DNA from: a virus
Direction: 5' to 3' (one strand)
Length of the DNA stretch: 64,000 nucleotides
Virus record (IMG/VR): IMGVR_UViG_3300042308_001616
Span: 58,861 to 122,860 of that record
In this document: in pieces, positions 1 to 64,000 of the stretch
Layout of the letters: every line of letters starts with the position of its first letter
Position numbering within the stretch: position 1 is the stretch's first letter
Translations under genes and position numbers: made by a program
Notes under the pieces: generated by a model
Databases searched by the model: none
What the model saw: the letters and a program-made list of their open reading frames with translations, nothing else
Told to the model about the DNA's origin: nothing

Positions 1-1089
1 GTGAATGAATCGTCTTTCCACCAATCGATGTCCAGATAATCATGTCCACATATAAAACCACCACTACGAACTTTTTTATACCAGTAATTTATATCACTTT
101 TCACACTTTCATATGAATGATTTGCATCGATATAAACGAAATCTAATGAAGAGTCGCCGAATATATCGGCGGCATTTTCTGAATTGGCTCTTATCATTAT
201 TGCTCTGTCTTCGTACCCAATAATACTATTCATTGCTTCTTCGTAAACATCACCGTGAATATTATTTGTACTATCTTGATACCCACTATAATCTAACGAA
301 CGCCAAACATCAACCATATAAAGTGTTCCTTCCCAAGATTCTAAAATTTGTTTTGATAAGTGTCCTTTATAAACACCTACTTCAACACCTTTTCCTTTAG
401 TGAATTCTTGCCCTATATTTTTAATATATTGTACTCTATCTATACCACTCTTTTTTGCACTGAATTCTAATTTTTTATTTTTTATATAGAATGCATCTCC
501 CCAACAAGAATCAGTATACCAGGTCTGTGCCCTTTCAAAACCTAAAGGTGATAATATTTGATCGAGATCTTCTAATGTAGGACAACCCTCATACATCTCA
601 ACTGTGTTGAATTCTGTGAAAAGGTAGTCTATAGACTTTAGTGTTTGTGATGCACCTTTCAATACATTCAATTCATTACCCTGTACGTCTAATACAAGCA
701 TATTTGAATCTTTTATATTGAAGTCATCGAGTTTGGCTACTTCAATTTCTAGTGATTGATTGAAATTTATATGTCCAAAAATTTCTTTGTGTTTGGCAGG
801 TTTTAGTATAGATGAACTTTGTCCTCCATTTTCGGTATCTATGTAGATAGTACTTCTACCAGCACTTTCACCTAAAGCCAAATTGTATGTTTTGGCATAA
901 TTATCATTACTTAAGTTTTCAACCAGAATATCATACATTTGTGGAAGTGGTTCAAACCAATGTGTTAACACCGATTCTCCGAATGTATTTTTATAATCTG
1001 AGTGCTCTTGACCAATGTGTGCACCAACGTGTATTATTCCACTTACGTTAAAATCGTAATTACTTTTATAATTTTCAAAACCTATTATC
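1..1089 (-). CDS. Partial (3' end off-window) fused methyltransferase: N-terminal FkbM-family domain plus C-terminal TylF/MycF-like class I SAM methyltransferase domain
   Basis: Reverse-strand reading frame is open from ATG at 1089 to the window edge. Translation contains IHVGAHIGQE...FEP...NLALGE (FkbM/Methyltransf_21 pattern), then GVEVGVYKGH...LYMVDVW...FVYIDANHSYESVKSD..GGFICGHDY (TylF-like Methyltransf_24 pattern). Not in the ORF track because no stop lies inside the window. Confidence 0.6.
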
Positions 1090-1204
1090 ATATTAGTTAT
1101 ATGATTTATTTTGAAAATGTTATACTATTTTTAGTAAGTCGTCTATATTTAAGTCTCTTATCACATTCCCGAGTTCGGAGTGTATACTTCTATTCTCTTC
1201 ATAG

Positions 1205-1558
1205 TCAGTTACATTTCTTCTTTACCCATTTTACTAATATGTCTCCGTGACAAGACTTTCCACCACCGCCTTCGTTTTTACACCAGCAACCCAATACTTT
1301 ATCCTTCAGTTCACAAAGAGAGTTCATAAGTTCTTCATTTGATAAAAGATATTCCTCATACGCTGCGACAATTTTCTTTCTCGGCGTTCCCTCTGGAAAA
1401 CTTTCTCTCAACAATTTAGGGTAAGCCCATTTGTTGTATTGGCCACCAGGTAACCTACCGATGTATATGTCATATGGTTCCTTTTTAAAATGCACGACTC
1501 GTATTTTGTGGTCGTGTTTTTTCTCAGGACTTTTGAAACTATCGAAAAAATCATCCAT
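1205..1558 (-). CDS. DUF4326-family protein
   Basis: C-terminal LGCWCKNEGGGGKSCHGDIL matches the DUF4326 signature (L.G..L.CWC....CHGDVL). Confidence 0.6.
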   Translation of the reverse strand: MDDFFDSFKSPEKKHDHKIRVVHFKKEPYDIYIGRLPGGQYNKWAYPKLLRESFPEGTPRKKIVAAYEEYLLSNEELMNSLCELKDKVLGCWCKNEGGGGKSCHGDILVKWVKKKCN

Positions 1559-1559
1559 A

Positions 1560-2033
1560 TCAATCCTCTTTTTCTGTCATCATAACCGCTCTCTTATAGT
1601 TCACGTAAGCGTAGACACCGTTCATTACATTCACTATAGTACTCAGAAACCTTATGTCGAATGTCAGACCGATGCCTACCAACACAGCGACGATAGAGAA
1701 GTGAACTATGCTAACCTTCACAAAGTCCTTCACCAAAAGGAGTCTTATTTTGTTAATAAACCTGTTCTTAATATTACCAGTGAGTGAGTCGATGTCTACA
1801 TCACGTTTACAGACCTTACAAAGACAATAATTTTCTTTTTCTTTTGGATTATAGAAATATTCTTCAATATCCTTTGTCGGTTGTTTACATAAATAACATA
1901 GGTACCCAACCTGTATACGCCACATTACACTGCTAGTATCTTTGAAACGTTTAATCATCTTATATGTGTAGTATATCAATCCTATGAACGAAATAATAGA
2001 AATTATTGTACTTATTAAAATCATGTTTATCAT
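1560..2033 (-). CDS. Hypothetical membrane protein with a CxxC...CxxC zinc-ribbon-like segment
   Basis: ORF with hydrophobic N-terminal and central segments and paired Cys motifs (CYLCK...CLCKVCK). Confidence 0.45.
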   Translation of the reverse strand: MINMILISTIISIISFIGLIYYTYKMIKRFKDTSSVMWRIQVGYLCYLCKQPTKDIEEYFYNPKEKENYCLCKVCKRDVDIDSLTGNIKNRFINKIRLLLVKDFVKVSIVHFSIVAVLVGIGLTFDIRFLSTIVNVMNGVYAYVNYKRAVMMTEKED

Positions 2034-2560
2034 TTTATTGGTAAGTATAATTTGTGTTTTTCACACATTTCAAGAACATATTCGTTGTGTTCTATAAATT
2101 TTGGATTAACAAGGCCAATTGTTATGTGTAAACTGTGAAATGGAGCACCTAAGCCAATTACATTTCGTATGTTCATTATGTCATCAGAATAAGCTTTAAT
2201 GTGCCACCACATTTTTTCACCTTTCTTATTACATCTAATTAGTGTTGGATCGTAATTAACAGTTACTTCTTTTCCGTGAAATAATTCTTTTGCTTGTAGG
2301 TATACATCATCATCTACGATCTCATTTATGGCAGTTACGTGTGTTCCTCTTACGGGATCGTTTAGTCTTCCTTTCCATTCGAAAGGACTGACATCTGGAA
2401 TCCTAAGACCAAATCTTTGTTCGAGTAGCCATTTGTAGTATCTGTAAGTCTCGTCACCATAAAAACGAACCATTGCCACCTTCTTCCAAGAAGATTGTTC
2501 TTCGTGTTTCCTGGATATATTAACCGGATCAAACTCAAGTATACCTTTTATCTCAAACAT
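2030..2560 (-). CDS. Putative 2H phosphoesterase superfamily protein (LigT / cyclic phosphodiesterase-like)
   Basis: Two H-x-T-x motifs (GTHVTAI and SLHITIG) spaced about 70 aa apart, as in 2H phosphoesterases. Confidence 0.4.
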   Translation of the reverse strand: MFEIKGILEFDPVNISRKHEEQSSWKKVAMVRFYGDETYRYYKWLLEQRFGLRIPDVSPFEWKGRLNDPVRGTHVTAINEIVDDDVYLQAKELFHGKEVTVNYDPTLIRCNKKGEKMWWHIKAYSDDIMNIRNVIGLGAPFHSLHITIGLVNPKFIEHNEYVLEMCEKHKLYLPIK

Positions 2561-2618
2561 AATTCATTTTTTACAAAGTTAGAAATTATTTGTGAATATA
2601 TAAAAGAAAAATAATTTT

Positions 2619-2804
2619 ATGGAAGATAAAAACATGAGACTTATAAAAAACGAACCAATTGGACAGGATGATATTACACTGTTGAGAGAAAAGTTTGTAA
2701 ATGAATATTCGAAAAGAAAGGGCTGGAATGCTAAGGAACTAAGTACCTCACAAATGCTTGAGATTGTTTCACAGAAAGAGTATAAAGGTCTTATATTAGG
2801 ATAA
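2619..2804 (+). CDS. Small hypothetical protein (61 aa)
   Basis: ORF preceded by a GAATATATAAAAG promoter-like motif and followed by a strong terminator. Confidence 0.4.
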   Translation: MEDKNMRLIKNEPIGQDDITLLREKFVNEYSKRKGWNAKELSTSQMLEIVSQKEYKGLILG

Positions 2805-2810
2805 TTTATA

Positions 2811-2839
2811 AAGGGTCACTTATAGTGACCCTTTTTTTT
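2811..2839. terminator. Rho-independent terminator hairpin (AAGGGTCAC-TTATA-GTGACCCTT plus T-run), bidirectional
   Basis: Perfect 9-bp GC-containing stem followed by TTTTTTTT; lies between convergent genes. Confidence 0.65.
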
Positions 2840-3422
2840 ATTCGCCTAATAGGTCATCCAATCTTCTATCTCTTATGAACGAGGCTTTCAAATCATCGGT
2901 AGTCGCTGACCAACCATCAGTCTTGCTCTTTATCAATGTATCTCTTATAGGTATCTGTATACCGTGACCTACGCCAACCACCGTCTTGTACTTACCCTCT
3001 ACTAAGTTAGAGTGTGCGGTATATTCCGACACGTTTTCATTGTTTGAAACAACGTGGTATGATTGTGTCATTATTATGAAATAAATAGCGAGGTCTTTTA
3101 CTTGCTCTACTATACGATCCAAAGACTCTGCATTCATTTCCCAAGCATCTATTACGACTATATCAGAACGAAAAAGAAGACCTTTGTCGTTGAGCATATT
3201 TGATAGTTCGGCGTTTGTACGGTATGCATGTGCTGGATGCATCTGATAATTAAGACCAATCTTATTATTATGTTCGAAGTAAAAAAGTATAGCCATATTA
3301 CCGGCAAGCTCGTGCATCTGACATATTTGTAGTACAGCCTTACTTACTACATTTTCTTCACCGGAGAAGTAGTTGAACCTTTTTAAATCTAACATATTGA
3401 TTGTAGTTCTTATACAAAACAA
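2838..3422 (-). CDS. Hypothetical protein (194 aa)
   Basis: ORF only; no recognisable motif. Confidence 0.45.
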   Translation of the reverse strand: MFCIRTTINMLDLKRFNYFSGEENVVSKAVLQICQMHELAGNMAILFYFEHNNKIGLNYQMHPAHAYRTNAELSNMLNDKGLLFRSDIVVIDAWEMNAESLDRIVEQVKDLAIYFIIMTQSYHVVSNNENVSEYTAHSNLVEGKYKTVVGVGHGIQIPIRDTLIKSKTDGWSATTDDLKASFIRDRRLDDLLGE

Positions 3423-3464
3423 AGTTAATCTTTTTTGTTATAAAAACAAAAATAAAATATCCAT

Positions 3465-4247
3465 ATGGATCAAACAATGTATCAACCAAGTGAGGGGATT
3501 AAGTTCACCTACATCATAGCATACAGACATAGCTTAGACAGATACCTTAATTTAAAAAGAGTTTTAGATTGGGTAAATGGTTTCAGTGGTTCTGAAGTTA
3601 TTGTTGTTGAGCAAGACACACACTCCAAAATATCACATCTTAATTTACCATGTAGAGTTATATTTACGAAATCTGATATACCTTTCAATAAATCAAACGC
3701 ATTCAACGTAGGTGTAAAAGCATCACGTGCTAATATAGTTGTGTTCGGTGATTCTGATTTGATAATGAAACCAGATGAATTCATCGATGCACTCAATGAT
3801 GTCCAGAATTACGAGATGGTGAATCCTTACCATTCAGTTATAGACCTTACTGCACAAGAATCTATGCAAGATCTTTCTAATATGGTAAGAATTGATCGAC
3901 CAGGACGTGGTGAAACTGATATACAGAAGGTTCCTTTGTGTGGTGGTATTTGTATATTCCGAAAAGATGCCATACTAAAAATTGGAGCATGGTGTGAAGA
4001 CTTTATCGGGTGGGGTGGAGAAGATGATTTCCAATCAGTTAAGGTAAAGAATTTCTTAAGTTGGGTTGAAAGACCAAATAGATGTTACCACCTTTTTCAT
4101 GAAAGGACTGCACCGGATATGAAATGGTATCAAAGAAACCTTCAGTTATTACAAAAATTGGGATCTCTTTCTAAAGAGGATTTACAAAGACATATAATGA
4201 CAAGTGCACCTAAGATTGGTTTAAAAAACAAATATGACAATTTCTGA
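3465..4247 (+). CDS. Glycosyltransferase (GT2/GT-A-like with galactosyltransferase-type C-terminal motif)
   Basis: DxD-like VFGDSDL and the hallmark FIGWGGEDDF motif (Glyco_transf_7C-like GWGGEDDD). Confidence 0.55.
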   Translation: MDQTMYQPSEGIKFTYIIAYRHSLDRYLNLKRVLDWVNGFSGSEVIVVEQDTHSKISHLNLPCRVIFTKSDIPFNKSNAFNVGVKASRANIVVFGDSDLIMKPDEFIDALNDVQNYEMVNPYHSVIDLTAQESMQDLSNMVRIDRPGRGETDIQKVPLCGGICIFRKDAILKIGAWCEDFIGWGGEDDFQSVKVKNFLSWVERPNRCYHLFHERTAPDMKWYQRNLQLLQKLGSLSKEDLQRHIMTSAPKIGLKNKYDNF

Positions 4248-4849
4248 TGGAAATTATAGAACCAAATCCAAGGCTATTAGAATATATAGCAGACGCATCA
4301 TCATTATTTACTGACTTTGATGGTGCCCGTCGTGAGTTCATTGAAAATGAAGAGTGGCATTATATACAATCCGAATTAGAACAAAACATATATCTTTTGA
4401 GTAGACTTGAAGAGAAAAAGTTACTACCTGAAAAGGTAGACGTATTCGATTGTGGAATCGGTCTGGGTACTACTATGTTTGATCTTTATCTTCAGTCTAA
4501 AGATATGTTAGGGAAGAATTTTACATTTTCAGGAGTAGAGAAACATGATAGGTATTCAGACTTTCTTGAACAGAAATTATTACATTATTGGGATGGTAAA
4601 CTAAATCTATATAGAGGCGATATAATGGATCGAGATTATACTTCGTATAATATGGTTTATACTTATTCGCCTTTTAAAACTGTTGAAAAGTTAGAAGACT
4701 TTTATAAAAAAGTGGTTAGTGAGATATCATCCGGTTCTATTATAATAGAGTCGAGGAATTGTGGAAAAGGTTTCGCTGAAACATTGTCACGTATACCTGG
4801 TCTCGAGGAGATAGAAGTAGATTGTATTTTTGTGTATAAAAAGAAATAA
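4247..4849 (+). CDS. Class I SAM-dependent methyltransferase
   Basis: Motif I VDVFDCGIGLGT (D/E-x-G-x-G-x-G). Start overlaps the stop of the upstream glycosyltransferase (ATGA). Confidence 0.5.
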   Translation: MEIIEPNPRLLEYIADASSLFTDFDGARREFIENEEWHYIQSELEQNIYLLSRLEEKKLLPEKVDVFDCGIGLGTTMFDLYLQSKDMLGKNFTFSGVEKHDRYSDFLEQKLLHYWDGKLNLYRGDIMDRDYTSYNMVYTYSPFKTVEKLEDFYKKVVSEISSGSIIIESRNCGKGFAETLSRIPGLEEIEVDCIFVYKKK

Positions 4850-4880
4850 AAAATGCCGACGTAATGTCGGCATTTTTTAT
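4850..4880. terminator. Rho-independent terminator (AATGCCGAC-GTAA-TGTCGGCATT plus T-run), bidirectional
   Basis: A-run, 9-bp stem, T-run. Confidence 0.65.
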
Positions 4881-5419
4881 TAAACCATCTCCACTCGGAG
4901 TTTTTCATATTTTGTAAGTAGTGCATACATTCTTTCCCACTCAGTATTAGGATCTTTCACAATTCGTTTACACCATTTATTGTTATTCAGATATTCTACA
5001 ATCATTCCGGGTTTGATATCAGATTTACTTTTAGGTAACCAATACCTAGTTTTCTCAACAAATGAGAACGATACCCCATTATGTAGGTATGATTTGTTCT
5101 TAGAATCCGTATTGAACATAATAATACCCATTGGTCTTTCATCACCACTATTGAATATTTTTCTCGGTTCAGTCTCACCTACGTATTTTATTATGGCACA
5201 CTCTTGTGTATGTTCATCGAGTAATCTCAATACATCAAATCGAAGTTCGTCGTTATCCACGGATTTATATGCTAAAACAGAGTCCTCGAAAATACCTTCA
5301 TAATATCCCTGTATAGGTAATATTTGGTATTCTTTTGCCCAGAGAACCGATGTCAATGCGTCCATATTCTCAGAAGAGATTATGACATATGATGTATTAG
5401 GTTGTTCCAATGCGCTCAT
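4880..5419 (-). CDS. Hypothetical protein (179 aa)
   Basis: ORF; a promoter-like motif (GGTTATATATTAATATT at 5422-5438) lies just upstream. Confidence 0.45.
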   Translation of the reverse strand: MSALEQPNTSYVIISSENMDALTSVLWAKEYQILPIQGYYEGIFEDSVLAYKSVDNDELRFDVLRLLDEHTQECAIIKYVGETEPRKIFNSGDERPMGIIMFNTDSKNKSYLHNGVSFSFVEKTRYWLPKSKSDIKPGMIVEYLNNNKWCKRIVKDPNTEWERMYALLTKYEKLRVEMV

Positions 5420-5423
5420 GCGG

Positions 5424-6653
5424 TTATATATTAATATTCTCTGACGCCTTTTTAATTATACCAAATTCTTCATATAACCTAAGATTGAATATGGCTTCTA
5501 TACTATCTCTGTGTCTAAAAGGTACTATGATACTATCATGTACGGTTGCCATTTTAACATCTGGCATTTGTTGCATCACATTCTTAACTATTCGGTTGAA
5601 CAATAATGAAGATTCTGCCTTCTGTAATTCGTAAGCAAGAACACGATAATCACCTTTTTCTTTTTTGTATAACTTTATGAAGTTGTGTATAGTTGGAAAT
5701 AGTGAAGAGAAAACTTTATCTGCCTTACAACTATGAGCATTCTTACCGAAAAGTACTCTATATGTCATCTCCTTTACTACCGATCTGTCATTATTACCGG
5801 TGGCATCCATTACATATTGGTAATAAATTCCATTTATAGTGAGATATTTGAAAAGTTCAAATTCATCCTGTTTTACCCATTTAGTACCGGAACTCTCAAT
5901 CACTTTTGTGAGAAAGAGTGGCTGACTATTTTTTATGTCTATCTCATGTGTAGGTTCTCCGTCTATGAGTAGGCACGTTTTGCGTATGAACGATTTAAGT
6001 ATTGTGAAGTTTGTGTGCATCCTACCATAATTATCAAAATGATAAAATATATGTTTGTCACCAATACACTCTACAGAATATACATTTCGGTTGTATATGT
6101 CTCCGTCAAAGTCTTTCAAATTATCTAAGTAGAATATTGCGGCAGATTGGTCTATCTCTACGTGAAATAAATCATCGACCAACTTCGCTTTAACATCTGC
6201 GTGTATAAGATCCGATCCTATATCGCCGTCTTCTACACGAGAGACACTATTCTTATATTTTCTGAGTAGTGTTTTGTCACGGTTTGAATACCTTAGTATC
6301 TTACCTTTTAGTACTTCGGAACAAATACTATATGATCGGGAGTTTCTTCCTGCTAAATAGTTTGACCTCATCTCTATCAATCGATTATCGACCAACCAGG
6401 ATATGTAGTGGTTATAAAGATGGCCGTACTTCTCTTTCAATATCGATGAATGAAGACTAAATTTGTTGTCTTTTTTGAAATAGTATTTTAGTATAAGACC
6501 GTGTATTATATCAACTAAGTAGGCCGTTTTTATTTTTTTATTGTTGTGTAGTATAGTTTTACAATCAACTAAGTATTGCATTTTGACTGGAAGGAATTGT
6601 AGTGTACGTTCCTTCAATTCTAGTTTTTCTCTTATACTAGTTACCGATTCCAT
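5424..6653 (-). CDS. Hypothetical protein (409 aa) with T7-RNAP / family-A polymerase-like motifs A, B, C (speculative)
   Basis: LLIDGEPTHEI (cf. T7 RNAP motif A FDGSCSGIQ), RSVVKEMTYRVLFGK (cf. T7 RNAP motif B RSVTKRSVMTLAYGS), ATVHDSIIV (cf. motif C ALIHDSFGT), in the correct order. Confidence 0.45.
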   Translation of the reverse strand: MESVTSIREKLELKERTLQFLPVKMQYLVDCKTILHNNKKIKTAYLVDIIHGLILKYYFKKDNKFSLHSSILKEKYGHLYNHYISWLVDNRLIEMRSNYLAGRNSRSYSICSEVLKGKILRYSNRDKTLLRKYKNSVSRVEDGDIGSDLIHADVKAKLVDDLFHVEIDQSAAIFYLDNLKDFDGDIYNRNVYSVECIGDKHIFYHFDNYGRMHTNFTILKSFIRKTCLLIDGEPTHEIDIKNSQPLFLTKVIESSGTKWVKQDEFELFKYLTINGIYYQYVMDATGNNDRSVVKEMTYRVLFGKNAHSCKADKVFSSLFPTIHNFIKLYKKEKGDYRVLAYELQKAESSLLFNRIVKNVMQQMPDVKMATVHDSIIVPFRHRDSIEAIFNLRLYEEFGIIKKASENINI

Positions 6654-6825
6654 ACAACTCCTTTATTTTACTAACTCTATTCACTGCACGAAAAACACTA
6701 GTAATTGTGTAACTTTTAAAGTCTATTTTCAGACCTTCGAAGGTCTCACGTGTACATTCTGCACGTAGCGGTTTTATTTTCGAGGTTACTTCTACCTCTG
6801 ACATATTTAGTTCTATGTTGTCCAT
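6637..6825 (-). CDS. Small hypothetical protein (62 aa)
   Basis: ORF only. Confidence 0.3.
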   Translation of the reverse strand: MDNIELNMSEVEVTSKIKPLRAECTRETFEGLKIDFKSYTITSVFRAVNRVSKIKELYGIGN

Positions 6826-6881
6826 ATTTTTTATATGTTATCGTTGTCGTTTGTTGCCAAAAAAACCCGAATGTGTCGGGT

Positions 6882-7079
6882 TTATATGTTGATGATGTTG
6901 TAATAAACATCTGGATACTTTATCTCATTTCTATCATTTGGATCGTATTTGAATCCTTTTTGATTCTTCTCGTCAAACAATCTGTTTGATTCGACAAGCT
7001 TCTCCATTGTAGGAGTTTTTGTTGGCTTTATAGACTGTAGCTCTCTGTGCCAGAAATCGTATCTCTCGTAGTCGTTCAT
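6882..7079 (-). CDS. Small hypothetical protein (65 aa)
   Basis: ORF only. Confidence 0.3.
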   Translation of the reverse strand: MNDYERYDFWHRELQSIKPTKTPTMEKLVESNRLFDEKNQKGFKYDPNDRNEIKYPDVYYNIINI

Positions 7080-7082
7080 TTT

Positions 7083-8402
7083 CTATATTGTTTTTTCACC
7101 AATTTCTGGTTTTCCACCTGGTGTTGGTTTTTTCTTTTTCTTATCTGATGCACCTGCTTCAATTTCGGAATATACGTCTGGATAGACTTCACCTGCAGCG
7201 TCTGTGTCATATTTAATATCAAAGAAGTCTCCGAAGTCAAGTAGTCCTGCTCTGGCTAATTCAACCTCACTAGCTCTTCCGAGATGTTCGTCAACCATTC
7301 CGGATAGGTCATCAACGAATCTGTTGAATAAAGAAACTGTACTATCTGTGAATACTCCTATTGGTCTTTTTTTCTTTTTGTTGAATGATCCAAGTATTAC
7401 TTTGAATATGTACTCTAATTTACTATTTTCTTCCAAATACTCTTTAGTTGTTCTATTATCAACCAACGATTTATTTATTCTGAATTTGTCTTTATCGAAA
7501 AATTCAGGTATGGTAAATTCAAAATCTAACAAATCTTCTTTGACTTCTGCCAGATAAAGGTTGTAAAGTCTACAAACTAAACTAAGGTATACCTCTTCAC
7601 GGTTGTTACCTCTAATTTTAACATCACGTATTTGTATAGATTGACAAAAGTTTAGAAAGTTTATCAATATAAGTGTGTATATCTCAACAAAGTCTGTTGA
7701 GTTTGTTTCACTAACTCTTTTATATAAAGGGTTTAGTAGTTCAAATGATGTATCACCTGAAGTGAGTCTGAATATTAGTTTTTCTACATTCCTCTGGAAA
7801 TCTCCATTCATAAGAAAAGAAGATTCTGTTGCAGGGTTTAACATTTTGTAGAAAAAGAATGTAAAGTTTTTCTCACCAAAAACATACTCGAGATCATCTT
7901 CACTGGTATTCAGAAAATACTTTATAGCCTCAATCATTCTTTCCGTCAGTCTTCCTTGAAATACTACCGGAATCATCTCAACATCAATCAGTCTGGCATA
8001 TTCTGCTAACTCCTCTATGTTGAAATCATATTTTCCACTTTTATGTATTCCTGTTATAACAAGACCATTTTTGGGAATTCTATCATATTCGATATTGGCA
8101 GGTTGATTATCTGGAAAATACTCAAAACAAAACCACCATTTTTTGTTCAATAGAGATTTAACACGTGTGTCGAGTGATTTGAAGTATTCAACCCCTGGGT
8201 TGTAATAGTTCTGCATTGCTAAGTCTACAAGGTTGATTGGTTCACTACTTAGTGATTTTGGTTTTATCGTGAATTCTGTACCATTCCAGTTTACCCATAT
8301 CTTACTACCCTGTATATCTTCGAGTACTATTAGTTCTTCATTGAATAACGAGTTCAGTAATTGTTCACTTTCCGACTCGTTCATATTTATGAGTTTGGCC
8401 AT
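7083..8402 (-). CDS. Hypothetical protein (439 aa) with a Lys-rich C-terminal tail
   Basis: Long ORF. C-terminus DKKKKKPTPGGKPEIGEK suggests nucleic-acid or surface binding. No KxDG ligase motif found. Confidence 0.5.
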   Translation of the reverse strand: MAKLINMNESESEQLLNSLFNEELIVLEDIQGSKIWVNWNGTEFTIKPKSLSSEPINLVDLAMQNYYNPGVEYFKSLDTRVKSLLNKKWWFCFEYFPDNQPANIEYDRIPKNGLVITGIHKSGKYDFNIEELAEYARLIDVEMIPVVFQGRLTERMIEAIKYFLNTSEDDLEYVFGEKNFTFFFYKMLNPATESSFLMNGDFQRNVEKLIFRLTSGDTSFELLNPLYKRVSETNSTDFVEIYTLILINFLNFCQSIQIRDVKIRGNNREEVYLSLVCRLYNLYLAEVKEDLLDFEFTIPEFFDKDKFRINKSLVDNRTTKEYLEENSKLEYIFKVILGSFNKKKKRPIGVFTDSTVSLFNRFVDDLSGMVDEHLGRASEVELARAGLLDFGDFFDIKYDTDAAGEVYPDVYSEIEAGASDKKKKKPTPGGKPEIGEKTI

Positions 8403-8430
8403 CTTTGATTTATGTTTTTTATCAGATTAG

Positions 8431-8446
8431 GTTATATATAAAAAAC
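8431..8446 (+). promoter_or_regulatory. Promoter-like motif GGTTATATATAAAAAACC upstream of the GT4/GT9 glycosyltransferase
   Basis: Member of the recurrent AATATATAA / TTATATATAA family ~20 nt before the ATG. Confidence 0.4.
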
Positions 8447-8467
8447 CATCCATCAAATGTTTATATA

Positions 8468-10588
8468 ATGTTTATGAAAAAGTTGATGATAATTGTACCA
8501 CATCTATCTACCGGTGGACTTCCACAATACGTGGCTAAACAAATAGAAATGTCGTGTGGTGAGTATGAAATATGGTGCGTTGAATGGGACAGTATAACTG
8601 GTGGTGTTCTTGTTGTACAACGGAACAAAATACAAAATCTTATTGGTACCGGACTCGTAACATTGGGAGAAGATAAAGATGAATTTTTACGATTATTAGA
8701 TGATGTTTGTCCGGACATTATACATTTCCAAGAGATTCCGGAAACTTTTATACAGAGGACAATACTTGATGATGTTTATAAAGATGATAGACATTGGCAA
8801 ATATTGGTGACGACTCACTCTTCGTATACAGAACCTTCTAATATATCTTATGGTGCAGACAGATTTGTATTAGTTTCGGACTGGAGTAGGAGACGTTTTG
8901 CATCTGTATATGGTGACGATAGGTGTTCAATTTGGGAATATCCTGTGGAAAAGAAGGTATTTGATAAAATTTCAGCGAAGAAGAAATTGGGATTTGAACT
9001 AGATAAGGTACATTTTCTACATGTTGGTTTATTCACACCTGGTAAAAATCAGAAATTGATTGTGGATGCTGCCAGATTATTACAATCGATGGATAATATA
9101 CGAGTACACTTTGTGGGTAATCAAGCTGAAAATTTTAGGGACTACTGGGAACCAATTATGGCAGACTTTCCGTTGAATTGTACTTGGCATGGCGAAAGAC
9201 ACAACGTTGATGATTTCTATAAAGCCGCGGATGTTTTTCTTTTTCCATCTCTATTCGAACTAAATCCACTTTCGTTGAAAGAGGCATCAGGATTTGGACT
9301 ACCAATAGCACTCAACAAATTAGAAACATATGATGGTGCGTGGGACAATTGCGTTGATTTACATATGGATCCGGAAGGTGCGTCACGTGTTATGTGTGAA
9401 ATGGTGGAATCGGTTAGTGGTTTTTTTGACGGAACACTATATGGTGAGTCTACTAAAATGACAGATATTGTAAGGAGATTAGATCCTTTGATAAGTATAA
9501 ACTTCATAAATGGACCTTATGTAGAAGTCAATAATGCACCTGGAGAAGAATTTGACTTAACAATAACTGATAGAAAAAGTGGATTTGTTGTTTATGGAAC
9601 AACAATTGGGAATGGATGTTGGGCACGTGCTAATTTGATGTATGTTAGAGATTGGAGAATAAGATTGGTACGTAAATCGGATGGTAAGGAATTTATAAGA
9701 GATTTCGATCCTAATGGTAAAAGAGTTTTTATATCTCTGGAATCTAGGTCAATTGGTGATACTCTAGCTTGGTTTCCACAGGTTGAAGAGTTTAGAAAGA
9801 AACATGATTGTAAAATCGTATGTTCTACTTTTTGGAATGAACAACTAAGTGGTCAATATCCTGAGATAGAGTTTGTTTCACCCGGTAGTGTTGTTGATAA
9901 CATATATGCTATGTTTAGTATTGGGTGGTTTTTTGATGGTGATTCGTATTGTCCGAGAAGACATCCACGTGACTTCAAAAATCTTCCATTGGGACAGACT
10001 GCAGCAGACATACTCAACATTGAGTATAAACAGGAGAGAGCTAGGTTGGATGTATCGAATGTTATAAAATCACGTAAGGTTGGACTTGGAATTCACTCCA
10101 CTGCACAAACCAAATATTGGAACAATCCAACCGGATGGCAGGATGTTACTAATTTTCTAACTAAGATAGGATATGAGGTTATTATACTATCCAATGAGGG
10201 TGATGGTTATATGGGTAATAACTATCCGTCGGGTGCGTCTGTATTACCATCTGGTAGTTTTGATCGACTCAAAGAAGAGATGGTTAGTTGTGAACTTTTT
10301 ATTGGTATAGGATCAGGTCTAAGTTGGTTATCATGGACTCTTGGAGTACCTACCGTACTCATATCGGGTTTCAGTCGTCCTGAATCTGAGTTTGAGGGAG
10401 ATGGTGTTCTTAGAATATTCAATGAAAGTAGTTGTAATGGATGTTACAATAGATACAAATTCAACGCAGGTGATTGGAATTGGTGTCCGGACCACGCAGG
10501 AACGGAAAGACAATTTGAGTGTACAAAGTCGATAACCGGAAGACATGTCATAGCAAGAATGATTGAAGAGGGTTTTGTTCATATATAA
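8468..10588 (+). CDS. Large bifunctional glycosyltransferase: N-terminal GT4 (GT-B, glycosyl transferase group 1-like) plus C-terminal GT9/heptosyltransferase-like domain
   Basis: N-terminus KKLMIIVPHLSTGGLPQYV and FLFPSLFELNPLSLKEASGFGLPIAL (GT4 E-x7-E region). C-terminal half has RVFISLESRSIGDTLAWFP... (GT9-like). ORF track start 8405 is a TTG; the ATG at 8468 follows a GGTTATATATAAAAAACC promoter-like motif. Confidence 0.6.
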   Translation: MFMKKLMIIVPHLSTGGLPQYVAKQIEMSCGEYEIWCVEWDSITGGVLVVQRNKIQNLIGTGLVTLGEDKDEFLRLLDDVCPDIIHFQEIPETFIQRTILDDVYKDDRHWQILVTTHSSYTEPSNISYGADRFVLVSDWSRRRFASVYGDDRCSIWEYPVEKKVFDKISAKKKLGFELDKVHFLHVGLFTPGKNQKLIVDAARLLQSMDNIRVHFVGNQAENFRDYWEPIMADFPLNCTWHGERHNVDDFYKAADVFLFPSLFELNPLSLKEASGFGLPIALNKLETYDGAWDNCVDLHMDPEGASRVMCEMVESVSGFFDGTLYGESTKMTDIVRRLDPLISINFINGPYVEVNNAPGEEFDLTITDRKSGFVVYGTTIGNGCWARANLMYVRDWRIRLVRKSDGKEFIRDFDPNGKRVFISLESRSIGDTLAWFPQVEEFRKKHDCKIVCSTFWNEQLSGQYPEIEFVSPGSVVDNIYAMFSIGWFFDGDSYCPRRHPRDFKNLPLGQTAADILNIEYKQERARLDVSNVIKSRKVGLGIHSTAQTKYWNNPTGWQDVTNFLTKIGYEVIILSNEGDGYMGNNYPSGASVLPSGSFDRLKEEMVSCELFIGIGSGLSWLSWTLGVPTVLISGFSRPESEFEGDGVLRIFNESSCNGCYNRYKFNAGDWNWCPDHAGTERQFECTKSITGRHVIARMIEEGFVHI

Positions 10589-10622
10589 AAAAATCCGAGA
10601 TAAATTATCTCGGATTTTTTAT
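10589..10622. terminator. Rho-independent terminator (AAATCCGAGAT-AAATT-ATCTCGGATTT plus T-run), bidirectional
   Basis: 11-bp stem flanked by A-run and T-run between convergent genes. Confidence 0.65.
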
Positions 10623-10635
10623 TATAAAAATTTTA

Positions 10636-11409
10636 CTATTTTCTTACCTTTACACTTACGCCTGTTTTAGAAGTATTCTTTCTCACTTTCTGGTTTTTAC
10701 CTTCGTTTATATTGACGGTTACCTTTTTAGACGCCTTCACAACGAATTTGTCTTCCCATGGTGTGAATAGTGTTCCATCCGCATTTACTTCGAGACGTAT
10801 ATTACCCTTAGCACCCTCGTTTAGTATACTCAGTTTCTTCATTGGTATTACACACTGTCCGTTTTTGATTTCACCGACAAACATAAGTGTCCACTCATCA
10901 CTCTCAACTATAAGTCTAACCTCTGTGTCAGATTGGTTCACACCCTCTACTGCGATATCACATCGGAAGTCTTCTGCTTTGTCTTTGTATAATTTATAAT
11001 ATTCATCAGTTTCGTTACTTTCGTTGTGACCGAAATCGAAGTGATTATCTTTTTCATAATCTTCTTCACTTTCACCAGTAGCAAGTCCGTTCATATACAC
11101 AGAGAACTGATTTATATACTCAGTTGTGTCCTTAGTATTATTGTATGTTTCTGATTTCTCAAAATCTTCAATGTTATTCATCACTGCATCGCCGTATGAA
11201 TCTCTCATAGAATCCGCAACTGCATCGTAATCCACACCATCAACGTTATTATTAACGATATAAGGATTCAATGAATGATCAATATGCTCGTCATCGTCTT
11301 CACTCTCTGACTCATTTATAATACCTTCTTTTATAAGGTTAGACTTCATTTTTGTCAATTTTTCAACATCTATAAAGTCTTCAAATCTGAATATGTCTTT
11401 TTCTTCCAT
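10636..11409 (-). CDS. Hypothetical acidic protein (257 aa), possible virion component
   Basis: ORF; acidic N-terminal half, beta-rich basic C-terminus. Confidence 0.45.
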   Translation of the reverse strand: MEEKDIFRFEDFIDVEKLTKMKSNLIKEGIINESESEDDDEHIDHSLNPYIVNNNVDGVDYDAVADSMRDSYGDAVMNNIEDFEKSETYNNTKDTTEYINQFSVYMNGLATGESEEDYEKDNHFDFGHNESNETDEYYKLYKDKAEDFRCDIAVEGVNQSDTEVRLIVESDEWTLMFVGEIKNGQCVIPMKKLSILNEGAKGNIRLEVNADGTLFTPWEDKFVVKASKKVTVNINEGKNQKVRKNTSKTGVSVKVRK

Positions 11410-11425
11410 AATTTATATATTTTTT

Positions 11426-11815
11426 TTAAAAATCAATTTTTACACTCACTTCATTTATGAATCGAGTGAATTCGTTTACGGTAACCTTAATTTCTTTTGT
11501 AGGTTCCTTTATTACGTCGTAGTCAACTCCTCTAACACGACAATATAACTTTATAATTTTCTTTGTATTTTCTTCACCAATGTCTTTTGACATCTGCATC
11601 CATGGATTTCCCTTTTCATATTCCCCTCTGTATGCACCACCTCCGTGTCTAATACTTTTTATTTCGAGTAATATGAAGACTTCGTCCCATGTTAGATCAA
11701 CGTTTTCCCATTTCAGGGTAACTTCTTCCCACTTTAGGTATTTTTTACCAGCAGAAACCTCGTCGTTTGTCCAATTTAGGTCTGTGTTTAGTAGGTTGGA
11801 ATGTATTAGAGGCAC
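11426..11815 (-). CDS. Hypothetical protein (129 aa)
   Basis: ORF with a promoter-like motif at 11831-11848. Confidence 0.45.
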   Translation of the reverse strand: MPLIHSNLLNTDLNWTNDEVSAGKKYLKWEEVTLKWENVDLTWDEVFILLEIKSIRHGGGAYRGEYEKGNPWMQMSKDIGEENTKKIIKLYCRVRGVDYDVIKEPTKEIKVTVNEFTRFINEVSVKIDF

Positions 11816-11882
11816 GTTTATTCTTTTTTGTCTTATATATTATTAAAACGTGGTTGGACTCATGATAGTTAATATATAAAAC

Positions 11883-14800
11883 ATGAGTTATAATCTGACA
11901 GGCGTCACGGTCTCGGGTTCCTACGGGAGATTGGTACAAGTTATACATGGTTCGCCAGACACTTACTATGATGGGTTTGGAAACCTTTTGAACCTTGGAC
12001 CGGGAACTGCATCTGTTGGACCTCAGGGACCTACAGGACCACAGGGACTTTCTGTCAATTGGATGGGACCATGGGATTCAATGATGAATTACTTTACATA
12101 TGATATGGTTTCATATGATGGTAATTCGTATATCTACATAAGTAATACACCAGGTTCTTCTATTACAACGCCTGACTCGGATCCATCTAAGTGGGATATA
12201 ATGACACAAAATATAAAAGGTGCCACTGGTTCTATTGGTGCCACTGGTTCAACCGGTTCTTCCGGTTCATCAGGAACTTCTGGTTCATCTGGTGAAAGTG
12301 GATCCTCTGGAACTTCTGGTTCATCTGGAATTAGTGGGTCATCAGGAACTTCTGGTTCATCTGGAATTAGTGGGTCGTCTGGAACTTCTGGGTCGTCCGG
12401 AATTAGTGGATCATCCGGAACTTCTGGTATAAATGGTGCGACCGGCCCAGGATTTGCAGGAATATCAGCATATATACACGTAACATCAACATATTCAATA
12501 ACTACAAATGATTATTATATAGATGCAAATGGTAGTTTTGATGTTATTTTACCTCTTGGTGTACAGGGTAGATCATATGCTATTAAAAATACAGGAACGG
12601 GTGTTATCACAGTAAAAGGCACAGCATCTCAGTTAATTGACAAACTTCCTTCTTATAATTTGGCATTCTATGATACACTAATAGTAGAATCAGACGGATC
12701 CAACTGGTTAGTTCAAAACACACAAACAAAAACATTTATTAGAGTTTATAACAACACCGGATCTATTATACCAAAAGGAACTGCTCTTAAAATACAATCA
12801 ACATATAATGGTATTCCGAGTGTTTCATTACCATTAGCAAGTTTACATTCAACAAATCAACAAGTAATAGGTTTGGCCTATATTGATATACCGAACGAGT
12901 CGGAGGGTATTGCTATATCAGGTGGTATTTTATCAGGTCTTAATTTATCATCATATTCAGTTGGAGATATTCTTTACTTATCTGATACGATAGCAGGTGG
13001 ATTTGTAAACTCAACAGACTCATTACAATTTTCATCAAGAACAAATCAAATTGGATATGTTACCAGTACAAGTTCTACAATAGGAACTATTCAGGTTGAG
13101 ATTAACAACGAAGATATAAATCTTACTTTAACAGACATTGAAAGAAATATATTGGAGGGAAATGTTATCTCAACTGGTGTTTATCATTATTTAGGAATGA
13201 CTAAAACTAGTTCGATTACTTTCACAGTTGCCAGTGCTTCTGGTTGGATTGTAAAGAATACCGGGGAATTAGCAACTAAACCTGATGTACAAAATGTTAT
13301 TTATGGTGGAACTACGAGTATTACAACACCATACCTAAATAGTGCAGATTCTACATATGTTTTATTAACAGCATCATCATCATTGATGCTACAATCAACA
13401 TTTCCATCACCACAACAGAGGCGAGAGAATATATTTTTGGGTAAAGTGGTTCACCCTGACAGACAAACAATACTAAACGTAAACAACACGGTTGATTACG
13501 ACGTATCACCGATGTCATCACTAAGAGATTTATGGACACCATTAAAACTTGTCAATCAGGGTATAATACCATCGGCACATAGTACGACATTAGAATTCAA
13601 TACATCAGCAGGAACTCTCTGGGGTAACGGAATTGGATGGACAACAAACGAACTAAATCCAAATAGTGTGTTAATTGGTGGTCAATCACCTGTCACTTTC
13701 CAATATAGGACACAGATGGGTGGATCCTTTTCCAACACAACGCTTATTGACCCCTCACACTACGATAACGCCGGCACTGTTACACTGGTTGGTGGGGGTA
13801 ACGGTTCTTCAACAAATCAGAGAATATATTTGTTCCCAACAGGACTTATAAGAGTTCAATATGGACAAACCGTATACGGAACATTATCCGAGGCAATTAC
13901 CGGAACACAGGAAGAACTTTTCACCGAATTCGTCAACAACAGAGATAATGGTATTTTGATAGGAATACTATCTATCAATAAGAATGCAACAAACTTATCC
14001 AATCCATTACAAGCAAGATTCAACTTTGTTTCTAAATTTGGAGAAATACTCGGTGGTTCTGGTGGTATTTCTACAACAACTCTACAACAAGCATATGATA
14101 ACTCATCAACACCAGAAATAGTTACTAATACCAGTCTGGGTGCAGTTTCTTTCAAAAGAGGAAGTGCGTCGGATACAGATAATGTGATTGAAGTATTGAG
14201 TGGTAACGGTTCTAATGGTGTAACGTTTAGTGTAACGGGACAAGGAAGAACGAATACAAATACTCTCACAATACACGGTATTGGTGCCACTGCCGGACTT
14301 ACCAATTATGTAGTTGTTGATAATTCGGGAAATACATACTACCAAACAGGGACGATTGGGAGTGGTAGTAATGGAAGTTCTGGTAGTAGTGGTGTGAGTG
14401 GAAGTAGTGGGACGAGTGGAAGTAGTGGAACAAGTGGTGTAAATGGTGCAGGTGGTACACTCGGATATTATGGTTCATTCTATGACACATCCAACCAGTT
14501 CAATTTGACTGCAAGTGTTCCTATGGCGATGACCATAAACTCACAATATGAGGCAAATGGTGTATCGATAGTAGATGGTTCAAAGATGACTTTCACACAT
14601 CCAGGAACTTACAACTTACAATTTTCAACAGTATTCAATAAATCAAATTCGAATTCGGGTTCAGTGGATATATGGTTTGCTAGAAATGGAGATTATATAA
14701 CAAACTCAAATACACTTTTCTATGCAGCAGGCCAGGCAACATCTATTGCGGCATGGAATTATATGACAACACTCAATGCCAATGATTATATACAACTTTA

Positions 14801-15464
14801 TTGGCAGTCAAATGACACAAGTATATCAATACAATCAACTGGCACACAATCTAATCCAGATAGACCAGCAGTTCCGTCAATAATACTAACTGCACAACAG
14901 GTTATGTACACACAATTGGGTGCAACTGGTAATTCTGGATCTTCGGGTACATCTGGTTCATCAGGAACTTCTGGTTCGTCCGGTAGTTCAGGTTCATCCG
15001 GTTCATCAGGAAGTTCAGGTTCGAGTGGTTCGTCAGGAACGTCTGGTCTTCTATTATTGAATGGGTCGACCGATAATGGAATAATAACACTAAACGGGTC
15101 AGTACCAAATGCAACTGTCGAAACAAATCTAACATTTGACGGAAACACATTACGTGCAAATGCAAATGCAACAACTGTTCCACTTATAATTGCATCCGGA
15201 TCGTCTACACAGGATCTCGTGAGGATAACACAAACAGGAACAGGAAACGCATTCGTCGTAGAAGATAGTTCGAATCCGGATTCAACACCATTCGTTATAA
15301 GTAATACCGGAAATGTTGGTATCGGGACGGCATCACCAACCGACAATTTATCAGTAGCAGGAAATGTTAAAATAACCGGAACTATGAGTGGTTCGAGTAA
15401 CAATACAATACTTACGGACACACTCATACAAGCAGGCTTATTATACCTTTCTAACAACTGTTAA
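11883..15464 (+). CDS. Collagen-like repeat fibre protein 1 (1193 aa; tail fibre / fibril)
   Basis: Three Gly-X-Y tracts (mostly GSS/GTS/GIS/GES triplets) at about 12231-12420, 14349-14440 and 14943-15070. The N-terminal motif GSYGRLVQV..G..YYDGFGNLL and the C-terminal module (ITQTGTGNAFVVEDSSNPDSTPFVISNTGNVGIGT...LLYLSNNC) are both shared with the downstream giant gene. Confidence 0.8.
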   Translation: MSYNLTGVTVSGSYGRLVQVIHGSPDTYYDGFGNLLNLGPGTASVGPQGPTGPQGLSVNWMGPWDSMMNYFTYDMVSYDGNSYIYISNTPGSSITTPDSDPSKWDIMTQNIKGATGSIGATGSTGSSGSSGTSGSSGESGSSGTSGSSGISGSSGTSGSSGISGSSGTSGSSGISGSSGTSGINGATGPGFAGISAYIHVTSTYSITTNDYYIDANGSFDVILPLGVQGRSYAIKNTGTGVITVKGTASQLIDKLPSYNLAFYDTLIVESDGSNWLVQNTQTKTFIRVYNNTGSIIPKGTALKIQSTYNGIPSVSLPLASLHSTNQQVIGLAYIDIPNESEGIAISGGILSGLNLSSYSVGDILYLSDTIAGGFVNSTDSLQFSSRTNQIGYVTSTSSTIGTIQVEINNEDINLTLTDIERNILEGNVISTGVYHYLGMTKTSSITFTVASASGWIVKNTGELATKPDVQNVIYGGTTSITTPYLNSADSTYVLLTASSSLMLQSTFPSPQQRRENIFLGKVVHPDRQTILNVNNTVDYDVSPMSSLRDLWTPLKLVNQGIIPSAHSTTLEFNTSAGTLWGNGIGWTTNELNPNSVLIGGQSPVTFQYRTQMGGSFSNTTLIDPSHYDNAGTVTLVGGGNGSSTNQRIYLFPTGLIRVQYGQTVYGTLSEAITGTQEELFTEFVNNRDNGILIGILSINKNATNLSNPLQARFNFVSKFGEILGGSGGISTTTLQQAYDNSSTPEIVTNTSLGAVSFKRGSASDTDNVIEVLSGNGSNGVTFSVTGQGRTNTNTLTIHGIGATAGLTNYVVVDNSGNTYYQTGTIGSGSNGSSGSSGVSGSSGTSGSSGTSGVNGAGGTLGYYGSFYDTSNQFNLTASVPMAMTINSQYEANGVSIVDGSKMTFTHPGTYNLQFSTVFNKSNSNSGSVDIWFARNGDYITNSNTLFYAAGQATSIAAWNYMTTLNANDYIQLYWQSNDTSISIQSTGTQSNPDRPAVPSIILTAQQVMYTQLGATGNSGSSGTSGSSGTSGSSGSSGSSGSSGSSGSSGSSGTSGLLLLNGSTDNGIITLNGSVPNATVETNLTFDGNTLRANANATTVPLIIASGSSTQDLVRITQTGTGNAFVVEDSSNPDSTPFVISNTGNVGIGTASPTDNLSVAGNVKITGTMSGSSNNTILTDTLIQAGLLYLSNNC

Positions 15465-15511
15465 GGTGTTAGTCCATTTTAATATATACCCAAAAGAAAA
15501 AGGTAAACCTT

Positions 15512-18500
15512 TTGGCTAGAAATCCTAAATACCAGATACGTAACCTCTCTACTGACGGTTATGGAAGATTAGTACAAGTTGTAAATGGAGTTTATTACGA
15601 TGGATTTGGTAATATTTTAAGTATTGGTAGTGTTGGTAGTTCAGGAATCATTGGCGGTTCGTCGGGAACATCGGGTTTAAGTGGAAACTCTGGGTCATCG
15701 GGTTCATCCGGAACATCAGGGCTAAGTGGAAACTCTGGGTCATCCGGAACATCGGGTTCTTCTGGATACTCAGGAACATCAGGTTCAAGTGGAACGAGTG
15801 GTGTTTCGGATAAGTATAAGACTACAACGGTTCACACAATGCCAGTTCCGAGTGTGGATGACATTATATTATTAGAATCTCTTGATACAGGTCTTGCATA
15901 CACAGTAGGACAATCAATAATATTGGCGGAATCTGCGTACGATTATCTGGAAGGTATTGTTCAAAGTTATAGTCCAATAACGGGTGATATGTACGTTATT
16001 GTCAAATATGTCGTTGGTTCGCCTGATGGGCCAGATTTTACGATAAATATTGATGGAACAACTGGGTCATCCGGAACATCTGGGTCATCCGGAATTAGTG
16101 GTTCATCCGGATCTTCCGGAACACGTGGTAGTTCAGGTTCGTCCGGTTCTTCTGGTATTTCCGGTTCGTCCGGAACTTCGGGGTCTTCCGGAGAAAGTGG
16201 TTCTTCTGGTATTTCCGGTTCTTCTGGTATTTCCGGTTCGTCCGGAACTTCGGGGTCTTCCGGAGAAAGTGGTTCTTCTGGTATTTCCGGTTCTTCTGGA
16301 ACTTCAGGTTCGTCAGGAGAAAGTGGTTCCTCTGGAACTTCTGGGTCTTCCGGTTCTTCTGGAGCTTCTGGAACTTCAGGTTCGTCAGGAGAAAGTGGTT
16401 CCTCTGGAACTTCTGGGTCTTCCGGTTCTTCTGGAGCTTCTGGAACTTCTGGGTCATCAGGAACGTCCGGTTCTTCTGGGTCATCAGGTTCATCAGGAAC
16501 TTCTGGGTCATCTGGTGAAAGTGGATCATCCGGAACTTCTGGTTCATCCGGAACTTCTGGTTCTTCTGGATCCAGTGGAACAGGATTTGACACAATTTCA
16601 AATCCATCTGATAACAGATTATTGACATCGGATGGAACTACCAACGCAGCGGTTGCTGAAAGTAATCTAACATTTGATGGTAGTTTGTTAACAATGATTG
16701 GTTCTTCCAATTTTGGAACATCTTCTGGAACACAAAATCTATATGGTAGTGTAATTTCCAATGATAGTTTCTCCATTGGGACACAACAATTTTTCCCACA
16801 AGGTAATAACGGATTTTCAGTCAATGAAAACTTTGACGCCAGTAATAGCACATCTCAAACGGCTTATCATTTTACATCTGGCTCAAACACAAAAAATATA
16901 GTATTTACTTTAGCAAAAACCGGAGAATATACGACAGTTTTTGGTACAGATGGTAGTTCAACTTCCAATAAATTTGTAATAGGCTCAGAAACATCGAATA
17001 CCGTTTTTCAATTCAAAAGTGGATTGGGAATACAACCAATTAACTTAGACGGCGGTTCTGTGATGTTTGAGGTGGCTACAAATTCATTATTTGCACCAAA
17101 TATACCATCCGGTACAACCGAGACGGATATATTAGTCAGAGATGGTAGTGGTTATATTACATACAGAAGTGATTTAAGTTTATCAGGAACGTCTGGGTCT
17201 TCCGGTAGTGCAGGTTCATCAGGAACATCCGGTTCTTCTGGGTCTTCCGGTTCATCTGGATCATCAGGAACATCAGGAACATCAGGAACGTCTGGGTCTT
17301 CCGGTTCATCTGGATCATCAGGTTCTTCCGGAACATCAGGAACGTCTGGGTCTTCCGGTAGTGCAGGTTCATCAGGAACATCCGGTTCATCTGGATCATC
17401 AGGTTCTTCCGGAACATCAGGAACGTCTGGGTCTTCTGGGTCTTCCGGTTCATCTGGAACATCAGGTTCATCTGGAACGTCTGGTTCTTCTGGGTCTTCC
17501 GGTTCATCAGGAACGTCCGGTTCTTCTGGGTCTTCCGGTTCTTCTGGAACATCAGGTTCATCAGGAACGTCTGGTTCTTCCGGTTCATCTGGAACGTCTG
17601 GTTCTTCTGGGTCTTCCGGTTCATCAGGAACGTCCGGTTCATCAGGAACGTCTGGGTCTTCCGGTTCTTCTGGAACATCAGGTTCTTCTGGTTCATCTGG
17701 AACTTCTGGGTCTTCCGGTAGTGCAGGTTCATCAGGAACGTCTGGGTCTTCCGGTTCATCAGGAACATCTGGTTCGTCTGGATCAACAGGTTCGTCTGGG
17801 TCATCAGGATCAGCAGGAAGTTCAGGTTCTACCGGGTCTTCGGGAACGTCAGGAAGTTCAGGTTCATCAGGAACAAGAGGTTCGTCTGGGTCATCAGGTT
17901 CTACCGGATCTTCGGGGTCTTCTGGATCAGCAGGAACATCAGGATCTTCCGGTACATCTGGTTCGTCTGGGTCAGCAGGAACATCTGGTTCGTCTGGGTC
18001 AGCAGGAACATCTGGTTCGTCTGGGTCTTCCGGTACATCAGGTTCGACAGGATCATCCGGAACAAGTGGTGCACAAGGACCACAGGGTATATCCGCAGGT
18101 CAGATATACTATTTCAATATGTCTATGACAGCTTCTGTAAATGGATATAGGTCGCTTTCAACAACACCACTTCCAAATGGTGGCACATATTCAATAGAAA
18201 CACTTACGGGGAATGAGTCAGGACATTTAGTAGAGACTTTTATGACAGATCCATTAGGATTTTCTATCATTCCTGGTGGAACACAAAGGTTTCACTTACA
18301 TTTTTTAAAGGGTGCGGTTGGTGATGATATAGAGGCTTATGTGAGTATAAGACTTAGTGATAGTGTAGGTGTTCCTATTGGACCTACGTTATCAAGCAAC
18401 AAACAATACATTGGATGGAATGACTCAACAACTAATGTAGAGGTACTAACCGATTTAACACTTCCAACGACCGGAATAGATCCAACCAACAGAATGCTTG

Positions 18501-21500
18501 TAAGCATATATTTGGATAACAAGGATTCGAATTCAAGAACGGTTCAATTTCACACAGAAGGAACGGATGATTATTCTTATGTCATAACGTCTGTTGGTGT
18601 TGTGAATGGAACTTCTGGGTCTTCCGGTTCAAGTGGTTCTACAGGAACTTCCGGATCTTCTGGCTCATCCGGAACTTCTGGAACTTCTGGAACGTCTGGT
18701 TCTTCCGGTAGTGCAGGATCATCAGGTACAAGAGGTTCATCCGGGTCATCAGGAACTTCTGGTTCATCGGGAACTTCTGGTTCGTCTGGAACATCTGGAA
18801 CTTCTGGTTCGTCTGGAACATCAGGTTCGTCTGGTAGTTCTGGTTCATCAGGAAGTTCTGGTTCGTCCGGAACATCTGGAACATCTGGATCTTCTGGTTC
18901 GTCTGGAACATCTGGATCTTCTGGTAGTTCTGGTTCATCAGGAACTTCTGGTTCGTCTGGAACTTCTGGTTCGTCTGGAACTTCCGGTACTTCGGGTTCT
19001 TCCGGTACTTCGGGTTCATCTGGAACTTCCGGTACTTCGGGTTCTTCTGGAACTTCTGGAACATCTGGTTCATCAGGTACTTCGGGCTCTTCCGGAACAT
19101 CTGGTTCATCAGGTACTTCGGGCTCTTCCGGAACATCTGGTTCTTCTGGTAGTTCCGGTACGAGAGGATCATCGGGTTCTTCCGGAACATCTGGGTCATC
19201 CGGAACATCTGGGTCATCCGGAACGTCTGGTTCTTCCGGTTCATCTGGAACTTCTGGAACATCCGGTTCTTCCGGTTCGAGTGGGTCGTCCGGGTCTTCC
19301 GGGTCTTCTGGAACATCTGGTTCTTCCGGAACGTCTGGTTCTTCCGGTAGTTCCGGTACGAGAGGATCATCCGGTTCTTCTGGATCATCGGGAACTTCCG
19401 GGGTAAATGGAATCGACTCTGCGAGTTTTGAGTACACTTATAGTACAACGACCACTGCGTCGGATCCTGGATCAGGTTTCTTCAGACTAAACAACCTAAC
19501 TATGGGTAGTGCGACCTCACTTTACATAGACAGATTTGACAGAAATGGTAATAACGACTTACAAAACTTCTTCAGTTCGCTTACAAACTACGGTTCGACA
19601 AATAGACGAGGTTTCATAAAGATAACTAAACAGAACGACCTTACATGGTTTCAGACATATGAATTTAGTGCGACAACCGATAACACAGGATGGTGGACGA
19701 TTACCATAAATAACGTAATACTCGATGCCAACTTTACAAACAACGATTTGTGTTTTATCAGTTTCAATGTTTCAGGACCAACGGGAACAAGTGGGAGTTC
19801 AGGAACATCTGGTTCTTCCGGTTCATCTGGAACTTCCGGTACTTCGGGTTCTTCTGGAACTTCTGGAACATCTGGTTCATCAGGTACTTCGGGCTCTTCC
19901 GGAACATCTGGTTCATCTGGAACTTCCGGTTCTTCCGGAACGTCTGGTTCTTCTGGTAGTTCCGGTACGAGAGGATCATCGGGTTCTTCCGGAACATCTG
20001 GGTCATCAGGAACATCTGGTTCGAGTGGGTCTTCAGGAACATCTGGTTCTTCCGGTTCATCTGGAACTTCTGGTTCGAGTGGGTCTTCAGGAACATCTGG
20101 TTCTTCCGGTTCATCTGGAACTTCTGGGCCATCCGGGTCTTCTGGGTCATCTGGAACATCTGGTTCTTCCGGGTCATCTGGAACATCTGGTTCTTCCGGG
20201 TCATCTGGAACATCTGGTTCTTCCGGGTCATCTGGAACATCTGGTTCTTCCGGGTCTTCTGGGTCATCTGGAACATCTGGTTCTTCCGGGTCTTCTGGGT
20301 CATCTGGAACATCTGGTTCTTCCGGTAGTGCAGGATCATCAGGTACAAGAGGTTCATCCGGGTCATCAGGAACATCTGGTTCTTCCGGGTCTTCAGGAAC
20401 ATCTGGTTCGAGTGGTTCTTCCGGCACTTCTGGATTACTAAGTCTAACAGGTTCAACTGATAATGGTGTTATAACTCTCAATGGTTCCATTCCAAATGCT
20501 ATAGTTGAAAGTAATCTTACATTTGATGGTAGTATACTAAATGTGACTGGTCGTATTATTGCATCCGCATCAACTTCTACGGACCTTTTAAGACTAACAC
20601 AAGTAGGAACAGGAAACGCTTTTGTTGTAGAGGATAGTACGAATCCGGACATTACCCCGTTTGTTATACAGGGTGATGGAAAAGTCGCCATAGGAACTTC
20701 TTCCACCGTTGCAAACTTAGAGGTTAGAGCCAATGGTGCAAACGGTATATTACTGGGTCAAGATCTTGCAGCGAGTGGACAATCGAGTAGACTTTTCTTC
20801 AGCAACGGAACAGACGGACAACACATAGCAATACTCAATTCAAATAACGGAGGATTCGATTTCAGAACTCTATCAACTGCGAATGTTTCCACTGGAACTC
20901 AAAGGATGACAATTGCAGCAGGTGGTGATGTCTACATAGCACAGTCCCTCGGAATAAACCAACCAACACCTACTGCAAAAATACATGTGGTACCTGGTTC
21001 AACACAATCTGGTCTTATAGTTGCAGGTAATAGTGATCAAGATATGGTCAGGATAACACAGATAGGAACAGGTAACGCAATTATTGTTGAAGATAACACG
21101 AATCCAGACTCAACACCTTTCGTCGTTGATGCATCAGGAAACATAGGTGCAGGAACCGCATCACCATCAACAAAATTACACGTATTCTCTACGACGAGTG
21201 GTGCTATAAGAATAGTCGACGGAACACAGCAGAATGGATACGTACTTACATCCGATGCAAACGGGTTGGCAACATGGCAAGTATCATCTGGTGGTGGTTC
21301 ATCACTGAGTGGTACAATCAACTACGTTCCATTCTACAAAACAACCACAACACTATCATCTACGAGTTCGATACAGGTCTCTGGTGATACAGTCGGAATA
21401 GGAGTTTCATTCTCAAACACCGGTGGACCGAGTACAGACTACAGACTGCACGTAAACTATGGATCTGGTACCTACGGTGTTCTAATTGAAGGTGGTGGTG

Positions 21501-22813
21501 GAATTTCCGAAAACATACCACTTAGATTATGGGACAGTGGAACAGGTACAAACAATATAAATATTTTAGAGTTTGGACACGCAACTGCGAGTCCTAAACT
21601 ATATGTTCCGGGTGCACGTATAAAATCTACAAATCCTGGTTCCGGTGCAACAACAGGAGCTCATTTAATATTAGAAACTTCGTCAATATCAAATCCAACA
21701 TCAACAACTTGGAATACCAATCAACTCTATTTGAGAAATGATGGAAATGTAGGTATCGGAACAAATACACCAACTTCATATTTAACAATAAACACACCAG
21801 GTGGTTCATTGTATAGTGGTGGTTCTACAGGGGAACATGCAATATTAATAGGTAGTCAGTCCACTGGTTCTGTTGCTGCATATATAGGAACCGACGAAAC
21901 ACTTTCCGCGATGTACATACAATCTGGTATAAGAGGTGGTGCCGCAACTCCTATACTACTAAACGCACAGGGTGGAAACATCGGAATCGGTGTGACATCA
22001 CCTTCTGCAAAATTACACGCAGTAACTAATGTATCATCAATTCCGTTGATAATAGCATCCGGATCTACAACGGTTGATTTGGTGAGAATAACGCAGGTCG
22101 GTACAGGAAACGCTTTTGTGGTTGAAGATGCTACAAATCCAGATACCACACCATTTGCTATAACCAACACCGGAAAGGTAAAGGTTGGAACGACCGTCGA
22201 TTCAATCTATTCATCCAATATATATTCGATATCAACGACATATGGATTAGAGGCATATGGTGATTTAGCAGGAGTATACGCACGAGGATTAACTTATGGA
22301 ATTGTAGCAGAAGCGGCTACTGATGGAATGGTAGTTGCAGGTATTATGGCATCTGCAACAAACGACCAATTTATGTATGGAGTATACTACGGTGGAATGT
22401 TCTCGGCAAACTCATCAAATGGTGTCAATTACGCGGTAAGGTTACAGGATGGATCACAAGGATTGAACAAAGTTCTGGTGGACACCATAGGTGACGGATC
22501 TGCCAACTGGAAAAGTGATCTGAGTATAACATCAATCATAGCTTCTGCATCAAGTACTTCTGATATAGTAAGAATCACCCAAACCGGAACAGGAAATGCG
22601 TTAGTCGTTGAAGATTCAACAAATCCAGATGCAACACCTTTTGTTATAACATCTACGGGAAATGTTGCAATAGGAACACAATCTACAAATAACACACTAC
22701 ACGTACAGGGTTCTATGGAACTCACCGGAACATTCTCGGGTAGTAATTCTAATTTCGTAGATGCAAACCTTATAACACAAACCGTTCTACTCTATATGTC
22801 GAACAACACTTAG
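15512..22813 (+). CDS. Giant collagen-like repeat fibre protein 2 (2433 aa)
   Basis: Five Gly-Ser-Ser / Gly-Thr-Ser collagen-like tracts (about 53, 160, 315, 240 and 200 aa) separated by globular beta-rich domains. Four copies of the ITQ.GTGNA.VVED.TNPD.TPFV module. Apparent TTG start at 15512; its N-terminal motif is paralogous to fibre 1. Confidence 0.8.
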   Translation: MARNPKYQIRNLSTDGYGRLVQVVNGVYYDGFGNILSIGSVGSSGIIGGSSGTSGLSGNSGSSGSSGTSGLSGNSGSSGTSGSSGYSGTSGSSGTSGVSDKYKTTTVHTMPVPSVDDIILLESLDTGLAYTVGQSIILAESAYDYLEGIVQSYSPITGDMYVIVKYVVGSPDGPDFTINIDGTTGSSGTSGSSGISGSSGSSGTRGSSGSSGSSGISGSSGTSGSSGESGSSGISGSSGISGSSGTSGSSGESGSSGISGSSGTSGSSGESGSSGTSGSSGSSGASGTSGSSGESGSSGTSGSSGSSGASGTSGSSGTSGSSGSSGSSGTSGSSGESGSSGTSGSSGTSGSSGSSGTGFDTISNPSDNRLLTSDGTTNAAVAESNLTFDGSLLTMIGSSNFGTSSGTQNLYGSVISNDSFSIGTQQFFPQGNNGFSVNENFDASNSTSQTAYHFTSGSNTKNIVFTLAKTGEYTTVFGTDGSSTSNKFVIGSETSNTVFQFKSGLGIQPINLDGGSVMFEVATNSLFAPNIPSGTTETDILVRDGSGYITYRSDLSLSGTSGSSGSAGSSGTSGSSGSSGSSGSSGTSGTSGTSGSSGSSGSSGSSGTSGTSGSSGSAGSSGTSGSSGSSGSSGTSGTSGSSGSSGSSGTSGSSGTSGSSGSSGSSGTSGSSGSSGSSGTSGSSGTSGSSGSSGTSGSSGSSGSSGTSGSSGTSGSSGSSGTSGSSGSSGTSGSSGSAGSSGTSGSSGSSGTSGSSGSTGSSGSSGSAGSSGSTGSSGTSGSSGSSGTRGSSGSSGSTGSSGSSGSAGTSGSSGTSGSSGSAGTSGSSGSAGTSGSSGSSGTSGSTGSSGTSGAQGPQGISAGQIYYFNMSMTASVNGYRSLSTTPLPNGGTYSIETLTGNESGHLVETFMTDPLGFSIIPGGTQRFHLHFLKGAVGDDIEAYVSIRLSDSVGVPIGPTLSSNKQYIGWNDSTTNVEVLTDLTLPTTGIDPTNRMLVSIYLDNKDSNSRTVQFHTEGTDDYSYVITSVGVVNGTSGSSGSSGSTGTSGSSGSSGTSGTSGTSGSSGSAGSSGTRGSSGSSGTSGSSGTSGSSGTSGTSGSSGTSGSSGSSGSSGSSGSSGTSGTSGSSGSSGTSGSSGSSGSSGTSGSSGTSGSSGTSGTSGSSGTSGSSGTSGTSGSSGTSGTSGSSGTSGSSGTSGSSGTSGSSGTSGSSGSSGTRGSSGSSGTSGSSGTSGSSGTSGSSGSSGTSGTSGSSGSSGSSGSSGSSGTSGSSGTSGSSGSSGTRGSSGSSGSSGTSGVNGIDSASFEYTYSTTTTASDPGSGFFRLNNLTMGSATSLYIDRFDRNGNNDLQNFFSSLTNYGSTNRRGFIKITKQNDLTWFQTYEFSATTDNTGWWTITINNVILDANFTNNDLCFISFNVSGPTGTSGSSGTSGSSGSSGTSGTSGSSGTSGTSGSSGTSGSSGTSGSSGTSGSSGTSGSSGSSGTRGSSGSSGTSGSSGTSGSSGSSGTSGSSGSSGTSGSSGSSGTSGSSGSSGTSGPSGSSGSSGTSGSSGSSGTSGSSGSSGTSGSSGSSGTSGSSGSSGSSGTSGSSGSSGSSGTSGSSGSAGSSGTRGSSGSSGTSGSSGSSGTSGSSGSSGTSGLLSLTGSTDNGVITLNGSIPNAIVESNLTFDGSILNVTGRIIASASTSTDLLRLTQVGTGNAFVVEDSTNPDITPFVIQGDGKVAIGTSSTVANLEVRANGANGILLGQDLAASGQSSRLFFSNGTDGQHIAILNSNNGGFDFRTLSTANVSTGTQRMTIAAGGDVYIAQSLGINQPTPTAKIHVVPGSTQSGLIVAGNSDQDMVRITQIGTGNAIIVEDNTNPDSTPFVVDASGNIGAGTASPSTKLHVFSTTSGAIRIVDGTQQNGYVLTSDANGLATWQVSSGGGSSLSGTINYVPFYKTTTTLSSTSSIQVSGDTVGIGVSFSNTGGPSTDYRLHVNYGSGTYGVLIEGGGGISENIPLRLWDSGTGTNNINILEFGHATASPKLYVPGARIKSTNPGSGATTGAHLILETSSISNPTSTTWNTNQLYLRNDGNVGIGTNTPTSYLTINTPGGSLYSGGSTGEHAILIGSQSTGSVAAYIGTDETLSAMYIQSGIRGGAATPILLNAQGGNIGIGVTSPSAKLHAVTNVSSIPLIIASGSTTVDLVRITQVGTGNAFVVEDATNPDTTPFAITNTGKVKVGTTVDSIYSSNIYSISTTYGLEAYGDLAGVYARGLTYGIVAEAATDGMVVAGIMASATNDQFMYGVYYGGMFSANSSNGVNYAVRLQDGSQGLNKVLVDTIGDGSANWKSDLSITSIIASASSTSDIVRITQTGTGNALVVEDSTNPDATPFVITSTGNVAIGTQSTNNTLHVQGSMELTGTFSGSNSNFVDANLITQTVLLYMSNNT

Positions 22814-22832
22814 TGAAGGAAGACCATCATCG

Positions 22833-22845
22833 TAATATATAAAAG
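22833..22845 (+). promoter_or_regulatory. Promoter-like motif TAATATATAAAAG upstream of the first 140-aa paralog gene
   Basis: Motif family member 12 nt upstream of the ATG. Confidence 0.4.
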
Positions 22846-22856
22846 AAAAAACGAAG

Positions 22857-23291
22857 ATGGCAAACAACCTAACGTTCACAAGTGCTCCCTTCCTTCAAGG
22901 ATTAACCGCATCATCTGCGAACTCTTCCACAAACACCAGGTACACTATACTGACGGCAGATGCTACCTACGACCGTAGAATATACGGAATATCAATTGTT
23001 AATACATCCGCGGCTTCTGCACAAACAGTAACAATATGGTTAAACGATGGAACCGTTTCGTATCAAGTATTCGTACTAAACGTGCCACTAAGCTCGGGTA
23101 ACTCTACCACGGTTGCGGCAGTGGATATAATGGGCTCTGTCTACGGTGCATCAGTACTTCAAAAACAGAGAGATGCTAACGGAGTACCTTATTTCAACCT
23201 ACCTAAGACCTGGTCTGTACAATACCAGTATAACACCGCACTTTCTACGTCTGCATTGTATCTACTCGTCTTCGGAGAAACTTACGCATAA
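22857..23291 (+). CDS. Paralogous ~140-aa domain protein, copy 1 (putative virion/fibre-associated)
   Basis: Shares motifs LTFTS, DRRIYGISI, NDGT, ANSGN/SSGN and YFNLPK.WS with the next two genes. Confidence 0.55.
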   Translation: MANNLTFTSAPFLQGLTASSANSSTNTRYTILTADATYDRRIYGISIVNTSAASAQTVTIWLNDGTVSYQVFVLNVPLSSGNSTTVAAVDIMGSVYGASVLQKQRDANGVPYFNLPKTWSVQYQYNTALSTSALYLLVFGETYA

Positions 23292-23293
23292 AA

Positions 23294-23725
23294 ATGGCAG
23301 GAGCACTGACTTTTACATCCGGTGCATTTATGCAATGCACGGTTGCCACCTCATCAACAACAGGTGGTACTATATACGACATACTAACCGCAACTTCTTC
23401 TGTGGACAGGAGAGTTTATGGTTTGTCAATAGTTAGTGTCGATAATGGTGCAAACCCCGTGAAAATATATCTAAACAACGGAACAGACAATATACAGGTT
23501 TGTAACGTAAATATCGTGGCAAACTCAGGGAACGCAATAGCAACTGCACTTACTGACGTATTCTCTAATACTATGGGAGAAGCAGTACTGGCTAAAACCA
23601 GGGATGCTAACGGGGTAACCTATTTCAACCTACCAAAAAACTGGTCGATAAGAATGTCTTTTTTGACTACACACGGACTAAGTACCGAGAAGATATACAC
23701 ATTTGTGTTTGGAGAAAACTACTGA
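23294..23725 (+). CDS. Paralogous ~140-aa domain protein, copy 2
   Basis: MAGALTFTS...DRRVYGLSI...NNGT...ANSGN...YFNLPKNWS; 3-nt spacing from copy 1. Confidence 0.55.
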   Translation: MAGALTFTSGAFMQCTVATSSTTGGTIYDILTATSSVDRRVYGLSIVSVDNGANPVKIYLNNGTDNIQVCNVNIVANSGNAIATALTDVFSNTMGEAVLAKTRDANGVTYFNLPKNWSIRMSFLTTHGLSTEKIYTFVFGENY

Positions 23726-23731
23726 TAAGAA

Positions 23732-24592
23732 ATGGCTGACCAACTAACACTAACTAACACACCTCACTTATATTGTATATCACTGACATCATCAAGTTCG
23801 GCGAATACGGCATACACAATAGTACCCGCCGATTCTACCTATGATAGGAGAATATATGGACTAAGTATAACAAATACATCTGCAGTTAACCACCTAGCAT
23901 GTACACTTTGGTTGAGTAATGGTACAACAGACTTTCAGATGGGACTCGTACAGATAAACGCCAACTCAGGAAATAACATCTCAACTGGCGCAACCGACGT
24001 TTTCACAAACTCTGTTTTCTCGGGTCTTTTGACGTATGCAATGGCAGATAATATGGGTGTTTGGTATTTCAATCTACCAAAAACATGGTCATTGAAGTTC
24101 ACATACACCAACACACTATCCGTAGGAAACGCAATGACCTTTACTACATTCGGTGAAAAATATGACGGAGTTACACACCGTTTCACTTCGAAACCATTTC
24201 AACAGACTGCAACATTTTCTAATGCTACTGGAACAACCAGGAAGGATATAGTTAGTAGTGTTGCATACGACAGGAGGATTTACGGAATAGAGGCAACGAG
24301 TACCGACACAACTGCAAGAACACTGAGTATAAACTTAAATAATGGTACTACAAACTATCTAATTTACACAATATCAGTATTGGCAAACTCTGGTAACTCA
24401 ACATCGGTTTCTGCACAGGATTTATTCTATGACGCTTTCATACAAGGTTTATTTGTAAGAACCGCAGACGCAGAGGGTATATCTTACTACTTCAACCTAC
24501 CCGCAGGATGGAGCATAAATGGTTCATTCACGGTGGCAGTAACTGCAGGTTTGCAAATAAACATAAAAACAATCGGCGATACTTATGAGTAG
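23732..24592 (+). CDS. Paralogous domain protein, copies 3 and 4 fused in tandem (286 aa)
   Basis: The motif set occurs twice (DRRIYGLSI...YFNLPKTWS and DRRIYGIEA...YFNLPAGWS). Confidence 0.55.
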   Translation: MADQLTLTNTPHLYCISLTSSSSANTAYTIVPADSTYDRRIYGLSITNTSAVNHLACTLWLSNGTTDFQMGLVQINANSGNNISTGATDVFTNSVFSGLLTYAMADNMGVWYFNLPKTWSLKFTYTNTLSVGNAMTFTTFGEKYDGVTHRFTSKPFQQTATFSNATGTTRKDIVSSVAYDRRIYGIEATSTDTTARTLSINLNNGTTNYLIYTISVLANSGNSTSVSAQDLFYDAFIQGLFVRTADAEGISYYFNLPAGWSINGSFTVAVTAGLQINIKTIGDTYE

Positions 24593-25484
24593 GAATGGTA
24601 TAAACGATGGACTTAAACAGGGTTGGTTACAGGGTGTGAAGTCTGGTTTCGGACATTCGAGAATGGAGAATGGTCTAAAGAAAGGTTTAGTAAGTGAATC
24701 AGGAATACACACCAAAGTTCAGGATCCGACACTTCTACAAGGAAACAAACAACCGTCATCATTCTTTATTGCAGATTTTAACACTACAAAAACTGCAGGT
24801 ACAACGGTTGCAGGACTTACTCAATTGTCACCGGGTAAAACTACTTATGTTATTGGTTCTTCACCTGCTTATCAACCTCCTTATTCAGGAAATGGTGGTG
24901 TATATAATAATAGAGCATACATTGATTTCAACTCCGGTGCCGACTCAGTGTCTACAACTAATACACTAATGGGTTTGGGTAAGAATGAACTCACTGTAAT
25001 GATGGTATTTCGTATATCTAGTGTTACTGACGGAAGAATACTATTTTATAGTGTCGATTCAACAATTTCAAGTACAATTGGTGATATACAGATAACAACA
25101 CAAGGTGGTAACAGAGTTAGAGTATCTTTTATAGGTAACCCAACGACAACCAGTGCAGTATATGACACATACAATCCACTCGTTGAAGGTTTACATCATT
25201 GGCACATACTAACGGTGAAGTTTAGACTTTACCAACCGAATGGTCAGGGTTCAGAAGTTGAGATGTATCTTAATGGAAATCTAAATATGAGACCAGTAAC
25301 TACTACGTTCGGTGCATCAACGGGAAACTTCGTAGGTAACACATTTTATTTCGGTAATAACTCATCAGCAACTTCTGGTGGATCTCAAATTGCCAGTGCG
25401 ATAACTTTTGATTATTGGTTAAACTCATCCGAGCAAATAAGAATGGAAAATTTTTACAAATGGTATTATGGTAGGAGATTTTAG
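24585..25484 (+). CDS. Putative LamG/concanavalin A-like lectin-fold protein (candidate receptor-binding or structural)
   Basis: Beta-rich, G/S/T-rich 299-aa ORF with a jelly-roll-like pattern (YIDFNSG...LTVMMVFR...ILFYS...HHWHIL...EMYLNGNL). Overlaps the preceding paralog by 8 nt. Confidence 0.35.
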   Translation: MSRNGINDGLKQGWLQGVKSGFGHSRMENGLKKGLVSESGIHTKVQDPTLLQGNKQPSSFFIADFNTTKTAGTTVAGLTQLSPGKTTYVIGSSPAYQPPYSGNGGVYNNRAYIDFNSGADSVSTTNTLMGLGKNELTVMMVFRISSVTDGRILFYSVDSTISSTIGDIQITTQGGNRVRVSFIGNPTTTSAVYDTYNPLVEGLHHWHILTVKFRLYQPNGQGSEVEMYLNGNLNMRPVTTTFGASTGNFVGNTFYFGNNSSATSGGSQIASAITFDYWLNSSEQIRMENFYKWYYGRRF

Positions 25485-25674
25485 AAACAAACCAGATTTC
25501 AACCCTGAGACTCATATTTTGACACTAAAACCAGAATATGTTGGTGTTGGTGATATAATCAGAGTATCTGGTCAGATTCAGGTTATGTTCAACTCGGAAA
25601 CTGTGACATCTGAGTATTATCCATATTATTTCTACAACGGATTAGACGATATTTTTGATGTCATATCCATATAA
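25468..25674 (+). CDS. Small hypothetical protein (68 aa)
   Basis: ORF only. Confidence 0.3.
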   Translation: MVGDFRNKPDFNPETHILTLKPEYVGVGDIIRVSGQIQVMFNSETVTSEYYPYYFYNGLDDIFDVISI

Positions 25675-25701
25675 CGGTTTCCGGTTTTTATATATAGTCC
25701 T

Positions 25702-26490
25702 ATGAGACTTAAGAAATACCTAGAGTTTGTACAGGACGATTTTGAGCCAATAAAATCTTTCCATCTGAAAGATGAGCTTTGCCCAGATATATGGGAAGGT
25801 GAAGAATTGGACGATCATGTAAGGAAGACACTAATGAGAATAGGACAGGACTTCTATAAAGAAACCGAGATAAAAGCCGGTCTTGTTGATGTCGTACTTT
25901 GTGGTTCGTTATGTAACTACAACTGGTCGGAAAAATATTCAGACTACGACCTACACATAATAGTTCATCTAAATGAAGTAGATGAAAATCCAGAAATTGC
26001 AGAAAAAATTTGCGACCTGAGTAAGAAAATTTGGAACCTAAAACATGACATAAAGGTTGCAGGATACGAGGTCGAAGTTGCTATACAGGACGAGGAAGAT
26101 TTGAAGTCTAGTATACTTGCAGGAAGAATGGGTGGAGTTTTTTCACTAACACAGGGACAATGGATTAAAAAACCGGAAAGAAAAGAGTTCGTTCCTGATG
26201 AAAAACTAATCAGATCCAAAGCTGAAACTGTGATGGCTATGATAGATGAGTTAGAGGATAGTATTGATAGTGAACCATATGATATATTCATAACTAGGCT
26301 CGATAAGGCATGGAAAAAGATTAAAGAATTAAGACAATCTGGATTAGATAGTGAAGGTGGTGAGTTTTCTATAGGAAACCTAGTATTCAAACTTCTTAGA
26401 AGAAATGGATATAGCGGTAAAGTGATGAGACTCAGAAGAGAGGCGTATGACAGACAGTTTGAGAAAAAAACATACCGATATGAAAATTAG
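25702..26490 (+). CDS. Putative nucleotidyltransferase-fold protein (minimal NTase / pol-beta superfamily)
   Basis: VLCGSLCNYNWSEKYSDYDLHII fits the hG[GS]-x(9-13)-Dh[DE]h NTase signature, with further acidic residues downstream (EVEVAIQDEED). The TTTTTATATATAGTCC motif lies immediately upstream. Confidence 0.4.
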   Translation: MRLKKYLEFVQDDFEPIKSFHLKDELCPDIWEGEELDDHVRKTLMRIGQDFYKETEIKAGLVDVVLCGSLCNYNWSEKYSDYDLHIIVHLNEVDENPEIAEKICDLSKKIWNLKHDIKVAGYEVEVAIQDEEDLKSSILAGRMGGVFSLTQGQWIKKPERKEFVPDEKLIRSKAETVMAMIDELEDSIDSEPYDIFITRLDKAWKKIKELRQSGLDSEGGEFSIGNLVFKLLRRNGYSGKVMRLRREAYDRQFEKKTYRYEN

Positions 26491-27181
26491 TATTTCTGAG
26501 ATAGAGGAGGTATTCAAAGATGTCTTCCAGGAAGAGGAAGGATTGGTTAAATCGATAGAAACTATATACGAGAAACCACAAAAGGAAAATGCAGAATTCC
26601 TGAAACTCGTAATATCAATACATGGACTATCAACGACAGACACCAATATCATACACACTAAATTTCTCTTCAAAACTGACTTAGAAAAAAGAGATATTGT
26701 AGAGAAAGAGTTTATCTACCTTTACGACATAAACTGTGTATATCACAAAGTGCAGTTTGATAATACTATCGACCTAAAAGAGAAGATAGAAGGAATTATA
26801 GAATCCAATAACTTCGGTGAGGACATAATAATACTCTCCGACTTCATTGAGGCACCTGCGATGTTTTTGAACTACTATATGAAAAGAGCGAAAATAGAAG
26901 ACTATTCAATATTTGATGTAGAGTATGAGCCTAAGTTCAAAACAACTCCATGTGATAAGACTACATTCGACTTCAAAATAAACATAAACAATAACTACAA
27001 CATAGATATGTCTATCTACAAAGTAGACAGAGAAAATGATGAAGATGTAGACCACTACAAATTCCAGTTCAGATTTATGGATGATATCGAGACTTACGAA
27101 ACTGAAGACCTCAAAAATATACACTATTTCATAGGATCCAAAATTGCCAAAACATTAGATAAAAAACTTAAGAACAAATGA
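26447..27181 (+). CDS. Hypothetical protein (244 aa)
   Basis: ORF; its start overlaps the upstream gene. Confidence 0.45.
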   Translation: MTDSLRKKHTDMKISISEIEEVFKDVFQEEEGLVKSIETIYEKPQKENAEFLKLVISIHGLSTTDTNIIHTKFLFKTDLEKRDIVEKEFIYLYDINCVYHKVQFDNTIDLKEKIEGIIESNNFGEDIIILSDFIEAPAMFLNYYMKRAKIEDYSIFDVEYEPKFKTTPCDKTTFDFKININNNYNIDMSIYKVDRENDEDVDHYKFQFRFMDDIETYETEDLKNIHYFIGSKIAKTLDKKLKNK

Positions 27182-27660
27182 GAATAATTAAATTGTTCGA
27201 AGAGTTTACCTATAATGATGTTGGTGCTGCGATAGTTTACCACGGTACACCAGACGAACACGATTTTAACAAAAGAGGATATTTAGCAAACGGAACTTTC
27301 TTCTCTACAAGTTCTAACGAAGCTAGTTCGTATGGAAAACATATCTATAAGATTGAACTCAAAAAAGATTTGAATATACTCGATACAAACAAAATTGAAG
27401 ATTGTCAGAAGATAATTGACGAATTTGGACCATTAGAAGATCCTTATTACAATACAGACGAACCCGAATACTTAGTTAACACGGCAGAGGAACTTTGGCA
27501 CCATAGTGATAGTTGGTCACCAATTGAAGCAGATGAACAACTTATGTCTTGGCTAAATGGAAATTATGATGGTGTTTGGGTCTACGAAGGTGGTACCAGA
27601 AATTTACTAATATTCAAACCAGTAGAAGAAAAGATTGATAAAACCTTTAAAGTGAAATAA
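27178..27660 (+). CDS. Hypothetical protein (160 aa); possible mini ADP-ribosyltransferase-like fold (speculative)
   Basis: AIVYHGT (H-G-[ST]), GTFFSTSSNEA (aromatic pair / STS-like), then IYKIEL or YEGG acidic candidates. Order resembles H-Y-E ARTs (PARP/DarT/Tpt1) but spacing is compact. Confidence 0.4.
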   Translation: MRIIKLFEEFTYNDVGAAIVYHGTPDEHDFNKRGYLANGTFFSTSSNEASSYGKHIYKIELKKDLNILDTNKIEDCQKIIDEFGPLEDPYYNTDEPEYLVNTAEELWHHSDSWSPIEADEQLMSWLNGNYDGVWVYEGGTRNLLIFKPVEEKIDKTFKVK

Positions 27661-27673
27661 TAATATATACGAG

Positions 27674-28372
27674 ATGAAACTTCATAAATTCTACGAATTC
27701 ATAAAAGAGGCTGCAGAGTGGGACCAATCCGCAATAGACGAGATGCTTCTACCAATCAAGGACCTCGGCTTTGAAGTACAGATATCAGAACCAAATCCAG
27801 TAACGGATCAGTCGTCACATCTCTACAAAAAGATGGTTCGCGAAATAACAATATGGATCAAAAACCAGTACGAGGATAAACTAAATTCCGACGTAAATAC
27901 TTTCATATTCAAAGACAATGGACAATGGGATAGAATCTACACAAACGACACCAAAGTGTTTGATTTGATGATTGAGTTTGGAAACCTCGGCCACAGATTG
28001 AGTGAGGACGGTACAGCGATGAATATAGTATGGCATGACTCCGCAATGAAACTAAAACTATTACACGTGGTAGACGACACAACGTCCACAGACAAAGAGA
28101 TTGAACTGAAAAACGTATTCGTCGAACTAAGGAACAAATTCATAAGAACCAACACGGACTTTGTAAGAGGTATGCTATGGGAACCTCGTGCAGTAGAGGA
28201 TGTTACAGATAGTTTCTCTATAAGATGTAGTGGTACTTTAGGTGCTTTCACAAATAGAAAATGGTCTGCTTTCGTAAAAGGTATCGACCTATCGAACTTC
28301 AAAGTAACGTTCGAGAAGGACGAGGAGGACGAAGATGTGGTGACCGTGCATATATCATTACAGAAAGACTAA
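27674..28372 (+). CDS. Hypothetical protein (232 aa)
   Basis: ORF only. Confidence 0.45.
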   Translation: MKLHKFYEFIKEAAEWDQSAIDEMLLPIKDLGFEVQISEPNPVTDQSSHLYKKMVREITIWIKNQYEDKLNSDVNTFIFKDNGQWDRIYTNDTKVFDLMIEFGNLGHRLSEDGTAMNIVWHDSAMKLKLLHVVDDTTSTDKEIELKNVFVELRNKFIRTNTDFVRGMLWEPRAVEDVTDSFSIRCSGTLGAFTNRKWSAFVKGIDLSNFKVTFEKDEEDEDVVTVHISLQKD

Positions 28373-28388
28373 TAAAATAAAAACAGAT

Positions 28389-28874
28389 ATGAACAGGGAT
28401 AACCAACCAGTATTCAACGTTAACAGAAAAGTCGCTAACTACAAAGATTTCAGTGCCGATGTTGAGAAAGAGAAACTCGGAAAGGTGAGAAGAAGTTTCC
28501 AGCCTAACTCTGACAGACAGAATTTTCCATCCAACGATAGAAATGAATTCGATCCAATCACAAGAAAGATTACACAAGTTACACTACCAGAAGTAGAAGA
28601 TAAACTCGACACAATCGAACAAGATGAAAAGAACGAAAATAAATTATTTGAAGATAATTTAATTATACCTGTACCATTGAGATTAGCGTATCAAAAATGG
28701 ATTAAGTCGGAACAACCAGATTATTTTGGTGGAGATAGAGATCAAATGAAATCTTTTATGAAAGAACTTAATGGATATCGTTCAGCCGAGACAAGAAGTA
28801 AATTTATTAAAGCATTAGATTCACAATATGGTAAAATACCTCTAAGATTTAGATCACATTTTAAACTGGACTAA
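28389..28874 (+). CDS. Hypothetical protein (161 aa)
   Basis: ORF only. Confidence 0.45.
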   Translation: MNRDNQPVFNVNRKVANYKDFSADVEKEKLGKVRRSFQPNSDRQNFPSNDRNEFDPITRKITQVTLPEVEDKLDTIEQDEKNENKLFEDNLIIPVPLRLAYQKWIKSEQPDYFGGDRDQMKSFMKELNGYRSAETRSKFIKALDSQYGKIPLRFRSHFKLD

Positions 28875-28899
28875 AATATCAAAAAAAGAGAGTATAAAC

Positions 28900-28930
28900 A
28901 AAAAAGACCGCGTTCATAGCGGTCTTTCTT
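28900..28930. terminator. Rho-independent terminator (AAAGACCGC-GTTCATA-GCGGTCTTT), bidirectional
   Basis: A-run, 9-bp GC-rich stem, T-rich tail; lies between convergent gene blocks. Confidence 0.6.
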
Positions 28931-29213
28931 ACAAAATTTTGTCGATACCCATGTTCCGACGGACTCGTTTGGTTATGTCGCCTATGAACTCCCACGAAAC
29001 GTGATCAGGAAGTCTACTAGAACTTTCGTACCAATCGTCGAATATATCCAGGCACTCTTCAACCATCTTTGTATAAGGAACTCCTATGTCCTCATAGTTA
29101 CACGTGAGAACCTTCTCATCGCTTCTCGTATCGTGGATTCCAAACCAGTCCATCCACTGAATCTGTACCTCGAAACCTATTTTGTGTAACTCATTAAACC
29201 GTTCCTCGAACAT
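28929..29213 (-). CDS. Small hypothetical protein (94 aa)
   Basis: ORF; abuts the MTase gene. Confidence 0.4.
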   Translation of the reverse strand: MFEERFNELHKIGFEVQIQWMDWFGIHDTRSDEKVLTCNYEDIGVPYTKMVEECLDIFDDWYESSSRLPDHVSWEFIGDITKRVRRNMGIDKIL

Positions 29214-29215
29214 AA

Positions 29216-30148
29216 CTAAACTCTTTTTCCAGTTTCTGGATCGTAGTTCATAATAAGAAGTTCAATACCCTTCTCCTTCTCTACACCCTCTGTCTTAATA
29301 ACTGCCGATGGTCTGTGAAACTCCTTCGATGTCCAGATGTATTTATCTTTCGGTAGAATTTCTTCAAGTAACGGGAAGTAGTAATAAGATAAAGACCATC
29401 TCGATTTAGTTGTCTTCAATAGTTCTAATAACCTTCTATGTGAAGCAACTCCAAACGTGTTCTCGTCATCACATCCGTACCAAAACAAACGTCTACCATC
29501 ATCATCATTCTTAACGTCATTGAATCGAGCGTAAGGCGGATCCAGGTAAATATAAGTGTCTTCTGAATCGTATTTACGAATAACCTCCTCAAAGTCCATA
29601 TTATGGAAGTCAGTTATATTCTTCAAACGCTCAGTGTATTTATTCTTCTCTAATTTGTTAATCAAAATACTAAGGTTCAGTTTATCCTTCTTCTTTTTAT
29701 AACCAGTGAATCCACCACCACGAGGATACACACTAGAAAATGATGATGTGATTAAGAACGCATACATAGCCGCTTTATCTAAATCACCAATCTCGAAGTC
29801 CATATCGTCTAAGAAGTCGTTTTGAACGTATTCCCTATAAATTGCCTTATAGAAGTCCCATTTGTCGTCCACAGACGTCGCAGTGCAGTGTAACTTACCA
29901 CCCGGTGCCATCAATGCTTTCAATACTGGAAGGAAGTTTTCTGGATCGGAACAACACTTCATCAGATTGGCCTGATGTCTGTTACGATCATTGAAAACAA
30001 CAGTGTTGAACTCCATCTTAGAGTCTAAATAAATTGCAAAAGAACCAGAGAATGGCTCAATATACGTGGTACACTCCTCGAACGGTATGTTCGGAGTTAT
30101 AAAGGATTGGAAGGCGGCCTTTCCGCCAAAATAAGAGACTATCGACAT
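29216..30148 (-). CDS. dam: DNA N6-adenine methyltransferase (Dam-like, D12 class)
   Basis: N-terminal VSYFGGKAAF and catalytic IYLDPPYA (DPPY) motifs. Confidence 0.8.
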   Translation of the reverse strand: MSIVSYFGGKAAFQSFITPNIPFEECTTYIEPFSGSFAIYLDSKMEFNTVVFNDRNRHQANLMKCCSDPENFLPVLKALMAPGGKLHCTATSVDDKWDFYKAIYREYVQNDFLDDMDFEIGDLDKAAMYAFLITSSFSSVYPRGGGFTGYKKKKDKLNLSILINKLEKNKYTERLKNITDFHNMDFEEVIRKYDSEDTYIYLDPPYARFNDVKNDDDGRRLFWYGCDDENTFGVASHRRLLELLKTTKSRWSLSYYYFPLLEEILPKDKYIWTSKEFHRPSAVIKTEGVEKEKGIELLIMNYDPETGKRV

Positions 30149-30243
30149 TTTTGCTTGATTTTATTAGGTTTTTTTTACTTTTTTCTATATCTGATCTTTG
30201 TCTTACTTATACTTATTGTGATGTCAAAAGTTTCCGTTTTCGA

Positions 30244-30750
30244 TTAAATACCTAATATTGCATCAAGACCAACTCTGTGAACACCACGTAGTTCATCTCT
30301 TACTTTCATAAGTATTTTACCAAGATGGTTCTGTCCTCTACCATTACAGACGCCCCAGAAGGTGTCGTTCCAGGTATTGCCTTCGACCAATTCTTCGTCA
30401 CCGGTTTCGACCAACATCTCTGCTAAAATTTCAATTTTGAATTTCTCTCGTATTGCCCAGTTCATAAAATCGAGTTTCTTCTCGTTCCAGTCTTTTCTTA
30501 TAGACATCTTCTGACCGATTTTCTTTACCATTCCGGGATATGCAATTCGTGCAATCATCTCGCGAAAATCTACGGGTGTATATTGATTTCCGTTAATTAA
30601 TTGTGGACCATTACATTTCATCGCTACATAATAGTGTTCAACGGATGGATAAACTATACCCTGGTGTTCTATCTCACAGGGGTAGAAGTTTGACAGGAAA
30701 CCGTACCTACCTTCGAATTTTTGTATCATAATATTTACCAATATAACCAA
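30244..30750 (-). CDS. NADAR (YbiA-like, DUF1768) domain protein: putative ADP-ribosyl hydrolase
   Basis: GFLSNFYPCEIEHQGIVYPSVEHYYVAMK matches the NADAR core (F.LSNF..........Y.S.EH.YQA.K). Confidence 0.7.
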   Translation of the reverse strand: MVILVNIMIQKFEGRYGFLSNFYPCEIEHQGIVYPSVEHYYVAMKCNGPQLINGNQYTPVDFREMIARIAYPGMVKKIGQKMSIRKDWNEKKLDFMNWAIREKFKIEILAEMLVETGDEELVEGNTWNDTFWGVCNGRGQNHLGKILMKVRDELRGVHRVGLDAILGI

Positions 30751-31022
30751 GCAGCGTCTTTATAATTATCGTCAAACTCAGCATTATAACCTTTTAGTAT
30801 TTTATGAAGTGTTTGTTTTTGTTTTGCACGTCTTACACGGTTTAACATCTTTCTGAAATATTTAGGTGCAGAGTTGTAGTAGGCGTTCCACTCATAAAAG
30901 TTATTATCAAGATATGAAGATACCCAAGCATCTCTGGATTCAGATACGTCACGACCAAGAAACTCCATACGGAGTGCCCTGAACAACTTCTCTCTTTCCC
31001 AGTGTTTGTTACCGTGCTTCAT
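30735..31022 (-). CDS. Hypothetical protein (95 aa)
   Basis: ORF; overlaps the NADAR gene start by 16 nt. Confidence 0.4.
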   Translation of the reverse strand: MKHGNKHWEREKLFRALRMEFLGRDVSESRDAWVSSYLDNNFYEWNAYYNSAPKYFRKMLNRVRRAKQKQTLHKILKGYNAEFDDNYKDAAWLYW

Positions 31023-31048
31023 AATGGCGAAGATACGAATTAAATGTG

Positions 31049-31079
31049 AAAGCCCTCTTATGAGGGCTTTCTTTTTTTG
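31049..31079 (+). terminator. Terminator-like hairpin (AAAGCCCTC-TTATGA-GGGCTTT plus TCTTTTTTTG)
   Basis: Strong hairpin with T-run on the + strand at the edge of a long noncoding region. No obvious + strand gene precedes it, so it may be part of an RNA element. Confidence 0.35.
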
Positions 31080-31488
31080 TGGAGATGATCGGGAACTGAC
31101 CCCGATGTACTAATCAGACACCAATAGGTGCTCTTTCACAGGCTTAGTGAATTTTTCTAAACTCACAAAATAGTTAGTTGAATTAACCCGTCACTCTAAC
31201 AATACTGGTTCCGCATTTGGACTGCACGGTACAGTTTGGAGAATTTTTTTTCGTCGGTATATTTCTACGCCAACTCGAGCTCGTTAGAGCCGATTTTTCT
31301 TAGGGCCGCTACTAAATCTTCACGGTTTCCTACTTCATTTGTTTTGCCATTTACGACAGTTTATCGCCTAATTTATAAATCGGACATTCGACAACCCGAT
31401 ACCTGCACAACTACCTGTAATCCGCTAGGCGAATCCATGACATCCCCTTGTTGTGTTTGTTATATATTATATTCAAAGAACATAAAAA
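31080..31488. other. ~410-nt noncoding region, GC-richer than flanks; candidate structured RNA or regulatory region
   Basis: No credible ORF. Local GC visibly higher (~45%) than the ~33% around it. Several hairpins (e.g. GATCGGGAACTGACCCCGATG at 31087-31107). No canonical tRNA cloverleaf could be confirmed by eye. Confidence 0.25.
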
Positions 31489-31521
31489 AGTTGATTCGGA
31501 CAGTACAAACTGCCCGAATCA
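31489..31521. terminator. Terminator hairpin (TTGATTCGG-14 nt-CCGAATCAA) downstream of the SPFH gene
   Basis: 9-bp stem; T-rich on both sides (TTTTTTATG on the minus strand after the hairpin). Confidence 0.45.
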
Positions 31522-31526
31522 ATTTG

Positions 31527-32471
31527 TTATTTTACATTTACCAATGTGTTGCTGCCGTTACCAAGCACGGTCTCAGAGTTGTGACCATCCCATTTCTCAA
31601 TCTTTTTGTATTCTACAAACAATGGAGTAAGTTTTTGTTGTGTAAGTTCCATCGCCTTAGCTTTTGCAGATGCGTTGATTACCGTTTCTGCGGAGTCGGC
31701 TCTTGCAACAGCAACTTTTCTCTCACCATCTGCGACTGCAGCGATTGCTTGTTGTTTAGAAGCCTCTGCTTGTTGCACAGATTTAGTTTTAGCGATGATT
31801 GCTTCTTGAAGTGCCTCTGGTGGAATGATGTTTGATCTCATCTGTGATACTATGAACCACTTAGATAATCTTAAGTTACATTCTGCAACAATTGCAATTT
31901 CAAATGCTTGACGGTGTCCGAAGATTGAATCAACCTCCCAGGTATTAGCAACGTCATTTACTGCACCAACAATCGCGTTCTTTAGCCAACCTTGCTCTAC
32001 TTCTTTGATAGGCAAACGTAGGTTCACAAACATATCTCCAACTGCGGTAGGTTTCAAAGAGTAGTTGAACGAAGGTTTGATGTCGGCCGGGAAACCACCT
32101 TTGGTAATTACTTGTTGTTGGTCGAACTCTATGTGCTGCTGGAACGTAGGAAACTCATATAAGTTCTCTGTCCAGGTGTTGTAAACAACCCAACCTGTTT
32201 TGTACTGATACTTAGAAACACCTCTATTGTCCCCAGTAAGGTTCACTTTAATTCCGACGTGACCCGCATCTACTCTTTCGATAGCGAACGGCTGGATGAA
32301 TGCGAAGATAAGTAACCCGACACCGGCAACGATACCGATTGTGACCGACTTCCGACCCTCGGCCTTCTGTGTAGTGTTGTTGTAACCTGCATCTTGTATC
32401 GTCCTGATACCTGTGATGATTTTGTAGGCAGCGAAACCTAAGGCCACTAGTGCCAAAATTGTAGTTATCAT
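31527..32471 (-). CDS. SPFH / band-7 (stomatin-prohibitin-flotillin-HflK/C) domain membrane protein
   Basis: N-terminal TM helix, ERVDAGHVGIKV core and a C-terminal Ala/Gln/Glu-rich coiled coil (QQAEASKQQAIAAVADGERKVAVARADSAE), typical of HflK/HflC-like proteins. Confidence 0.7.
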   Translation of the reverse strand: MITTILALVALGFAAYKIITGIRTIQDAGYNNTTQKAEGRKSVTIGIVAGVGLLIFAFIQPFAIERVDAGHVGIKVNLTGDNRGVSKYQYKTGWVVYNTWTENLYEFPTFQQHIEFDQQQVITKGGFPADIKPSFNYSLKPTAVGDMFVNLRLPIKEVEQGWLKNAIVGAVNDVANTWEVDSIFGHRQAFEIAIVAECNLRLSKWFIVSQMRSNIIPPEALQEAIIAKTKSVQQAEASKQQAIAAVADGERKVAVARADSAETVINASAKAKAMELTQQKLTPLFVEYKKIEKWDGHNSETVLGNGSNTLVNVK

Positions 32472-32666
32472 TTATTTGTTTTTATTGGTTATACGAGTGT
32501 AAATATAGTAAATAAAACCGAATGTATATAAAAATATGAAAATAATTATTACATTTTGTAAAATTGAGTTTACAGGACGACTTATGAAAGTGTCAAGTAG
32601 ATAACCGGTTAGAGATAACCACAAAAAAATTCCTAATAAAGGAGTAAGTATTCTAAATAATTTCAT
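32472..32666 (-). CDS. Small membrane protein (64 aa, two predicted TM helices), contiguous with the SPFH gene
   Basis: Hydrophobic ORF whose stop abuts the SPFH start codon (operon-like). Confidence 0.45.
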   Translation of the reverse strand: MKLFRILTPLLGIFLWLSLTGYLLDTFISRPVNSILQNVIIIFIFLYTFGFIYYIYTRITNKNK

Positions 32667-32687
32667 TTGGGTGTTTTTAGAAAAAAA

Positions 32688-32927
32688 CTAATTCGTTGTT
32701 TCAAACTCGAAGACAAAATCTCTTCCTTCGGACCACCAAATACAGTCACCTACGTTGGCAATTGCCTCAAAGAAATTTATTAGGTCGTCTATTAAAATAT
32801 TACCTGGTGTGAAGAAAAGTCTTTCTACTTTTCCTACTTTGTCTATTCTACACTCAAACTCTGCGGCAATTGACTCGAGTGTTTGATTTTCATTACTTTC
32901 ATAGAACGTTTTGTATTTCTTTATCAT
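32688..32927 (-). CDS. Hypothetical protein (79 aa)
   Basis: ORF only. Confidence 0.4.
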   Translation of the reverse strand: MIKKYKTFYESNENQTLESIAAEFECRIDKVGKVERLFFTPGNILIDDLINFFEAIANVGDCIWWSEGRDFVFEFETTN

Positions 32928-33940
32928 AATCCAACAATAATATATCCGTTTTCAACATTAACCGTGTCGATGTCGGTGAGTATATCTTTAAGTTTGTTGA
33001 TTTCCCTTATTGTATCAGGAATAGGCCATCCCTCCACATCAAAATATACATCGAAAGTATTATTCAACTGGTAGCCTGCATAAGAACGTAATCTCTTCAT
33101 TCGGTCGAGTACTTTTTTATGTTTTGCGGCCACTACTTCTTCTACATCTTCATCTTTAGATATAATTCGTGATGTAGGTAAAGACTCCCAATCAACATTT
33201 GTACTAGCACGGCAAAGTCTATCGAGATAAGATATGTTTTGTCTTTCCTTTCCTGTGTGTTCGTCGAAATAACCTACAGATACATTAGTACATTCTGGTA
33301 TATCATTCATAAGCATTGCAGAGTCAGTAAATATACCTGTGGAATCTGGAGACATTTTAAGTCCGTTTTTACCGAACTCCGCACAAAGTGTCTTCGCAAA
33401 TTCACTACTACAACAATTTCTACCTAATTGGTGTGTTATAATTGAGTGGTAATTTCTACGGTCAAAAGAAACACATCTTTTTATTCCTATAAGTTGTTCT
33501 TCGTTTGCGAAATCCATCGCAAGTGCTTTGGAACCAATTCCACCTCTTTCTTCACCGATAAAGAAGTAATATAATCCAGGAACATTGTTGGCCATCATAT
33601 AAAGCATAACGGTAACACCTGCTTTATCGTCTGCGCCTAATATTGTCTTTCCATCGGTACATATAAACTCATCTTCACCCTCTGTATAAGTAAACCTAAC
33701 GGTATCATTCTGTCTGTGATCAACGGTATCGAGGTGTGATGTAAACATAGTTGATGATCCACCACCTACTACTTTATAATAGTTGCCGTGAGCATCTTGG
33801 TCTAATTCTGGTAGATATTTAAGTACCTCTTCTTCGTTTCCGTGTGGGTATGTTTTTGATGTGAGTGAAAGAAATGTGTTTTTTGGGTCTTTCGGGTCCA
33901 TCTTACCCTCTTTGAAGTCTATTTTTTTCTTATCCATCAT
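32924..33940 (-). CDS. Putative Zn-dependent metallopeptidase (M20/M28/M42 aminopeptidase-like)
   Basis: SHLDTV ... GADDKAGV, a metal-ligand motif pair typical of the M20/M28/M42 peptidase clan; GEERGGIGS further downstream. Confidence 0.5.
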   Translation of the reverse strand: MMDKKKIDFKEGKMDPKDPKNTFLSLTSKTYPHGNEEEVLKYLPELDQDAHGNYYKVVGGGSSTMFTSHLDTVDHRQNDTVRFTYTEGEDEFICTDGKTILGADDKAGVTVMLYMMANNVPGLYYFFIGEERGGIGSKALAMDFANEEQLIGIKRCVSFDRRNYHSIITHQLGRNCCSSEFAKTLCAEFGKNGLKMSPDSTGIFTDSAMLMNDIPECTNVSVGYFDEHTGKERQNISYLDRLCRASTNVDWESLPTSRIISKDEDVEEVVAAKHKKVLDRMKRLRSYAGYQLNNTFDVYFDVEGWPIPDTIREINKLKDILTDIDTVNVENGYIIVGL

Positions 33941-34461
33941 ACTATTCTTACGTTACCTACTGTGAAAATAACATATTTTCTGTTTATATCGTCAATTATT
34001 ATTTTATTTTCTCTGACTTTACTAAATTCTTTATTACAATAGACCATTTTAGTGGTCTCTTCGTTCTTACAAAATTTAAGCTTTAGTAGTTTGGCGGCTT
34101 GTATAACAACTTCATCCGGTATTATATTATCACCATTTGTCTTTATTATTAGACTTCTTTCCTCACCACCTTCCAATGTTTTCTCTGTACAAATTAGAAT
34201 ATCATTTACACTTGGTGCGTATCCTCCGAGGTCTAACGCGAACTTTCCGGAGTATAGTTTTGTCATCTTTATACAGGTTTCTGGATCTTCGGACCACCAT
34301 ATATTATAATTTTGTCCGGTGTTGTCGTATATAAGACGGTGTTTCAGGCTACCATCAAACCGCTTTATATCACTTTTCATTGTGCTTTTCGTTGTGGCTT
34401 CTGATAAGAAATCTAAAAAACTATTTATTCTCATAGTGTATATATTGTATATGAAAAACAA
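33937..34461 (-). CDS. Hypothetical protein (174 aa)
   Basis: ORF only. Confidence 0.45.
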   Translation of the reverse strand: MFFIYNIYTMRINSFLDFLSEATTKSTMKSDIKRFDGSLKHRLIYDNTGQNYNIWWSEDPETCIKMTKLYSGKFALDLGGYAPSVNDILICTEKTLEGGEERSLIIKTNGDNIIPDEVVIQAAKLLKLKFCKNEETTKMVYCNKEFSKVRENKIIIDDINRKYVIFTVGNVRIV

Positions 34462-34491
34462 ATATTTGAAAACACACTCAAATATAATTTA

Positions 34492-36642
34492 TTATATTAA
34501 CTTTTCAAATTTAATCTTTCCACAATCATAAACTCTAAAAAGTTTATTTATTTGTGCATATTCTGACTCTGTCAAATATGTTTTCGTTTTAGATTTTTTA
34601 TATCTGGATTTATGAACCCTATTACCATCAACTATATACTTATAGTCTGGTAGACTTTCACTCACCTTTTCAAATCCTAATTGATAATAAAGATTACCAA
34701 CAGACCAATCACGATCCGCATAACTGATAACCCTTTTAGGTTTAAAGTTTCTAATAAAATAACTAAATAGTTTTGATGCACCACCAATTACCGTAGTATT
34801 TATAGAATTACAAAATCTATTGATGTTCCAATCAGATTCTGACATTTTTTTACGACCTTCGAAATGATCAAATGTCATCAAGCTAACTAATTGATTATTA
34901 AAAATCAAACCTAATTTCAAACAACTATTAACCTTACCCTGAATATGATTTTTTTCTAAAAAAGTCATAGCTGTTTTTGCATCAACTTCTATTATAGAAC
35001 ATTTTCTAGCATAAATAGTATTACTAATTTTATTCAACATATTTGAAATTTGTGACTCAATTATACTCCTTCTCATAACCCAATCATCCTCCCAAATATG
35101 AATAATACGTATATCTTTATTCCTAAAAAAATTAGTTTTATTTATGTGGTAATTTTTATTCTTATATTCACTACTGTGCCAATAAAGACCATTAAACTCA
35201 AATCCAATACCCAGATCAGGAAGATAAATATCTATCTCTAAATCATCTCTATAACCAGATATTACCTCACCATCATATATCCCAGTTATATAATTAAGTA
35301 ATTCTTTTTCCATTATAGACTTATTATCCCCAATAGGATAACAAATGGTACAAATAGGATTGCCTGAATTGGTTCTTTTTATATAATTGTCAACACCTAT
35401 TATAAATTTATGGTCTTTACCACAGTCACATATAAATAAACTATTCGAGTCAGAAATGTATTGAATATAATTTAAGTCATTTGCAACAATATATTTATTC
35501 TTTCTAAATTCTTCAGATTTTTGAATATTATCAATTCCAAATTGATTAATATTTGTCAATTTTGTTTTTTCTTTAGACTCATTTGTTTTAGAATAATTAT
35601 CAACACCATACTTTTCCAGACTCGTATTAACAACTTTATATTTAAACAAAGATGACTTAGAATGGTGTTCTACACCATATCTTTCTAAATTGGTATCTTT
35701 AGACTTCTTCTTAAAACTATCACTCTGATAATACCAATCAACACCATATTTTAGTTTATTAGTTATTTTAGTACGATTATTATACTCATCAGTCTGTGCA
35801 TAATATTTTACACCATATCTCTCTAAATTAGTCTTTGATGATTTATTTCTGAAGTCATCACTCTGATAATAGAATTCTGAACCATATTTTTCTTTATTTG
35901 TTTTAGTAACACGATTAAGAAATTCATCCGTCTTTGAATAATGATTTACACCATATTTCTCTAAATTAGTATTTAATGTCTTTTCTTTATACTCATCTGT
36001 TTGTGTATAATACTCTACACCATATTTCTCTAAATTTGTATTTATAGTCTTTTCTTTATACTCATCCGTTTGTGTATAATGTTCTACACCATATTTTTCG
36101 AGATTTGTATTTACTCTTTTGTCCTTTACCGAATCTAATTGTGATATGTGAGAAACTCCATATTTACTATTTATATTGTCGGACCATTTTTTCCTTACCT
36201 CCTCATTTTGAAAACTAGACTTATGGCCATATCTTTCTAAATTAGTATCCTCAATTTTTTTCTTTACTAAATCACTTTTTGCAACATTAGTAACTCCGTA
36301 TTTCTCTAAATTTGTTTTAATCCTCTTCTCTTTGGTTGATTTGTCAGATTGTGCACATTTAGGAGAACAATAATTTCTATAACCATCTAACCAGTTTTTA
36401 TTGAATGTAGTAGGATTACCACAACAACATAAAAATTTATTATCTATATCATTTACCCAATACCATAACTTTTCTTTAAAAGAAATATCTTCTATATTGG
36501 AACAAAAATCGTTTATTGTAGTAACAAGTTCTTCATAATTTTTCTCAAAAAAAGATTCACGTAATCTTGATGATGAACCATCAAGTATATCTAATATTAT
36601 TTTTTTCCTTTCTTCTATCATAAAGTATATATAAAGTAACAT
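34492..36642 (-). CDS. Putative free-standing homing endonuclease: Zn-ribbon N-terminus, ~12 tandem 22-aa repeats, Vsr-like PD-(D/E)xK nuclease domain
   Basis: N-terminus CCCGNPTTF...YCSPKC. Repeats of consensus TNLEKYGVxxYxQTDEYKEKT. Nuclease motif EIDIYLPDLGIGFEFNGLYWHS (E..G..WH as in Vsr/Tlr8p-PBCV-like HEs). Sits beside the major capsid gene. Confidence 0.55.
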   Translation of the reverse strand: MLLYIYFMIEERKKIILDILDGSSSRLRESFFEKNYEELVTTINDFCSNIEDISFKEKLWYWVNDIDNKFLCCCGNPTTFNKNWLDGYRNYCSPKCAQSDKSTKEKRIKTNLEKYGVTNVAKSDLVKKKIEDTNLERYGHKSSFQNEEVRKKWSDNINSKYGVSHISQLDSVKDKRVNTNLEKYGVEHYTQTDEYKEKTINTNLEKYGVEYYTQTDEYKEKTLNTNLEKYGVNHYSKTDEFLNRVTKTNKEKYGSEFYYQSDDFRNKSSKTNLERYGVKYYAQTDEYNNRTKITNKLKYGVDWYYQSDSFKKKSKDTNLERYGVEHHSKSSLFKYKVVNTSLEKYGVDNYSKTNESKEKTKLTNINQFGIDNIQKSEEFRKNKYIVANDLNYIQYISDSNSLFICDCGKDHKFIIGVDNYIKRTNSGNPICTICYPIGDNKSIMEKELLNYITGIYDGEVISGYRDDLEIDIYLPDLGIGFEFNGLYWHSSEYKNKNYHINKTNFFRNKDIRIIHIWEDDWVMRRSIIESQISNMLNKISNTIYARKCSIIEVDAKTAMTFLEKNHIQGKVNSCLKLGLIFNNQLVSLMTFDHFEGRKKMSESDWNINRFCNSINTTVIGGASKLFSYFIRNFKPKRVISYADRDWSVGNLYYQLGFEKVSESLPDYKYIVDGNRVHKSRYKKSKTKTYLTESEYAQINKLFRVYDCGKIKFEKLI
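35500..36340 (-). repeat. Tandem ~66-bp coding repeats (22-aa KYG repeat units) inside the homing endonuclease gene
   Basis: Visible periodicity in DNA and protein (TNLEKYGV.. x ~12). Confidence 0.6.
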
Positions 36643-36784
36643 TTACTCCTTTACTCTTATAAATATATATAATTTTTGTTTTTAGTATATCAATTTTTTG
36701 TTCAGAAAACCTGACAGTGTGAAAATTTTATTAACAAAAAAAGCTATCACAATGGATAGCTTTTTTGTTATTTTATAATTACTA

Positions 36785-38497
36785 TTAGTTAAGGAATTGA
36801 TTCTCATCAGTAACGTTAATAGTCATAAATTGTTTGTGTGGGAACCATCCAACCTCGGCAACTGCATACCTAGATCTTAGTAACATTCTTGGTGCAAAAG
36901 TTGCTTCAGAAATAACTGAGATAGATTGAGCCATTAAGTAAGGAACGAAGATGATACCTGGTTGATCAGGGTTATTCTTTCTACCTAAAACGATTCTGTT
37001 GTCATTATATCTCATGTATGGATCAACATAGATAGCGATATCTCCGATTGAACCTACAGGGTATAATTGACCTTGTCCGTTTAATTTAGACTTCAATGGG
37101 TTAATTGTATAACCAGCGATGTCTTGAAGAGCTGCAGCAAGACCCCCGTTTGTGATAAGGTATTGAGCAGGACCTACACGACCCTCAGTTGCGATGAAGT
37201 TAGATGCGTGAGCAATCTTAGTAATCAATTTTCTTTGAACTGCGTGAGTAGTTTCACCACCAATATTAGCAGAAGCAGCATAAGTAGTATCTAAATCGAA
37301 GATTGTCATACCAGCTGTGTATCCAGCAACGTTAGTGTTAGCAGCAGGAGCAGAAGCTCTGTTTAATTGTCCCATTTCGAAAATCTTAGCAACGATTTGC
37401 TTAGAAATTGTTTGTGACAATTCGTTAACAAGGATAGATTCCATTTTTTGAACGATATCCATACCTGTGTTAGCTTTGATATCTTCAATCTCAGTTCTTC
37501 TAAGTGCAGAAGATACTTCGATAGTACCAACTTGGATAGTCTTAGATGAAATCTTAGGTCCGATAACACCAGCATAAGAATCATCATCGATATCCCTGTT
37601 CATTGGATAATCACCAGACTGAACGTTAGCTGTCCAGTTTGCAGAGAAACCTGGGATGTGATCTTCTAATGTAGATACTAACTCGATAGTAGGTGTAGCA
37701 GTAACAGCTTGAGTACCAATGTTCTTGATTTGCGAAGCCATAGACTGAGTAGGGTTGAAAGAGTTTCTAGTTGCGTCGAAAGACCATGCAGTCAAAGCAG
37801 AACCAACTGCAGTGTGAGCAGTGTTTGCTTGTCTCCAAGCTCTGAACATTGGGTAACCATCTACTCTTGAGAATCCTAAGAATTCAAGAACTCCTACTTT
37901 ACTAGCAGATTCTGCTGGAGCTGTAGTTACGAGTGGGTTAGAAGAACCGAAACCATTTACGAATAATCTACCACCTTGAAGACCACCTGTAGTATTTGTT
38001 GTTCCTGCGGCAAAACCAGCTTCTAATGCAGTTTTGATATCAGCTTGGTTAGCTGGAGTTGTAGCCTTAAGTTTGAAAACTTGTGGTCTCTCATCACCAG
38101 AACCTAATCTTGTGTCATCATATTGGAAATCGATGTAAAGTAAATCGATTTTCGGACCTGGAGTTGGTTTAACAGCAACAAGGTCAAGACCAATAGTTTG
38201 AGCAGCAATTTTCATAGCTACTGGTAAAAGGTTTTGTCCTACGTCTCCAGAACCTGCTACGTTACCAAGTGCATTTGAGTAGTTACCTGGGTTACCCGCA
38301 AATGAACCAACTGTAGCATTTGAAACTGGACCCATACCTGCTACGTTAGAAGCATTTACGTATGCGTTTTCGTTGATTGAGTGAAACTCAGCGTATTCCG
38401 CCATCCATTCTACTCTATCACCAATGACACCCATATTCTCGAGAACTGGTGCCCATTTTTTAGTGGCTTTCGCCTTGTCTATCCTAATGTGTGACAT
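36785..38497 (-). CDS. Major capsid protein, T4 gp23-like
   Basis: 570 aa. Segment LLPVAMKIAAQTIGLDLVAVKPTPGPKIDLLYIDF resembles T4 gp23 LIAFDICGVQPMNSPTGQVFALRAVY. Gly/Ala/Thr-rich and GC-richer than surroundings (highly expressed). A TATAAATATATAG late-promoter-like motif lies ~40 nt upstream. Confidence 0.85.
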   Translation of the reverse strand: MSHIRIDKAKATKKWAPVLENMGVIGDRVEWMAEYAEFHSINENAYVNASNVAGMGPVSNATVGSFAGNPGNYSNALGNVAGSGDVGQNLLPVAMKIAAQTIGLDLVAVKPTPGPKIDLLYIDFQYDDTRLGSGDERPQVFKLKATTPANQADIKTALEAGFAAGTTNTTGGLQGGRLFVNGFGSSNPLVTTAPAESASKVGVLEFLGFSRVDGYPMFRAWRQANTAHTAVGSALTAWSFDATRNSFNPTQSMASQIKNIGTQAVTATPTIELVSTLEDHIPGFSANWTANVQSGDYPMNRDIDDDSYAGVIGPKISSKTIQVGTIEVSSALRRTEIEDIKANTGMDIVQKMESILVNELSQTISKQIVAKIFEMGQLNRASAPAANTNVAGYTAGMTIFDLDTTYAASANIGGETTHAVQRKLITKIAHASNFIATEGRVGPAQYLITNGGLAAALQDIAGYTINPLKSKLNGQGQLYPVGSIGDIAIYVDPYMRYNDNRIVLGRKNNPDQPGIIFVPYLMAQSISVISEATFAPRMLLRSRYAVAEVGWFPHKQFMTINVTDENQFLN

Positions 38498-38531
38498 TTT
38501 TTAATTTTTATTTTTTTTTGTGAATAATAAT

Positions 38532-38547
38532 CTATATATTTATACAA
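38532..38547 (-). promoter_or_regulatory. Late-promoter-like motif TTGTATAAATATATAG upstream of the capsid gene (contains the T4 late consensus TATAAATA)
   Basis: Read on the minus strand; ~40 nt before the start codon. Confidence 0.45.
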
Positions 38548-38583
38548 TATGCTATTTTTTGAAGCGCCTGGATTTTTTATAGA

Positions 38584-40683
38584 TTAGATGTTTTTGAACC
38601 TTTCCATTATTGCAGACATTTCATCGTCAGACAACTTATCCTCTTGGATGAGTGCTTCGTGAGATACAAGCTTTTTAGTAGTGGATTCGTTCGTTTTGAG
38701 GTTTCTGGTTGACCAGAAATGCTCGATTTGAGACTCAGTCTTCAACATATCAGCTGGATAAAGTCTTGCTTGTGATAGCAAAGATTTTTTACCTGATTCG
38801 TTTAATTGACTCCAGATTGACTTAGTGTTTTCTGGCATAAGTCTTACTATTCTCTCTTCGAGTGTCTCAGTTGTAGTAGAAAGTGCCTCTGAAATGAGTG
38901 CAAGAACTTCTTTCTGTGTGAAATAACTTCTTTCGTTTATGTGAAGTTTCACAGCTTCTTGCTCCTCGTTAGTGAGTGCGTAGAAACTATCTACTTGTGA
39001 TTTGGACATAAACTTAAGAAAGTTCAAGTCACTTGTCTCGGAAACTTTACGTTTTTTAGCTTCTTCGATTAATTTATCAATAGATTCTGATAATTCAGAA
39101 TCTGAATTTCCTGTAATATTTTCATATAAGTCATCGTGAGATTCTTCCTCGTGAGATTCTTCCTCGTGTGCGTTTACTTCTTCAGGTGAAGTTTCAGCAA
39201 CACCGTTAGGTCCACACTCTTCTTCTTCCACTTCTTCTTCTTCTTCTTCTTCTTTTTCGTTATCTAATGAAGCAAAGTGATCAGTAAGAACTGGGAAACC
39301 ATCCTCTGCAGATTCGAAAACTTTTCCACCATTCAATTTCTCTGTAATTAAACCAGCGTAAGAAATAGTTTTGTCTAAGTTCTCAGCGATGTATTCAGAA
39401 TAAGCGATGTTATCATCAAGGTGCTCAGCGATGTACTCAGAGTAAGCGATGTTACCTTCTACGTGCTCAGCTAAGTATTCAGAATAAGCGATTGAATTAT
39501 CAACGTGCTCAGCGATGTACTCAGAATAAGCGATATTTTTATCTAAGTTCTCAGCAATGTACTCAGAATAAGCGATATTTTTATCTAAATTCTCAGCAAT
39601 GTACTCAGAGTAAGCGATATTTTTATCTAAGTTCTCAGCAAGGTACTCAGAATAAGAAATGTTTTTATCTAAATTCTCAGCGATATACTCAGAATAAGAA
39701 ATGTTTTTATCTAAATTCTCAGCAACATACTCAGAATAAGCGATATTTTTGTCTAAGTTCTCAGCAAGGTACTCAGAATAGTTAACTGCCTTCTCAAGGT
39801 TCTCAGCTAAATAATCATTATGCTTGATAAGTTTTTCGGTAGTCTCTTTTAAAGACTTGTTCTCGTTTACCATAATCTGAACTTTTTCAGCTAAGTAGTC
39901 AAGATATTGGACAACTTTAGAGTTATCATTGTTGAGTTGCTCGTAATACTCAATAAGTTGCTCCAACTTCTTAGGGTCCATATTGCCTTTAGAGATGGCG
40001 TTTTTGACTTGCTTCTTAGTGGTAGCGAGCTCTTTGACCAAGTACTGCGAGTAGTCAGTCAACTGTTGTTTGGTAACGTACTCGTTCCTGTTCATGTTGA
40101 ATAAATCATTTATTTTTGACTCATCGGACATCTCATATATCCTAAAGTTAGATTTCGGGTTATCGAGGCCAAGAGATTCATTTAGAACTTTCACATTCAT
40201 TTTGGCAGAGGCGAACCCCGGATCAGCCACAATGTCGTATGTGAAAAGCTTCTTCAATGAGACCGTGCCATCAGATTCAGTGATACCTGCTGCGCGTGAA
40301 GAAACGAAAAGAGGACATCCGTCATCGACGAGTGCCTTAGCTTCTTTACCCCAATAGGTGCTCAATAGTCTGATTTCGCCCGATACCAGGTTAGATTCCT
40401 TAACATACTCAGCTTTAGTGATTATGTGGGAAGCCCTGGAAAGTGAGGTGTCGAAAACATCCGGGTGGTCGAACTCTCCATAGACTACACCGAGGTTATT
40501 CATTCTCTCGTTCATCTCTTGAAGTGCCGGAAGGAATCTGTTAGCAGTATAAACCCTCTCATTTCTGTTCTTAATATCGAACTCGGTGAAGGTTCCACCT
40601 AAAACATAATCCTTGTTACCAGACCCGTTGCTCTCTCTCACAAGAGAGTTTGTAGAGTTTTCTACAATCAATACTGGTTTCAT
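38584..40683 (-). CDS. Prohead core protease (T4 gp21-like) fused to a repeat-rich scaffolding region (gp22-like coiled coil)
   Basis: N-terminus GEFDHP...SGEIRLLSTYWGKEAKALVDDGCPLFVSSRAAG resembles T4 gp21 (GELGHP). Middle has ~14 tandem copies of AENLDKNIAYSEYI. C-terminus is acidic and helical (EEEEEEEVEEEE). Confidence 0.7.
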   Translation of the reverse strand: MKPVLIVENSTNSLVRESNGSGNKDYVLGGTFTEFDIKNRNERVYTANRFLPALQEMNERMNNLGVVYGEFDHPDVFDTSLSRASHIITKAEYVKESNLVSGEIRLLSTYWGKEAKALVDDGCPLFVSSRAAGITESDGTVSLKKLFTYDIVADPGFASAKMNVKVLNESLGLDNPKSNFRIYEMSDESKINDLFNMNRNEYVTKQQLTDYSQYLVKELATTKKQVKNAISKGNMDPKKLEQLIEYYEQLNNDNSKVVQYLDYLAEKVQIMVNENKSLKETTEKLIKHNDYLAENLEKAVNYSEYLAENLDKNIAYSEYVAENLDKNISYSEYIAENLDKNISYSEYLAENLDKNIAYSEYIAENLDKNIAYSEYIAENLDKNIAYSEYIAEHVDNSIAYSEYLAEHVEGNIAYSEYIAEHLDDNIAYSEYIAENLDKTISYAGLITEKLNGGKVFESAEDGFPVLTDHFASLDNEKEEEEEEEVEEEECGPNGVAETSPEEVNAHEEESHEEESHDDLYENITGNSDSELSESIDKLIEEAKKRKVSETSDLNFLKFMSKSQVDSFYALTNEEQEAVKLHINERSYFTQKEVLALISEALSTTTETLEERIVRLMPENTKSIWSQLNESGKKSLLSQARLYPADMLKTESQIEHFWSTRNLKTNESTTKKLVSHEALIQEDKLSDDEMSAIMERFKNI
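39290..39815 (-). repeat. Tandem 42-bp repeats (14-aa unit YSEYIAENLDKNIA, ~12-14 copies) within the protease-scaffold gene
   Basis: Near-identical 42-nt units, e.g. CTCAGCGATGTACTCAGAATAAGCGATATTTTTATCTAAGTT repeated. Confidence 0.7.
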
Positions 40684-40816
40684 GCAATTGCTTATTTTTT
40701 GTGCGTTAGAGTATATATAACCGGTTTATCGTCCCCTTTTGATATACACGGATTTTTTATGGTGAATATTTTTGAACATGTGTAAACCAATTTGATTTAA
40801 TGAATAAAATAGGCGA

Positions 40817-41221
40817 GTGGATTTTTTACATATGATAATCACAAGAGAAATTTCGATAAGAATAACAGAGTCGAACTACCAGTATTACGACGACTTAGGG
40901 TATGACACCTCAATTGGTGAGGTAATCGTTATACCGGTGGAATTATTACCACGTGGATCACATCAAAAGATAAAGTGTGGTTGTGATGGCTGTGGAATAG
41001 AAAAAGAGGTTATATTTAAGAACTATTTGAAATATGATAACGACTGGGGACAATACTATTGTAGGAAGTGTTCAGAAATCAAAAGAAAAGAAACCCTCAG
41101 GAAGAACCATGGAGTTGACTACCCTATACAGAATAAAAAAATACTCCAAAAGATGAAACAAACGCTGGTTAAGAGATATGGCGTGGATAACATCGCAAAA
41201 CGAAAAGAAAAAGATGATTAA
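40817..41221 (+). CDS. Small Zn-ribbon protein with two KYG-type repeats; truncated paralog of the 34492-36642 endonuclease N-terminus
   Basis: CGCDGCG...CRKC plus RKNHGVDYPIQNKKILQKMKQTLVKRYGVDN. Its stop overlaps the RNase R start (ATGATTAA). Confidence 0.45.
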   Translation: MDFLHMIITREISIRITESNYQYYDDLGYDTSIGEVIVIPVELLPRGSHQKIKCGCDGCGIEKEVIFKNYLKYDNDWGQYYCRKCSEIKRKETLRKNHGVDYPIQNKKILQKMKQTLVKRYGVDNIAKRKEKDD

Positions 41222-43112
41222 TTACAAAGAGGGTGACGAGATAGTCGCACAAATTGAGTTCGGACATTCAGGGAATGCACAAATAAAAATAGAAGATAGA
41301 GAGTTCTTTATCCATAAGAGTAAAACTTTAAACTCACTACATTTGGACACAGTGAGAGTAATACTATTCAAAGGTCAGAAAAAAATAGAGGCTAAGGTAA
41401 TAGAAGTAGTTTCGAGATTCAAACAAAACTTTGTAGGAACTGCACAGGTAAAAAAAGACACAACATTTGTTGTTCCTGATAATCCGAAAGTACATGTAGA
41501 TTTCTATGTTAGAGGAAAACATGAAGCAGAAGATGGACAAAAGGTTCTTGTGGAAATGACCGATTGGAAAGAAGATTCAAGATCACCCGCCGGAAGGATA
41601 GTCAAAATACTTGGTAGAAAAGGAGAGAATGAAACTGAGATGAACTCTATAATGTATGAGTACAACCTACCAATCGACTTTCCTCAAGAAGTTATCAATG
41701 AGGCAGTATTAATCTCAGAAGTTATACCAGAATCCGAAATAAAGAAAAGAAGAGACATCAGGTCTTGGACGACAATCGGAATAGATCCACACGACTCAAA
41801 AGACGCAGATGATACAATCGGTCTACACTTCGAAAATGGTAAAAGACTAATCTCTATAAACATAGCGGATGTCTCACACTACGTAAAACCAGGTAGTGAG
41901 CTCGACAAAGAAGCATATAGAAGATCCAGTTCGGTATATTTAGTAGACAGATGTGTTCCAATGATACCACACAACCTATCAAATGGTATATGTTCGTTGA
42001 AATCTGGAAGTGATAAACTTTGTTATTCTGTTATTGTTGAACTAAATAATGATGGAAGGATAGAGGATAGTTGGTTCGGAAGAACTATAGTAAGAGTTGA
42101 TAAAGATTTCTCTTATGAAATGGCACAAGAGGTAATCGATAGAGGAACTACCGAAGTAGAAACTGAAAAAGTAATACTCGAATTAGATAGACTCGCCAGG
42201 AAGATGAGGAAAAGAAGATTGGCGGGTGGTTCACTCGAAATTGGTGGAGTTGAAGTAAAATTCAAATTGGACGGAGATGGTAAGAAACCGATAGGTGTAT
42301 ATCTTAAGGAACAAAAAGAGGCAAACCATCTTATTGAGGAATATATGTTACTTGCCAACCGAGAGGTAGCAAGGTTCATAAAGTCAAGAAAGTTACCTTG
42401 TGTTAATAGAATACACGAAGAACCGTCAGAAGAGAAATTAGAACACGTGAAGACTTTCATATCTGGTCTCGGATATATGATAAACTACGGATCAACACCA
42501 GAGAAGACAAAATTGGCGATAAATCAACTTATGAAAGATGCAAAAGGAACTCCCGAGGAGAACATCATAACCACTTTAGTAATAAGAGCACAACAGAAAG
42601 CAAAATATTCGACAAGGGATTTAGGTCACTATGGATTAGGTTTCCAACACTATTCACATTTCACAAGTCCAATTAGAAGATATAGTGACATACTAGCACA
42701 CAGACTTCTTTCGAGAGCACTAAACTCAGAAGGCTATAATAAGGATGTAAACTTCGGTGAACTAGACAAACAATGTGAATGGATTTCTAAACAAGAGATG
42801 GCAGCGTCGAAGGCACAGAGAGATTCGGTGAAGTACAAACAAGCAGAATACCTACAAGATAGGATAGGACAAGTTTTCGAGGGTATTGTCTCTGGAGTTC
42901 TCGAAAGAGGAATATACGTAGAACTCAACGAAAGTAAGTGTGAGGGAATGATTAGAATCTCAGAGATGGGTGGAAAGTGGACAGCATACCCGGACAAATA
43001 TGCAGTTATGAACGAGTTTGGTGAGACGATTCGATTGGGAGATACAATCAAAATCGTTATAAAGGCAGTAGATCTTGAAAAGAAACAAATTGATTTTATA
43101 AAATTCAACTAA
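41214..43112 (+). CDS. RNase II/R family 3'-5' exoribonuclease (OB/CSD domains, RNB catalytic domain, C-terminal S1)
   Basis: RNB motifs YLVDRCVPMIPHNLSNGICSL and HYGLGFQHYSHFTSPIRRYSDILAHRLL; C-terminal S1-like GIVSGVLERGIYVEL. An alternative upstream ATG at 41178 is possible. Confidence 0.8.
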   Translation: MINYKEGDEIVAQIEFGHSGNAQIKIEDREFFIHKSKTLNSLHLDTVRVILFKGQKKIEAKVIEVVSRFKQNFVGTAQVKKDTTFVVPDNPKVHVDFYVRGKHEAEDGQKVLVEMTDWKEDSRSPAGRIVKILGRKGENETEMNSIMYEYNLPIDFPQEVINEAVLISEVIPESEIKKRRDIRSWTTIGIDPHDSKDADDTIGLHFENGKRLISINIADVSHYVKPGSELDKEAYRRSSSVYLVDRCVPMIPHNLSNGICSLKSGSDKLCYSVIVELNNDGRIEDSWFGRTIVRVDKDFSYEMAQEVIDRGTTEVETEKVILELDRLARKMRKRRLAGGSLEIGGVEVKFKLDGDGKKPIGVYLKEQKEANHLIEEYMLLANREVARFIKSRKLPCVNRIHEEPSEEKLEHVKTFISGLGYMINYGSTPEKTKLAINQLMKDAKGTPEENIITTLVIRAQQKAKYSTRDLGHYGLGFQHYSHFTSPIRRYSDILAHRLLSRALNSEGYNKDVNFGELDKQCEWISKQEMAASKAQRDSVKYKQAEYLQDRIGQVFEGIVSGVLERGIYVELNESKCEGMIRISEMGGKWTAYPDKYAVMNEFGETIRLGDTIKIVIKAVDLEKKQIDFIKFN

Positions 43113-43113
43113 A

Positions 43114-43560
43114 ATGGGAAGGTTAAAGTCGAAAGAAATGGTCGTACACACCTTAGAAGTAGAATTGAATGATGATGAATCACTCGACTACTACGAGAGT
43201 CTACTCACCAGGTACAACCAATGGAAGGTATTCAAAAGAGAGGTCAGACTCACTGGTCTACTGAATTCTGGTAAGAAGATACAATTCGACATAGAAGACG
43301 CGAACCTACTAATATACACAGATATGGATGCCATACAATACATACACAAAGCAGTCTTCCGTGCAGACAACATAAAATTTATATTGAAAGACGAAGAAAT
43401 AGTCAGTATGTCATTGTCCGGTGAGATAATTCCAACATCGATGGGAACTTGTATAAAAGGAATATTGGACGAAGGAATACCACTAAAGATAAAGAAGTAC
43501 AACGACAAACAAGGTAGAATAATTTTCTACATAGACATAGAAGACGACAAAGCAGCATAA
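43114..43560 (+). CDS. Hypothetical protein (148 aa), immediately downstream of RNase R
   Basis: ORF; start 1 nt after the RNase R stop. Confidence 0.45.
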   Translation: MGRLKSKEMVVHTLEVELNDDESLDYYESLLTRYNQWKVFKREVRLTGLLNSGKKIQFDIEDANLLIYTDMDAIQYIHKAVFRADNIKFILKDEEIVSMSLSGEIIPTSMGTCIKGILDEGIPLKIKKYNDKQGRIIFYIDIEDDKAA

Positions 43561-43574
43561 AGCAGCATAAAAAA

Positions 43575-43602
43575 AAACCTCTCAATGAGAGGTTTTGTTT
43601 TT
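43575..43602. terminator. Rho-independent terminator (AAACCTCTC-AATG-AGAGGTTT plus T-run), bidirectional
   Basis: A8 run, 9-bp stem, T-run; lies between convergent genes. Confidence 0.65.
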
Positions 43603-43612
43603 ATAATAAGTT

Positions 43613-45346
43613 TTAGAATTCGAATTCGGCACCACCTTGAGCACCACCCTGTGCTGGAGGAGCTTGAGCACCACCCTGTGCCGGAGGAGCCTGAGCACCA
43701 CCTTGTGCCGGAGGAGTTTGAGCACCACCTTGAGCACCACCCATATCACCACCTTGAGCACCACCCATATCACCACCGCCACCACCTTGAGCACCACCTT
43801 CACCCGGGACTCCGGAACCGATAGTTGTTGCATCTTTGGTCCAATATCTTGCATTCTCTGCTTTCTCTTCTGGTGTAAGTTTGAATATGTGGTCCATTAT
43901 ATACTCTATGTGGAAATATGGTTTCTCACCATTCATAACACCAAGCATTGTTCCTACAATACCTGCTTTCTTCTCTAGGTTACCCAACTTTTTCCACTCT
44001 TCAAAGACCTGATTAGAGTAAAAGACTATGTCCATTTGGTTCATAAACCTATCATCTTCAATCAATTCTGGAAATTCGATGAGCATCTGCATCTTTAGTG
44101 GTTTAACAATTATCTCTTTGAAGTTAGATCTAAGTCTACCTATGAAGTTGTGAAACTTAATCTCATCTCTCGTCATCTCAGAAGCCTCGGTTACTAAGTT
44201 ACCACCACCACTTTCACCTTCGAAACGGTTTAGTGGAATCTTACTTGCACGTTTCAATGCCTGGTGAAACCATTTTAGCATTCCGTCTTCGTTTAGGTCG
44301 TGTCCCTGTGGTGACTTCAACTCCATTGAAGGAGAACCCGCATCACCTTCTGGAAACCAAATCTGTTTGTTGAAAGGAAGATGTTTAGAGCCATTGATTG
44401 TGAGTGTACCTAAAGTGTCATCCCACTCAACTTCCTCAGAGTAATCGTGTATCAGTTGACCTATCTGTTCTTCGGCTCTCTGTCTGGAAAGACCTTTAAT
44501 AGGAATTTTAAACTCCTGATAAAGTGTTGCATTGATAATGTTGAACATTATCTTAGTCTGTTCAAGAATTTTGAGCTGGTTGTATGGTCTTATGAGTCCT
44601 TCTACGTATGATGTCTCAGAATAGTCATTCTGTGTAGAGAATGATATAAAAACAATCTGTGAGTCTAGGAATATTCTTCTAAGTTGTGGATCTTCCGGAT
44701 ATTGTATCCAGAGGTGTCCTACGTTTGGTTCGTATGCAGGAAGTATCGTCTCTGGACGTAATCTATTGAATGCTACTATGTTTTTCTTTTTGTCGTCATA
44801 TACAAGCTCTATGGCTACATATCCATCTACGAGGAAATCCTTCATCATATTAAAGGCGGTTATACTATCTGAAAATCCATATTTGTTGTATATTGATTCG
44901 AAGTATTCTTGATACTTATCATGTATTTCTTTGTTATAATCCGAACTTAGTGGTCTTGGTGAACAGAAATCACGATCATCGTTATAAACAATACATTCAT
45001 CTGCAACTTGACTCACAAAGTCTCTTATCTCATCTTTTATAGAGTATTCTCTTAGAATTCTTCGTTTATCTGGATAAGACCTATCGAGATATGGTACAGA
45101 CTTCCTGTTCAAAACCGATGCCACTGCCCTGGATGAGAAAAAATCATACATCGAATTTCCTTTAGAAGCATATGGATCCTCATTGATTCCTATACCAACC
45201 TGGTTACGTATGATCATATCATCATAGTTCATTCCATGGTTAGAAAGGTTTCTAAGTATCCTATTAAAGAAGCCCTTATTTTCTCCTGAGTTTTGTATAG
45301 AACCCAGATTCTGTTCATTGTTGTTAAAATAATTATAAGAGGCCAT
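43613..45346 (-). CDS. Portal vertex protein, T4 gp20-like, with low-complexity GGAQ/PPAQ repeat C-terminal tail
   Basis: VSQVADECIVYNDDRDF (cf. T4 gp20 VSEIVSDAIVYEDDTEV) and LKWFHQALKRASKIPLNRF (cf. IRWFRQALYMALRVPLSRI). C-terminal ~70 aa are GGAQGG / AQAPPAQGG repeats. Confidence 0.85.
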   Translation of the reverse strand: MASYNYFNNNEQNLGSIQNSGENKGFFNRILRNLSNHGMNYDDMIIRNQVGIGINEDPYASKGNSMYDFFSSRAVASVLNRKSVPYLDRSYPDKRRILREYSIKDEIRDFVSQVADECIVYNDDRDFCSPRPLSSDYNKEIHDKYQEYFESIYNKYGFSDSITAFNMMKDFLVDGYVAIELVYDDKKKNIVAFNRLRPETILPAYEPNVGHLWIQYPEDPQLRRIFLDSQIVFISFSTQNDYSETSYVEGLIRPYNQLKILEQTKIMFNIINATLYQEFKIPIKGLSRQRAEEQIGQLIHDYSEEVEWDDTLGTLTINGSKHLPFNKQIWFPEGDAGSPSMELKSPQGHDLNEDGMLKWFHQALKRASKIPLNRFEGESGGGNLVTEASEMTRDEIKFHNFIGRLRSNFKEIIVKPLKMQMLIEFPELIEDDRFMNQMDIVFYSNQVFEEWKKLGNLEKKAGIVGTMLGVMNGEKPYFHIEYIMDHIFKLTPEEKAENARYWTKDATTIGSGVPGEGGAQGGGGGDMGGAQGGDMGGAQGGAQTPPAQGGAQAPPAQGGAQAPPAQGGAQGGAEFEF

Positions 45347-45480
45347 GTACCAATTTTATTTTCTTTATATCACTGTTTATATCCGGCGTCTCGGATTTGA
45401 AATATCCACTATAGTAGAACATATTATATATTAATTTCGATATGTCGGTAATCACACTGAACATCTTATCTTTAGTGGTC

Positions 45481-45630
45481 TTCATCCGTCTTCAAACATT
45501 TTTTGTCTATATCTTGATATATGTATCTTCCGGTTGGTGTCTTTTCAGTACGAATAAAACCACGTTTTACCCAGTTATGTAAAGTTCTACGAGTGATACC
45601 GTATTTTTCCATTACTTCTTTAGCCTTCAT
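45481..45630 (-). CDS. Small helix-turn-helix DNA-binding protein (49 aa; excisionase/MerR-like HTH)
   Basis: Not in the ORF track (<60 aa). Translation MKAKEVMEKYGITRRTLHNWVKRGFIRTEK... shows a classic HTH. A promoter-like motif lies upstream. Confidence 0.4.
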
Positions 45631-45741
45631 ATTTTATATATTGGAACCAATAGAGTACCTTTCTACATTTTTCTATAAAAATTTGATACAATTAAACTTA
45701 TTTATGTAAATTCCATATTATTATTACTATAATAAAATTAT

Positions 45742-46035
45742 ATGAACAAAGTTTTTCTACAGGTTTGGGTTGAGTCCGTACCTGGTAAAATAGAGAGAGA
45801 TGGATGCTCTATACACCTAGATCAAAGTGATAGATTAGAATATCTTAGAAAAGAATATTCTGGTAGGAATTCATCAAATATACCTGAATGTTATGAGATG
45901 GCATTGGGTGAAGCGATTGAAGCTTTCATTGGGGATGATCTTTTCAAAATTGTTTCCATTGATAAAAGTATAAGAATAGAGGAGACTTCACTTAGGAACC
46001 TTTTAACATTAGACGAGATAACTATAAAATTATGA
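45742..46035 (+). CDS. Hypothetical protein (97 aa)
   Basis: ORF only. Confidence 0.4.
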   Translation: MNKVFLQVWVESVPGKIERDGCSIHLDQSDRLEYLRKEYSGRNSSNIPECYEMALGEAIEAFIGDDLFKIVSIDKSIRIEETSLRNLLTLDEITIKL

Positions 46036-46376
46036 TAAACATTTTACACTTTGTGTTGTTATTATTTATGTTGAATGAAATATTCTTCATATTCAATCGA
46101 AAACGATTAGACATCAATTTCGAAAACAAAGATATTCTTTCGGTTAAGACAATAGATCTTTTACATTATATAACACGTGTAATGTCTTTTATCTGGACAA
46201 TACTTCTATTCATCACCGGTTACAAATTAGTGGCATCTATTTTTGTCATATTGGTGTTGCTCAAATTTTTGTTATATCACCTGAATGAAAAGATATACAG
46301 AGTATATGTAATTATTTTACCAATAATATACGTTATATTCTATTTTTCAGTTTTCTATATGCATCTCATACGTTAA
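46032..46376 (+). CDS. Hypothetical membrane protein (114 aa, ~3 TM helices)
   Basis: Strongly hydrophobic ORF. Confidence 0.4.
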   Translation: MINILHFVLLLFMLNEIFFIFNRKRLDINFENKDILSVKTIDLLHYITRVMSFIWTILLFITGYKLVASIFVILVLLKFLLYHLNEKIYRVYVIILPIIYVIFYFSVFYMHLIR

Positions 46377-46893
46377 ACCTTTTTAGGTTCTCTTCGGTTA
46401 TTATTATAAATTCGTAGCCTTTTTTATTACACCACTCTATCATGGTTTCCCATTTACTTTTGTTTTTGTAGGCCATTTTCAAATCATATTCAAATCCTTT
46501 TAGTTTTTTAGTTCCTTTCTCAGGAACCTGAAGTTTACCTTCACTAAGTGCAACAACCATGTTGTATTCTTTCTGTGGTTTTACTTCAACAACAACCTCA
46601 CGAAGTACACCATCTTTACCTCTCATACGGTAAAAGAAGTCGGGATAATACCTATGTGATTTAACTTTAGCATCACCATTATCAAAGTGTGTCATTTGAT
46701 AAGGTATTTCTAAACATTCTGCGCCCCATTGGAAAATTTCATCTTTCATATCGAGCCAGACCATTATTTTCTTCTCCCATGAGCTACGAAAGTAGACTCC
46801 ACCTTGTGTGTTAAGTTTGAGTACTTTGTCTTTGTTTTTTGGTATGTAATTTCCGGAGTTGTAGCTGGAGTTGGATGGCTTTGAGTTTATCAT
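46366..46893 (-). CDS. PD-(D/E)xK nuclease-fold protein (possibly T4 gp4-type head completion protein)
   Basis: YYPDFFY...GVLREVVVEVKP gives a D ... E-x-K arrangement typical of PD-(D/E)xK. Confidence 0.35.
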   Translation of the reverse strand: MINSKPSNSSYNSGNYIPKNKDKVLKLNTQGGVYFRSSWEKKIMVWLDMKDEIFQWGAECLEIPYQMTHFDNGDAKVKSHRYYPDFFYRMRGKDGVLREVVVEVKPQKEYNMVVALSEGKLQVPEKGTKKLKGFEYDLKMAYKNKSKWETMIEWCNKKGYEFIIITEENLKRFNV

Positions 46894-46935
46894 AGTCCCG
46901 CTTTTTTGATTTTATATATAAAATAAAATTCTTCT

Positions 46936-47634
46936 ATGGGACATCTGACAGAACTTACTAAGTTAAACCTACTCGTTTATGGTGAAGATGAGGCAGATTT
47001 CTACAAAAAGAATACTGTTTACTTTCTCGAAAAATATATGAAGTCTGACAATGATGTGAAGGCGGTTCGTCTCGGAGACATAAAACCGGGAAGATTTTAT
47101 TTCCTTCATTATATGGATGACTCTAATTGGATGAAATATTCACCGGTATTTGTAATAGAGCACAAAAAGTTTGATAATATGATAATTCTTAGTTGTGTGA
47201 ATATGAACTTCCTACCTTTAATATACCGGGTTGCACTATTCGATCCATTTATGAAGGAAGAAGACTTAGCCAACAAAAACTTCGTACTAAAAGCAAAATT
47301 TGAAAATGTTTTCAAAGAGTTGAAAAGATACGGTTTTCAATGGGCAATAATGGAGTTCAACCTGGCACAAGTACAATTGGCACACCTAATCGACTTAGAG
47401 CTACTTCCACGTTTTTTATATTCAGGTCACCCAAAAGCAAAATATGATCCAGGTAAGTTAGCACAGATATGGAAAAAGAAAATTGTCGAACAGGACAAAC
47501 GTGATCAAGAAATAGCTTCTGCAAATATAAAAGACTTCTTTGACATAACAAAAGAGATTGGTGGTAAGTATGACGCATTGAAAGGACACATCAGTCGTCT
47601 TCAAAAATCTGTAAAAAAGTATGGTGGTCGTTGA
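46936..47634 (+). CDS. Hypothetical protein (232 aa)
   Basis: ORF preceded by a TTTTATATATAAAATAAA motif. Confidence 0.45.
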   Translation: MGHLTELTKLNLLVYGEDEADFYKKNTVYFLEKYMKSDNDVKAVRLGDIKPGRFYFLHYMDDSNWMKYSPVFVIEHKKFDNMIILSCVNMNFLPLIYRVALFDPFMKEEDLANKNFVLKAKFENVFKELKRYGFQWAIMEFNLAQVQLAHLIDLELLPRFLYSGHPKAKYDPGKLAQIWKKKIVEQDKRDQEIASANIKDFFDITKEIGGKYDALKGHISRLQKSVKKYGGR

Positions 47635-47664
47635 TTTTTCATTATATTTGTAAAAACAACAGAG

Positions 47665-48111
47665 ATGAAATACACAACTTATATTTCCGCCGCAGAAAAA
47701 CTTTCGGCACTTGGTCAAAAAGAAATTTCGAAAAAGTTTTTGACACACGCAAACGAAATTGTCAACAAAAGATTGACAGAGTTCGACTTTGACATATTAG
47801 TTGGTCAAGTGAAACACTTCGATGGTGCCAAATTCGCAGAGACACGGGTATTGAGGGAAAAGGAGGCAAGTACAATTATGTTCATCTTCAAATCCGGTAC
47901 TAACACACATCGTATCAATACTACATTGAGACATAATGGTGAGATTGTTTGGCATGATGGGAATCACTTTTGTAATAGAAAGTCGGTAAAATCATTTGAA
48001 AAACTGATAAATATCATTGTAGAATACAATAAGGATATACACAAACTACTCAACGAGATGCAGTTGAAATCGGATGCACTTAAGCTCATACAAAGAACAT
48101 TCTATCTATAG
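47665..48111 (+). CDS. Hypothetical protein (148 aa)
   Basis: ORF followed by a terminator. Confidence 0.45.
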   Translation: MKYTTYISAAEKLSALGQKEISKKFLTHANEIVNKRLTEFDFDILVGQVKHFDGAKFAETRVLREKEASTIMFIFKSGTNTHRINTTLRHNGEIVWHDGNHFCNRKSVKSFEKLINIIVEYNKDIHKLLNEMQLKSDALKLIQRTFYL

Positions 48112-48114
48112 ATA

Positions 48115-48142
48115 TAAAGACCCGAAAGGGTCTTTCTTTATA
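48115..48142. terminator. Rho-independent terminator (AAAGACCC-GAAA-GGGTCTTT plus TCTTTA)
   Basis: 8-bp stem with GNRA-like loop. Confidence 0.6.
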
Positions 48143-48144
48143 AA

Positions 48145-48360
48145 TTAGTTCTCGAATCCCCATAGCTCACGCAACTTATCGACTCTTCTCTCACGCCACC
48201 AGAACCTGGAAATAGCAGCACGAACATCGATACCTGGATTCGATACAATGTCGTAAGTAGTGAAATCAAAGAGAGTGGAGTCCCATTCCGTCGTTGCTTC
48301 CCTCGATTGAGATGAGTCTGATTTGGTGTTCATTGTCTCCTTTCTTTTTATAGAGATCAT
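48145..48360 (-). pseudogene. Overlapping alternate-frame ORF carrying the gp55 C-terminal clamp-binding-like motif (DSTLFDFTTYD, cf. T4 DSPSLDFLYEANE); probable frameshifted C-terminal part of the gp55-like gene
   Basis: Overlaps the 48266-48631 ORF by 95 nt in a different frame. A poly-A/G tract (AAAAAGAAAGGAG) sits in the overlap. Confidence 0.35.
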
Positions 48361-48631
48361 TATATCCTTTGGCTATTCCGCGTTTGAATATCTCTGTGAA
48401 GTAAGCGAATGCATTAACTGACTTCTCTTCATTGAAGTTGTACCAGTTTTGGAAGATATAGAGTAATCCACTTTGGTAGCAATCTAATCGGTCGTCGTTT
48501 GACCAATATCTCATCTTTTTTATTGTCTTCTTTGCGAGAAGTTCTAACATCTTTTGTGCAGGTCTGGTTAGTCTACCCTGTGCCTTACTCACTACGAGTT
48601 CGACATACAATTCCCTATTATTTAAATACAT
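48266..48631 (-). CDS. Late-transcription sigma factor, T4 gp55-like (N-terminal ~110 residues; gene appears frameshifted)
   Basis: NNRELYVELV (cf. T4 gp55 NNKELLQAII) and NFNEEKSVNAFAYFTEIFKRGIAKGYNDLYKKKG (cf. [31 protein letters not shown]). Confidence 0.6.
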   Translation of the reverse strand: MYLNNRELYVELVVSKAQGRLTRPAQKMLELLAKKTIKKMRYWSNDDRLDCYQSGLLYIFQNWYNFNEEKSVNAFAYFTEIFKRGIAKGYNDLYKKKGDNEHQIRLISIEGSNDGMGLHSL

Positions 48632-48724
48632 TAATAATCGCTATTTTTTTTCGGGCCTTTGCCCTACGAGCGATTCATGAAAGTTTATATATTGTTGATT
48701 TGCAAAAGTTTACAAACAAAAAAA

Positions 48725-48760
48725 TCCACCTTAAGGTGGATTTTATTTTTATTGTAAATT
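48725..48760. terminator. Rho-independent terminator (AAAATCCACC-TTAA-GGTGGATTTT plus T-run), bidirectional
   Basis: 10-bp stem with flanking A-run and T-run. Confidence 0.65.
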
Positions 48761-48761
48761 A

Positions 48762-50045
48762 TTATAATTTGACTCTTTCGTTATACATAAGTTCTTTAAC
48801 TCCGTGTAACTCTGCATCAAGAACATTTTTTCTTTTTTCTAAATTACTGAGTGCCGTTGTTAGAACTTCAGATTCACCAATCATATTGATAGATCCTTTA
48901 AGTTTATCGATGTTGAAACTTACATCCTCTAATTTTAGAGTTATTTCTCTTTCTTTATCTTCTAACTTTCTCTTAACAACCAATTCTTTTCCTAATTTGT
49001 TTTCAAAAAAGTAAGTCAAATCATAGTTAAGTTCATTTCTTACCTCATTTACTAATTCTAATGCAGATTCGTACTTGAAGAATGAATTTCCATATCTCTC
49101 ATCACATCTATAAAGGAATGTAGTGTTTTTGTAGTTGAATGCGAAACACTCAAGGTATGGATTGATAAGGTTGTTTATTTTCTTAACAACATCAAGTTCC
49201 ACAAATTTATCAAGGTTTTTAGAAACCTCAACTAAAATAGGATAAAAGTTCTTATTCACAATTGGAATGATTGGTGAATTGAAAAGACTCTCAAGAGTTG
49301 TTTCGTTATTCATCTCATCATCATTGATGTATAGACCATCCTTTTTATCTACAGAAAGACCGATTGTCAAATATTCTGAAACTCTGAAATTGATTCTATC
49401 ATCTACGATGTTAGCATATTTCATAGCAGTCTCAAGAGTTCTTAATGACCTTAAATCTTCTTCATCTTTTACGTGATTCTCAAGTAAAGTTTTTTCAATT
49501 ACATTCTCACTTAGAAGGAACCAAGAATCCTTAACTAATGCGATGTGACCATCTTCTACTTGTTCAACAATAGTGAATACAGATTCACCTTTACCACCAC
49601 TAAGTAAGTTAGATCTTTTCTCTGGTGACTTAGTTAAGTTATGTACGAAAAGTTTAATTTCAGGAACCCAGTCATAAATGGCGAGTTCGTTAAGTACTTT
49701 GGACATTCTGTCCTGATCACCCTCGAGATTGATTGTTTGAAGTAAAACATTGATTGGTTGTCTATAGATTTCACCACCGTTCTTTGTATTCAATACGTTA
49801 TAGAGGTTCTTAAGCTCGTATAGAAGCTCATTACTCTTCATATCGTCATTGAGTGACTCTAAAAGTGATTTTACTTCTTTATCATATGTGTACGGCTTGA
49901 GCCTTTCATTCAGTGAAAGTATCACTGATTTCTCGGAGTTTTCACCGCATGCGTTAAGATGACTCTCAACGATGCTGGATATTTCTTCTTGTTCAAGAGA
50001 AAGATTTTTCTTAAAGTTGAAGAGTTCGAGTTTAAGATTCTTCAT
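48762..50045 (-). CDS. Hypothetical coiled-coil-rich protein (~427 aa from ATG at 50045)
   Basis: Long ORF. The track's longer version (to 50258) overlaps the upstream gene by ~150 nt; the internal Met at MKNLKLELFNF is the more plausible start. Confidence 0.45.
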   Translation of the reverse strand: MKNLKLELFNFKKNLSLEQEEISSIVESHLNACGENSEKSVILSLNERLKPYTYDKEVKSLLESLNDDMKSNELLYELKNLYNVLNTKNGGEIYRQPINVLLQTINLEGDQDRMSKVLNELAIYDWVPEIKLFVHNLTKSPEKRSNLLSGGKGESVFTIVEQVEDGHIALVKDSWFLLSENVIEKTLLENHVKDEEDLRSLRTLETAMKYANIVDDRINFRVSEYLTIGLSVDKKDGLYINDDEMNNETTLESLFNSPIIPIVNKNFYPILVEVSKNLDKFVELDVVKKINNLINPYLECFAFNYKNTTFLYRCDERYGNSFFKYESALELVNEVRNELNYDLTYFFENKLGKELVVKRKLEDKEREITLKLEDVSFNIDKLKGSINMIGESEVLTTALSNLEKRKNVLDAELHGVKELMYNERVKL

Positions 50046-50109
50046 GTGTTTCGAAATTTTTTTTGTTTTCTTTGGGTATATATTATTCGCAAAAAGCCAT
50101 TTTTTTCCA

Positions 50110-51078
50110 TTATCTACGGTTGAGCTCTCTCGAACGTAGTATTTGGTCAAACCATCTGGACTTCTTTGGTATAACCATATCTCTTCCAGACCTAACATCA
50201 GATGTTTTAGTTCCTGGTGTAACTGTTCCAGTATCAACGAAACTACCAGTCGCACCATAAACTGCCCTATCGTCCCACGGACCTTCCAACCAAGTTTTAT
50301 TCGTATCCATCATCTTTCCACCATCAGCACCATTAGTAGTTTTTCCAGGTTCTACACCATTATCACTACCCTTCCTGGAGAACTCACCAGTCAAAGTATC
50401 ACGCATACCCGAACCATCCTCGTTCATATAACCGGGACCTGACATTCTATCAGTTCGGAAAGCTGGATAATATGTCTCGACGTTGAATGTTACCTTTAAC
50501 TTTATGTTATTGTCTGATGTCAAATTTTTTTCTCTCGACATCTCTACCTGGTTTGTATCAGGCATAACAATTACCGCGTCTATGTTCATAAAATTGAACT
50601 CAAAGTACATAAATCTATATAACCAAAGTGTATTCATTATAGACTGACTACATTTGAAACTGTCAATCTCACTAGAAAGAAGTATTGTGAGATCGTAAGT
50701 CACGGAAATAGGAACTGCTCTCACCTTAGTTAAAACTTTACGTATTTCCTTCTCATTCTCAACAACCATCCTAAGCCAAACATTTGGATTGGCAAATTCG
50801 TCAGATTTTATATTGAAACCGGTCATAGTAAGGTGTCCTCTAGGTATTATGTCGGTATTGAGTTCAACATACCGAGAATCGGAAACTATATCATCAGAGA
50901 AACTATCTAATAGAAAACGTTCATCACCAGTCATCGAATAATAAATTGGCACTTCGACAAATTTATCACCTGAGGTGAAACGATTGGTCCACTTTATCTG
51001 ACTCTCAAACGTATCCAGTACACAAACCGTAAGGTCGCGAAAGAATACGTCTTCATAATTAAACTTTTCACCTATCAT
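50110..51078 (-). CDS. Putative structural protein (weak resemblance to T4 gp54/gp48 baseplate tail-tube initiator family)
   Basis: FMYFEFNFMNIDAVIVMPDT vaguely resembles gp54 YLIDFFNMAYNSSGLMIYSVKMPE; Gly/Thr-rich C-terminus. Confidence 0.3.
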   Translation of the reverse strand: MIGEKFNYEDVFFRDLTVCVLDTFESQIKWTNRFTSGDKFVEVPIYYSMTGDERFLLDSFSDDIVSDSRYVELNTDIIPRGHLTMTGFNIKSDEFANPNVWLRMVVENEKEIRKVLTKVRAVPISVTYDLTILLSSEIDSFKCSQSIMNTLWLYRFMYFEFNFMNIDAVIVMPDTNQVEMSREKNLTSDNNIKLKVTFNVETYYPAFRTDRMSGPGYMNEDGSGMRDTLTGEFSRKGSDNGVEPGKTTNGADGGKMMDTNKTWLEGPWDDRAVYGATGSFVDTGTVTPGTKTSDVRSGRDMVIPKKSRWFDQILRSRELNRR

Positions 51079-51119
51079 AATTTATATATCAAAAGCATTC
51101 ACCTTTCTAAAAAAAACCG

Positions 51120-52082
51120 ATGAGCACAAAAAACCTAATTCTGTGGGAGAAATGGCGACCTAAAAAAATAGAGGACGTGATATTATTACCTAGGATAAAA
51201 AATAGATTCAATGATGGGGTAACCCAACACTACATATTCCATGGTCACTTTGGTACCGGAAAAACAAGCTTGGCTAGAATACTCATAGGTGAATATTCAA
51301 AAGACACCGCTTTTATGGATGTGAATTGTTCAGAAGAAACGAGTATTGATTATCTAAGAGATGAGATATCTAAATTCTGTAAGACAATTCCTATGTTCGA
51401 AACCAAATCTGATCAAAAGTACGTTTTGTTGGATGAATTTGAGAGGATATCACCACAATATCAGGACGCACTAAAGGCATTCATCGAAAAGTATAACAAC
51501 AAAGGTGTTAAGTTCATAATGTCAACAAATCACATTGACAAAGTGAGAGGAGGAATGAAGTCACGAATAAAGATGATAGACTTCGATTGTCAGAATATCG
51601 AAGAGGAGAGATATATGAAACAGGAGATATACAAACGAATAAAGAATGTTATATTGCCTGCAGAAGGAAAGGATATGTCTAAAGAACAACTCGTTCCAAT
51701 TATAAACAGATGGTTTCCAGACTTCCGAAAAATACTTGTAGAAGTCGATGACTTCCTAATATCCGGTGGTGATAGTTCAGAAGGTGGAAACGTATCAGTA
51801 AAGGACAAAAATGAACTCTACTCAATATTGCACGGGAATTCTGATTATGACACAATATACCACTTCATAATGAACACTTTCGGTCCTGACAAAGTATCAG
51901 AAATGTTGAAACTTATGGGTAGACCTTTTGTGGATTGGTGTGTAGAGAACGACAGATTCGTAGATAAACTATTCGAATGTAATCACATAATCACAGAATA
52001 TGTTCCATTGTTAGACTCCAACACAGATCCTGTTATATTAGGTATGTCAGCGATAGGTAAGTTTAGAGAAATACTTTCATAA
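51120..52082 (+). CDS. Sliding-clamp loader AAA+ ATPase subunit (T4 gp44 / RFC-like)
   Basis: LILWEKWRPKKIEDV (RFC box II, cf. PWVEKYRP), Walker A HGHFGTGKTS, Walker B VLLDEFERIS. Confidence 0.8.
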   Translation: MSTKNLILWEKWRPKKIEDVILLPRIKNRFNDGVTQHYIFHGHFGTGKTSLARILIGEYSKDTAFMDVNCSEETSIDYLRDEISKFCKTIPMFETKSDQKYVLLDEFERISPQYQDALKAFIEKYNNKGVKFIMSTNHIDKVRGGMKSRIKMIDFDCQNIEEERYMKQEIYKRIKNVILPAEGKDMSKEQLVPIINRWFPDFRKILVEVDDFLISGGDSSEGGNVSVKDKNELYSILHGNSDYDTIYHFIMNTFGPDKVSEMLKLMGRPFVDWCVENDRFVDKLFECNHIITEYVPLLDSNTDPVILGMSAIGKFREILS

Positions 52083-52113
52083 CCGAGAGGTAGCGTACAC
52101 TAATATATAGTGT

Positions 52114-52488
52114 ATGGCTTTCAACTTCAAAGACTTCAGTATATCCTATAAAGGTCATCCTCGATACAATGATTTCGATTTGATTGAGGACGACCCTGTA
52201 AGAGTAATACTACAGAAATATGAGATGGTACTTTTCACCAACAAAGGTGATGTATTTGGTGATTTAGATTTTGGATGTGATTTAGAGTACTTACTACACG
52301 AAACAAAAGTCGATTCTACTTATGTAGAAACAATAATATTGACACAAATTGATAAATACATAGAAGAGATGAAGAACACAAACTATTCTCTAAATGTAAA
52401 ATTCTACGATGATCCAGAAAGGTTTCAAGATTGGATGGAAATAAACTTCCAAATCAATGATTATGAGGTTTATGTGGCAGTAGGCTAA
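52114..52488 (+). CDS. Baseplate wedge protein, T4 gp25-like (GPW/lysozyme-like fold)
   Basis: GDLDFGCDLEYLLHE matches T4 gp25 RPFDPEFGCDLSDQLFE; size 124 aa (T4 gp25 is 132 aa). Confidence 0.6.
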   Translation: MAFNFKDFSISYKGHPRYNDFDLIEDDPVRVILQKYEMVLFTNKGDVFGDLDFGCDLEYLLHETKVDSTYVETIILTQIDKYIEEMKNTNYSLNVKFYDDPERFQDWMEINFQINDYEVYVAVG

Positions 52489-52685
52489 CCTAAACGTTTT
52501 ACAAATTCGAAAAACCTATCAATTTTAGATTCTCTAACAGATGTAGGTAAATCATTATACTTTAGTCCTGAAGTCCAATCACTATCAAATACCCATTTCA
52601 TATTCTTCGGTGCCTTCTTCTTAGATTTATACTTTCTGCGCATTGCCCAGATATATTTGAATTGACTCTTAGATTTTGCCGGCAT
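52485..52685 (-). CDS. Small basic hypothetical protein (66 aa)
   Basis: ORF only. Confidence 0.3.
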   Translation of the reverse strand: MPAKSKSQFKYIWAMRRKYKSKKKAPKNMKWVFDSDWTSGLKYNDLPTSVRESKIDRFFEFVKRLG

Positions 52686-52692
52686 AATAAAC

Positions 52693-53340
52693 TTATTTTA
52701 TTGGACAATGTGTCGCAGAGTATATGAACTTATCATTTCTATTTAGACGAACACCCATAACCTTTGCAGCCACCTCAACATCATCGAGACACTCACGATC
52801 TGCACCACCAACGAGTATAACCTCATTTATCGACATACTCTCATTCGTCGATTGTGCCTGATTTATCTCATCAAATAAATCATATAACTTTTTAGGCAAA
52901 TGGTACCAAATATGATTATTACCAATATAAATTATCAATGTTCCTTCTTTAGTTGGAAAACTATCTCCCTTTACAAGAGAACCTTCTTCTTCTTTAGACT
53001 TTATTTCATCATATACTGAGTTGTCAAGTATCTTACGATAAAAATCTACATCTACATCATAATTATATCTCTTCTCTATTAGGTCATTTTGATTTGGAAA
53101 ATGGTAGAGATCATCATTCGTAGGCATATCGGGATCCTCATCATATAGATAGTCTTTATCCACATTCTTACCATCGACATGATTGTCCCATATTTGGTAT
53201 ACACTACCAAAATTTCTACAATAATCCTTCAATTGACTTACATAATTTTCTGTAAAGAATTTCGAAAATGACTTTTGTACGTCTACTATTATAAGAACGT
53301 CTTTTGAAAAGTGTGATTCGAATGTCTTAAGATACCTCAT
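52693..53340 (-). CDS. Hypothetical protein (215 aa) starting MRYLKTFES; paralog of the next gene
   Basis: Shares its N-terminal nonapeptide with the adjacent gene. Confidence 0.45.
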   Translation of the reverse strand: MRYLKTFESHFSKDVLIIVDVQKSFSKFFTENYVSQLKDYCRNFGSVYQIWDNHVDGKNVDKDYLYDEDPDMPTNDDLYHFPNQNDLIEKRYNYDVDVDFYRKILDNSVYDEIKSKEEEGSLVKGDSFPTKEGTLIIYIGNNHIWYHLPKKLYDLFDEINQAQSTNESMSINEVILVGGADRECLDDVEVAAKVMGVRLNRNDKFIYSATHCPIK

Positions 53341-53343
53341 AGT

Positions 53344-54354
53344 TTATTTCTTTTTTCTAAGTAATGGGTTTATATTCTTTACATATCCCTTTCTCGCAGA
53401 AGGCAAGAAACCTATCATAGTAAGAAAGGTGCCTTCCCTCAGAATGTCGATTATCTCCTTTGGACGCCATTCACTACCCCATAACCCAAGTCTCTCATCA
53501 AACTCCTTACAGATGGATTTTATATAGTCTGAATTATCTTTATTCCTATCAATCGGAAGTGAAAGTGATATACAAAACTCAACATCATCCGGTACGTCTT
53601 TGATAAGATTCACATAAACGTCCGGCGCATAGAAGGTATCAACATTCCAGACAAGTTTACCCAAACCTACTTGTGTATAACTACGTGATTTTAACATTTG
53701 TGCGTTAAACTTAATTACGTGGTGTCTATTATTTTTGTAGATTATAGAGAACTCAATCTCAAAGTCATGTTCATCGAAACCCTCGAGTGTCGCAGTCACG
53801 ATGTCTCTGAACTCATAAGGATCGATGTTCCATTTATCCATCACAAACGTGGCAGGGTCAGGAAGTGAAGACTCATTCATTCCGTATTTTTTTCGGTAAT
53901 AATTTTGATAAATCTCAGTATCACCACTATATCTCAACGAGAAGAAAATATTTTCTGATAGTTCTATCACACCGGAGGAATGATAAGGAATACCAGAGTC
54001 AGATATGAAATTATTTAAATCTTTTACGAAACCATCGTAGTCATTTGGCATTTCGACCCAGAACTCGATGTTCGGCTCTATACTACTATGTCCACTTTCA
54101 CCATTCTCAATCAATGCCGACAAATTGTGCCAATACGGACCTTCTTTGAATTTTACACCGTTATATTCAAATACCCTACAAGTTTCACCATTCTGCCTAA
54201 TATAGAATACTATCTCGAACTCATGCGAGTCGTATGTCAGTGCTAGTGAGTCAATCATATCCTTCAATAAGTTGAAGTCTACCTCCCAGTATTGTTCTAT
54301 AATATCCGTCGGATTGAAACCAGTGACCGACTCAAAAGTCTTTAAATACCTCAT
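53344..54354 (-). CDS. Hypothetical protein (336 aa from MRYLKTFESV start); paralog of 52693-53340
   Basis: The track start at 54411 would run through a promoter-like motif and a terminator hairpin. The internal ATG at 54354 directly follows the CGTTATATATTAAAAC motif. Confidence 0.45.
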   Translation of the reverse strand: MRYLKTFESVTGFNPTDIIEQYWEVDFNLLKDMIDSLALTYDSHEFEIVFYIRQNGETCRVFEYNGVKFKEGPYWHNLSALIENGESGHSSIEPNIEFWVEMPNDYDGFVKDLNNFISDSGIPYHSSGVIELSENIFFSLRYSGDTEIYQNYYRKKYGMNESSLPDPATFVMDKWNIDPYEFRDIVTATLEGFDEHDFEIEFSIIYKNNRHHVIKFNAQMLKSRSYTQVGLGKLVWNVDTFYAPDVYVNLIKDVPDDVEFCISLSLPIDRNKDNSDYIKSICKEFDERLGLWGSEWRPKEIIDILREGTFLTMIGFLPSARKGYVKNINPLLRKKK

Positions 54355-54372
54355 ATCGTTATATATTAAAAC
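54355..54372 (-). promoter_or_regulatory. Promoter-like motif (minus strand reads GTTTTAATATATAACGAT) upstream of 53344-54354
   Basis: Lies directly between a terminator hairpin and the ATG. Confidence 0.4.
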
Positions 54373-54410
54373 AAAAAACCCGTCTTTGAGACGGGTTTTT
54401 AAATTTTTCA
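54372..54410. terminator. Rho-independent terminator (AAAACCCGTC-TTTGAG-ACGGGTTTT plus T-run)
   Basis: Nearly the same hairpin sequence recurs at 61999-62023. Confidence 0.6.
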
Positions 54411-54414
54411 AATA

Positions 54415-55050
54415 TTATAAAGGTAATTCTTCTTCACCTTCTTCGTTTTCTTCTTCGTTTTCTTCTTCGTTTTCTTCTTCACCCTCTTGTGCTTGACCTT
54501 GTGGTTGAACTTGAGTTTGAACTTGAGTTTGGGCTGGTTGTGCTTGTGCAGGTTGTCCTTGTGCATTAGGCTCTTCAAACTCTCCACCTTCAGGTACTTG
54601 TGCTTGACCTTCTGGTTGAACTTGAGTTTGAACCGGTTCTTGTGCTTGTGTAGGTTGTGCCTTAACCTGTGCTTGGCCTTCAGATCCTTCTTCAGTAGAT
54701 GCAGGAGTTTGTGCTTGTGCAGGTTGTCCCTGTGCCTGTGCTTGACCCATTAATGCACCACCTGGTATTTTATCTAAATCCAGACCTGTTGTAGTGATGT
54801 ATTGTAAAAGTTGCTCAGCAATCTCTACATCTCCAAAAAACTGGCGAAGATTCTTACCGGTTGTGTCCTTTACTTTCTTAACGTAAGAGTTTATCAATGA
54901 TTGTGGAATGTCCACCATAGACCTTACCTTATAAACGTCACCTACCTGCAAAACGGATTCTTTAATCGCCTCATCGAAAGCAGAAGGATCAACTGAAGAA
55001 AACTTACTCTTAATGTTTCTGTAAGAGTCATACGTTCTGATGTGTTTCAT
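54415..55050 (-). CDS. Hypothetical protein with long Q/A/E/P-rich low-complexity C-terminus (AQGQPAQAQ repeats, EENEEENEEENEE tail)
   Basis: Globular N-terminal ~100 aa, then degenerate repeats. A GGEFEE motif resembles the portal C-terminus GGAEFEF. Confidence 0.45.
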   Translation of the reverse strand: MKHIRTYDSYRNIKSKFSSVDPSAFDEAIKESVLQVGDVYKVRSMVDIPQSLINSYVKKVKDTTGKNLRQFFGDVEIAEQLLQYITTTGLDLDKIPGGALMGQAQAQGQPAQAQTPASTEEGSEGQAQVKAQPTQAQEPVQTQVQPEGQAQVPEGGEFEEPNAQGQPAQAQPAQTQVQTQVQPQGQAQEGEEENEEENEEENEEGEEELPL

Positions 55051-55112
55051 TTGTTTAATATTTTTTTATAGGTTATATATTATTCCGGAAAACCGCCTTT
55101 TATCCTTTTCTT

Positions 55113-55595
55113 TTAAATGGCGAATAATACGAGACATACACCTGCGGCAAATCCAGATAATCCGAACCACCACTTTTTATGTTTCTCTTTTTCCAAATTA
55201 TTAGACAATTTTGAGTTATCAACAACAACTCGTCTTATCTTATCTTCCTGGTAAACATCAACCTTTTTATATGTATCAATCTGTGCCTCCCTTATAGAAA
55301 CCATTTCGTCCTTAGTGTTTATTATCTCTTCCTGTTTCTTTATTATACTATCACATATAGACAATTTTCTTTCGAAATCCAGATTTTTCTTCTCGAGAGA
55401 TAATACTAACGTATCACACTCGGATTTCCTCATCTCATAAAGTTCATTTATTTGAAGTGTTTTGTAAAAATATTCCATATGTTTCCTATTCAAAAAGAAT
55501 CCTTTCTGACCATTGTCTGTAATTGGTCTTGGAGATTCCTGTGATTGACAAAAAAACGTAATTAGAATAGAAAGCAATAGTATAAACTTCTTCAT
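55113..55595 (-). CDS. Membrane-associated coiled-coil protein (signal peptide/TM at N-terminus, TM at C-terminus); possible lysis/spanin-like component
   Basis: MKKFILLLSILITFFCQS N-terminus; C-terminal WWFGLSGFAAGVCLVLFAI. Confidence 0.35.
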   Translation of the reverse strand: MKKFILLLSILITFFCQSQESPRPITDNGQKGFFLNRKHMEYFYKTLQINELYEMRKSECDTLVLSLEKKNLDFERKLSICDSIIKKQEEIINTKDEMVSIREAQIDTYKKVDVYQEDKIRRVVVDNSKLSNNLEKEKHKKWWFGLSGFAAGVCLVLFAI

Positions 55596-55596
55596 A

Positions 55597-56001
55597 TCAT
55601 TTTGGTAATTTTAATCTGACTGCATCAGACAAATCTTCGTCAGACATATCTACTTTAGATTTCTTCAATTTGGCAATCATACGATCATTTTCAGCAAGCC
55701 TAAGCTTTGATTTCCTTATAATCTCATCCTTTTTCCTCATCTCTTCGGTCATACGTGATAACTCAGAATTCAACGATAAAACTTCTTCCGATAATTTGTC
55801 AGAATGTACAGAAATAGAGTCAAACCGTGCATTCATATTACCACATACAATCATCAAAGAGTCTATCTTCTTATGTGTATCATCATAAATAACCTTTGGT
55901 GGAGTGTTACAACTCTTTATATTTAGTAAAACCGATATAACGAAAGCGACCAAAATCAAAAAATAGATATAAGATTTGTCTATTTTCATAAAACTGTTCA
56001 A
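55597..56001 (-). CDS. Membrane-anchored coiled-coil protein (N-terminal TM); possible spanin-like partner
   Basis: YIYFLILVAFVISVLLNIKSC followed by a heptad-rich region; adjacent to the previous gene. Confidence 0.35.
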   Translation of the reverse strand: MNSFMKIDKSYIYFLILVAFVISVLLNIKSCNTPPKVIYDDTHKKIDSLMIVCGNMNARFDSISVHSDKLSEEVLSLNSELSRMTEEMRKKDEIIRKSKLRLAENDRMIAKLKKSKVDMSDEDLSDAVRLKLPK

Positions 56002-56052
56002 TTTTTAGTTATATATAATTCGTATATTTGTACATATAAAATAAAAGCAATA

Positions 56053-56589
56053 ATGACAAAAAAATTAGTCTGCTTCGACTTCGACGACACGTTGTTCCAT
56101 ACACCTAGTCCAGAAGAAGGAAAAAATATTTGGCAAGAAGCCACAGGTAAGGAATGGCCATACATAGGATGGTGGGGTAAACACGAAACACTCGACACCG
56201 ACATATTCGAAATACCAATGAACGAATGGGTAAAGGAAAAGTATTTCGAACACGTAGAGGATCCAGAAACAAAAGTAATTGTGGCAACCGGAAGGTTGAA
56301 TAAAGTAAAGGGTATGAGAGAGAATATTGACAAAATATTCGAAAAGAATGATTTAACATTCCACGAAGTTCACCTAAACTGGGGAGGAGATACACTTGAC
56401 TTCAAAAAGAAACTTTTTGGACAGAAATTAGACGAACAAAAATACGATGAATTCATAATGTTTGATGATCGACAGGAACACCTACCTCATTTTGAAGAGT
56501 GGGCAGAGATAGAAGCAATCAACAGAAATATGAATATAACCGTCGTGGACGTAGTTAACAAAACATTAAAAACATTCAATCCATATTAG
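56053..56589 (+). CDS. HAD-superfamily phosphatase
   Basis: Motif I LVCFDFDDTLF (DxDxT) at the N-terminus; FDDRQEH later (motif IV-like acidic pair). Confidence 0.6.
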   Translation: MTKKLVCFDFDDTLFHTPSPEEGKNIWQEATGKEWPYIGWWGKHETLDTDIFEIPMNEWVKEKYFEHVEDPETKVIVATGRLNKVKGMRENIDKIFEKNDLTFHEVHLNWGGDTLDFKKKLFGQKLDEQKYDEFIMFDDRQEHLPHFEEWAEIEAINRNMNITVVDVVNKTLKTFNPY

Positions 56590-56618
56590 AGTTGATGACA
56601 TAAGGGAGTTTGACTTAG

Positions 56619-56637
56619 TTTATATATAAAATAAATC
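56619..56637 (+). promoter_or_regulatory. Promoter-like motif GTTTATATATAAAATAAAT upstream of the second homing endonuclease
   Basis: Almost identical to the motif at 46911-46925 (TTTTATATATAAAATAAA). Confidence 0.4.
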
Positions 56638-56651
56638 AATTAAACAAACTT

Positions 56652-57548
56652 ATGTCAAAAAGAAAAACTTTAAAAGAGTGGCAAGAAGAAAGTAATATAA
56701 TACACAAAAACGAGTTCGTTATATTAGAAGAACCAAAAAGTGGCTCACATAATGTACCCATACTACACAAAAAATGTGGCAACATAATAAGTATGAAGTT
56801 GAACAATCACACAAAAAGATATTGTACCTTTTGTTCAGGTAAAAACAAAAAAAGTTTGGAGCAATACCAAGAAAAAAGTAACTTTATACACAATGGTGAA
56901 TATCGTATTTTAGAAAATCCGATAAACGTTAAGAATAAAGTCAAAATATTACACAACAAATGTGGTGGTATATTTGAAATAACTATGAATAACCATATCA
57001 ACCATAAACAAAAATGTAGACTATGCGGAACTAACTCCCGTAAGTCTAATGATTATTGGTTAGAGAGAAGTAGAGAAATATGGGGAACCGATTACACAAT
57101 ATTGGATTATATAGAAACTGTTCACCATAAAGTAGAAATACTTCACAATATATGTGGAAGGAAACATAAAAAAAATATGAATTCATTCATACACGGTGAA
57201 AGAGGATGTCCATTTTGCACAAAGGATTTAAAATATTCGGAAAAGTATATAACAGATTACTTAACTAACAAATCAATAAGATTTGAAACCGAAAAAACCT
57301 TTGACGACTTAATTAATCCAAAGACTGGTAGAAAACTTAGATATGATTTTTATCTACCAGATTTAAATATAATTATAGAAACACACGGTGTACAACATTA
57401 CAAACCAATAGAACATTGGCACGGTGAGAAAGGATACGAAGAACAGGTATATCGAGATAGAATAAAAGAAGAATATCTCAAAGAAAAAGAAATAAAATAC
57501 ATAGTACTAAACAACAAAGAGTTAACTAAAATAAAGGAAATAGTATGA
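56652..57548 (+). CDS. Putative homing endonuclease: three Cys/His zinc-finger-like modules plus Vsr-like PD-(D/E)xK nuclease domain
   Basis: Three repeats of ILHxKCG.I......NHxxxxxxCxxC. C-terminal RYDFYLPDLNIIIETHGVQHY resembles the IDIYLPDLGIGFEFNGLYWH nuclease motif of the 34492-36642 endonuclease. Confidence 0.5.
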   Translation: MSKRKTLKEWQEESNIIHKNEFVILEEPKSGSHNVPILHKKCGNIISMKLNNHTKRYCTFCSGKNKKSLEQYQEKSNFIHNGEYRILENPINVKNKVKILHNKCGGIFEITMNNHINHKQKCRLCGTNSRKSNDYWLERSREIWGTDYTILDYIETVHHKVEILHNICGRKHKKNMNSFIHGERGCPFCTKDLKYSEKYITDYLTNKSIRFETEKTFDDLINPKTGRKLRYDFYLPDLNIIIETHGVQHYKPIEHWHGEKGYEEQVYRDRIKEEYLKEKEIKYIVLNNKELTKIKEIV

Positions 57549-57826
57549 GTACAAAAATTAAAGAACAAGTAGAGTCTAAGGTAGAAGAGATTTTATCAAA
57601 ACCTTATGTGTTGATTTTAGAAAATGATGATTATAATAGTTTCGATTGGGTAATCACATGTCTAATGAAGGTTTGTAAACATGAGTACGAACAAGCCAAC
57701 CAATGTGCACACATAGTACATTTCAAAGGTAGATGTGATGTAAAATACGGAGACTATGATTTAATTTCAGAAATGAAAGATAAACTAAAAGGTGCTGGTC
57801 TTTCCGTAACTATGGAGGCAAACTAA
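57545..57826 (+). CDS. clpS: ClpS-like ATP-dependent Clp protease adaptor protein
   Basis: PYVLILENDDYNSFDWVITCLMKVCKHEYEQANQCAHIVHFKGRC matches the ClpS core (Y.V.L.NDD.T.M.FV..VL...F......A....L.VH..G). Size 93 aa. Confidence 0.75.
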   Translation: MSTKIKEQVESKVEEILSKPYVLILENDDYNSFDWVITCLMKVCKHEYEQANQCAHIVHFKGRCDVKYGDYDLISEMKDKLKGAGLSVTMEAN

Positions 57827-57829
57827 TGT

Positions 57830-58060
57830 GTATATAGAAAAGGGATAACGACTATGTCGACTACGAAGTAATCGGTGCCGGAAACCTACGTATAAGTAAT
57901 TCATGCACCTGGCAGTGTGGTGGAAAAAAAGGGTTCAGTATCGGAGCAGAATGGGCAAACACGGTTACGCAGGAGGTGTAATTTCGAACGAGGACGCAAT
58001 CAAACTAGCGAGACATATACTTAGGACTGTAAATTTAGGTGAACTGATACCGGACGAAGA
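57830..58060. other. ~230-nt GC-richer noncoding region between clpS-like and terminase genes; candidate small RNA or regulatory region
   Basis: No ORF. Contains several hairpins, including GGACGAAGA-TTAG-TTCTTCGTCC overlapping the terminase stop. Confidence 0.2.
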
Positions 58061-60205
58061 TTAGTTCTTCGTCCCAAACCAGTTTATATTACTATCGTTA
58101 TTCCAAATATTTCCTTTGGATTTTTTCATCTTTCGTGCACGTAAAACCTGACCATAATCAAGTCCTTCAACAAAGTCAACCTTTTTTAATTCGCGTTCAA
58201 CATAGTCCATAAAGTCTTTTGGTGAATTGTTTCGTCCCCAATCCTCAACCATTTCTCGGAACTCGTGTTTTTTGAAAATAGTACTAGAGTTAACCAAAGT
58301 CATAACCGTATCATCATGACCAACATCTGCGGCATATCTTACGTTACCGGCCACCGTTGTGTGTTTAACGAAAGTCGTTATCTCTCTTATATTGTCTTCG
58401 TTTGTAATAAGGAATGACTTTGAGTACATCAAATCTTGATAGTCTTTAACCATCATATTTTTATTTTCTCCAACTTTCAAACCTATCCTTTCTTCGGTTG
58501 CATCTGCACGATGTTTATAACGGATAAAAACGGATGATCCATAGTTGTTATTACCATCGAATACGTGTGGCATCTCTGCAAGTAAAGCATTACCATAGTT
58601 ATTCAACTCAAGAACTATCTTGACGTTTTCGGGATTGAAGTATTCAAAAGTCAATAAGTAAAGAAGTTCCGAAAGTTGTTTAACGGAAACTAAGTTACTA
58701 CGGAATATTGCTATCTGTTCGAGTCTGAAGAAATCCACAACTGAAGTATATTTGTGTTTTTGGTCCTCTATTAGAGACACCGGTTTCTCAGAAATACGGA
58801 ATATATTAATTACAGAATAATCCTGTCCGAGTCCCTCCGAAATATCGACAGACATAACTATCCTGTAATCTTTTCGTTTTATTGGAATGAATCTTTCATC
58901 ATCATCAGTCCATTTTAGTCCCTCGTAAGAAAACTTTAGTCGTGTAAGTTCATCAAGTTCTTGATATTCAAAATTCTTCTTACCCTTTAACAAATCTTCA
59001 ATTATCGATTCATTTAACAAAGACTTACTAGAGTTGATAAACCTTAGACCATATTCCTGGTTGAATGCATCTTCACCACCAATATCCTTCACCGCCTCAT
59101 CTTTCCAAGTTGTCACCTCCGCAACCGAAAGTATAGAAACCTCGTTACCCTTAACATCGATAAATGTAAGTGACTTAACCATCTCATCAGAACACTTATC
59201 GTTGTTGAAAACGTGTATAACGTCTTTCTGTTGGTCCATATTGAACTCCATTTTGAGTTTTGTTAATTCTCCAAATGCAGAAACACAACTATTATAAATA
59301 TCGTCTTTTGTAACTCCGTGATGGAAAAGACGACCATTGTTCAACCTTATATAAGTAACGAACCTACCCGGAACCTGATACCAATAGACCCTCATAGGTT
59401 TGTAGTTGTTTTTGAGTGGATCACCGTCAGGTCTTTCTGCATCAATTAACAACTTATGAAAAAGGTTCATACCATTCGGTGTAGATGTTATAATTATCTT
59501 TGAATTCTGAACCGCAGAAACGGTCGGGAATGCGGCAGTATAGTATGGCTCTATAATATTCGACGGAATGTGTGCAAACTCATCAAGATAAAGAACGTCA
59601 ATGGTAAAACCAATTGCAGGTGTTTTTGACCTAGCAGACGTTTTTATTCTACAACCATTATCGAAGGTGAGTGACTTCTGATTCCAAGTCTTTATACCTG
59701 GTTTTAGAAAGAATGGTAGAAGTGAATAAATTGACTTCACTTTATCAACTATCTCAATCGCAGTGTCTCCCTTATTCGCCACTATCATACAGTTCTTATC
59801 GTTGTTGAAAAGTATTGTATGTAATATGAATATTGCAGAAGATACCGTTTTTCCAACCTGCCGCGACGCCATTAATATATTGAACCGGTTGTTCATAAAG
59901 TTATCGAGAATCTCACTCTGGTAGTCCCTAAGAAGTATAGAACCTACGGATCCATCCTCTCTTTTAGTCTTACAATACTTTTCGGTGAAATAATGTATAT
60001 CAACCGCACAACGTATGTATTCCTGTTGTTCTTCCGGAGAAAGTCGGAAAACTACACCAGACCTCTTCAAACCAACCTCACTCTTTAACCAAGGATTCTG
60101 GAACTTCTTAACTTGTATACCGTCGTTTATTTGATTTGTAGCTTCTTCCACCAATCGGGTGGTAAAAACCATCTGTCTAACATCTTCTTTCTTTTTCTCC
60201 GCCAT
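58061..60205 (-). CDS. Terminase large subunit, T4 gp17-like
   Basis: Walker A ILMASRQVGKT (T4 gp17 SRQLGKT), Walker B LYLDEFAHI, C-terminal nuclease region. 714 aa. Confidence 0.9.
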   Translation of the reverse strand: MAEKKKEDVRQMVFTTRLVEEATNQINDGIQVKKFQNPWLKSEVGLKRSGVVFRLSPEEQQEYIRCAVDIHYFTEKYCKTKREDGSVGSILLRDYQSEILDNFMNNRFNILMASRQVGKTVSSAIFILHTILFNNDKNCMIVANKGDTAIEIVDKVKSIYSLLPFFLKPGIKTWNQKSLTFDNGCRIKTSARSKTPAIGFTIDVLYLDEFAHIPSNIIEPYYTAAFPTVSAVQNSKIIITSTPNGMNLFHKLLIDAERPDGDPLKNNYKPMRVYWYQVPGRFVTYIRLNNGRLFHHGVTKDDIYNSCVSAFGELTKLKMEFNMDQQKDVIHVFNNDKCSDEMVKSLTFIDVKGNEVSILSVAEVTTWKDEAVKDIGGEDAFNQEYGLRFINSSKSLLNESIIEDLLKGKKNFEYQELDELTRLKFSYEGLKWTDDDERFIPIKRKDYRIVMSVDISEGLGQDYSVINIFRISEKPVSLIEDQKHKYTSVVDFFRLEQIAIFRSNLVSVKQLSELLYLLTFEYFNPENVKIVLELNNYGNALLAEMPHVFDGNNNYGSSVFIRYKHRADATEERIGLKVGENKNMMVKDYQDLMYSKSFLITNEDNIREITTFVKHTTVAGNVRYAADVGHDDTVMTLVNSSTIFKKHEFREMVEDWGRNNSPKDFMDYVERELKKVDFVEGLDYGQVLRARKMKKSKGNIWNNDSNINWFGTKN

Positions 60206-60221
60206 ATTGGGAAGCCAATTT

Positions 60222-60235
60222 CCTTATATATAAGG
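60222..60235. promoter_or_regulatory. Palindromic promoter-like motif CCTTATATATAAGG in the divergent region between terminase (-) and 60253 (+)
   Basis: Member of the AATATATAA motif family, placed ~15-20 nt from both start codons. Confidence 0.4.
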
Positions 60236-60252
60236 AAAAACAACTCCTACTA

Positions 60253-60882
60253 ATGTCGAAGCAAGATAAAGAAAGGAATAGAATACAGGACGAATTCGAC
60301 CAGATACAATCGGAGGGCGGTGAATATGACTTCTCAATGCACCTAGCAAGACCCGAGGATCTTCCCGATTTGGGAGAGATTGAAATTTATGACTATGATT
60401 CTGATCTCACGGTATCATCACAACAATCAATGCAGGTACTAGAATCACTGGTAGATTTATACTTAGGTGATGTGCCTAAACTCAAAGAACATCCGTACAT
60501 ACAGAACAAAATGAAAGAAGATGCTATGGTTTATGCCGAAGCAATATTTCTCACCAAAATGACAAGAAAAAACTTTCTTACACAAATGAGACAGGTTGAT
60601 AATGGTGATAGTTCTGCCAGGATGCATGAAGTTGTAAACCAGACAATTGGTCAGATAAGGGAAAATGCAAAATTTCTTTCAGGACAAAAGACTAAATTGG
60701 AAGAATTTTGGAAGAACCTGAGAAGGGATATGGGTTATGACGAGATGGCAACAAATACACCAATGATACAGGAAGATAAAGAAGATTCTAATGATGGTCA
60801 AATTATGAATAGTCGTGATATGAACGAATGGATAAAGGCAGCCATGATGAAAAAAGAAGAAGACAGAGGTAAAAAAGAGTAA
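60253..60882 (+). CDS. Hypothetical protein (209 aa)
   Basis: ORF only. Confidence 0.45.
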   Translation: MSKQDKERNRIQDEFDQIQSEGGEYDFSMHLARPEDLPDLGEIEIYDYDSDLTVSSQQSMQVLESLVDLYLGDVPKLKEHPYIQNKMKEDAMVYAEAIFLTKMTRKNFLTQMRQVDNGDSSARMHEVVNQTIGQIRENAKFLSGQKTKLEEFWKNLRRDMGYDEMATNTPMIQEDKEDSNDGQIMNSRDMNEWIKAAMMKKEEDRGKKE

Positions 60883-60883
60883 T

Positions 60884-61738
60884 CTATTTACGAATCCTTC
60901 CATAAGACTCAAACGACTTAACTAAATTAGCATATTCGAGTTTCACCTTCTTTGTTGAAAAAAGTTTCATTTTATTAGGAGTAACTATATTTATAATCAA
61001 CTCCGGCATCGAAGACTTTATTGTTTCTCGTATTGTGTCCTTTTGTGAGCTCTGACTATTTGCCAACATTGTTTGAAGAGCTTTACCTATAGAATCTACC
61101 ATAGCAACTGATCTTTGGTCTTCATCATAGAAGTGAATCTGTTCATATCTAGTTATCTCTTGTGTGTCAAAAACATCACCATCTGCCTTTACACCAACTA
61201 GATGTTGTAGTAAAAGTCTGCATTTGTCCCATGCCACGTCGTCATCATTACTCTCATAGAAACTTTCTGAAACGTAGTAGTAATTTTTTATACGAATACC
61301 AATCTCTTCTAACTTATCCTCAACCTTTTCTATCATTCTTTCGTAGTTAGATTTGGTATTTTTCGAACATATAAAGTATACATCATCTGGCGAATTTTTA
61401 AGATGTCTAAGAACATCTTCATTTATTCTGTGATTTGATGCTCTGATAAGGTCCTCGTCCATAAACTCTCTAAGTGAGAATGCTAAGTTTGATGAGTTGG
61501 CACGATTCCTTTTACAACCAACGTTAACTTCTGACATTAGTTTATCCGAAAGCCAATAATCACTACCGGCAAACGGTACTCTGTTACCATGTGATTTAAA
61601 AACACCGGATCTAACAAGGTTGAAATCGGATTGACTTATTCTATGAACTGGAAGTGATGGACGTGATTTATCGATTATCCAAACTTTGGCATCACTAATT
61701 ATCACAGTGTCCAAATCAAAAAAGTGTGCTGCACCCAT
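60884..61738 (-). CDS. Hypothetical protein (284 aa)
   Basis: ORF. N-terminal FFDLDTVII gives a weak HAD-like hint only. Confidence 0.45.
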   Translation of the reverse strand: MGAAHFFDLDTVIISDAKVWIIDKSRPSLPVHRISQSDFNLVRSGVFKSHGNRVPFAGSDYWLSDKLMSEVNVGCKRNRANSSNLAFSLREFMDEDLIRASNHRINEDVLRHLKNSPDDVYFICSKNTKSNYERMIEKVEDKLEEIGIRIKNYYYVSESFYESNDDDVAWDKCRLLLQHLVGVKADGDVFDTQEITRYEQIHFYDEDQRSVAMVDSIGKALQTMLANSQSSQKDTIRETIKSSMPELIINIVTPNKMKLFSTKKVKLEYANLVKSFESYGRIRK

Positions 61739-61965
61739 TAATAGTATTTGTTTATTTTATATCTGAACTCATGTGGCGTTCCGTCCCACCTTTCACCTTC
61801 ATATGTTTTTTCCTCCCAGTTAACACTACCTTCTTGCATTCTACAACCAGGACAAAAGTTTGGCCAAACCTCAACATCATCAACAATTTTTATATCAGCT
61901 TTATTCACGACAAAGGTTGCCTTACAATATGGCTTACCACAAACTGAATTTCCTAAGTTCTCCAT
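61738..61965 (-). CDS. Small zinc-ribbon protein (CxxC...CxxC, 75 aa)
   Basis: VCGKPYC ... FCPGC. Confidence 0.4.
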   Translation of the reverse strand: MENLGNSVCGKPYCKATFVVNKADIKIVDDVEVWPNFCPGCRMQEGSVNWEEKTYEGERWDGTPHEFRYKINKYY

Positions 61966-61997
61966 ATTCTAAATTCCATTTGTGTTATATATTAAAC

Positions 61998-62033
61998 ACA
62001 AAACCCGTCTTTCGACGGGTTTGTTTTTTTTTA
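61998..62033. terminator. Rho-independent terminator (AAAACCCGTC-TTTCG-ACGGGTTTG plus T9)
   Basis: Same hairpin family as the one at 54375. Confidence 0.6.
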
Positions 62034-62040
62034 TCATTTA

Positions 62041-62487
62041 TCACTTTATGAAGTCTTTACTAAGTGCAAACTCGTAGAGTGTCGGTAGTGAGAGGTGTTG
62101 AACAAATCCATCTCTTATATCACGAAGAGTTTTATTACGTGATACAATGTTGAAAATTAGTTCACCAAACTCCTGTTGGAATTCTAAATAACAATCACAC
62201 CATGGTCTGTTGTAGTTCTCTAAAGTTCTCCACTCGGTATATCCACCAGTGAGCCAGAATAATGCTCTATCAGGTTCTATCTCATTGGCATAATATCTTA
62301 TGTCCCATACCGGATCATTCCAATCCACTTTTCTCATCATTAATGCAACTGCCTCTGCAACATCTTTGGTCATGTCATTACCAATCTCGAAAAAATAAAT
62401 GTTCTCTTCTTTGCTAACTCTCATAATCCCACCGACGTAGAGGTCGCAATTACCTCTGGCCTGCAGGGCCACCTTCTTTCTCTTCAT
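62041..62487 (-). CDS. Hypothetical protein (148 aa)
   Basis: ORF only. Confidence 0.45.
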   Translation of the reverse strand: MKRKKVALQARGNCDLYVGGIMRVSKEENIYFFEIGNDMTKDVAEAVALMMRKVDWNDPVWDIRYYANEIEPDRALFWLTGGYTEWRTLENYNRPWCDCYLEFQQEFGELIFNIVSRNKTLRDIRDGFVQHLSLPTLYEFALSKDFIK

Positions 62488-62505
62488 AATATAAAGATTA
62501 TTTTT

Positions 62506-62802
62506 TTAGGGTACGAGGTTTATCCCGCCATTCCATGCGGTTCCTTCGACAATATTGCCACTCTCGAAAATCCCTCCTTGCCATTTTCCATGGAAGCTAC
62601 CGGATTTGAAAATTCCCCACTTCCAAACTCCAAAAAGAAAATCACCAGAATGCCATATAAGTGTATTCTTTCTTATCTCCAATTTGGCATTTTCGATTTC
62701 ACAATCGATGAGCCAGGTGAATCCTTCAGATTTTAACTTTTTAGAAATTTCTTTTTGGTCGGTGTATGTTTTACCATCCACACTTAGTTCTGAGTATTTC
62801 AT
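62506..62802 (-). CDS. Hypothetical protein (98 aa)
   Basis: ORF with a CTTATATATTAACAC motif upstream. Confidence 0.4.
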   Translation of the reverse strand: MKYSELSVDGKTYTDQKEISKKLKSEGFTWLIDCEIENAKLEIRKNTLIWHSGDFLFGVWKWGIFKSGSFHGKWQGGIFESGNIVEGTAWNGGINLVP

Positions 62803-62922
62803 ATCACTGTGTGTAATTTATGTCTTATATATTAACACACTTTACAGACATTTACACACATCGCGGAAAACAAGTGGTTTTATAAAGTGGAAGGCATCAC
62901 TTTTTTTGTGATGCCTTCCTTC

Positions 62923-63498
62923 TTATGCCATTGATTTTATTTTATCTCTTATTATTGCTGCAGTTTCGTAGTCTTCAATCGAAACAGCATGCATCATTTT
63001 TTCGGTAAGTGATTCTATACTCTCTTTTCTCTCTTTTCTCTTAGGTGCATCACCAGAGAGGAATCGATCATAGAAGTCGTTAGATAAATCGTAACCTTTG
63101 GATTTGAAGTGTGCATATGCGTAAACCGATTCTATACCTTTTGGTTGTTTCGGTGTCTTTATTTGTGACATACGGTGGAATTCATCCAATTTGTCGGTAG
63201 TTATTGCAAGACTATCGTCTGTCTCCAATCTTTTAGAATATACATATTTAGTGGTATCACCTCTTTTTACAAAATCACCAAATAGATTTATATACTCTAT
63301 AGCTATTATTTTTGAGAATCTAAGGTCAATCCATATTTTACCAGTGAAATCCTGTGGTCCGTTACCAACATATTTTTTATAACTAACCAACTTCTCAAAA
63401 TCGAGACAATATTTCTCACTTATGAAGAAAAGTTGTATAGGTGTATGTGACGCCACGTTTATACATATTGTGTTTATCGGATCAAATTCTATCATCAC
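62923..63498 (-). CDS. Hypothetical protein (191 aa) with C-terminal UVR-like motif (IEDYETAAIIRDKI)
   Basis: ORF; the motif resembles the UvrB/UvrC UVR domain (FE.AA.LRD.I). Confidence 0.4.
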   Translation of the reverse strand: MMIEFDPINTICINVASHTPIQLFFISEKYCLDFEKLVSYKKYVGNGPQDFTGKIWIDLRFSKIIAIEYINLFGDFVKRGDTTKYVYSKRLETDDSLAITTDKLDEFHRMSQIKTPKQPKGIESVYAYAHFKSKGYDLSNDFYDRFLSGDAPKRKERKESIESLTEKMMHAVSIEDYETAAIIRDKIKSMA

Positions 63499-63572
63499 TT
63501 TCTTTTTTTACGAAAATAAGGAAAAATCCGAGAACGAACAATTTATATATATGCAAAACGCAATAAAATTTC

Positions 63573-64000
63573 ATGAAATATCTGGCGAAAAGAGAAGACT
63601 TCCTAAGAAGTGCGAAAAAGCTAAGTCAAAAATCTGACTTTATAAAGGAAAGCAAAGGTGATTGGAGACTCATAACAGAAGAAGCTCCATTCGAAAATGA
63701 TATACCGTGGGCAGAATCACTTATCGGAAGGTTTATCTACCATCAGATAATACAGAGGATTGAAGATGGAACCAGACTACTTAGAATCTTACCTTTGACA
63801 AGAAGACTAAGATCCGAGTTTGACAACCTGGTATCGGAAGGTTACTTACTAAACGTAGATGATGATAAGAAAGCATTGATGGGTAAGCTAACACTACATG
63901 CGGTTTTTGAAGCTCTCATAATACATGTTGATAAAGGTGCAAAAGTAGAAGTACTTAAAAACCTAACAGATGAGGCACAAGAAACGGTGAAGAAAATGCC
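63573..64000 (+). CDS. Partial hypothetical protein (continues beyond the window)
   Basis: Frame open from ATG at 63573 to the window end (MKYLAKREDFLRSAKKLSQKSDFIKESKGDW...). Promoter-like AATTTATATATATGC lies upstream. Confidence 0.4.
   Translation, partial: MKYLAKREDFLRSAKKLSQKSDFIKESKGDWRLITEEAPFENDIPWAESLIGRFIYHQIIQRIEDGTRLLRILPLTRRLRSEFDNLVSEGYLLNVDDDKKALMGKLTLHAVFEALIIHVDKGAKVEVLKNLTDEAQETVKKM

Follow-up and report, generated by a model that had tools for sequence, protein, structure and literature searches.

What a phage would gain from a stand-alone NADAR protein encoded close to its capsid genes, and whether such a protein would serve to clear ADP-ribose from phage nucleic acid, is the question that this locus raises. 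The window, by which we mean the whole 64-kb stretch of DNA that was analysed, encodes a major head protein, a prohead protease, a portal, a T4-type large terminase, collagen-repeat tail fibres and homing endonucleases, a set of predicted products that clearly points to a phage. An earlier note had placed a phage-encoded NADAR gene at 30244-30750; the minus strand ORF at 30244..30750 and the motifs quoted for it (YGFLSNFYPCEIEHQGIVYPSVEHYYVAMK) were confirmed, and the assignment held, given the Pfam match described below and the structural genes in the window, with the start of the gene moved to 30729. The interval 30244..30750 is the longest ORF, counted from a TTG, and this TTG extension runs over the codon (30735..30737) that terminates the upstream gene, which encodes 95 aa; the ATG at 30729 comes 5 nt past this stop. 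A protein in a public collection (P0001) has a length of 161 aa and is 100% identical to the NADAR protein, the same gene having been called on its three contigs, and the aligned relatives all start with MI.KF. For these three reasons the TTG start at 30750 was rejected in favour of the ATG at 30729, and the real coding sequence is taken to be 30244..30729 on the minus strand (stop codon included), encoding a single-domain, stand-alone YbiA-type NADAR of 161 aa that opens with MIQKFEGRYGFLSNFYPCEIEHQGIVYPSVEHYYVAMK. Two synonymous codons are the sole differences from this gene in the strain variants L003 and L004, and the ratio of synonymous to non-synonymous codon changes amounts to 57:33 against L011 and 74:44 against L012; the gene is under purifying selection.

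A megablast search with positions 26000-34000 against 50,697 phage records gave no match, and the similarity of the window to other phages is limited to the protein level and to distant DNA similarity. The best phage-database match of the NADAR protein is found in LR745206.1 (68%), and the prohead protease and the major capsid protein share 72-77% identity with their counterparts in LR745206 and in two other metagenomic contigs, with which the window also has its gene order in common. The four largest curated genomes of Al-Shayeb et al. (634, 636, 642 and 735 kb) belong to the Mahaphage clade with predicted Bacteroidetes hosts, and by way of LR745206 the host of the window phage is probably a member of the Bacteroidota. 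The window sequence is also present at 100% identity in a Logan assembly, and the longest among the listed contigs encoding P0001 measures 248,751 bp. Cellular NADAR homologues were uninformative with regard to the host, as the best of them lies on a 3.5-kb contig of a Flavobacteriaceae MAG (54%) and the others in scattered archaeal and bacterial MAGs, and a literature search on DarTG in Bacteroidetes returned nothing usable. The low identity (54% or less) and the taxonomic scatter of the best cellular homologues, archaeal MAGs among them, agree with the resemblance of NADAR-Bas32 to archaeal NADARs (PMC11257639).

Judged from its profile matches, the assignment of the protein to the NADAR family is far beyond chance. 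Pfam PF08719 (NADAR/DUF1768) is matched with 91.4 bits (cutoff 35.1, E=9.8e-26) over profile positions 8-163 of 163, phrog_1017 with E=1.1e-41 and NCBIfam TIGR02464 with 83.2 bits (cutoff 73.7), and the sequence matches in the PDB are E. coli YbiA (2b3w, E=4.7e-15) and the NADAR 8bau (E=1.4e-9). The AlphaFold2 model (pLDDT 91.5, pTM 0.85) has the YbiA-like alpha+beta fold, with a helical core and small flanking beta-hairpins. When it was searched against the PDB with Foldseek, only YbiA 2b3w (TM 0.72) and the P. nicotianae NADAR 8bau with ADP-ribose (TM 0.69) were returned at E<=0.001; the DarT1-associated G. lovleyi NADAR 8bat is a poor fold match (TM 0.45, E=0.36).

Roles were assigned to residues by combining the HMMER alignment to 8bau with the functions reported for PnNADAR residues by Schuller et al. 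E31, K38 and E116 are the equivalents of the catalytic residues E43, K50 and E125 of PnNADAR, which are ligands of the distal ribose and phosphate (Schuller et al.), and W81, K85, D122 and W125 correspond to W89, R93, D130 and W133, which contact ADPr; all of these are identical in the two proteins except R93, which is K85 here. E116 sits in the sequence LVEGN, aligned to PnNADAR E125, and a conserved FLSNF motif begins at residue 11. The catalytic Glu and Lys are seven residues apart, as they are in PnNADAR (E43/K50), in the E. coli C7 NADAR (E88/K95) and in T4 AdfN (E36/K43), and in the latter two the equivalent residues are essential, since their mutation abolishes activity or rescue (Schuller et al.; PMC11257639). 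The residues E31, K38, W81, E116 and D122 do not vary across 42 relatives of 63-84% identity, and K85 and W125 hardly do. The eukaryotic P. nicotianae protein differs in its extra N-terminal elements and shares 26% identity with the window protein in the fold alignment. Its R79, which contacts and shields the pyrophosphate, is replaced by Q73, followed by K74; in three aligned relatives this position holds Gln or Asn, followed by Lys or Arg. Directly after K38 an insertion of 11 residues (residues 39-51) is confidently modelled as a beta-hairpin, which is conserved and clade-specific, with Q43 and G47 invariant and Y50 and T51 nearly invariant. In the alignment to 8bau PnNADAR also carries an insertion after the catalytic Lys, which contributes to an extension beside the active site, and we infer that the hairpin takes part in recognising the substrate.

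NADAR subfamilies are told apart by the third catalytic position, which is Glu in the YbiA type, Asp in BC4488/DarG1-type proteins and His in those of the T4 type (de Souza and Aravind; Schuller et al.). By this residue and by the comparisons that follow, the window protein is classed as a YbiA-type NADAR and as neither DarG1-type nor T4 AdfN-type. Among characterised proteins the nearest to it is the NADAR of the T5-like phages Bas32 and Bas33 (bas33_0070; 39% identity over 151 aa, E=9e-35, 106 bits). Like the window protein it is a stand-alone protein of about 150-160 aa from a lytic phage and has no toxin partner; both possess Glu, Lys and Glu at the catalytic positions and the motif EGNTW.DT.WGVC, both are devoid of the DarG1 N-terminal extension and both lie at the margin of TIGR02464 (67 vs 83 bits). 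They differ in that the window protein has the conserved hairpin behind the catalytic Lys and a Gln instead of the Arg that contacts the pyrophosphate, in their neighbours, which are nucleotide-metabolism genes in Bas33 and a tmRNA-NADAR-Dam block by the capsid genes in the window phage, and in the host, which is E. coli for Bas32/33 and, as far as can be judged via LR745206, probably a member of the Bacteroidota here. E. coli YbiA, the best PDB match by both sequence and fold (34% identity), likewise consists of the core YbiA fold, with no extensions added, and has Glu as its third catalytic residue. In contrast to the window gene, ybiA lies on the chromosome, in an operon under LexA control, and its product, an N-glycosidase of riboflavin intermediates, has no hairpin insertion and a TIGR02464 score twice as high.

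T4 gp30.3/AdfN and the window protein are both orphans encoded by phages, with the N-terminal catalytic motif SNF...E......K and the same proposed role. Their identity is 19%, hhalign gives a non-significant probability of 5% over 31 columns only, and AdfN has His instead of Glu at the third catalytic position, for which reasons membership in the AdfN type was rejected. AdfN is moreover tuned to T-even infection or to hydroxymethylated DNA (PMC11257639) and does not remove C-ADPr. The BC4488-type antitoxin DarG1 (8bat from G. lovleyi; E. coli C7) belongs to the same superfamily and has the same predicted chemistry of guanine-ADPr hydrolysis, whereas its adjacent DarT1, its beta1-beta2-alpha1 N-terminal extension and its Asp at the third site (Glu here) are absent from the window locus. 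Membership in the DarG1 type was likewise rejected, on account of the Glu, the lacking extension and the poor fold match to 8bat. Next to the NADAR gene no DarT1 was found, its neighbours being the 95-aa ORF and a Dam methyltransferase.

Because every phage NADAR tested, namely T4 AdfN, NADAR-Bas32 and NADAR-Bas60, removes guanine-ADPr and rescues phages from DarTG1 (PMC11257639), the best-supported mechanism, to which we assign a probability of roughly 0.55, would be the removal of guanine-linked, possibly cytosine-linked, ADP-ribose from phage nucleic acid as a counter-defence of the orphan-antitoxin kind. The protein would be a small N-glycosidase that binds ADP-ribose on the exocyclic amine of guanine, and possibly of cytosine, in single-stranded phage DNA and cleaves the bond between ribose and base, so that ADP-ribose would be freed and the normal base restored. 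Such repair would undo the damage inflicted by a DarT1-type or another guanine- or cytosine-directed host ART and allow the phage genome to replicate; in this role NADAR would be a phage-borne catalytic 'antitoxin' of the orphan kind. Enzymatic activity, a DNA substrate and an anti-defence role in a host that is probably a member of the Bacteroidota are thus what we would expect of this protein. The Bas32 NADAR, its closest characterised relative, restored the plaquing of three DarTG1-sensitive phages and neutralised DarT1, and a phage blocked by DarTG2 was rescued by neither the Bas32 nor the Bas60 NADAR (PMC11257639). NADARs reverse the ADP-ribosylation of guanine by DarT1, whereas the ADP-ribosylated thymidine produced by DarT2 requires the DarG macrodomain. 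The counter-defence against a DarT-type toxin put forward in the earlier note is therefore plausible in view of the phage NADARs tested, but the toxin was misnamed there, and the statement that NADAR reverses the modification by DarT2 was rejected on the published biochemistry (PMC11257639).

The chemistry is not restricted to guanine, as cytidine-ADPr is also removed by YbiA- and NADAR-type enzymes. Published tests covered four NADAR families and found each of them active on G-ADPr, and E. coli YbiA and another YbiA-type enzyme hydrolyse both G-ADPr and C-ADPr in vitro. Activity in vitro must not be equated with protection, since YbiA and T4 gp30.3 hydrolyse G-ADPr and yet do not rescue cells from DarT1, which for gp30.3 applies outside infection (PMC11257639). 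Several features count against the action of the window protein on ADP-ribosylated DNA: it passes the cutoff of TIGR02464, the model for 'riboflavin biosynthesis intermediates N-glycosidase', it has Q73 in place of R79 and it is without the basic N-terminal extension that has been proposed to bind ssDNA in DarT1-linked NADARs, an extension that most of the validated phage NADARs are without too. The position of the gene after the late structural genes, on the same strand, also counts against a role in counter-defence.

On the minus strand, to which all genes from 28929 to 40683 belong, the prohead protease and the major capsid protein come first, followed by a homing endonuclease, a number of small ORFs and an SPFH protein. 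A terminator-like hairpin, the tmRNA-like gene and a second hairpin come next, and after these the 95-aa ORF, NADAR, the D12/Dam methyltransferase and a 94-aa ORF. The second hairpin (31048..31071), GC-rich, with 10 bp and terminator-like in both directions, divides the tmRNA-like gene from the block that the methyltransferase forms with NADAR and the 95-aa ORF. The latter (g33; 30735..31022, minus strand) has no assigned function and no match in Pfam, PHROG, NCBIfam or PADLOC, and homologues of it occur in 19 of the 80 related loci. As only 5 nt separate its stop from the NADAR ATG, the two genes are probably co-transcribed and translationally coupled. At a distance of 95 nt downstream of NADAR follows a D12-class (Dam-like) N6-adenine DNA methyltransferase with a DPPY motif (29216..30148, minus strand), which matches Pfam PF02086 (E=3.5e-20), phrog_56 and the PADLOC model MTase_II.

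Eighty IMG/VR contigs and the 634-kb phage LR745206 carry the NADAR gene at this same position. A methyltransferase on the same strand follows it in 69 of the 74 related viral loci with room for one, as well as in L005 and L006, at a distance below 200 nt in most of the 69 and of 0.45-2.3 kb in the others, and a capsid gene lies within 6 kb upstream in 64 of the 80 loci. The earlier note had seen in this neighbourhood an accessory island containing a Dam methyltransferase; the methyltransferase is real, whereas the island is not one of loose cargo, as NADAR and Dam form a conserved pair by the capsid module, stably retained throughout a large clade of big phages in a stable part of the genome, and the variable region begins past the methyltransferase. 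The constant position in the 80 related contigs, together with the invariant catalytic residues, argues for strong and long-term selection.

An unlikely alternative is that NADAR does not act on ADP-ribosylated DNA but processes soluble ADPr derivatives, such as immune signals of the cyclic ADPr type, ADPr-1''-phosphate or by-products of RNA repair or of NAD+ turnover, by which host immunity based on NAD+ or ADPr would be blunted or metabolites cleaned up. Iyer, Burroughs and Aravind reasoned from genomic context that diffusible ADPr derivatives are the targets of most Macro, NADAR, SLOG and Nudix proteins of phages, and they found NADAR to be enriched in medium and jumbo phages, with some copies among morphogenesis genes. 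It is consistent with this proposal that the window gene and the major capsid gene share a strand and are about 6 kb apart, and that a Swiss-Army-Knife RNA-repair HAD domain is present elsewhere in the window (56053..56589). However, the proposal is older than the biochemistry, and every NADAR tested since acts on ADPr linked to a base of DNA or RNA; in addition, no SLOG, Macro, Nudix, KptA or NAD-salvage domain was detected among the roughly 50 window proteins scanned, and the conserved partner of NADAR is a DNA methyltransferase.

Rather unlikely as well is a role in the reversal of RNA ADP-ribosylation, in which the protein would remove ADPr set on G or C of mRNA, tRNA or rRNA by an ART of a host defence system or toxin and so protect translation instead of DNA replication. 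NADARs are the only hydrolase family found to reverse the ADP-ribosylation of guanosine in RNA, YbiA-type enzymes are at least as good on RNA as on DNA, and in 71 of the 80 related loci the NADAR block directly follows a phage tmRNA, which is an element of translation rescue. This adjacency may nevertheless be plain synteny, since terminator-like hairpins flank the tmRNA; the conserved partner on the downstream side works on DNA, and the only phage phenotypes known for NADARs in vivo concern DarT1, a modifier of DNA (PMC11257639).

Of a similarly doubtful standing is a more elaborate version of DNA repair, according to which NADAR may belong, with the Dam-class methyltransferase next to it, to one conserved two-gene module for DNA protection in a clade of very large, Mahaphage-like phages. 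NADAR, with its hairpin beside the active site, would be tuned to methylated DNA of the phage itself or to a base-ADPr lesion not made by DarT1, for instance cytidine-ADPr set by an undiscovered ART of Bacteroidota. Tuning to methylated DNA would resemble the case of T4 AdfN, which is tuned to T-even infection probably through hydroxymethylated DNA. If true, this would suggest that the host possesses a new immune system that ADP-ribosylates DNA.

Automatic annotation suggests yet another function, as the gene is named 'ribA/ribD-fused uncharacterized protein' or 'N-glycosidase YbiA' (JGI), which would make it a YbiA N-glycosidase of the housekeeping type that destroys reactive intermediates of the riboflavin pathway. 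The TIGR02464 score above the cutoff, the Glu typical of YbiA and the rank of YbiA as the best PDB match by sequence and fold speak for this function, which we hold to be quite improbable all the same. The pass in TIGR02464 is marginal compared with YbiA itself (169.5), and the Bas33 NADAR, validated against DarTG1, scores 66.8; by sequence the window protein is nearer to the latter (39%, 106 bits) than to YbiA (34%, 75 bits). No RibA/RibD fusion, no riboflavin-pathway domain and no NAD-salvage domain were found when about 50 proteins within the 64-kb window were scanned, and a search of the region upstream of NADAR with Rfam for a link to riboflavin or NAD revealed no FMN or NAD riboswitch and a tmRNA match instead. 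A lytic huge phage has no evident need for such an activity, and YbiA itself hydrolyses base-linked ADPr. It had been suggested that placement in the riboflavin branch without ADPr activity would speak against counter-defence; the protein does fall into the YbiA-type branch by TIGR02464 and its Glu, but the dichotomy is a false one given the hydrolysis of G-ADPr and C-ADPr by enzymes of this type. The automatic annotation as riboflavin N-glycosidase or ribA/ribD-fused protein is misleading for phage NADAR genes of this kind.

At a distance of 2.6 kb and on the strand opposite to NADAR lies the only ART-like gene (27178..27660), whose product matches Pfam ART-PolyVal (E=1.5e-5, 26 bits) and the NCBIfam AcrIF11 family (E=9e-5, 23 bits), both below the cutoff. 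Foldseek matches of its AF2 model (pLDDT 79) are led by AcrIF11 (6kyf), followed by MbcT, the RhsP2 toxin, tankyrase and diphtheria toxin, and it has no match in PADLOC, the DarT models included. AcrIF11 targets a side chain of a Cas protein and is not known to act on a nucleobase. That NADAR would serve as immunity or reversal partner of this ART of the phage's own, as in the YarT-YbiA toxin-antitoxin pair, is very improbable: such a pair provides a precedent for a YbiA-type NADAR as antitoxin to an ART other than DarT, an ART-fold protein is close by and T4 gp30.3 is located near alt, but the ART-like gene is encoded on the other strand and separated from NADAR by three ORFs, occurs in only two of the 80 loci that keep NADAR, which argues against a pairing of this type, is absent from the flanks of L001, L005 and L006, and has as its nearest relative AcrIF11, by its name and the title of the paper on it a CRISPR-specific anti-CRISPR ART. 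The possible ART-like neighbour named in the earlier note is hence real as a fold, and its functional coupling to NADAR was rejected on the same co-occurrence. The NTase-fold protein named alongside it was not recovered, as the ORFs at 26447-27181, 27674-28372, 28389-28874 and 28929-29213 are without Pfam or PHROG match and those at 27674-28372 and 28389-28874 also without PADLOC match.

Read as a remover of base-linked ADP-ribose, the window protein would be a plausible new member of a class of counter-defence proteins published in 2024, the anti-DarTG1 concept for NADAR being that of Johannesman, Carlson and LeRoux (PMC11257639). NADAR genes have been catalogued in about 48% of medium and jumbo phages (Iyer, Burroughs and Aravind), and homologues of the window protein are present in 507 phage records and among database proteins more than 7,700 times. 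The conserved pairing of NADAR with Dam, the hairpin specific to this clade and what follows for huge phages infecting Bacteroidota are mildly new. If the reading is true, the reversal of DNA ADP-ribosylation would reach beyond coliphages to huge uncultivated phages, probably of Bacteroidota, and their hosts would use guanine- or cytosine-directed DNA ADP-ribosyltransferases as immunity.

Independent of these considerations, the tmRNA-like gene immediately upstream of the NADAR block (31077..31447, minus strand, 370 nt), an element that precedes NADAR in 71 of the 80 loci, deserves a description of its own. ARAGORN detects no tRNA or tmRNA in the window or its relatives. The full Rfam tmRNA model gives 32.8 bits (E about 1e-11), below the gathering score of 47, which is reached by none of 11 related tmRNA-like loci. 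Huge phages are known to carry tmRNAs, which were detected with ARAGORN (Al-Shayeb et al.), and since this program misses the present element, a divergent tmRNA family is probably unannotated. Features of a tmRNA are seen in the acceptor stem GGGGAUG/CAUCUCC with a G3-U pair, in a T-arm and in a long P2 helix, and RNAalifold on 35 unique sequences found compensatory double changes in 37 of 56 pairs. A tag frame of 27-30 codons (GKTNEVGNREDLVAALRKIGSNELELA in the window) is open and conserved at the peptide level in 49 of 52 unique sequences.

The NADAR gene and the gene of the D12/Dam-class DNA methyltransferase lie together on the minus strand (29216..30729), and this same-strand pairing is kept in 69 of the 74 related viral contigs from the IMG/VR loci L011-L090, in 24 of which the two genes are separated by 0.45-2.3 kb. 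Directly 5' of the NADAR block, on the minus strand at 31077..31447, lies a divergent phage tmRNA that matches the Rfam tmRNA family RF00023. The full-length model is aligned with 32.8 bits (E about 1e-11), which falls under the gathering score of 47 for this family. The gathering threshold is reached by none of 11 relatives of this gene, and ARAGORN did not detect the gene in the window. Its acceptor stem carries G3-U, and a T-arm and a P2 helix are present, both supported by compensatory changes (37 of 56 pairs). The tag frame is unusually long at 27-30 codons, and the tag peptide GKTNEVG.REDLVAAL... is kept in 49 of 52 unique sequences. The tmRNA-like gene was found in 71 of the 80 loci L011-L090 and also occurs in the related contigs L001 (about 7129-7500), L005 (about 7546-7900) and L006 (7611-7947).

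Between the tmRNA and capsid genes, all on the minus strand, lie a SPFH/Band-7 membrane protein gene (31527..32471; Pfam E=4e-16), a gene for a 338-aa protein (32924..33940) conserved in 66 of the 80 related loci, and a gene for a 716-aa homing/HNH endonuclease (34492..36642; phrog_3339, E=5e-134). The 338-aa protein gave no match in a Pfam scan and contains the motifs HLDTVDH and GADDKAG, which by their sequence look metallopeptidase-like. The endonuclease gene directly follows the major capsid gene on its 3' side. Just 4 of the 80 related loci carry this endonuclease gene, so it has probably been inserted recently as a mobile element.

On the other side of the block, the variable region begins just past the methyltransferase gene, as marked by a 783-bp insert with a 244-aa gene in L003 (2280-3062), a strain variant 94.7% identical to the window across the region of the insert. 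The insert falls between the 94-aa ORF and a 161-aa ORF (28389-28874); the window lacks it at the matching site (about 28893-28898). A plus-strand gene at 27178..27660, present in just 2 of the 80 related loci, encodes a 160-aa ART-fold protein whose closest resemblance is to the anti-CRISPR ADP-ribosyltransferase AcrIF11. Its matches to Pfam ART-PolyVal and NCBIfam AcrIF11 are each under their cutoffs, the best Foldseek match in the PDB is 6kyf, and residues H22, F41/F42/S43 and E137 are unchanged across 11 homologues. We regard it as a candidate protein-targeting anti-defence ART.

Further away, a plus-strand gene (56053..56589) encodes a HAD_SAK_1 domain protein (E=1e-7). This HAD family is known from 'Swiss Army Knife' RNA-repair proteins, and RNA-repair systems are one setting in which NADARs are predicted to function, but here 26 kb separate the HAD gene from the NADAR gene.

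The window also encodes, on the plus strand, a 1,193-aa tail-fibre protein (11883..15464) matching collagen-like tail families, followed by a 2,324-aa collagen-repeat protein (15839..22813; Pfam Collagen, E=6e-128) with 13 stretches of collagen triple-helix repeats. In this region the GC content locally reaches 0.43-0.46, compared with about 0.35 elsewhere.

Follow-up and report, generated by a model that had tools for sequence, protein, structure and literature searches.

Introduction

In HflK/C and in the mitochondrial prohibitins the SPFH domain lies on the periplasmic or intermembrane-space side of the membrane, whereas stomatin, QmcA, and the flotillins have the opposite orientation. SPFH systems with the periplasmic-type orientation pair with FtsH-type AAA proteases, namely FtsH in the case of HflK/C and the m-AAA protease in that of prohibitin (PDB 7vhp, 7wi3, 8rrh), and to our knowledge every SPFH protein with a solved assembly forms a ring or cage. 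For QmcA-YbbJ, the helices of the small partner protein are reported to join the ring of anchor helices (Tan et al. 2024, as described in PMC13086221).

SPFH genes have been reported in phages since 2006 (PMC1524935). The published accounts of their function that we found consist of annotations and speculation, with no experimentally defined function among them, and a 2026 paper states that the reason for the occurrence of SPFH proteins in phages "remains unclear" (PMC13239085). Here we describe an SPFH gene and a small companion gene in a 64,000-nucleotide stretch of viral DNA (positions 58,861 to 122,860 of IMG/VR record IMGVR_UViG_3300042308_001616), referred to below as the window. A preliminary description of the window had interpreted the pair as an HflK/HflC-like protein with a membrane partner that could act on host proteostasis; that interpretation is partly supported by the analysis presented here.

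Results

The SPFH protein and its membrane anchor

Genes for the large terminase, major head protein, head protease, portal, and tail fibers lie on both sides of the pair, and the window is thus phage DNA. Both open reading frames named in the preliminary description are present on the minus strand; their positions and those of associated features are shown in Table 1.

Table 1. Positions of the SPFH gene, its partner, and associated features in the window.
Feature	Position	Strand	Remarks
SPFH/Band-7 gene, prohibitin-like, PHROG 200	31527..32471	-	314-aa ORF
Two-helix partner gene, 64 aa	32472..32666	-	Directly upstream of the SPFH gene
First SPFH membrane helix, residues 2-22	32406..32468	-	AlphaFold2 helix 2-27; conserved MITTI start (alignment A4)
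Second SPFH membrane helix, residues 43-64	32280..32345	-	AlphaFold2 helix 33-58
SPFH core domain, residues 62-212, with conserved ERVDAGHVGIKVN at its start	31836..32288	-	Pfam, AlphaFold2; motif in alignments A1 and A4
Long Ala/Gln/Glu-rich helix 219-280 and short helix 283-292	31596..31817	-	AlphaFold2; aligns with the PHB1 coiled coil
SPFH C-terminal tail with family-wide KWDG motif	31530..31595	-	Alignment A1
Terminator-like hairpin, 14-bp stem then CTTTTTT	31491..31522	-	Directly 3' of the SPFH stop codon
ClpS homolog	57545..57826		Pfam ClpS E=1.9e-17, 63.2 bits against a 23-bit cut-off

The product of the larger gene is an SPFH/Band-7 membrane protein, as Pfam, PHROG, AlphaFold2, and Foldseek all agree. 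Residues 66-242 match Pfam Band_7 (PF01145) with E=3.9e-16 and 60 bits against a gathering cut-off of 23.6 bits, and the whole protein matches PHROG 200 (E=1.7e-48, residues 1-313 against positions 44-359 of a 379-position profile). The AlphaFold2 monomer model, with a mean pLDDT of 90.2, consists of an alpha/beta SPFH core followed by a 62-residue helix, and the top 45 matches to this model in Foldseek are full-length SPFH-type cage proteins of the prohibitin, HflK/C, erlin, stomatin, QmcA, flotillin, and vault types. The helices spanning residues 219-292 are expected to form an oligomerization coiled coil, and the earlier recognition of a phage-encoded SPFH protein with a coiled coil at its C-terminus is borne out. 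In the tail that follows, W294 is invariant and G296 is conserved in 90% or more of the 106 sequences compared (alignment A1); this segment may cap an oligomer, and its residues 304-314 have pLDDT values below 50 in the monomer model. The hairpin and T-run after the stop codon fit a transcript that ends there. A scan for sigma-70 promoters was not informative for a Bacteroidota host and was set aside.

The N-terminal membrane anchor noted previously is also present, but it is modeled by AlphaFold2 as a two-helix hairpin and not as a single helix. No charged residue lies ahead of the first helix, which would run from outside to inside, and the second is closed by the nearly invariant Q60 (at least 90%) and the invariant P61 (alignment A4). 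This second helix occupies the position of a lipoprotein signal peptide in most members of the family. Indeed, 69 of 84 relatives with a short N-terminus containing one hydrophobic segment have a Cys within five residues of the conserved ERIDAGHVG start of the SPFH domain, as expected for a lipoprotein signal peptide, and this indicates an exported domain; the lipobox of N4 gp20 is LTSC. The window protein has no Cys ahead of the SPFH start and instead has the hairpin, ending in QPF. Given this prevalence of lipoproteins in the family, a periplasmic location of the SPFH domain is most likely, and the hairpin is predicted to have its N-terminus outside and its short basic loop in the cytoplasm. 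Over 100 clade sequences the interhelical loop is net positive (+62), and the 20 residues that follow the second helix are net negative (-54). As an indicator of hairpin topology this charge bias is moderate.

Relationship to other SPFH subfamilies

The assignment of the protein to HflK/HflC in the preliminary description does not stand. Searching solved structures with the single SPFH sequence recovered no SPFH chain, and gave only chance matches to Fis1 and ATP synthase subunit b (E>0.04); a family profile of 106 sequences was therefore searched against PDB chains. Its best matches are PHB1 (E=1.7e-21) and PHB2 (1.3e-18), with HflK at 6.9e-9, QmcA at 4.4e-8, and HflC at 5.5e-8, such that prohibitin scores 12-13 orders of magnitude better than HflK or HflC. 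By best-hit logic, the closest SPFH subfamily is that of the prohibitins (PHB1/PHB2). The SPFH protein has no match at E<=0.1 to the NCBIfam HflK and HflC equivalog models, it is encoded by a single gene without an adjacent paralog, and by these comparisons it is not an HflK or HflC ortholog. Nor is the partner an NfeD protein, since neither it nor five of its relatives match Pfam NfeD (PF01957), and a protein of 64 aa leaves no room for the NfeD OB-fold.

These placements bear on the possibility that the phage protein acts as an HflK/C-like regulator, in which a periplasmic SPFH cage would enclose or sequester FtsH hexamers and alter substrate turnover to the advantage of the phage. The predicted orientation is shared with HflK/C and prohibitin and would in topological terms allow contact with FtsH; both of these systems pair with FtsH-type AAA proteases, and the family is nearest to prohibitin and probably periplasm-facing. 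The phage also encodes ClpS, an M20/M28-like peptidase, and a tmRNA-like RNA beside the pair, and the idea has already been put forward for Pseudomonas phages (PMC8540360). A link of the pair to FtsH is thus possible, although we consider this explanation rather unlikely: no HflK or HflC model was matched, there is one SPFH gene and no heteromeric pair, FtsH is only one among many clients of cellular SPFH proteins, and the linkage of the ClpS, tmRNA, and peptidase genes to the pair is not maintained in relatives (see below).

The small two-helix partner

The 64-aa partner comprises a first helix (residues ~6-24), the loop DTFISRPVNS (25-34), a second helix (35-56), and basic termini, and its TAA stop codon abuts the ATG of the SPFH gene, in frame. 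A homolog search with the protein alone returned only the identical sequence, on five contigs of which the longest is 248,751 bp, and relatives were therefore collected by their position upstream of SPFH genes, which yielded 90 unique partner genes. A two-helix ORF of 55-98 aa lies upstream at ~127 of 134 related loci, between -14 and +23 nt from the SPFH start, and the two ORFs often overlap by 4 or 8 nt despite differing flanking genes. Position, size, and loop motif are conserved in these ~127 loci, with a loop consensus of [DE]-x-[YF]-[IVM]-[IL]-[SN]-R-[PE] and nearly invariant S29, R30, and Q37. The median dN/dS of the partner, calculated on equal-length pairs only, is 0.135, with 20 of 21 pairs below 0.5 and dS reaching values above 1 in the viral clade. 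This conservation and purifying selection identify the partner as a real gene, and the small two-helix protein proposed earlier to lie immediately upstream is confirmed. Close SPFH homologs in Flavobacterium phage FL-1, at L012 and L014, and in several further phages have no such neighbor, and the partner is therefore not indispensable everywhere.

The partner has net charges of +55 in the N-terminal tail, -45 in the loop, and +133 in the C-terminal tail, and its hairpin is predicted to have both ends in the cytoplasm and the short conserved loop in the periplasm. In P0254, a protein in which the two parts are fused, a strongly basic linker lies between the partner-like domain and a signal-like helix.

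Origin of the pair

We scanned a genome collection with a narrow alignment, which sampled close cellular relatives only, and all 46 genome loci belong to Bacteroidota, some of them isolates whose contigs reach megabase length. In three isolates the neighbors are housekeeping genes, among them those for a TonB-dependent receptor, SusD, GH97, and an ABC-F ATPase. Some of the contigs labeled "MAG" among the genome loci may be phage DNA. In a neighbor-joining tree without support values, the viral copies, that of the window included, form one clade that is sister to the genome copies. Since the same pair resides among housekeeping genes of Bacteroidota chromosomes, the phage copy is host-derived, a cellular gene pair captured from Bacteroidota.

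Distribution in phages

A phage copy of an SPFH gene is not unusual. SPFH homologs are found in 729 phage records, including N4 gp20 and MbpS of Staphylococcus phage K; phage SPFH genes are already known, and as an auxiliary pair of membrane genes the find is fairly ordinary. In distant phages a two-helix ORF likewise precedes the SPFH gene, namely in N4 (gp19), Ruegeria phage RpAliso, Pseudomonas phage Ostro, Prevotella phage Lak-B5, phiP27, and Burkholderia phage PR1. Three of these small proteins were scanned against PHROGs, with matches to PHROG 1130 of E=1.4e-20 for N4 gp19, 5.5e-5 for Ostro, and a marginal 0.024 for RpAliso. The window partner has no match to PHROG 1130 at E<=1 in hmmscan, and an hhalign comparison of the clade partner alignment with gp19-like sequences gives a probability of 1.1%, with the loops aligned in register. 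Homology of the partner to PHROG 1130 is not supported by either method, and what connects it with N4 gp19 and the fused proteins is thus position and architecture.

Three longer SPFH proteins have N-terminal extensions that match PHROG 1130 (E=8e-8, 8e-6, and 3e-4), and by these matches they are natural fusions of a two-helix part with an SPFH protein. An HMM of 23 clade partners scored no better on the long SPFH proteins than on reversed sequences. The fusion argument therefore holds for the PHROG 1130 type only, and the extensions are not identified as a fused clade partner.

An alternative is a function at the envelope, in superinfection exclusion or the timing of lysis, whereby the periplasm-facing scaffold and its partner would block DNA entry by competing phages or would organize or restrain holin-type proteins. 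Superinfection exclusion is classically brought about by exported lipoproteins and small inner-membrane proteins of phages, for example T5 Llp and P22 SieA (PMC9586334, PMC10883804). N4 gp19-gp20 adjoin gp18, which is annotated "superinfection exclusion", temperate Pseudomonas phages carry the pair in the regulator/integrase region, and in phage K mbpS and the holin-like one-helix mbpV lie between lysK (endolysin) and tgl (lytic transglycosylase) (PMC7150955). The size of the partner and its predicted topology, with both ends cytoplasmic, are moreover those of class II holins. We nonetheless regard an envelope function of this kind as unlikely. The chromosomal housekeeping context in Bacteroidota argues for a general cellular membrane role over a phage-specific weapon, no lysis genes adjoin the pair in the window, and there was no significant match to a holin or exclusion family, N4 gp19 giving E=0.038 against Phage_holin_3_6.

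Genomic context

The major head protein and the head protease are encoded on the strand of the SPFH gene, which is located a few kb downstream of them; the M20/M28-like peptidase gene is two genes upstream of the pair. The ClpS homolog reported previously is genuine (Table 1), although it is located 25 kb from the pair. The tmRNA-like match adjoining the pair was seen at an E-value threshold only; an ARAGORN scan for tRNA and tmRNA genes found none, and nothing was found in the window with Rfam at the gathering threshold. The match recurs in two of the three closest relatives searched (L010 and L011, not L009) and was not found in L001, L003, L005, or L007. Relatives carry the pair beside clamp-loader, PD-(D/E)XK, or 2OG-Fe(II) oxygenase genes, and in LR745206, a related 635-kb huge phage, the flanking genes are kept and the pair is absent between them. 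Linkage of ClpS, tmRNA, and peptidase to the pair is therefore not conserved, and with the distance to ClpS and the varying neighborhoods the idea of a concerted proteostasis program is a weak one. PADLOC defense models gave no match for the SPFH protein, the partner, or a 79-aa ORF; a weak match of the peptidase to a PADLOC type II methyltransferase model (E=8.5e-4) was taken as chance.

Proximity to the head genes on the same strand would also be compatible with a virion-associated or assembly protein in place of a host-membrane protein, and a homologous "SPFH lipoprotein", Sajous1 gp200, was retrieved with three peptides in the virion proteome of a Vi01-like phage (PMC10892097). That peptide count is very low, however, and gp200 is listed there under "miscellaneous". 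The window protein contains two membrane helices and is paired with another membrane protein, most of its relatives are lipoproteins, its cellular orthologs reside in non-prophage chromosomal contexts, and LR745206 retains the structural neighbors without an SPFH gene; a virion role thus seems extremely improbable. The same gap in LR745206, between matching flanking genes, could be taken to mean that the pair is a dispensable passenger, a host gene pair without a significant role in infection, and the varying genomic neighbors point the same way, as does the report that deleting SPFH genes in P. aeruginosa had no marked effect on the virulence and stress traits that were assayed (PMC13086221). 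We find this very unlikely too, in that the viral copies form a diversified clade, the pair stays together across many viral contigs, and purifying selection within the viral clade is strong for both genes (dN/dS ~0.04 for SPFH and ~0.14 for the partner, again on equal-length pairs only).

Discussion

Our preferred reading, to which we give about an even chance, is that the pair constitutes a host-derived, co-expressed, periplasm-facing inner-membrane scaffold and its partner, supplementing the host copy. A lineage of large Bacteroidota phages would have taken two co-expressed membrane genes from its hosts. The SPFH protein would be anchored in the host inner membrane by its N-terminal hairpin, with the SPFH domain and coiled coil in the periplasm. 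By analogy with solved SPFH assemblies, it would most likely form a homo-oligomer, a ring or cage on the periplasmic side of this membrane that encloses a patch of it. The partner may be in physical contact with the SPFH protein within or alongside the anchor-helix ring, where it would be either an obligate subunit or a client. Phage expression of the pair would add to, or take the place of, the copy that the host itself encodes, and a plausible benefit is that inner-membrane organization or protein quality control is sustained through a long infection.

A more far-reaching proposal is that there is a hitherto unrecognized, NfeD-independent, two-component SPFH system on the periplasmic face of the inner membrane, shared by Bacteroidota and many unrelated phages, that cages a host machine, for which FtsH is the obvious candidate. 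We consider this doubtful. If true, phages as different as N4, phiP27, the Lak megaphages, and the window lineage would reprogram membrane protein turnover in infection.

Annotated SPFH proteins occur in hundreds of phage genomes, and the question of their role is narrowed here, not solved. The phage family appears to be prohibitin-like and is most likely periplasm-facing, it usually has a two-helix companion that is sometimes fused to it, and in the window lineage the pair as a whole came from the Bacteroidota host. As the layout of N4 gp19-gp20 is that of the window pair, it offers a tractable experimental model.

There are evident parallels between the window pair and several described systems. 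In the SPFH-NfeD operons (QmcA-YbbJ, PDB 8z5g; PH1511-PH1510; FloA-NfeD) the SPFH gene is translationally coupled to a small membrane-protein gene, often located upstream. However, the NfeD partner has an OB-fold domain whereas the window partner has neither this nor a protease domain, and the SPFH-NfeD complexes face the cytoplasm whereas the window family probably faces the periplasm. The E. coli HflK/HflC-FtsH complex (PDB 7vhp, 7wi3, 9cz1) has the fold in common with the window protein (Foldseek 1.1e-10 to HflC), and HflK/C is anchored by N-terminal helices and faces the periplasm, as the window protein is predicted to do. The profile match to HflK/C (E ~1e-8) covers the C-terminal half only, though, and the window has no second paralog.

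The prohibitins PHB1 and PHB2 (PDB 8rrh, 9o6s, 9unl) are the best solved relatives both by profile and by Foldseek. The profile alignment extends from the anchor to the coiled coil, an N-terminal membrane anchor is common to both, and the SPFH domain and coiled coil are non-cytoplasmic in prohibitins, in the intermembrane space that corresponds to the periplasm, as is probable for the window protein. In contrast, structural identity is 15-17%, the prohibitins are heteromers of two paralogs where the window has one gene, and they have neither the two-helix partner gene nor the KWDG tail that the window pair possesses.

The phage proteins of PHROG 200, described as "lipoprotein", include N4 gp20, phage K MbpS/ORF28, RB43 ORF139c, and SPFH proteins of crAss-like phages. 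They share the ERIDAGHVG start and the C-terminal KWDG motif with the window protein, albeit at identities of only 23-31%, and many have a small membrane ORF abutting the SPFH gene, as in the window; most have a Cys lipoprotein signal peptide, whereas the window protein has the uncleaved two-helix hairpin ending in QPF. The chromosomal pairs of Bacteroidota, such as those of Pollutibacter soli JS81, Pseudoflavitalea rhizosphaerae, and Danxiaibacter flavus, show identities of 53-67% across the genome loci and have the same hairpin-SPFH architecture. Their partner is likewise upstream, with 55-65 aa and an E-Y-L-I-N-R loop, and most of these pairs overlap by 4 nt (ATGA). The chromosomal pair is nonetheless cellular, with housekeeping neighbors, and belongs to the sister clade, whereas the window pair is a member of the viral clade.

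Genomic context of the SPFH gene

The SPFH gene and its small partner gene (together, the pair) are flanked by genes for the large terminase, major head protein, head protease, portal and a tail fibre, and because of these genes we identify the window as phage DNA. That the SPFH protein, encoded among these genes, is itself a virion component seems extremely improbable. The region of the locus is ∼68% identical at the DNA level to 635–642 kb 'huge phage' assemblies, and the block at 29216..31022, which holds the methyltransferase, NADAR and 95-aa genes, is syntenic with one related 635-kb huge phage, LR745206. The features discussed here are collected in the table.

Features of the window (nucleotide positions) and of the SPFH protein (residues)
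Feature	Position	Strand	Basis or remark
Tail fibre	11883..15464		Flanks pair
2433-aa ORF	15512..22813	+	TTG start
D12-class N6-adenine DNA methyltransferase	29216..30148	-	Downstream of tmRNA-like gene
NADAR-domain protein	30244..30750	-	Downstream of tmRNA-like gene
95-aa ORF	within 29216..31022	-	Downstream of tmRNA-like gene
tmRNA-like RNA (candidate)	31077..31447	-	Full-length Rfam RF00023 match
SPFH/Band-7 ORF, 314 aa	31527..32471	-	ORF call, Pfam, PHROG
N-terminal helices	residues 2-27 and 33-58		AlphaFold2 model
Alpha/beta SPFH core	residues 62-212		AlphaFold2 model
Long Ala/Gln/Glu-rich helix, 62 residues	residues 219-280		AlphaFold2 model
Short helix (a flexible tail follows)	residues 283-292		AlphaFold2 model
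Partner ORF, 64 aa	32472..32666	-	ORF call
M20/M28-like peptidase, 338 aa	32924..33940	-	PHROG 4191 'peptidase', E=6.6e-69
716-aa ORF	34492..36642	-	Tandem repeats
Major head protein	36785..38497		Flanks pair
Head protease	38584..40683		Flanks pair
Portal	43613..45346		Flanks pair
ClpS adaptor homologue, 93 aa	57545..57826	+	Pfam ClpS, 63 bits, E=1.9e-17
Large terminase	58061..60205		Flanks pair

Two other large reading frames are of note. The 716-aa ORF, with the peptidase/SPFH block on one side and the major head protein gene on the other, occupies a markedly AT-rich stretch (GC 0.277 against ∼0.36 for the window) and has many tandem repeats with a motif like 'TNLEKYGV.HY.QTDEYKEK'; similarity of its DNA to that of Lak megaphages and of a 'Hef-like homing endonuclease' from a Campylobacter phage suggests a mobile insertion of the homing-endonuclease type. 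The 2433-aa ORF, where GC is highest in the window (0.44-0.47), comes after the gene for a tail-fibre-like protein of 1193 aa that has collagen-like repeats; its product is presumably a further fibre or structural protein.

Phage-encoded SPFH proteins are not unusual. By tblastn, homologues were found in 729 phage records, every one at less than 60% identity; 272 of these are Staphylococcus phages, and the others include N4-like and crAss-like phages, Lak megaphages and phages of Pseudomonas, Klebsiella, Erwinia and Bacillus. A library with 1.84 billion cluster representatives contains 1220 clusters of the family at E<=1e-3, and near relatives (72-94% identity) are plentiful in metagenomes, on contigs of up to 275 kb. 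The protein belongs to a known and common phage family. SPFH-type genes of T4-like phages were listed already in 2006 (PMC1524935), that of phage K has been discussed as MbpS (PMC7150955), and Pseudomonas phage genes have also been discussed (PMC8540360); no function has been demonstrated in this literature, and as late as 2026 the presence of SPFH genes in phages was said to have an 'unclear' reason (PMC13239085). Our additions are modest: a prohibitin-like placement with a probable orientation towards the periplasm, the conservation of a small membrane partner, and the proposed capture of the pair from a host.

Identity of the SPFH protein

Pfam Band_7 matches residues 66-242 far over threshold (60 bits, E=3.9e-16), and PHROG 200, the phage SPFH/'lipoprotein' family, matches the whole protein (E=1.7e-48). 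An AlphaFold2 model built on an alignment of 106 relatives is confident (mean pLDDT 90.2), and its top Foldseek matches in the PDB are all SPFH cage proteins: prohibitin, HflC/HflK, erlin, stomatin, QmcA, flotillin and vault. The preliminary description was right about the SPFH core, the Ala/Gln/Glu-rich coiled coil and the two-TM partner gene immediately upstream, the TAA stop of which directly abuts the SPFH ATG in the same frame; it had described a single N-terminal TM, where there are two hydrophobic helices instead. W294 is invariant and G296 near-invariant in the tail throughout the family, and a strong terminator-like hairpin with a T-run lies directly 3' of the stop codon.

An HflK/HflC/stomatin type had also been proposed. 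Membership of the SPFH superfamily stands, although identity as HflK or HflC was rejected: the single sequence matched no HflK or HflC model in NCBIfam, and prohibitins are far closer by profile. With phmmer the single sequence recovered no SPFH chain from the PDB. A profile of 106 family members matched PHB1 (E=1.7e-21) and PHB2 (E=1.3e-18) from membrane anchor to coiled coil, whereas HflK (E=6.9e-9), QmcA (E=4.4e-8) and HflC (E=5.5e-8) aligned over the C-terminal half only, and erlin, stomatin and flotillin were weaker still. Because this ranking puts PHB1 and PHB2 first, we call the family prohibitin-like, by best-hit logic rather than subfamily phylogeny; fold comparison with Foldseek alone does not separate the subfamilies.

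Membrane topology

Among the 84 aligned family members with one short N-terminal hydrophobic segment, 69 have a cysteine no more than five residues from the conserved start motif of the SPFH domain, [ER]-[IV]-D-A-G-H-V-G (for example LLSSC-TRIDAG, or LTSC-YDRVEPG in N4 gp20). Lipoprotein signal peptides have just this signature, which accounts for the 'lipoprotein' label given to PHROG 200 and argues that most members of the family export the SPFH domain. The window's clade (22 of 106 sequences) has at the same position an uncleaved helix ending in Q60-P61, with P61 invariant and Q60 in at least 90%, and ahead of it an extra helix that begins right after Met1. Across 100 unique sequences the inter-helix loop carries a net charge of +62 and the 20 residues past the second helix one of -54, suggesting that the loop is cytoplasmic and the latter stretch outside. 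Most likely, then, the N-terminus is out, the loop in, and the SPFH domain and coiled coil periplasmic.

A conserved small membrane partner

The partner is the most informative part of the locus. We compiled 134 loci with SPFH relatives (49-97% identity) from IMG/VR contigs, metagenome contigs and genomes; in ∼127 an ORF of 55-98 aa with two hydrophobic helices ends -14 to +23 nt from the SPFH start, and overlaps of 4 or 8 nt are very frequent. Exceptions include Flavobacterium phage FL-1 and viral contigs L012 and L014, which carry a non-membrane ORF there. The loop between the helices has the motif [DE]-x-[YF]-[IVM]-[IL]-[SN]-R-[PE], with a conserved Gln after it; in the window's partner, S29, R30 and Q37 are nearly invariant residues. 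Flanking genes vary (clamp loader and PD-(D/E)XK nuclease; AAA ATPase and 2OG-Fe(II) oxygenases; peptidase and NADAR) and the pair is constant, so that the conserved unit is the pair, not its neighbourhood.

The partner is under purifying selection (median dN/dS 0.135, with 20 of 21 informative pairs below 0.5; 0.038 for the SPFH gene). Its net charge across 81 unique sequences (N-tail +55, loop -45, C-tail +133) predicts that both termini are cytoplasmic and that the conserved loop is periplasmic, on the same side as the SPFH domain. No Pfam family, NfeD included, matched the partner, and NfeD identity was rejected on this ground and because the protein is too short for an OB-fold.

Origin of the pair

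When one genome for each prokaryotic species was scanned, 46 loci were recovered, every one in Bacteroidota (Chitinophagaceae, Saprospiraceae, Sphingobacteriaceae and Flavobacteriia) and including cultured isolates on contigs of 0.3-2.3 Mb, although some MAG contigs among them could be phage. Nearly all have the same partner upstream. Three isolates examined have no phage genes beside the pair; the neighbours are unremarkable cellular ones, namely TonB-dependent receptor, M20 peptidase, ABC-F ATPase, ROK, SDR, GDPD, SusD, GH97 and TrmB genes. On a neighbour-joining tree without support values the window's copy falls with the other IMG/VR copies in a single clade, and the genome copies are sister to it. 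This is read most simply as one uptake of the host's two-gene module by a lineage of Bacteroidota phages, with selection keeping the module ever since. At the level of individual phage genomes the pair is accessory: LR745206 lacks the SPFH, partner and 79-aa block and retains the flanking methyltransferase, NADAR, small-protein and peptidase genes. That the pair is simply a passenger, as such absences might suggest, is quite improbable given the low dN/dS of both genes.

Pairing in distant phages

The pairing extends in part beyond the window's clade, as judged from 13 more distant phages with an SPFH gene. A two-helix ORF lies directly upstream in N4 (gp19, 8-nt overlap), Ruegeria RpAliso, Pseudomonas Ostro, Burkholderia PR1, Prevotella megaphage Lak-B5 (unannotated, 83 aa, locus L140 455..706) and Stx phage phiP27 (AJ298298.1; unannotated, 62 aa, 4-nt overlap, locus L141 589..777). 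One-helix small ORFs adjoin the gene in phage K (MbpV), Bacillus Phrodo and Enterococcus KEN11; FL-1, Klebsiella KB57, Erwinia Harbringer and cr128_1 have no two-helix ORF upstream, and cr128_1 has a membrane ORF downstream. The phiP27 and Lak-B5 loops (VPFLISMKD, IPTLLSVTS) are similar to that of N4 gp19. Two of the SPFH genes are mis-annotated, the lipoprotein gene of phiP27 as 'putative serine protease' and that of Phrodo as 'DNA polymerase I'.

Three of these partners were scanned against PHROG 1130 ('membrane protein'), which matched N4 gp19 (E=1.4e-20), the Pseudomonas partner (5.5e-5) and, marginally, the Ruegeria partner (0.024). The same family matches N-terminal extensions of three longer SPFH proteins from the library of cluster representatives, P0254, P0209 and P0214 (E=8e-8, 8e-6 and 3e-4), which on these matches are natural partner-SPFH fusions, classic evidence that the two parts work together. 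The window's partner did not match PHROG 1130; profile-profile comparison of the clade's partners with the gp19 type put the loops in register at a probability of 1.1%, and the clade-partner HMM found nothing in the fused proteins above a reversed-sequence control. The link to the gp19 type is one of position and architecture, not demonstrated homology. At one Chitinophagaceae MAG locus (L121, JADJOC010000003.1, 3947..4945) the SPFH ORF continues in frame from the C-terminal half of the partner, for a product of 332 aa, which is either a true fusion or the effect of an indel error in a long-read assembly.

A possible proteostasis theme

The preliminary description read the SPFH gene and a ClpS homologue together as manipulation of host proteostasis. 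The ClpS homologue is genuine; its gene sits immediately upstream of the oppositely oriented large terminase gene, 25 kb from the pair. Two genes upstream of the pair is the peptidase gene, the product of which resembles M20/M28 and PepT metallopeptidases weakly, under curated cut-offs; its LR745206 homologue is longer (452 aa). Among three chromosomal pairs examined, an M20 peptidase adjoins one (L124), probably by coincidence. The candidate tmRNA-like RNA (5' GGGGAUGUCAUGGAUUCG, 3' CAUCUCCACAA) shares the strand of the SPFH gene and lies directly downstream of it, in a gap of 500 nt that has no ORF. The match has 32.8 bits, below the gathering score of 47 (E ∼1e-11 within the searched region); alignment is good over the tRNA-like part and poor over the pseudoknot part, and ARAGORN made no call. 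Of the three closest relatives searched, L010 and L011 have the match next to the SPFH gene and L009 does not; it is also absent from the searched loci L001, L003, L005 and L007. None of the links of the pair to ClpS, peptidase or tmRNA-like RNA is kept in relatives of the pair, and the proteostasis theme is a suggestive lead, not a finding.

A model for the pair

To our knowledge, all SPFH assemblies with a solved structure (HflK/C, prohibitin, stomatin, flotillin, erlin and QmcA-YbbJ) are rings or cages that attach to a membrane and are held together by the C-terminal coiled coil. All of these are within our profile or Foldseek match lists, and we infer the same for the window's protein. It would form a homo-oligomeric cage on the inner membrane of the host, on the periplasmic side, anchored through a ring of hairpins; the co-translated partner would be a subunit or client, placed within this ring or next to it. 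W294 and G296 may form the cap, and expression from the phage would supplement the host copy of the pair or take its place. We give this structural model an even chance. What the cage would do is more speculative. It might enclose FtsH, the obvious candidate because both SPFH systems with a periplasm-side orientation partner with FtsH-type proteases, although we rate this specific reading as unlikely; an envelope-directed function, for example in superinfection exclusion or lysis timing, is a slightly fainter prospect. The periplasmic cage that we favor would have the orientation of HflK/C and prohibitin, opposite to that of stomatin, QmcA and the flotillins.

Follow-up and report, generated by a model that had tools for sequence, protein, structure and literature searches.

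The window analysed here, a stretch of 64,000 nucleotides, comes from a "Mahaphage"-type bacteriophage, huge and uncultured, whose head module is T4-like, and it contains a complete ORF whose product is probably a self-releasing and self-destructing polyprotein of the prohead core. From its N-terminus onward, this protein comprises a serine protease of the gp21 fold, an L-N-E↓S junction (the arrow marks predicted cleavage here and below), a rod containing tandem 14-aa repeats, an acidic linker and a helical C-terminal domain, as follows.

38584..40683, minus strand: complete ORF of the protease-scaffold polyprotein (ATG start, 699 aa plus stop)
40189..40683 (aa 1-165), minus strand: T4 gp21-type prohead serine protease domain (His73, Ser128/129, Asp150)
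40168..40188 (aa 166-172), minus strand: predicted self-cleavage site V-L-N-E169↓S-L-G, which would release the protease from the rod
39895..40122 (aa 188-263), minus strand: non-repetitive helical region leading into the rod (AF2 helices 188-198, 201-232 and 237 onward)
39307..39894 (aa 264-459), minus strand: 14 in-register units of 14 aa (42 bp), from TRF and self-similarity
39349-39810 (aa 292-445), minus strand: 11 well-conserved units, consensus [ILV]AENLDKNI[AS]YSEY
39103..39306 (aa 460-527), minus strand: acidic linker, predicted to be disordered, with E7-V-E4 and two copies of HEEES
38587..39102 (aa 528-699), minus strand: all-helical C-terminal region, of which the last 162 aa (from aa 538) form the conserved domain

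Protease, junction and C-terminal domain

The protease domain is modelled by AF2 with pLDDT above 90 across approximately aa 31-160, and its top three matches in a Foldseek search of the PDB are chains of 5JBL, namely T4 gp21 (E 2.4e-6 to 4e-6, probability 1.0), with a target-normalised TM of 0.66-0.69 (0.68 for the best match). Residues H73, S128, S129 and D150 are invariant in 84 sequences, H73 being aligned with T4 H85 and S128/129 with T4 S140/141; from the same alignment, D150 would be the equivalent of the T4 catalytic Asp. The catalytic triad of the T4 family is indeed His/Ser/Asp (PMC5694885). At the sequence level the protease is a divergent member of this family, since it scores only 18.6 bits with Pfam PF03420 (Peptidase_S77), under the cut-off of 27, while the ORF profile matches 5JBL at E 0.005 and phrog_207 ('head maturation protease') matches the ORF at 1.3e-30. 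A PDB search with the single sequence gave no relevant match. The T4 motif cited for comparison in the original prediction, GELGHP, has to be corrected to GELNHP.

The junction that follows the protease lies in a loop with pLDDT below 50 and aligns with I-T-E187-S of T4 gp21. Its E169 is invariant in 84 sequences, with N168 and S170 conserved in 92% and G172 in 87% of them, and position 167 is occupied by L, I, V or M in 83 of the 84. C-terminal self-cleavage is documented for the related proteases of phiKZ and SPN3US (PMC5694885).

At the other end of the protein, pLDDT falls below 50 over aa 452-527, a region that includes the linker, the length of which ranges from 82 to 109 aa among close relatives and within which TRF reports rows at 39134-39168 and 39218-39258. 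The protein had been described as ending in an acidic tail with the run E8VE4; the run is in fact E7-V-E4, and it lies in the linker, with the 162-aa helical domain beyond it. This domain carries the motif MPxxxKxxWxxLxExxKxxIxxQA...FWxTRxL and is common to the Tenacibaculum PTm1 and pT24 proteins annotated as prohead core scaffold, in the case of pT24 by structural match only. The C-terminal domain, the conserved junction site and the cleavage motif within every repeat had all been overlooked previously.

Periodicity and putative cleavage motifs of the rod

The periodicity is genuine and far exceeds what chance would give: TRF reports a 42-bp period at 39365-39780 (9.9 copies, 84% matches, score 503), and the self-similarity of the protein reaches 480 at lag 14 but no more than 33 at any lag outside the multiples of 14. 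Two degenerate units in the same register precede the well-conserved array (aa 264-291) and one follows it (aa 446-459), so that the earlier count of about 14 copies holds with the degenerate units included and drops to 11 for the clear ones. Similarly, the description of the repeats as near-perfect suits the peptides but not the DNA, in which every 42-bp unit is distinct (at best two agree at 41/42 positions, most pairs at 27-40/42). Comparison of orthologous units with LR745206 and LR756502 gives 56-57 synonymous and 13-18 non-synonymous codon differences: the repeats are under strong purifying selection. The best internal period is 14, 28 or 42 aa in 114 of about 142 family representatives. 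A Pfam match of PSCyt2 (DUF1549) on the repeats is sub-threshold and appears to be an artefact of repeats or coiled coils, and profile matches to designed coiled coils are compositional.

In the AF2 model the repeats are held by one predicted helix of about 214 residues (aa 237-450), in a monomer prediction the pLDDT of which drops to approximately 50 at aa 400-450. The model suggests a rod of coiled-coil type, about 30 nm long, with a distal part built of two-heptad (14-aa) repeats; the region leading into it (aa 188-263) is weakly similar to the scaffold of Escherichia phage 121Q.

Each 14-aa repeat carries [ILV]-A-E, which fits the L/I-X-E motif after the Glu of which T4 gp21 cuts, chopping gp22 into fragments that leave the head (PMC9026906). 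Such [LIV]AE triplets number 12 in the rod versus 0.7 expected, compared with 6 versus 1.3 in T4 gp22 and 8 versus 1.0 in the 121Q scaffold, and the PTm1 rod has 20 [LIV]xE versus 8.2 expected. In a logo of approximately 1300 units taken from about 140 diverse relatives, the best conserved positions include 1 (L/I/V, 93%) and 3 (E, 77%), although profile selection of the units inflates these values; a relative with 21-aa repeats retains FAE and VAE motifs. The search for cleavage motifs flanking the repeats, proposed with the original prediction, thus yields the putative site L-N-E169↓S at the protease-rod junction as well as [ILV]-A-E inside every unit. All these cleavages are predicted from a three-residue motif, and coiled-coil packing alone could explain why I/L is kept at position 1 and Ala at position 2; motif conservation therefore cannot separate a cleavage site from a helix interface.

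A putative core polyprotein in a T4-like head module

The ORF lies in a head module ordered portal - (insert) - protease-scaffold ORF - capsid protein, with the following additional features.

43613..45346, minus strand: gp20-type portal protein, upstream member of the head module (Pfam Portal_T4 1.9e-57)
40712..40757, minus strand: promoter-like motif pair AAAAATCCR ... ATATATA upstream of the protease-scaffold ORF, a putative promoter
38533-38577: matching promoter-like pair upstream of the capsid gene, likewise a putative promoter
36785..38497, minus strand: gp23-type major capsid protein (Pfam Gp23 9.1e-27), presumed partner and substrate of the polyprotein
38366-38377, minus strand: predicted propeptide site I41-N-E43↓N44 of the capsid protein

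The non-protease part of the ORF takes the place that gp22 has in T4 and 121Q, flanked by the protease and the major capsid protein; no separate gp22-type scaffold gene was found there, nor any other candidate in the head module. Together with the gp21 fold matched in 5JBL, this supports the earlier claim that a gp21-like protease is fused to a scaffold in one ORF. Homology to T4 gp22 is not detectable (blastp E 9.3), no Pfam or PHROG scaffold family matches the ORF, and the similarity to the 121Q scaffold is weak (37% over 86 aa, E 0.004 in a six-sequence database). The capsid protein keeps [IML]-x-E-N in six relatives and PTm1. The promoter-like motif pair has two matches versus 0.01 expected, and WATATATA occurs 44 times versus 12 expected. 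The capsid, portal and protease-scaffold genes each have a copy about 30 nt upstream, and the orthologous genes are preceded by similar motifs. No tRNA genes were found in the window.

We propose that many copies of the polyprotein would bundle via their rods into an internal core on which the gp23-type shell could assemble, with the C-terminal domain most likely contacting the shell or the portal. Closure of the shell would then activate the protease, which would release itself at E169 and trim the capsid protein at I-N-E43↓N, while cutting of the rod after the Glu of every [ILV]-A-E would yield 14-residue peptides of about 1.6 kDa, for example NLDKNIAYSEYIAE. Peptides of this size would be small enough to exit the shell, freeing room for more than 600 kb of DNA, and the design of one cleavage motif per repeat would account for the removal of so bulky a core from a huge shell.

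One may ask whether the fusion itself is genuine, a frameshift or misassembly having joined two genes, or collapsed or expanded the repeat, as the original prediction allowed. Tandem 42-bp repeats are prone to misassembly in principle, but we found no evidence of it here, and the relatives make such an artefact extremely improbable. Single-ORF orthologues with the same plan are present in all five of the distinct, manually curated complete genomes of huge phages examined (LR745206, LR756502, LR756501, LR756504 and LR756500; 462-735 kb), the fused ORF recurs in the best 120 database proteins and in all of the best 80 IMG/VR contigs with an ORF not cut by the contig end, and at E <= 1e-30 the family numbers at least 585 contigs in IMG/VR, as well as 234 cluster representatives. 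PTm1, a cultured jumbo phage of Tenacibaculum, and the Lak megaphages have the fusion too. Moreover, the 11 units recur in unchanged order in independent assemblies at 99% and 95% identity, and every unit differs at the DNA level. The group with 14-aa repeats has no cultured member.

If the single ORF is genuine, it could still give two products, an internal start adding a protease-free scaffold so that most core subunits would lack the protease. There is precedent for this in lambda C/Nu3 and in herpesvirus UL26/UL26.5, and a conserved Met (LFNM196N) lies just past the protease domain; P2 gpO, however, functions as one fused product. The fused protein would have a protease:scaffold ratio of 1:1, unlike the T4 core with about 100 copies of gp21 and 576 of gp22, namely about six times more scaffold (PMC5694885), a difference that counts against the core-polyprotein model. 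No promoter-like WATATATA or other internal promoter was found inside the ORF, which is weak evidence since the function of the motif is itself putative, and overall we consider a second product unlikely. It is very unlikely that the rod and C-terminal domain are not a scaffold but a permanent internal part of the head, either inner-body-like or ejected, or an external fibre merely delivered with the protease. In favour of this, ordered internal protein bodies are retained by some jumbo phages (PMC13282480), the bubbling pattern of 121Q is inner-body-like (PMC5646251) and the C-terminal domain has no known fold. Yet the gene sits in the gp22 slot of a head module with no other scaffold candidate, the rod is crowded with protease-type motifs as T4 gp22 is, and no paralogue of the repeat was found elsewhere in the 64,000-nt window.

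A core polyprotein can be compared with several known systems. T4 has the same protease fold and His/Ser residues, the same order of portal, protease, scaffold and gp23-type capsid protein, and in gp22 a helical, acidic scaffold rich in [LIV]-x-E; it differs in having gp21 and gp22 as two genes, whereas the present phage has one ORF with a regular 14-aa array and an extra conserved C-terminal domain, and no equivalents of gp67 or gp68 were seen adjoining this ORF. The closest cultured relative with split genes is the Rak2-like 121Q (gp601 protease, gp602 scaffold; T=28 capsid, 349-kb genome; PMC5646251). Its protease is 35% identical (E 1e-21) and its scaffold has eight [LIV]AE, but it lacks a 14-aa periodic array, and the two genes, though in the same frame, are separated by a stop codon and 66 nt. 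A further system comprises, besides the fused proteins of Lak, the proteins of PTm1/PTm5 (564 aa) and pT24 (527 aa), annotated as 'prohead core scaffolding protein and protease' or 'prohead core scaffold'. PTm1 and Lak, which have Bacteroidota hosts, share one ORF with protease, spacer, acidic region and the same C-terminal domain (MP..W..L.E..K...FW), and in PTm1 this ORF likewise lies between the portal and capsid genes. In contrast with the 14-aa array, the PTm1 spacer consists of 16/32-aa repeats with L-S-E motifs and prolines, and that of Lak is long, acidic and disordered, without repeats. We found no paper analysing the fused proteins of PTm1, pT24 or Lak, nor any description of the protease-scaffold protein in the literature on Mahaphage, jumbo-phage scaffold fusions, scaffold length versus T-number and PTm1.

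Protease-scaffold fusions are of an already known kind, and the repeat-rod version is a new variant. P2 gpO, lambda gpC/Nu3 and herpesvirus UL26/UL26.5 follow the same logic of an N-terminal protease that is tethered to the scaffold, frees itself and then removes the scaffold, in other lineages and, for P2 and lambda, with different protease families. None of these fusions is known to us to contain a rod of regular tandem repeats in which each unit bears one cleavage motif. The gp21 fold is also that of herpesvirus assemblin (PMC5694885).

Rod length and capsid size

The present family offers a testable handle on size determination in very large icosahedral capsids (probably with T above 50), the largest phages being uncultured: it combines in one protein a protease, a rod that varies in discrete 2-nm steps and a conserved, putative docking domain. 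Given the abundance of the family, comparative tests will therefore be possible once more complete genomes exist, and the protein is simple enough for co-expression with its own capsid protein.

The original prediction assigned to the repeats a molecular-ruler role, with evolvability by copy number, which our results do no more than suggest. In this reading the number of 14-aa units (2.1 nm each) would set the capsid radius or T-number, and gain or loss of units would be a route of capsid and genome size evolution in the clade; it is compatible with the core-polyprotein model, and we regard it as possible but on balance doubtful. Copy number shifts only by whole units, being 9, 11 or 12 among the best 120 proteins, 9-13 with a mode of 11 in the 80 IMG/VR contigs, and up to about 18 in the wider family, although replication slippage gives whole-unit changes anyway. 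The contigs are all fragments of 276 kb or less and supply no genome sizes. In the five complete genomes, the stretch that starts at the invariant junction Glu and closes with the periodic block measures 243 aa (462 kb), 277 aa (635 kb), 279 aa (642 kb), 287 aa (636 kb) and 304 aa (735 kb). This length follows the cube root of genome size (Pearson r = 0.98, p = 0.003; Spearman 0.90, p = 0.037) across only five genomes, two of them closely related to each other, in a test uncorrected for phylogeny. By simple arithmetic, one unit amounts to about 3% of a radius of about 70 nm, or about 9% of the volume, which fits the scale of the 100-kb differences seen. The result depends on the choice of anchor, an earlier one having depended on an insertion in LR756504 and misplaced the rod end of LR756500. 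The acidic linker is also longer in larger genomes (59 to 168 aa), and the signal may thus reflect a general length trend instead of an effect of the rod. Further points weigh against a ruler: the Lak megaphages, members of this clade with genomes of 541 kb, lack a rod and carry an acidic disordered spacer in their fused protein; in PTm1, whose genome is 225 kb, the spacer measures about 229 aa, little less than in the 462-kb phage; and the rod, at about 30-40 nm, falls short of the expected capsid radius, which extrapolation from Hua et al. 2017 (PMC5646251) puts at about 70-80 nm.

Should the ruler fail, the protein would still be a neat, if ordinary, variation on the protease-scaffold polyprotein. 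A bolder and rather unlikely idea is that the two-heptad rod is a true length gauge of the largest known phage capsids and doubles as a 'cut here' pattern yielding 14-mers. With such a gauge, the core would lengthen by about 2 nm per unit, slippage would alter the T-number and, with head-full packaging, genome size, and hundreds of uncultured lineages, with their 9 to about 18 units, would preserve a record of capsid growth beyond 600 kb.

Architecture and spread of the fused protein

The AlphaFold2 model of the protease-scaffold ORF (699 aa, window 38584-40683, minus strand), built from an 84-sequence alignment with a mean pLDDT of 70.5, comprises the following segments:

aa ~25-165: beta-rich protease domain (pLDDT >90)
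aa 167-174: loop (pLDDT <50)
aa 188-198 and 201-232: helices (pLDDT about 73-86)
aa 237-450: single continuous helix, or rod, of 214 residues, about 32 nm (pLDDT 67-86, distally down to about 50)
aa 452-527: acidic disordered region (pLDDT <50)
aa 528-660, with helix 686-698: helical C-terminal domain (pLDDT about 80-87)

When compared with known structures, the protease-domain model matched the prohead protease of T4, gp21 (PDB 5JBL; E 2.4e-6, probability 1.0), and essentially nothing else; the predicted viral structures matching it belong to further long proteins of the 'prohead protease/scaffold' kind, with pT24 and PTm1 of Tenacibaculum among the phages concerned. His73, Ser128/129 and Asp150 are invariant in the 84-sequence alignment, the first two being aligned with His85 and Ser140/141 of T4. 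At the sequence level the domain is a divergent one, with 18.6 bits for Pfam S77 (below the cut-off of 27) and 1.3e-30 for PHROG 207.

Close matches among 50,697 phage records were restricted to six uncultured huge-phage genome records, namely LR745206, LR756502, LR756504, LR756500 and the 735-kb LR756501 and LR756503, which gave identical matches. The largest genomes of Al-Shayeb et al. 2020, with 634, 636, 642 and 735 kb, were assigned there to the 'Mahaphage' clade, which includes the Lak megaphages and has Bacteroidetes as predicted hosts (PMC7162821). All five distinct huge-phage genomes carry a single ORF of like plan with the capsid gene directly behind it. The best 120 proteins from a collection of 5.8 billion (677-731 aa, 72-100% identity to the query) must be fused too, because the repeat block follows an N-terminal part of protease length in every one of them. 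The fusion of a gp21-like protease to a repeat region, as stated in the original prediction, is thus conserved. A frameshift or a mis-assembled repeat was dismissed in view of the five genomes and of independent assemblies, 99% and 95% identical, that have the same 11 units in unchanged order. Further afield, 234 representatives of 50% identity clusters match at E <= 1e-30, the best 150 being mostly 560-975 aa long with matches spanning protease and rod, and at least 585 IMG/VR contigs encode a relative.

Protease-scaffold fusions are known from P2 gpO, lambda C/Nu3 and herpesvirus UL26. The present type is already in public databases, the PTm1 protein being annotated as 'prohead core scaffolding protein and protease'; our literature searches found no paper describing such a fusion in T4-like huge phages, the 14-aa array, the motif-per-unit design or the C-terminal domain. 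Stop-codon recoding has been reported for Lak phages, and the corresponding ORF of Lak-B2 (MK250021) fits this, being broken by in-frame stops (standard code) where Lak-A1 (MK250016) has Gln.

The repeat array

Tandem Repeats Finder detected a 42-bp period at 39365-39780 (9.9 copies, 84% matches, score 503), and self-comparison of the protein scored 480 at a shift of 14 residues vs at most 33 at non-multiples of 14. The array spans aa 264-459 and opens with two degenerate units, followed by 11 clear units (aa 292-445, consensus [ILV]AENLDKNI[AS]YSEY) and a last degenerate one, all in register. The previously proposed number of about 14 copies is therefore correct for units in register, 11 of which are clear and 3 degenerate, whereas the term 'near-perfect' fits the peptides only, since all 42-bp units differ in DNA (closest pair 41/42). 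The acidic run, described earlier as a tail of the form E8VE4, is E7-V-E4 and has about 210 residues after it.

Every unit opens with [ILV]-A-E-[N/H]. In a set of about 1300 units drawn from some 140 diverse relatives, position 1 is L/I/V in 93%, position 3 is E in 77% and position 11 is Y/F/H in 89%, with positions 9 (I) and 14 (Y) also among the most conserved, values inflated by the choice of units with a profile. The strongest internal period is 14, 28 or 42 residues in 114 of about 142 representatives (those of at least 500 aa), and in a metagenomic relative of 630 aa (P0177) residues 298-402 consist of five nearly identical 21-aa units of three heptads, FAEHVAEHTNEAKKDIEIVGK, each holding two hydrophobic-Ala-Glu motifs (FAE, VAE). 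Consequently, a period in multiples of seven residues together with this motif constitutes the conserved feature. Fourteen residues equal two heptads exactly; in our reading of the sequence, the best register would place Ala2/Ile9 and Leu5/Ser12 in the core and both tyrosines outward. The repeat peptide is under selection: orthologous units show 56 synonymous and 13 non-synonymous codon differences vs LR745206, and 57 and 18, respectively, vs LR756502.

Scaffold assignment, predicted processing and rod length

The rod-bearing region lies in the position of gp22, the major scaffold protein of T4, within the order shared by T4 and Escherichia jumbo phage 121Q (portal ... protease, scaffold, capsid protein). 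The protease and scaffold genes of 121Q share a reading frame, with a stop codon and 66 nt between them, whereas here they form one ORF. The 121Q scaffold is weakly similar to the query (37% over 86 aa, E 0.004 in a six-sequence database) and sequence comparison found no similarity with T4 gp22; the likeness to both is compositional and functional, for the region is helical, acidic and dense in the cleavage motif of the T4 protease. These properties, combined with the gp22 position, lead us to consider the rest of the protein as the scaffold.

T4 gp21 cuts after Glu in L/I-X-E and breaks gp22, gp67 and gp68 down to fragments, which exit the head (PMC9026906). Relative to shuffled sequences, [LIV]AE occurs 12 times in the query rod (0.7 expected), 6 times in T4 gp22 (1.3) and 8 times in the 121Q scaffold (1.0), while the PTm1 rod contains 20 [LIV]xE motifs vs 8.2 expected. 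The original prediction had suggested looking for cleavage motifs by the repeat region, and a predicted site does precede the rod: [LIVM]-N-E169-S-L-G, right behind the protease fold, shows little or no variation in 84 sequences and falls in a low-confidence loop; its counterpart in the alignment with T4 gp21 is I-T-E187-S, close to the C-terminus. The related proteases of phiKZ and SPN3US have been shown to cleave themselves C-terminally, and the same has been suggested for gp21 (PMC5694885). A conserved [IML]-x-E43|N44 ends the N-terminal segment of the capsid protein in six of six relatives and PTm1, and Asn follows Glu both at this site and in most repeat units. We infer cleavage at the junction, in the repeats and in the capsid protein from such motifs.

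The protein is probably a self-releasing, self-destructing prohead-core polyprotein, in which the protease would be joined to a coiled-coil rod that leads, through a flexible acidic linker, to a docking domain. Once the shell is assembled, the protease would free itself, trim the capsid protein and dice the rod into 14-mers; to a cut in every unit we give an even chance.

It had also been proposed that repeat number acts as a ruler for capsid size. Copy number does vary, always in whole units: the best 120 proteins have 9, 11 or 12, IMG/VR contigs have 9 (1 contig), 10 (11), 11 (55), 12 (7) or 13 (4), and up to about 18 are seen further out in the family. Units are added or lost in the middle of the array, where they are most uniform, and orthology holds for the first unit and the final four; slippage alone, however, explains whole-unit changes. 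The span between the junction Glu and the last residue of the periodic block grows with genome size across five complete genomes:

LR756500: 462 kb, 243 aa
LR745206: 635 kb, 277 aa
LR756502: 642 kb, 279 aa
LR756504: 636 kb, 287 aa
LR756501: 735 kb, 304 aa

The correlation with the cube root of genome size (Pearson r 0.98, p = 0.003; Spearman 0.90, p = 0.037) comprises only five genomes, including one pair of close relatives, has no correction for phylogeny and uses a measure that shifts with the choice of anchors; moreover, the acidic linker is longer too in larger genomes. Lak megaphages of the same clade (541 kb) share the C-terminal domain and have the protease and an acidic spacer, but lack the rod. 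The 225-kb PTm1 genome encodes a spacer of 16/32-aa repeats that is about 229 aa long. The expected radius of such a capsid is also about twice the rod length; by comparison, 121Q has T=28 and an inner diameter of 132 nm, and phage G T=52 and 160 nm (PMC5646251). We consider a role of rod length in capsid sizing rather unlikely.

Gene neighborhood

The capsid, portal and terminase genes near the ORF fit a T4-like head module. The neighborhood comprises:

34492-36642, minus strand: homing endonuclease, 716 aa (phrog_3339, 5e-134; three DUF7487 repeats), directly downstream of the capsid gene
36785-38497: gp23-type capsid protein
38533-38577 and 40712-40757, minus strand: two-part motif (AAAAATCCR, 25-50 nt, ATATATA) upstream of the capsid and protease-scaffold genes
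40817-43560, plus strand: block between the portal and protease-scaffold genes
40817-41221, plus strand: N-terminal fragment of a homing endonuclease, 134 aa, just upstream of the protease-scaffold gene
43613-45346: gp20-type portal
58061-60205: large terminase

The opposite-strand block carries a 148-aa ORF without family and a nuclease of the RNase R/RNase II type (RNB, two cold-shock domains, S1; Pfam RNB 1.5e-98); it is a lineage-specific insertion because the portal and protease-scaffold genes adjoin in LR756501 and LR756500. PTm1 has a 'Hef-like homing endonuclease' in the equivalent spot after the capsid gene, and the head module of LR756500 includes long ORFs of 537 and 599 aa with a similar C-terminal end, one upstream of the portal and the other behind the capsid gene. 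Homing endonucleases seem to target the head module.

The two-part motif has two matches in the window vs 0.01 expected, and WATATATA has 44 sites vs 12 expected; at the capsid, portal and protease-scaffold genes, where this was examined, it lies about 30 nt ahead of the start codon. Similar motifs occur at orthologous genes in related huge phages, and we consider the motif a candidate late promoter, reminiscent of the T4 late promoter TATAAATA.

The C-terminal end of the portal (43613-43800, minus strand) is a Gly/Ala/Gln/Pro-rich tandem repeat of GGAQAPPAQ-like units followed by GGAEFEF; portal tails are Gly/Pro-rich in relatives as well, several with the EFEF ending. Elsewhere in the window, two plus-strand ORFs (11883-15464, 1193 aa; 15512-22813, 2433 aa) have many collagen-like/tail-fibre repeat matches, and G+C is 0.43-0.46 across their region vs about 0.35 elsewhere.
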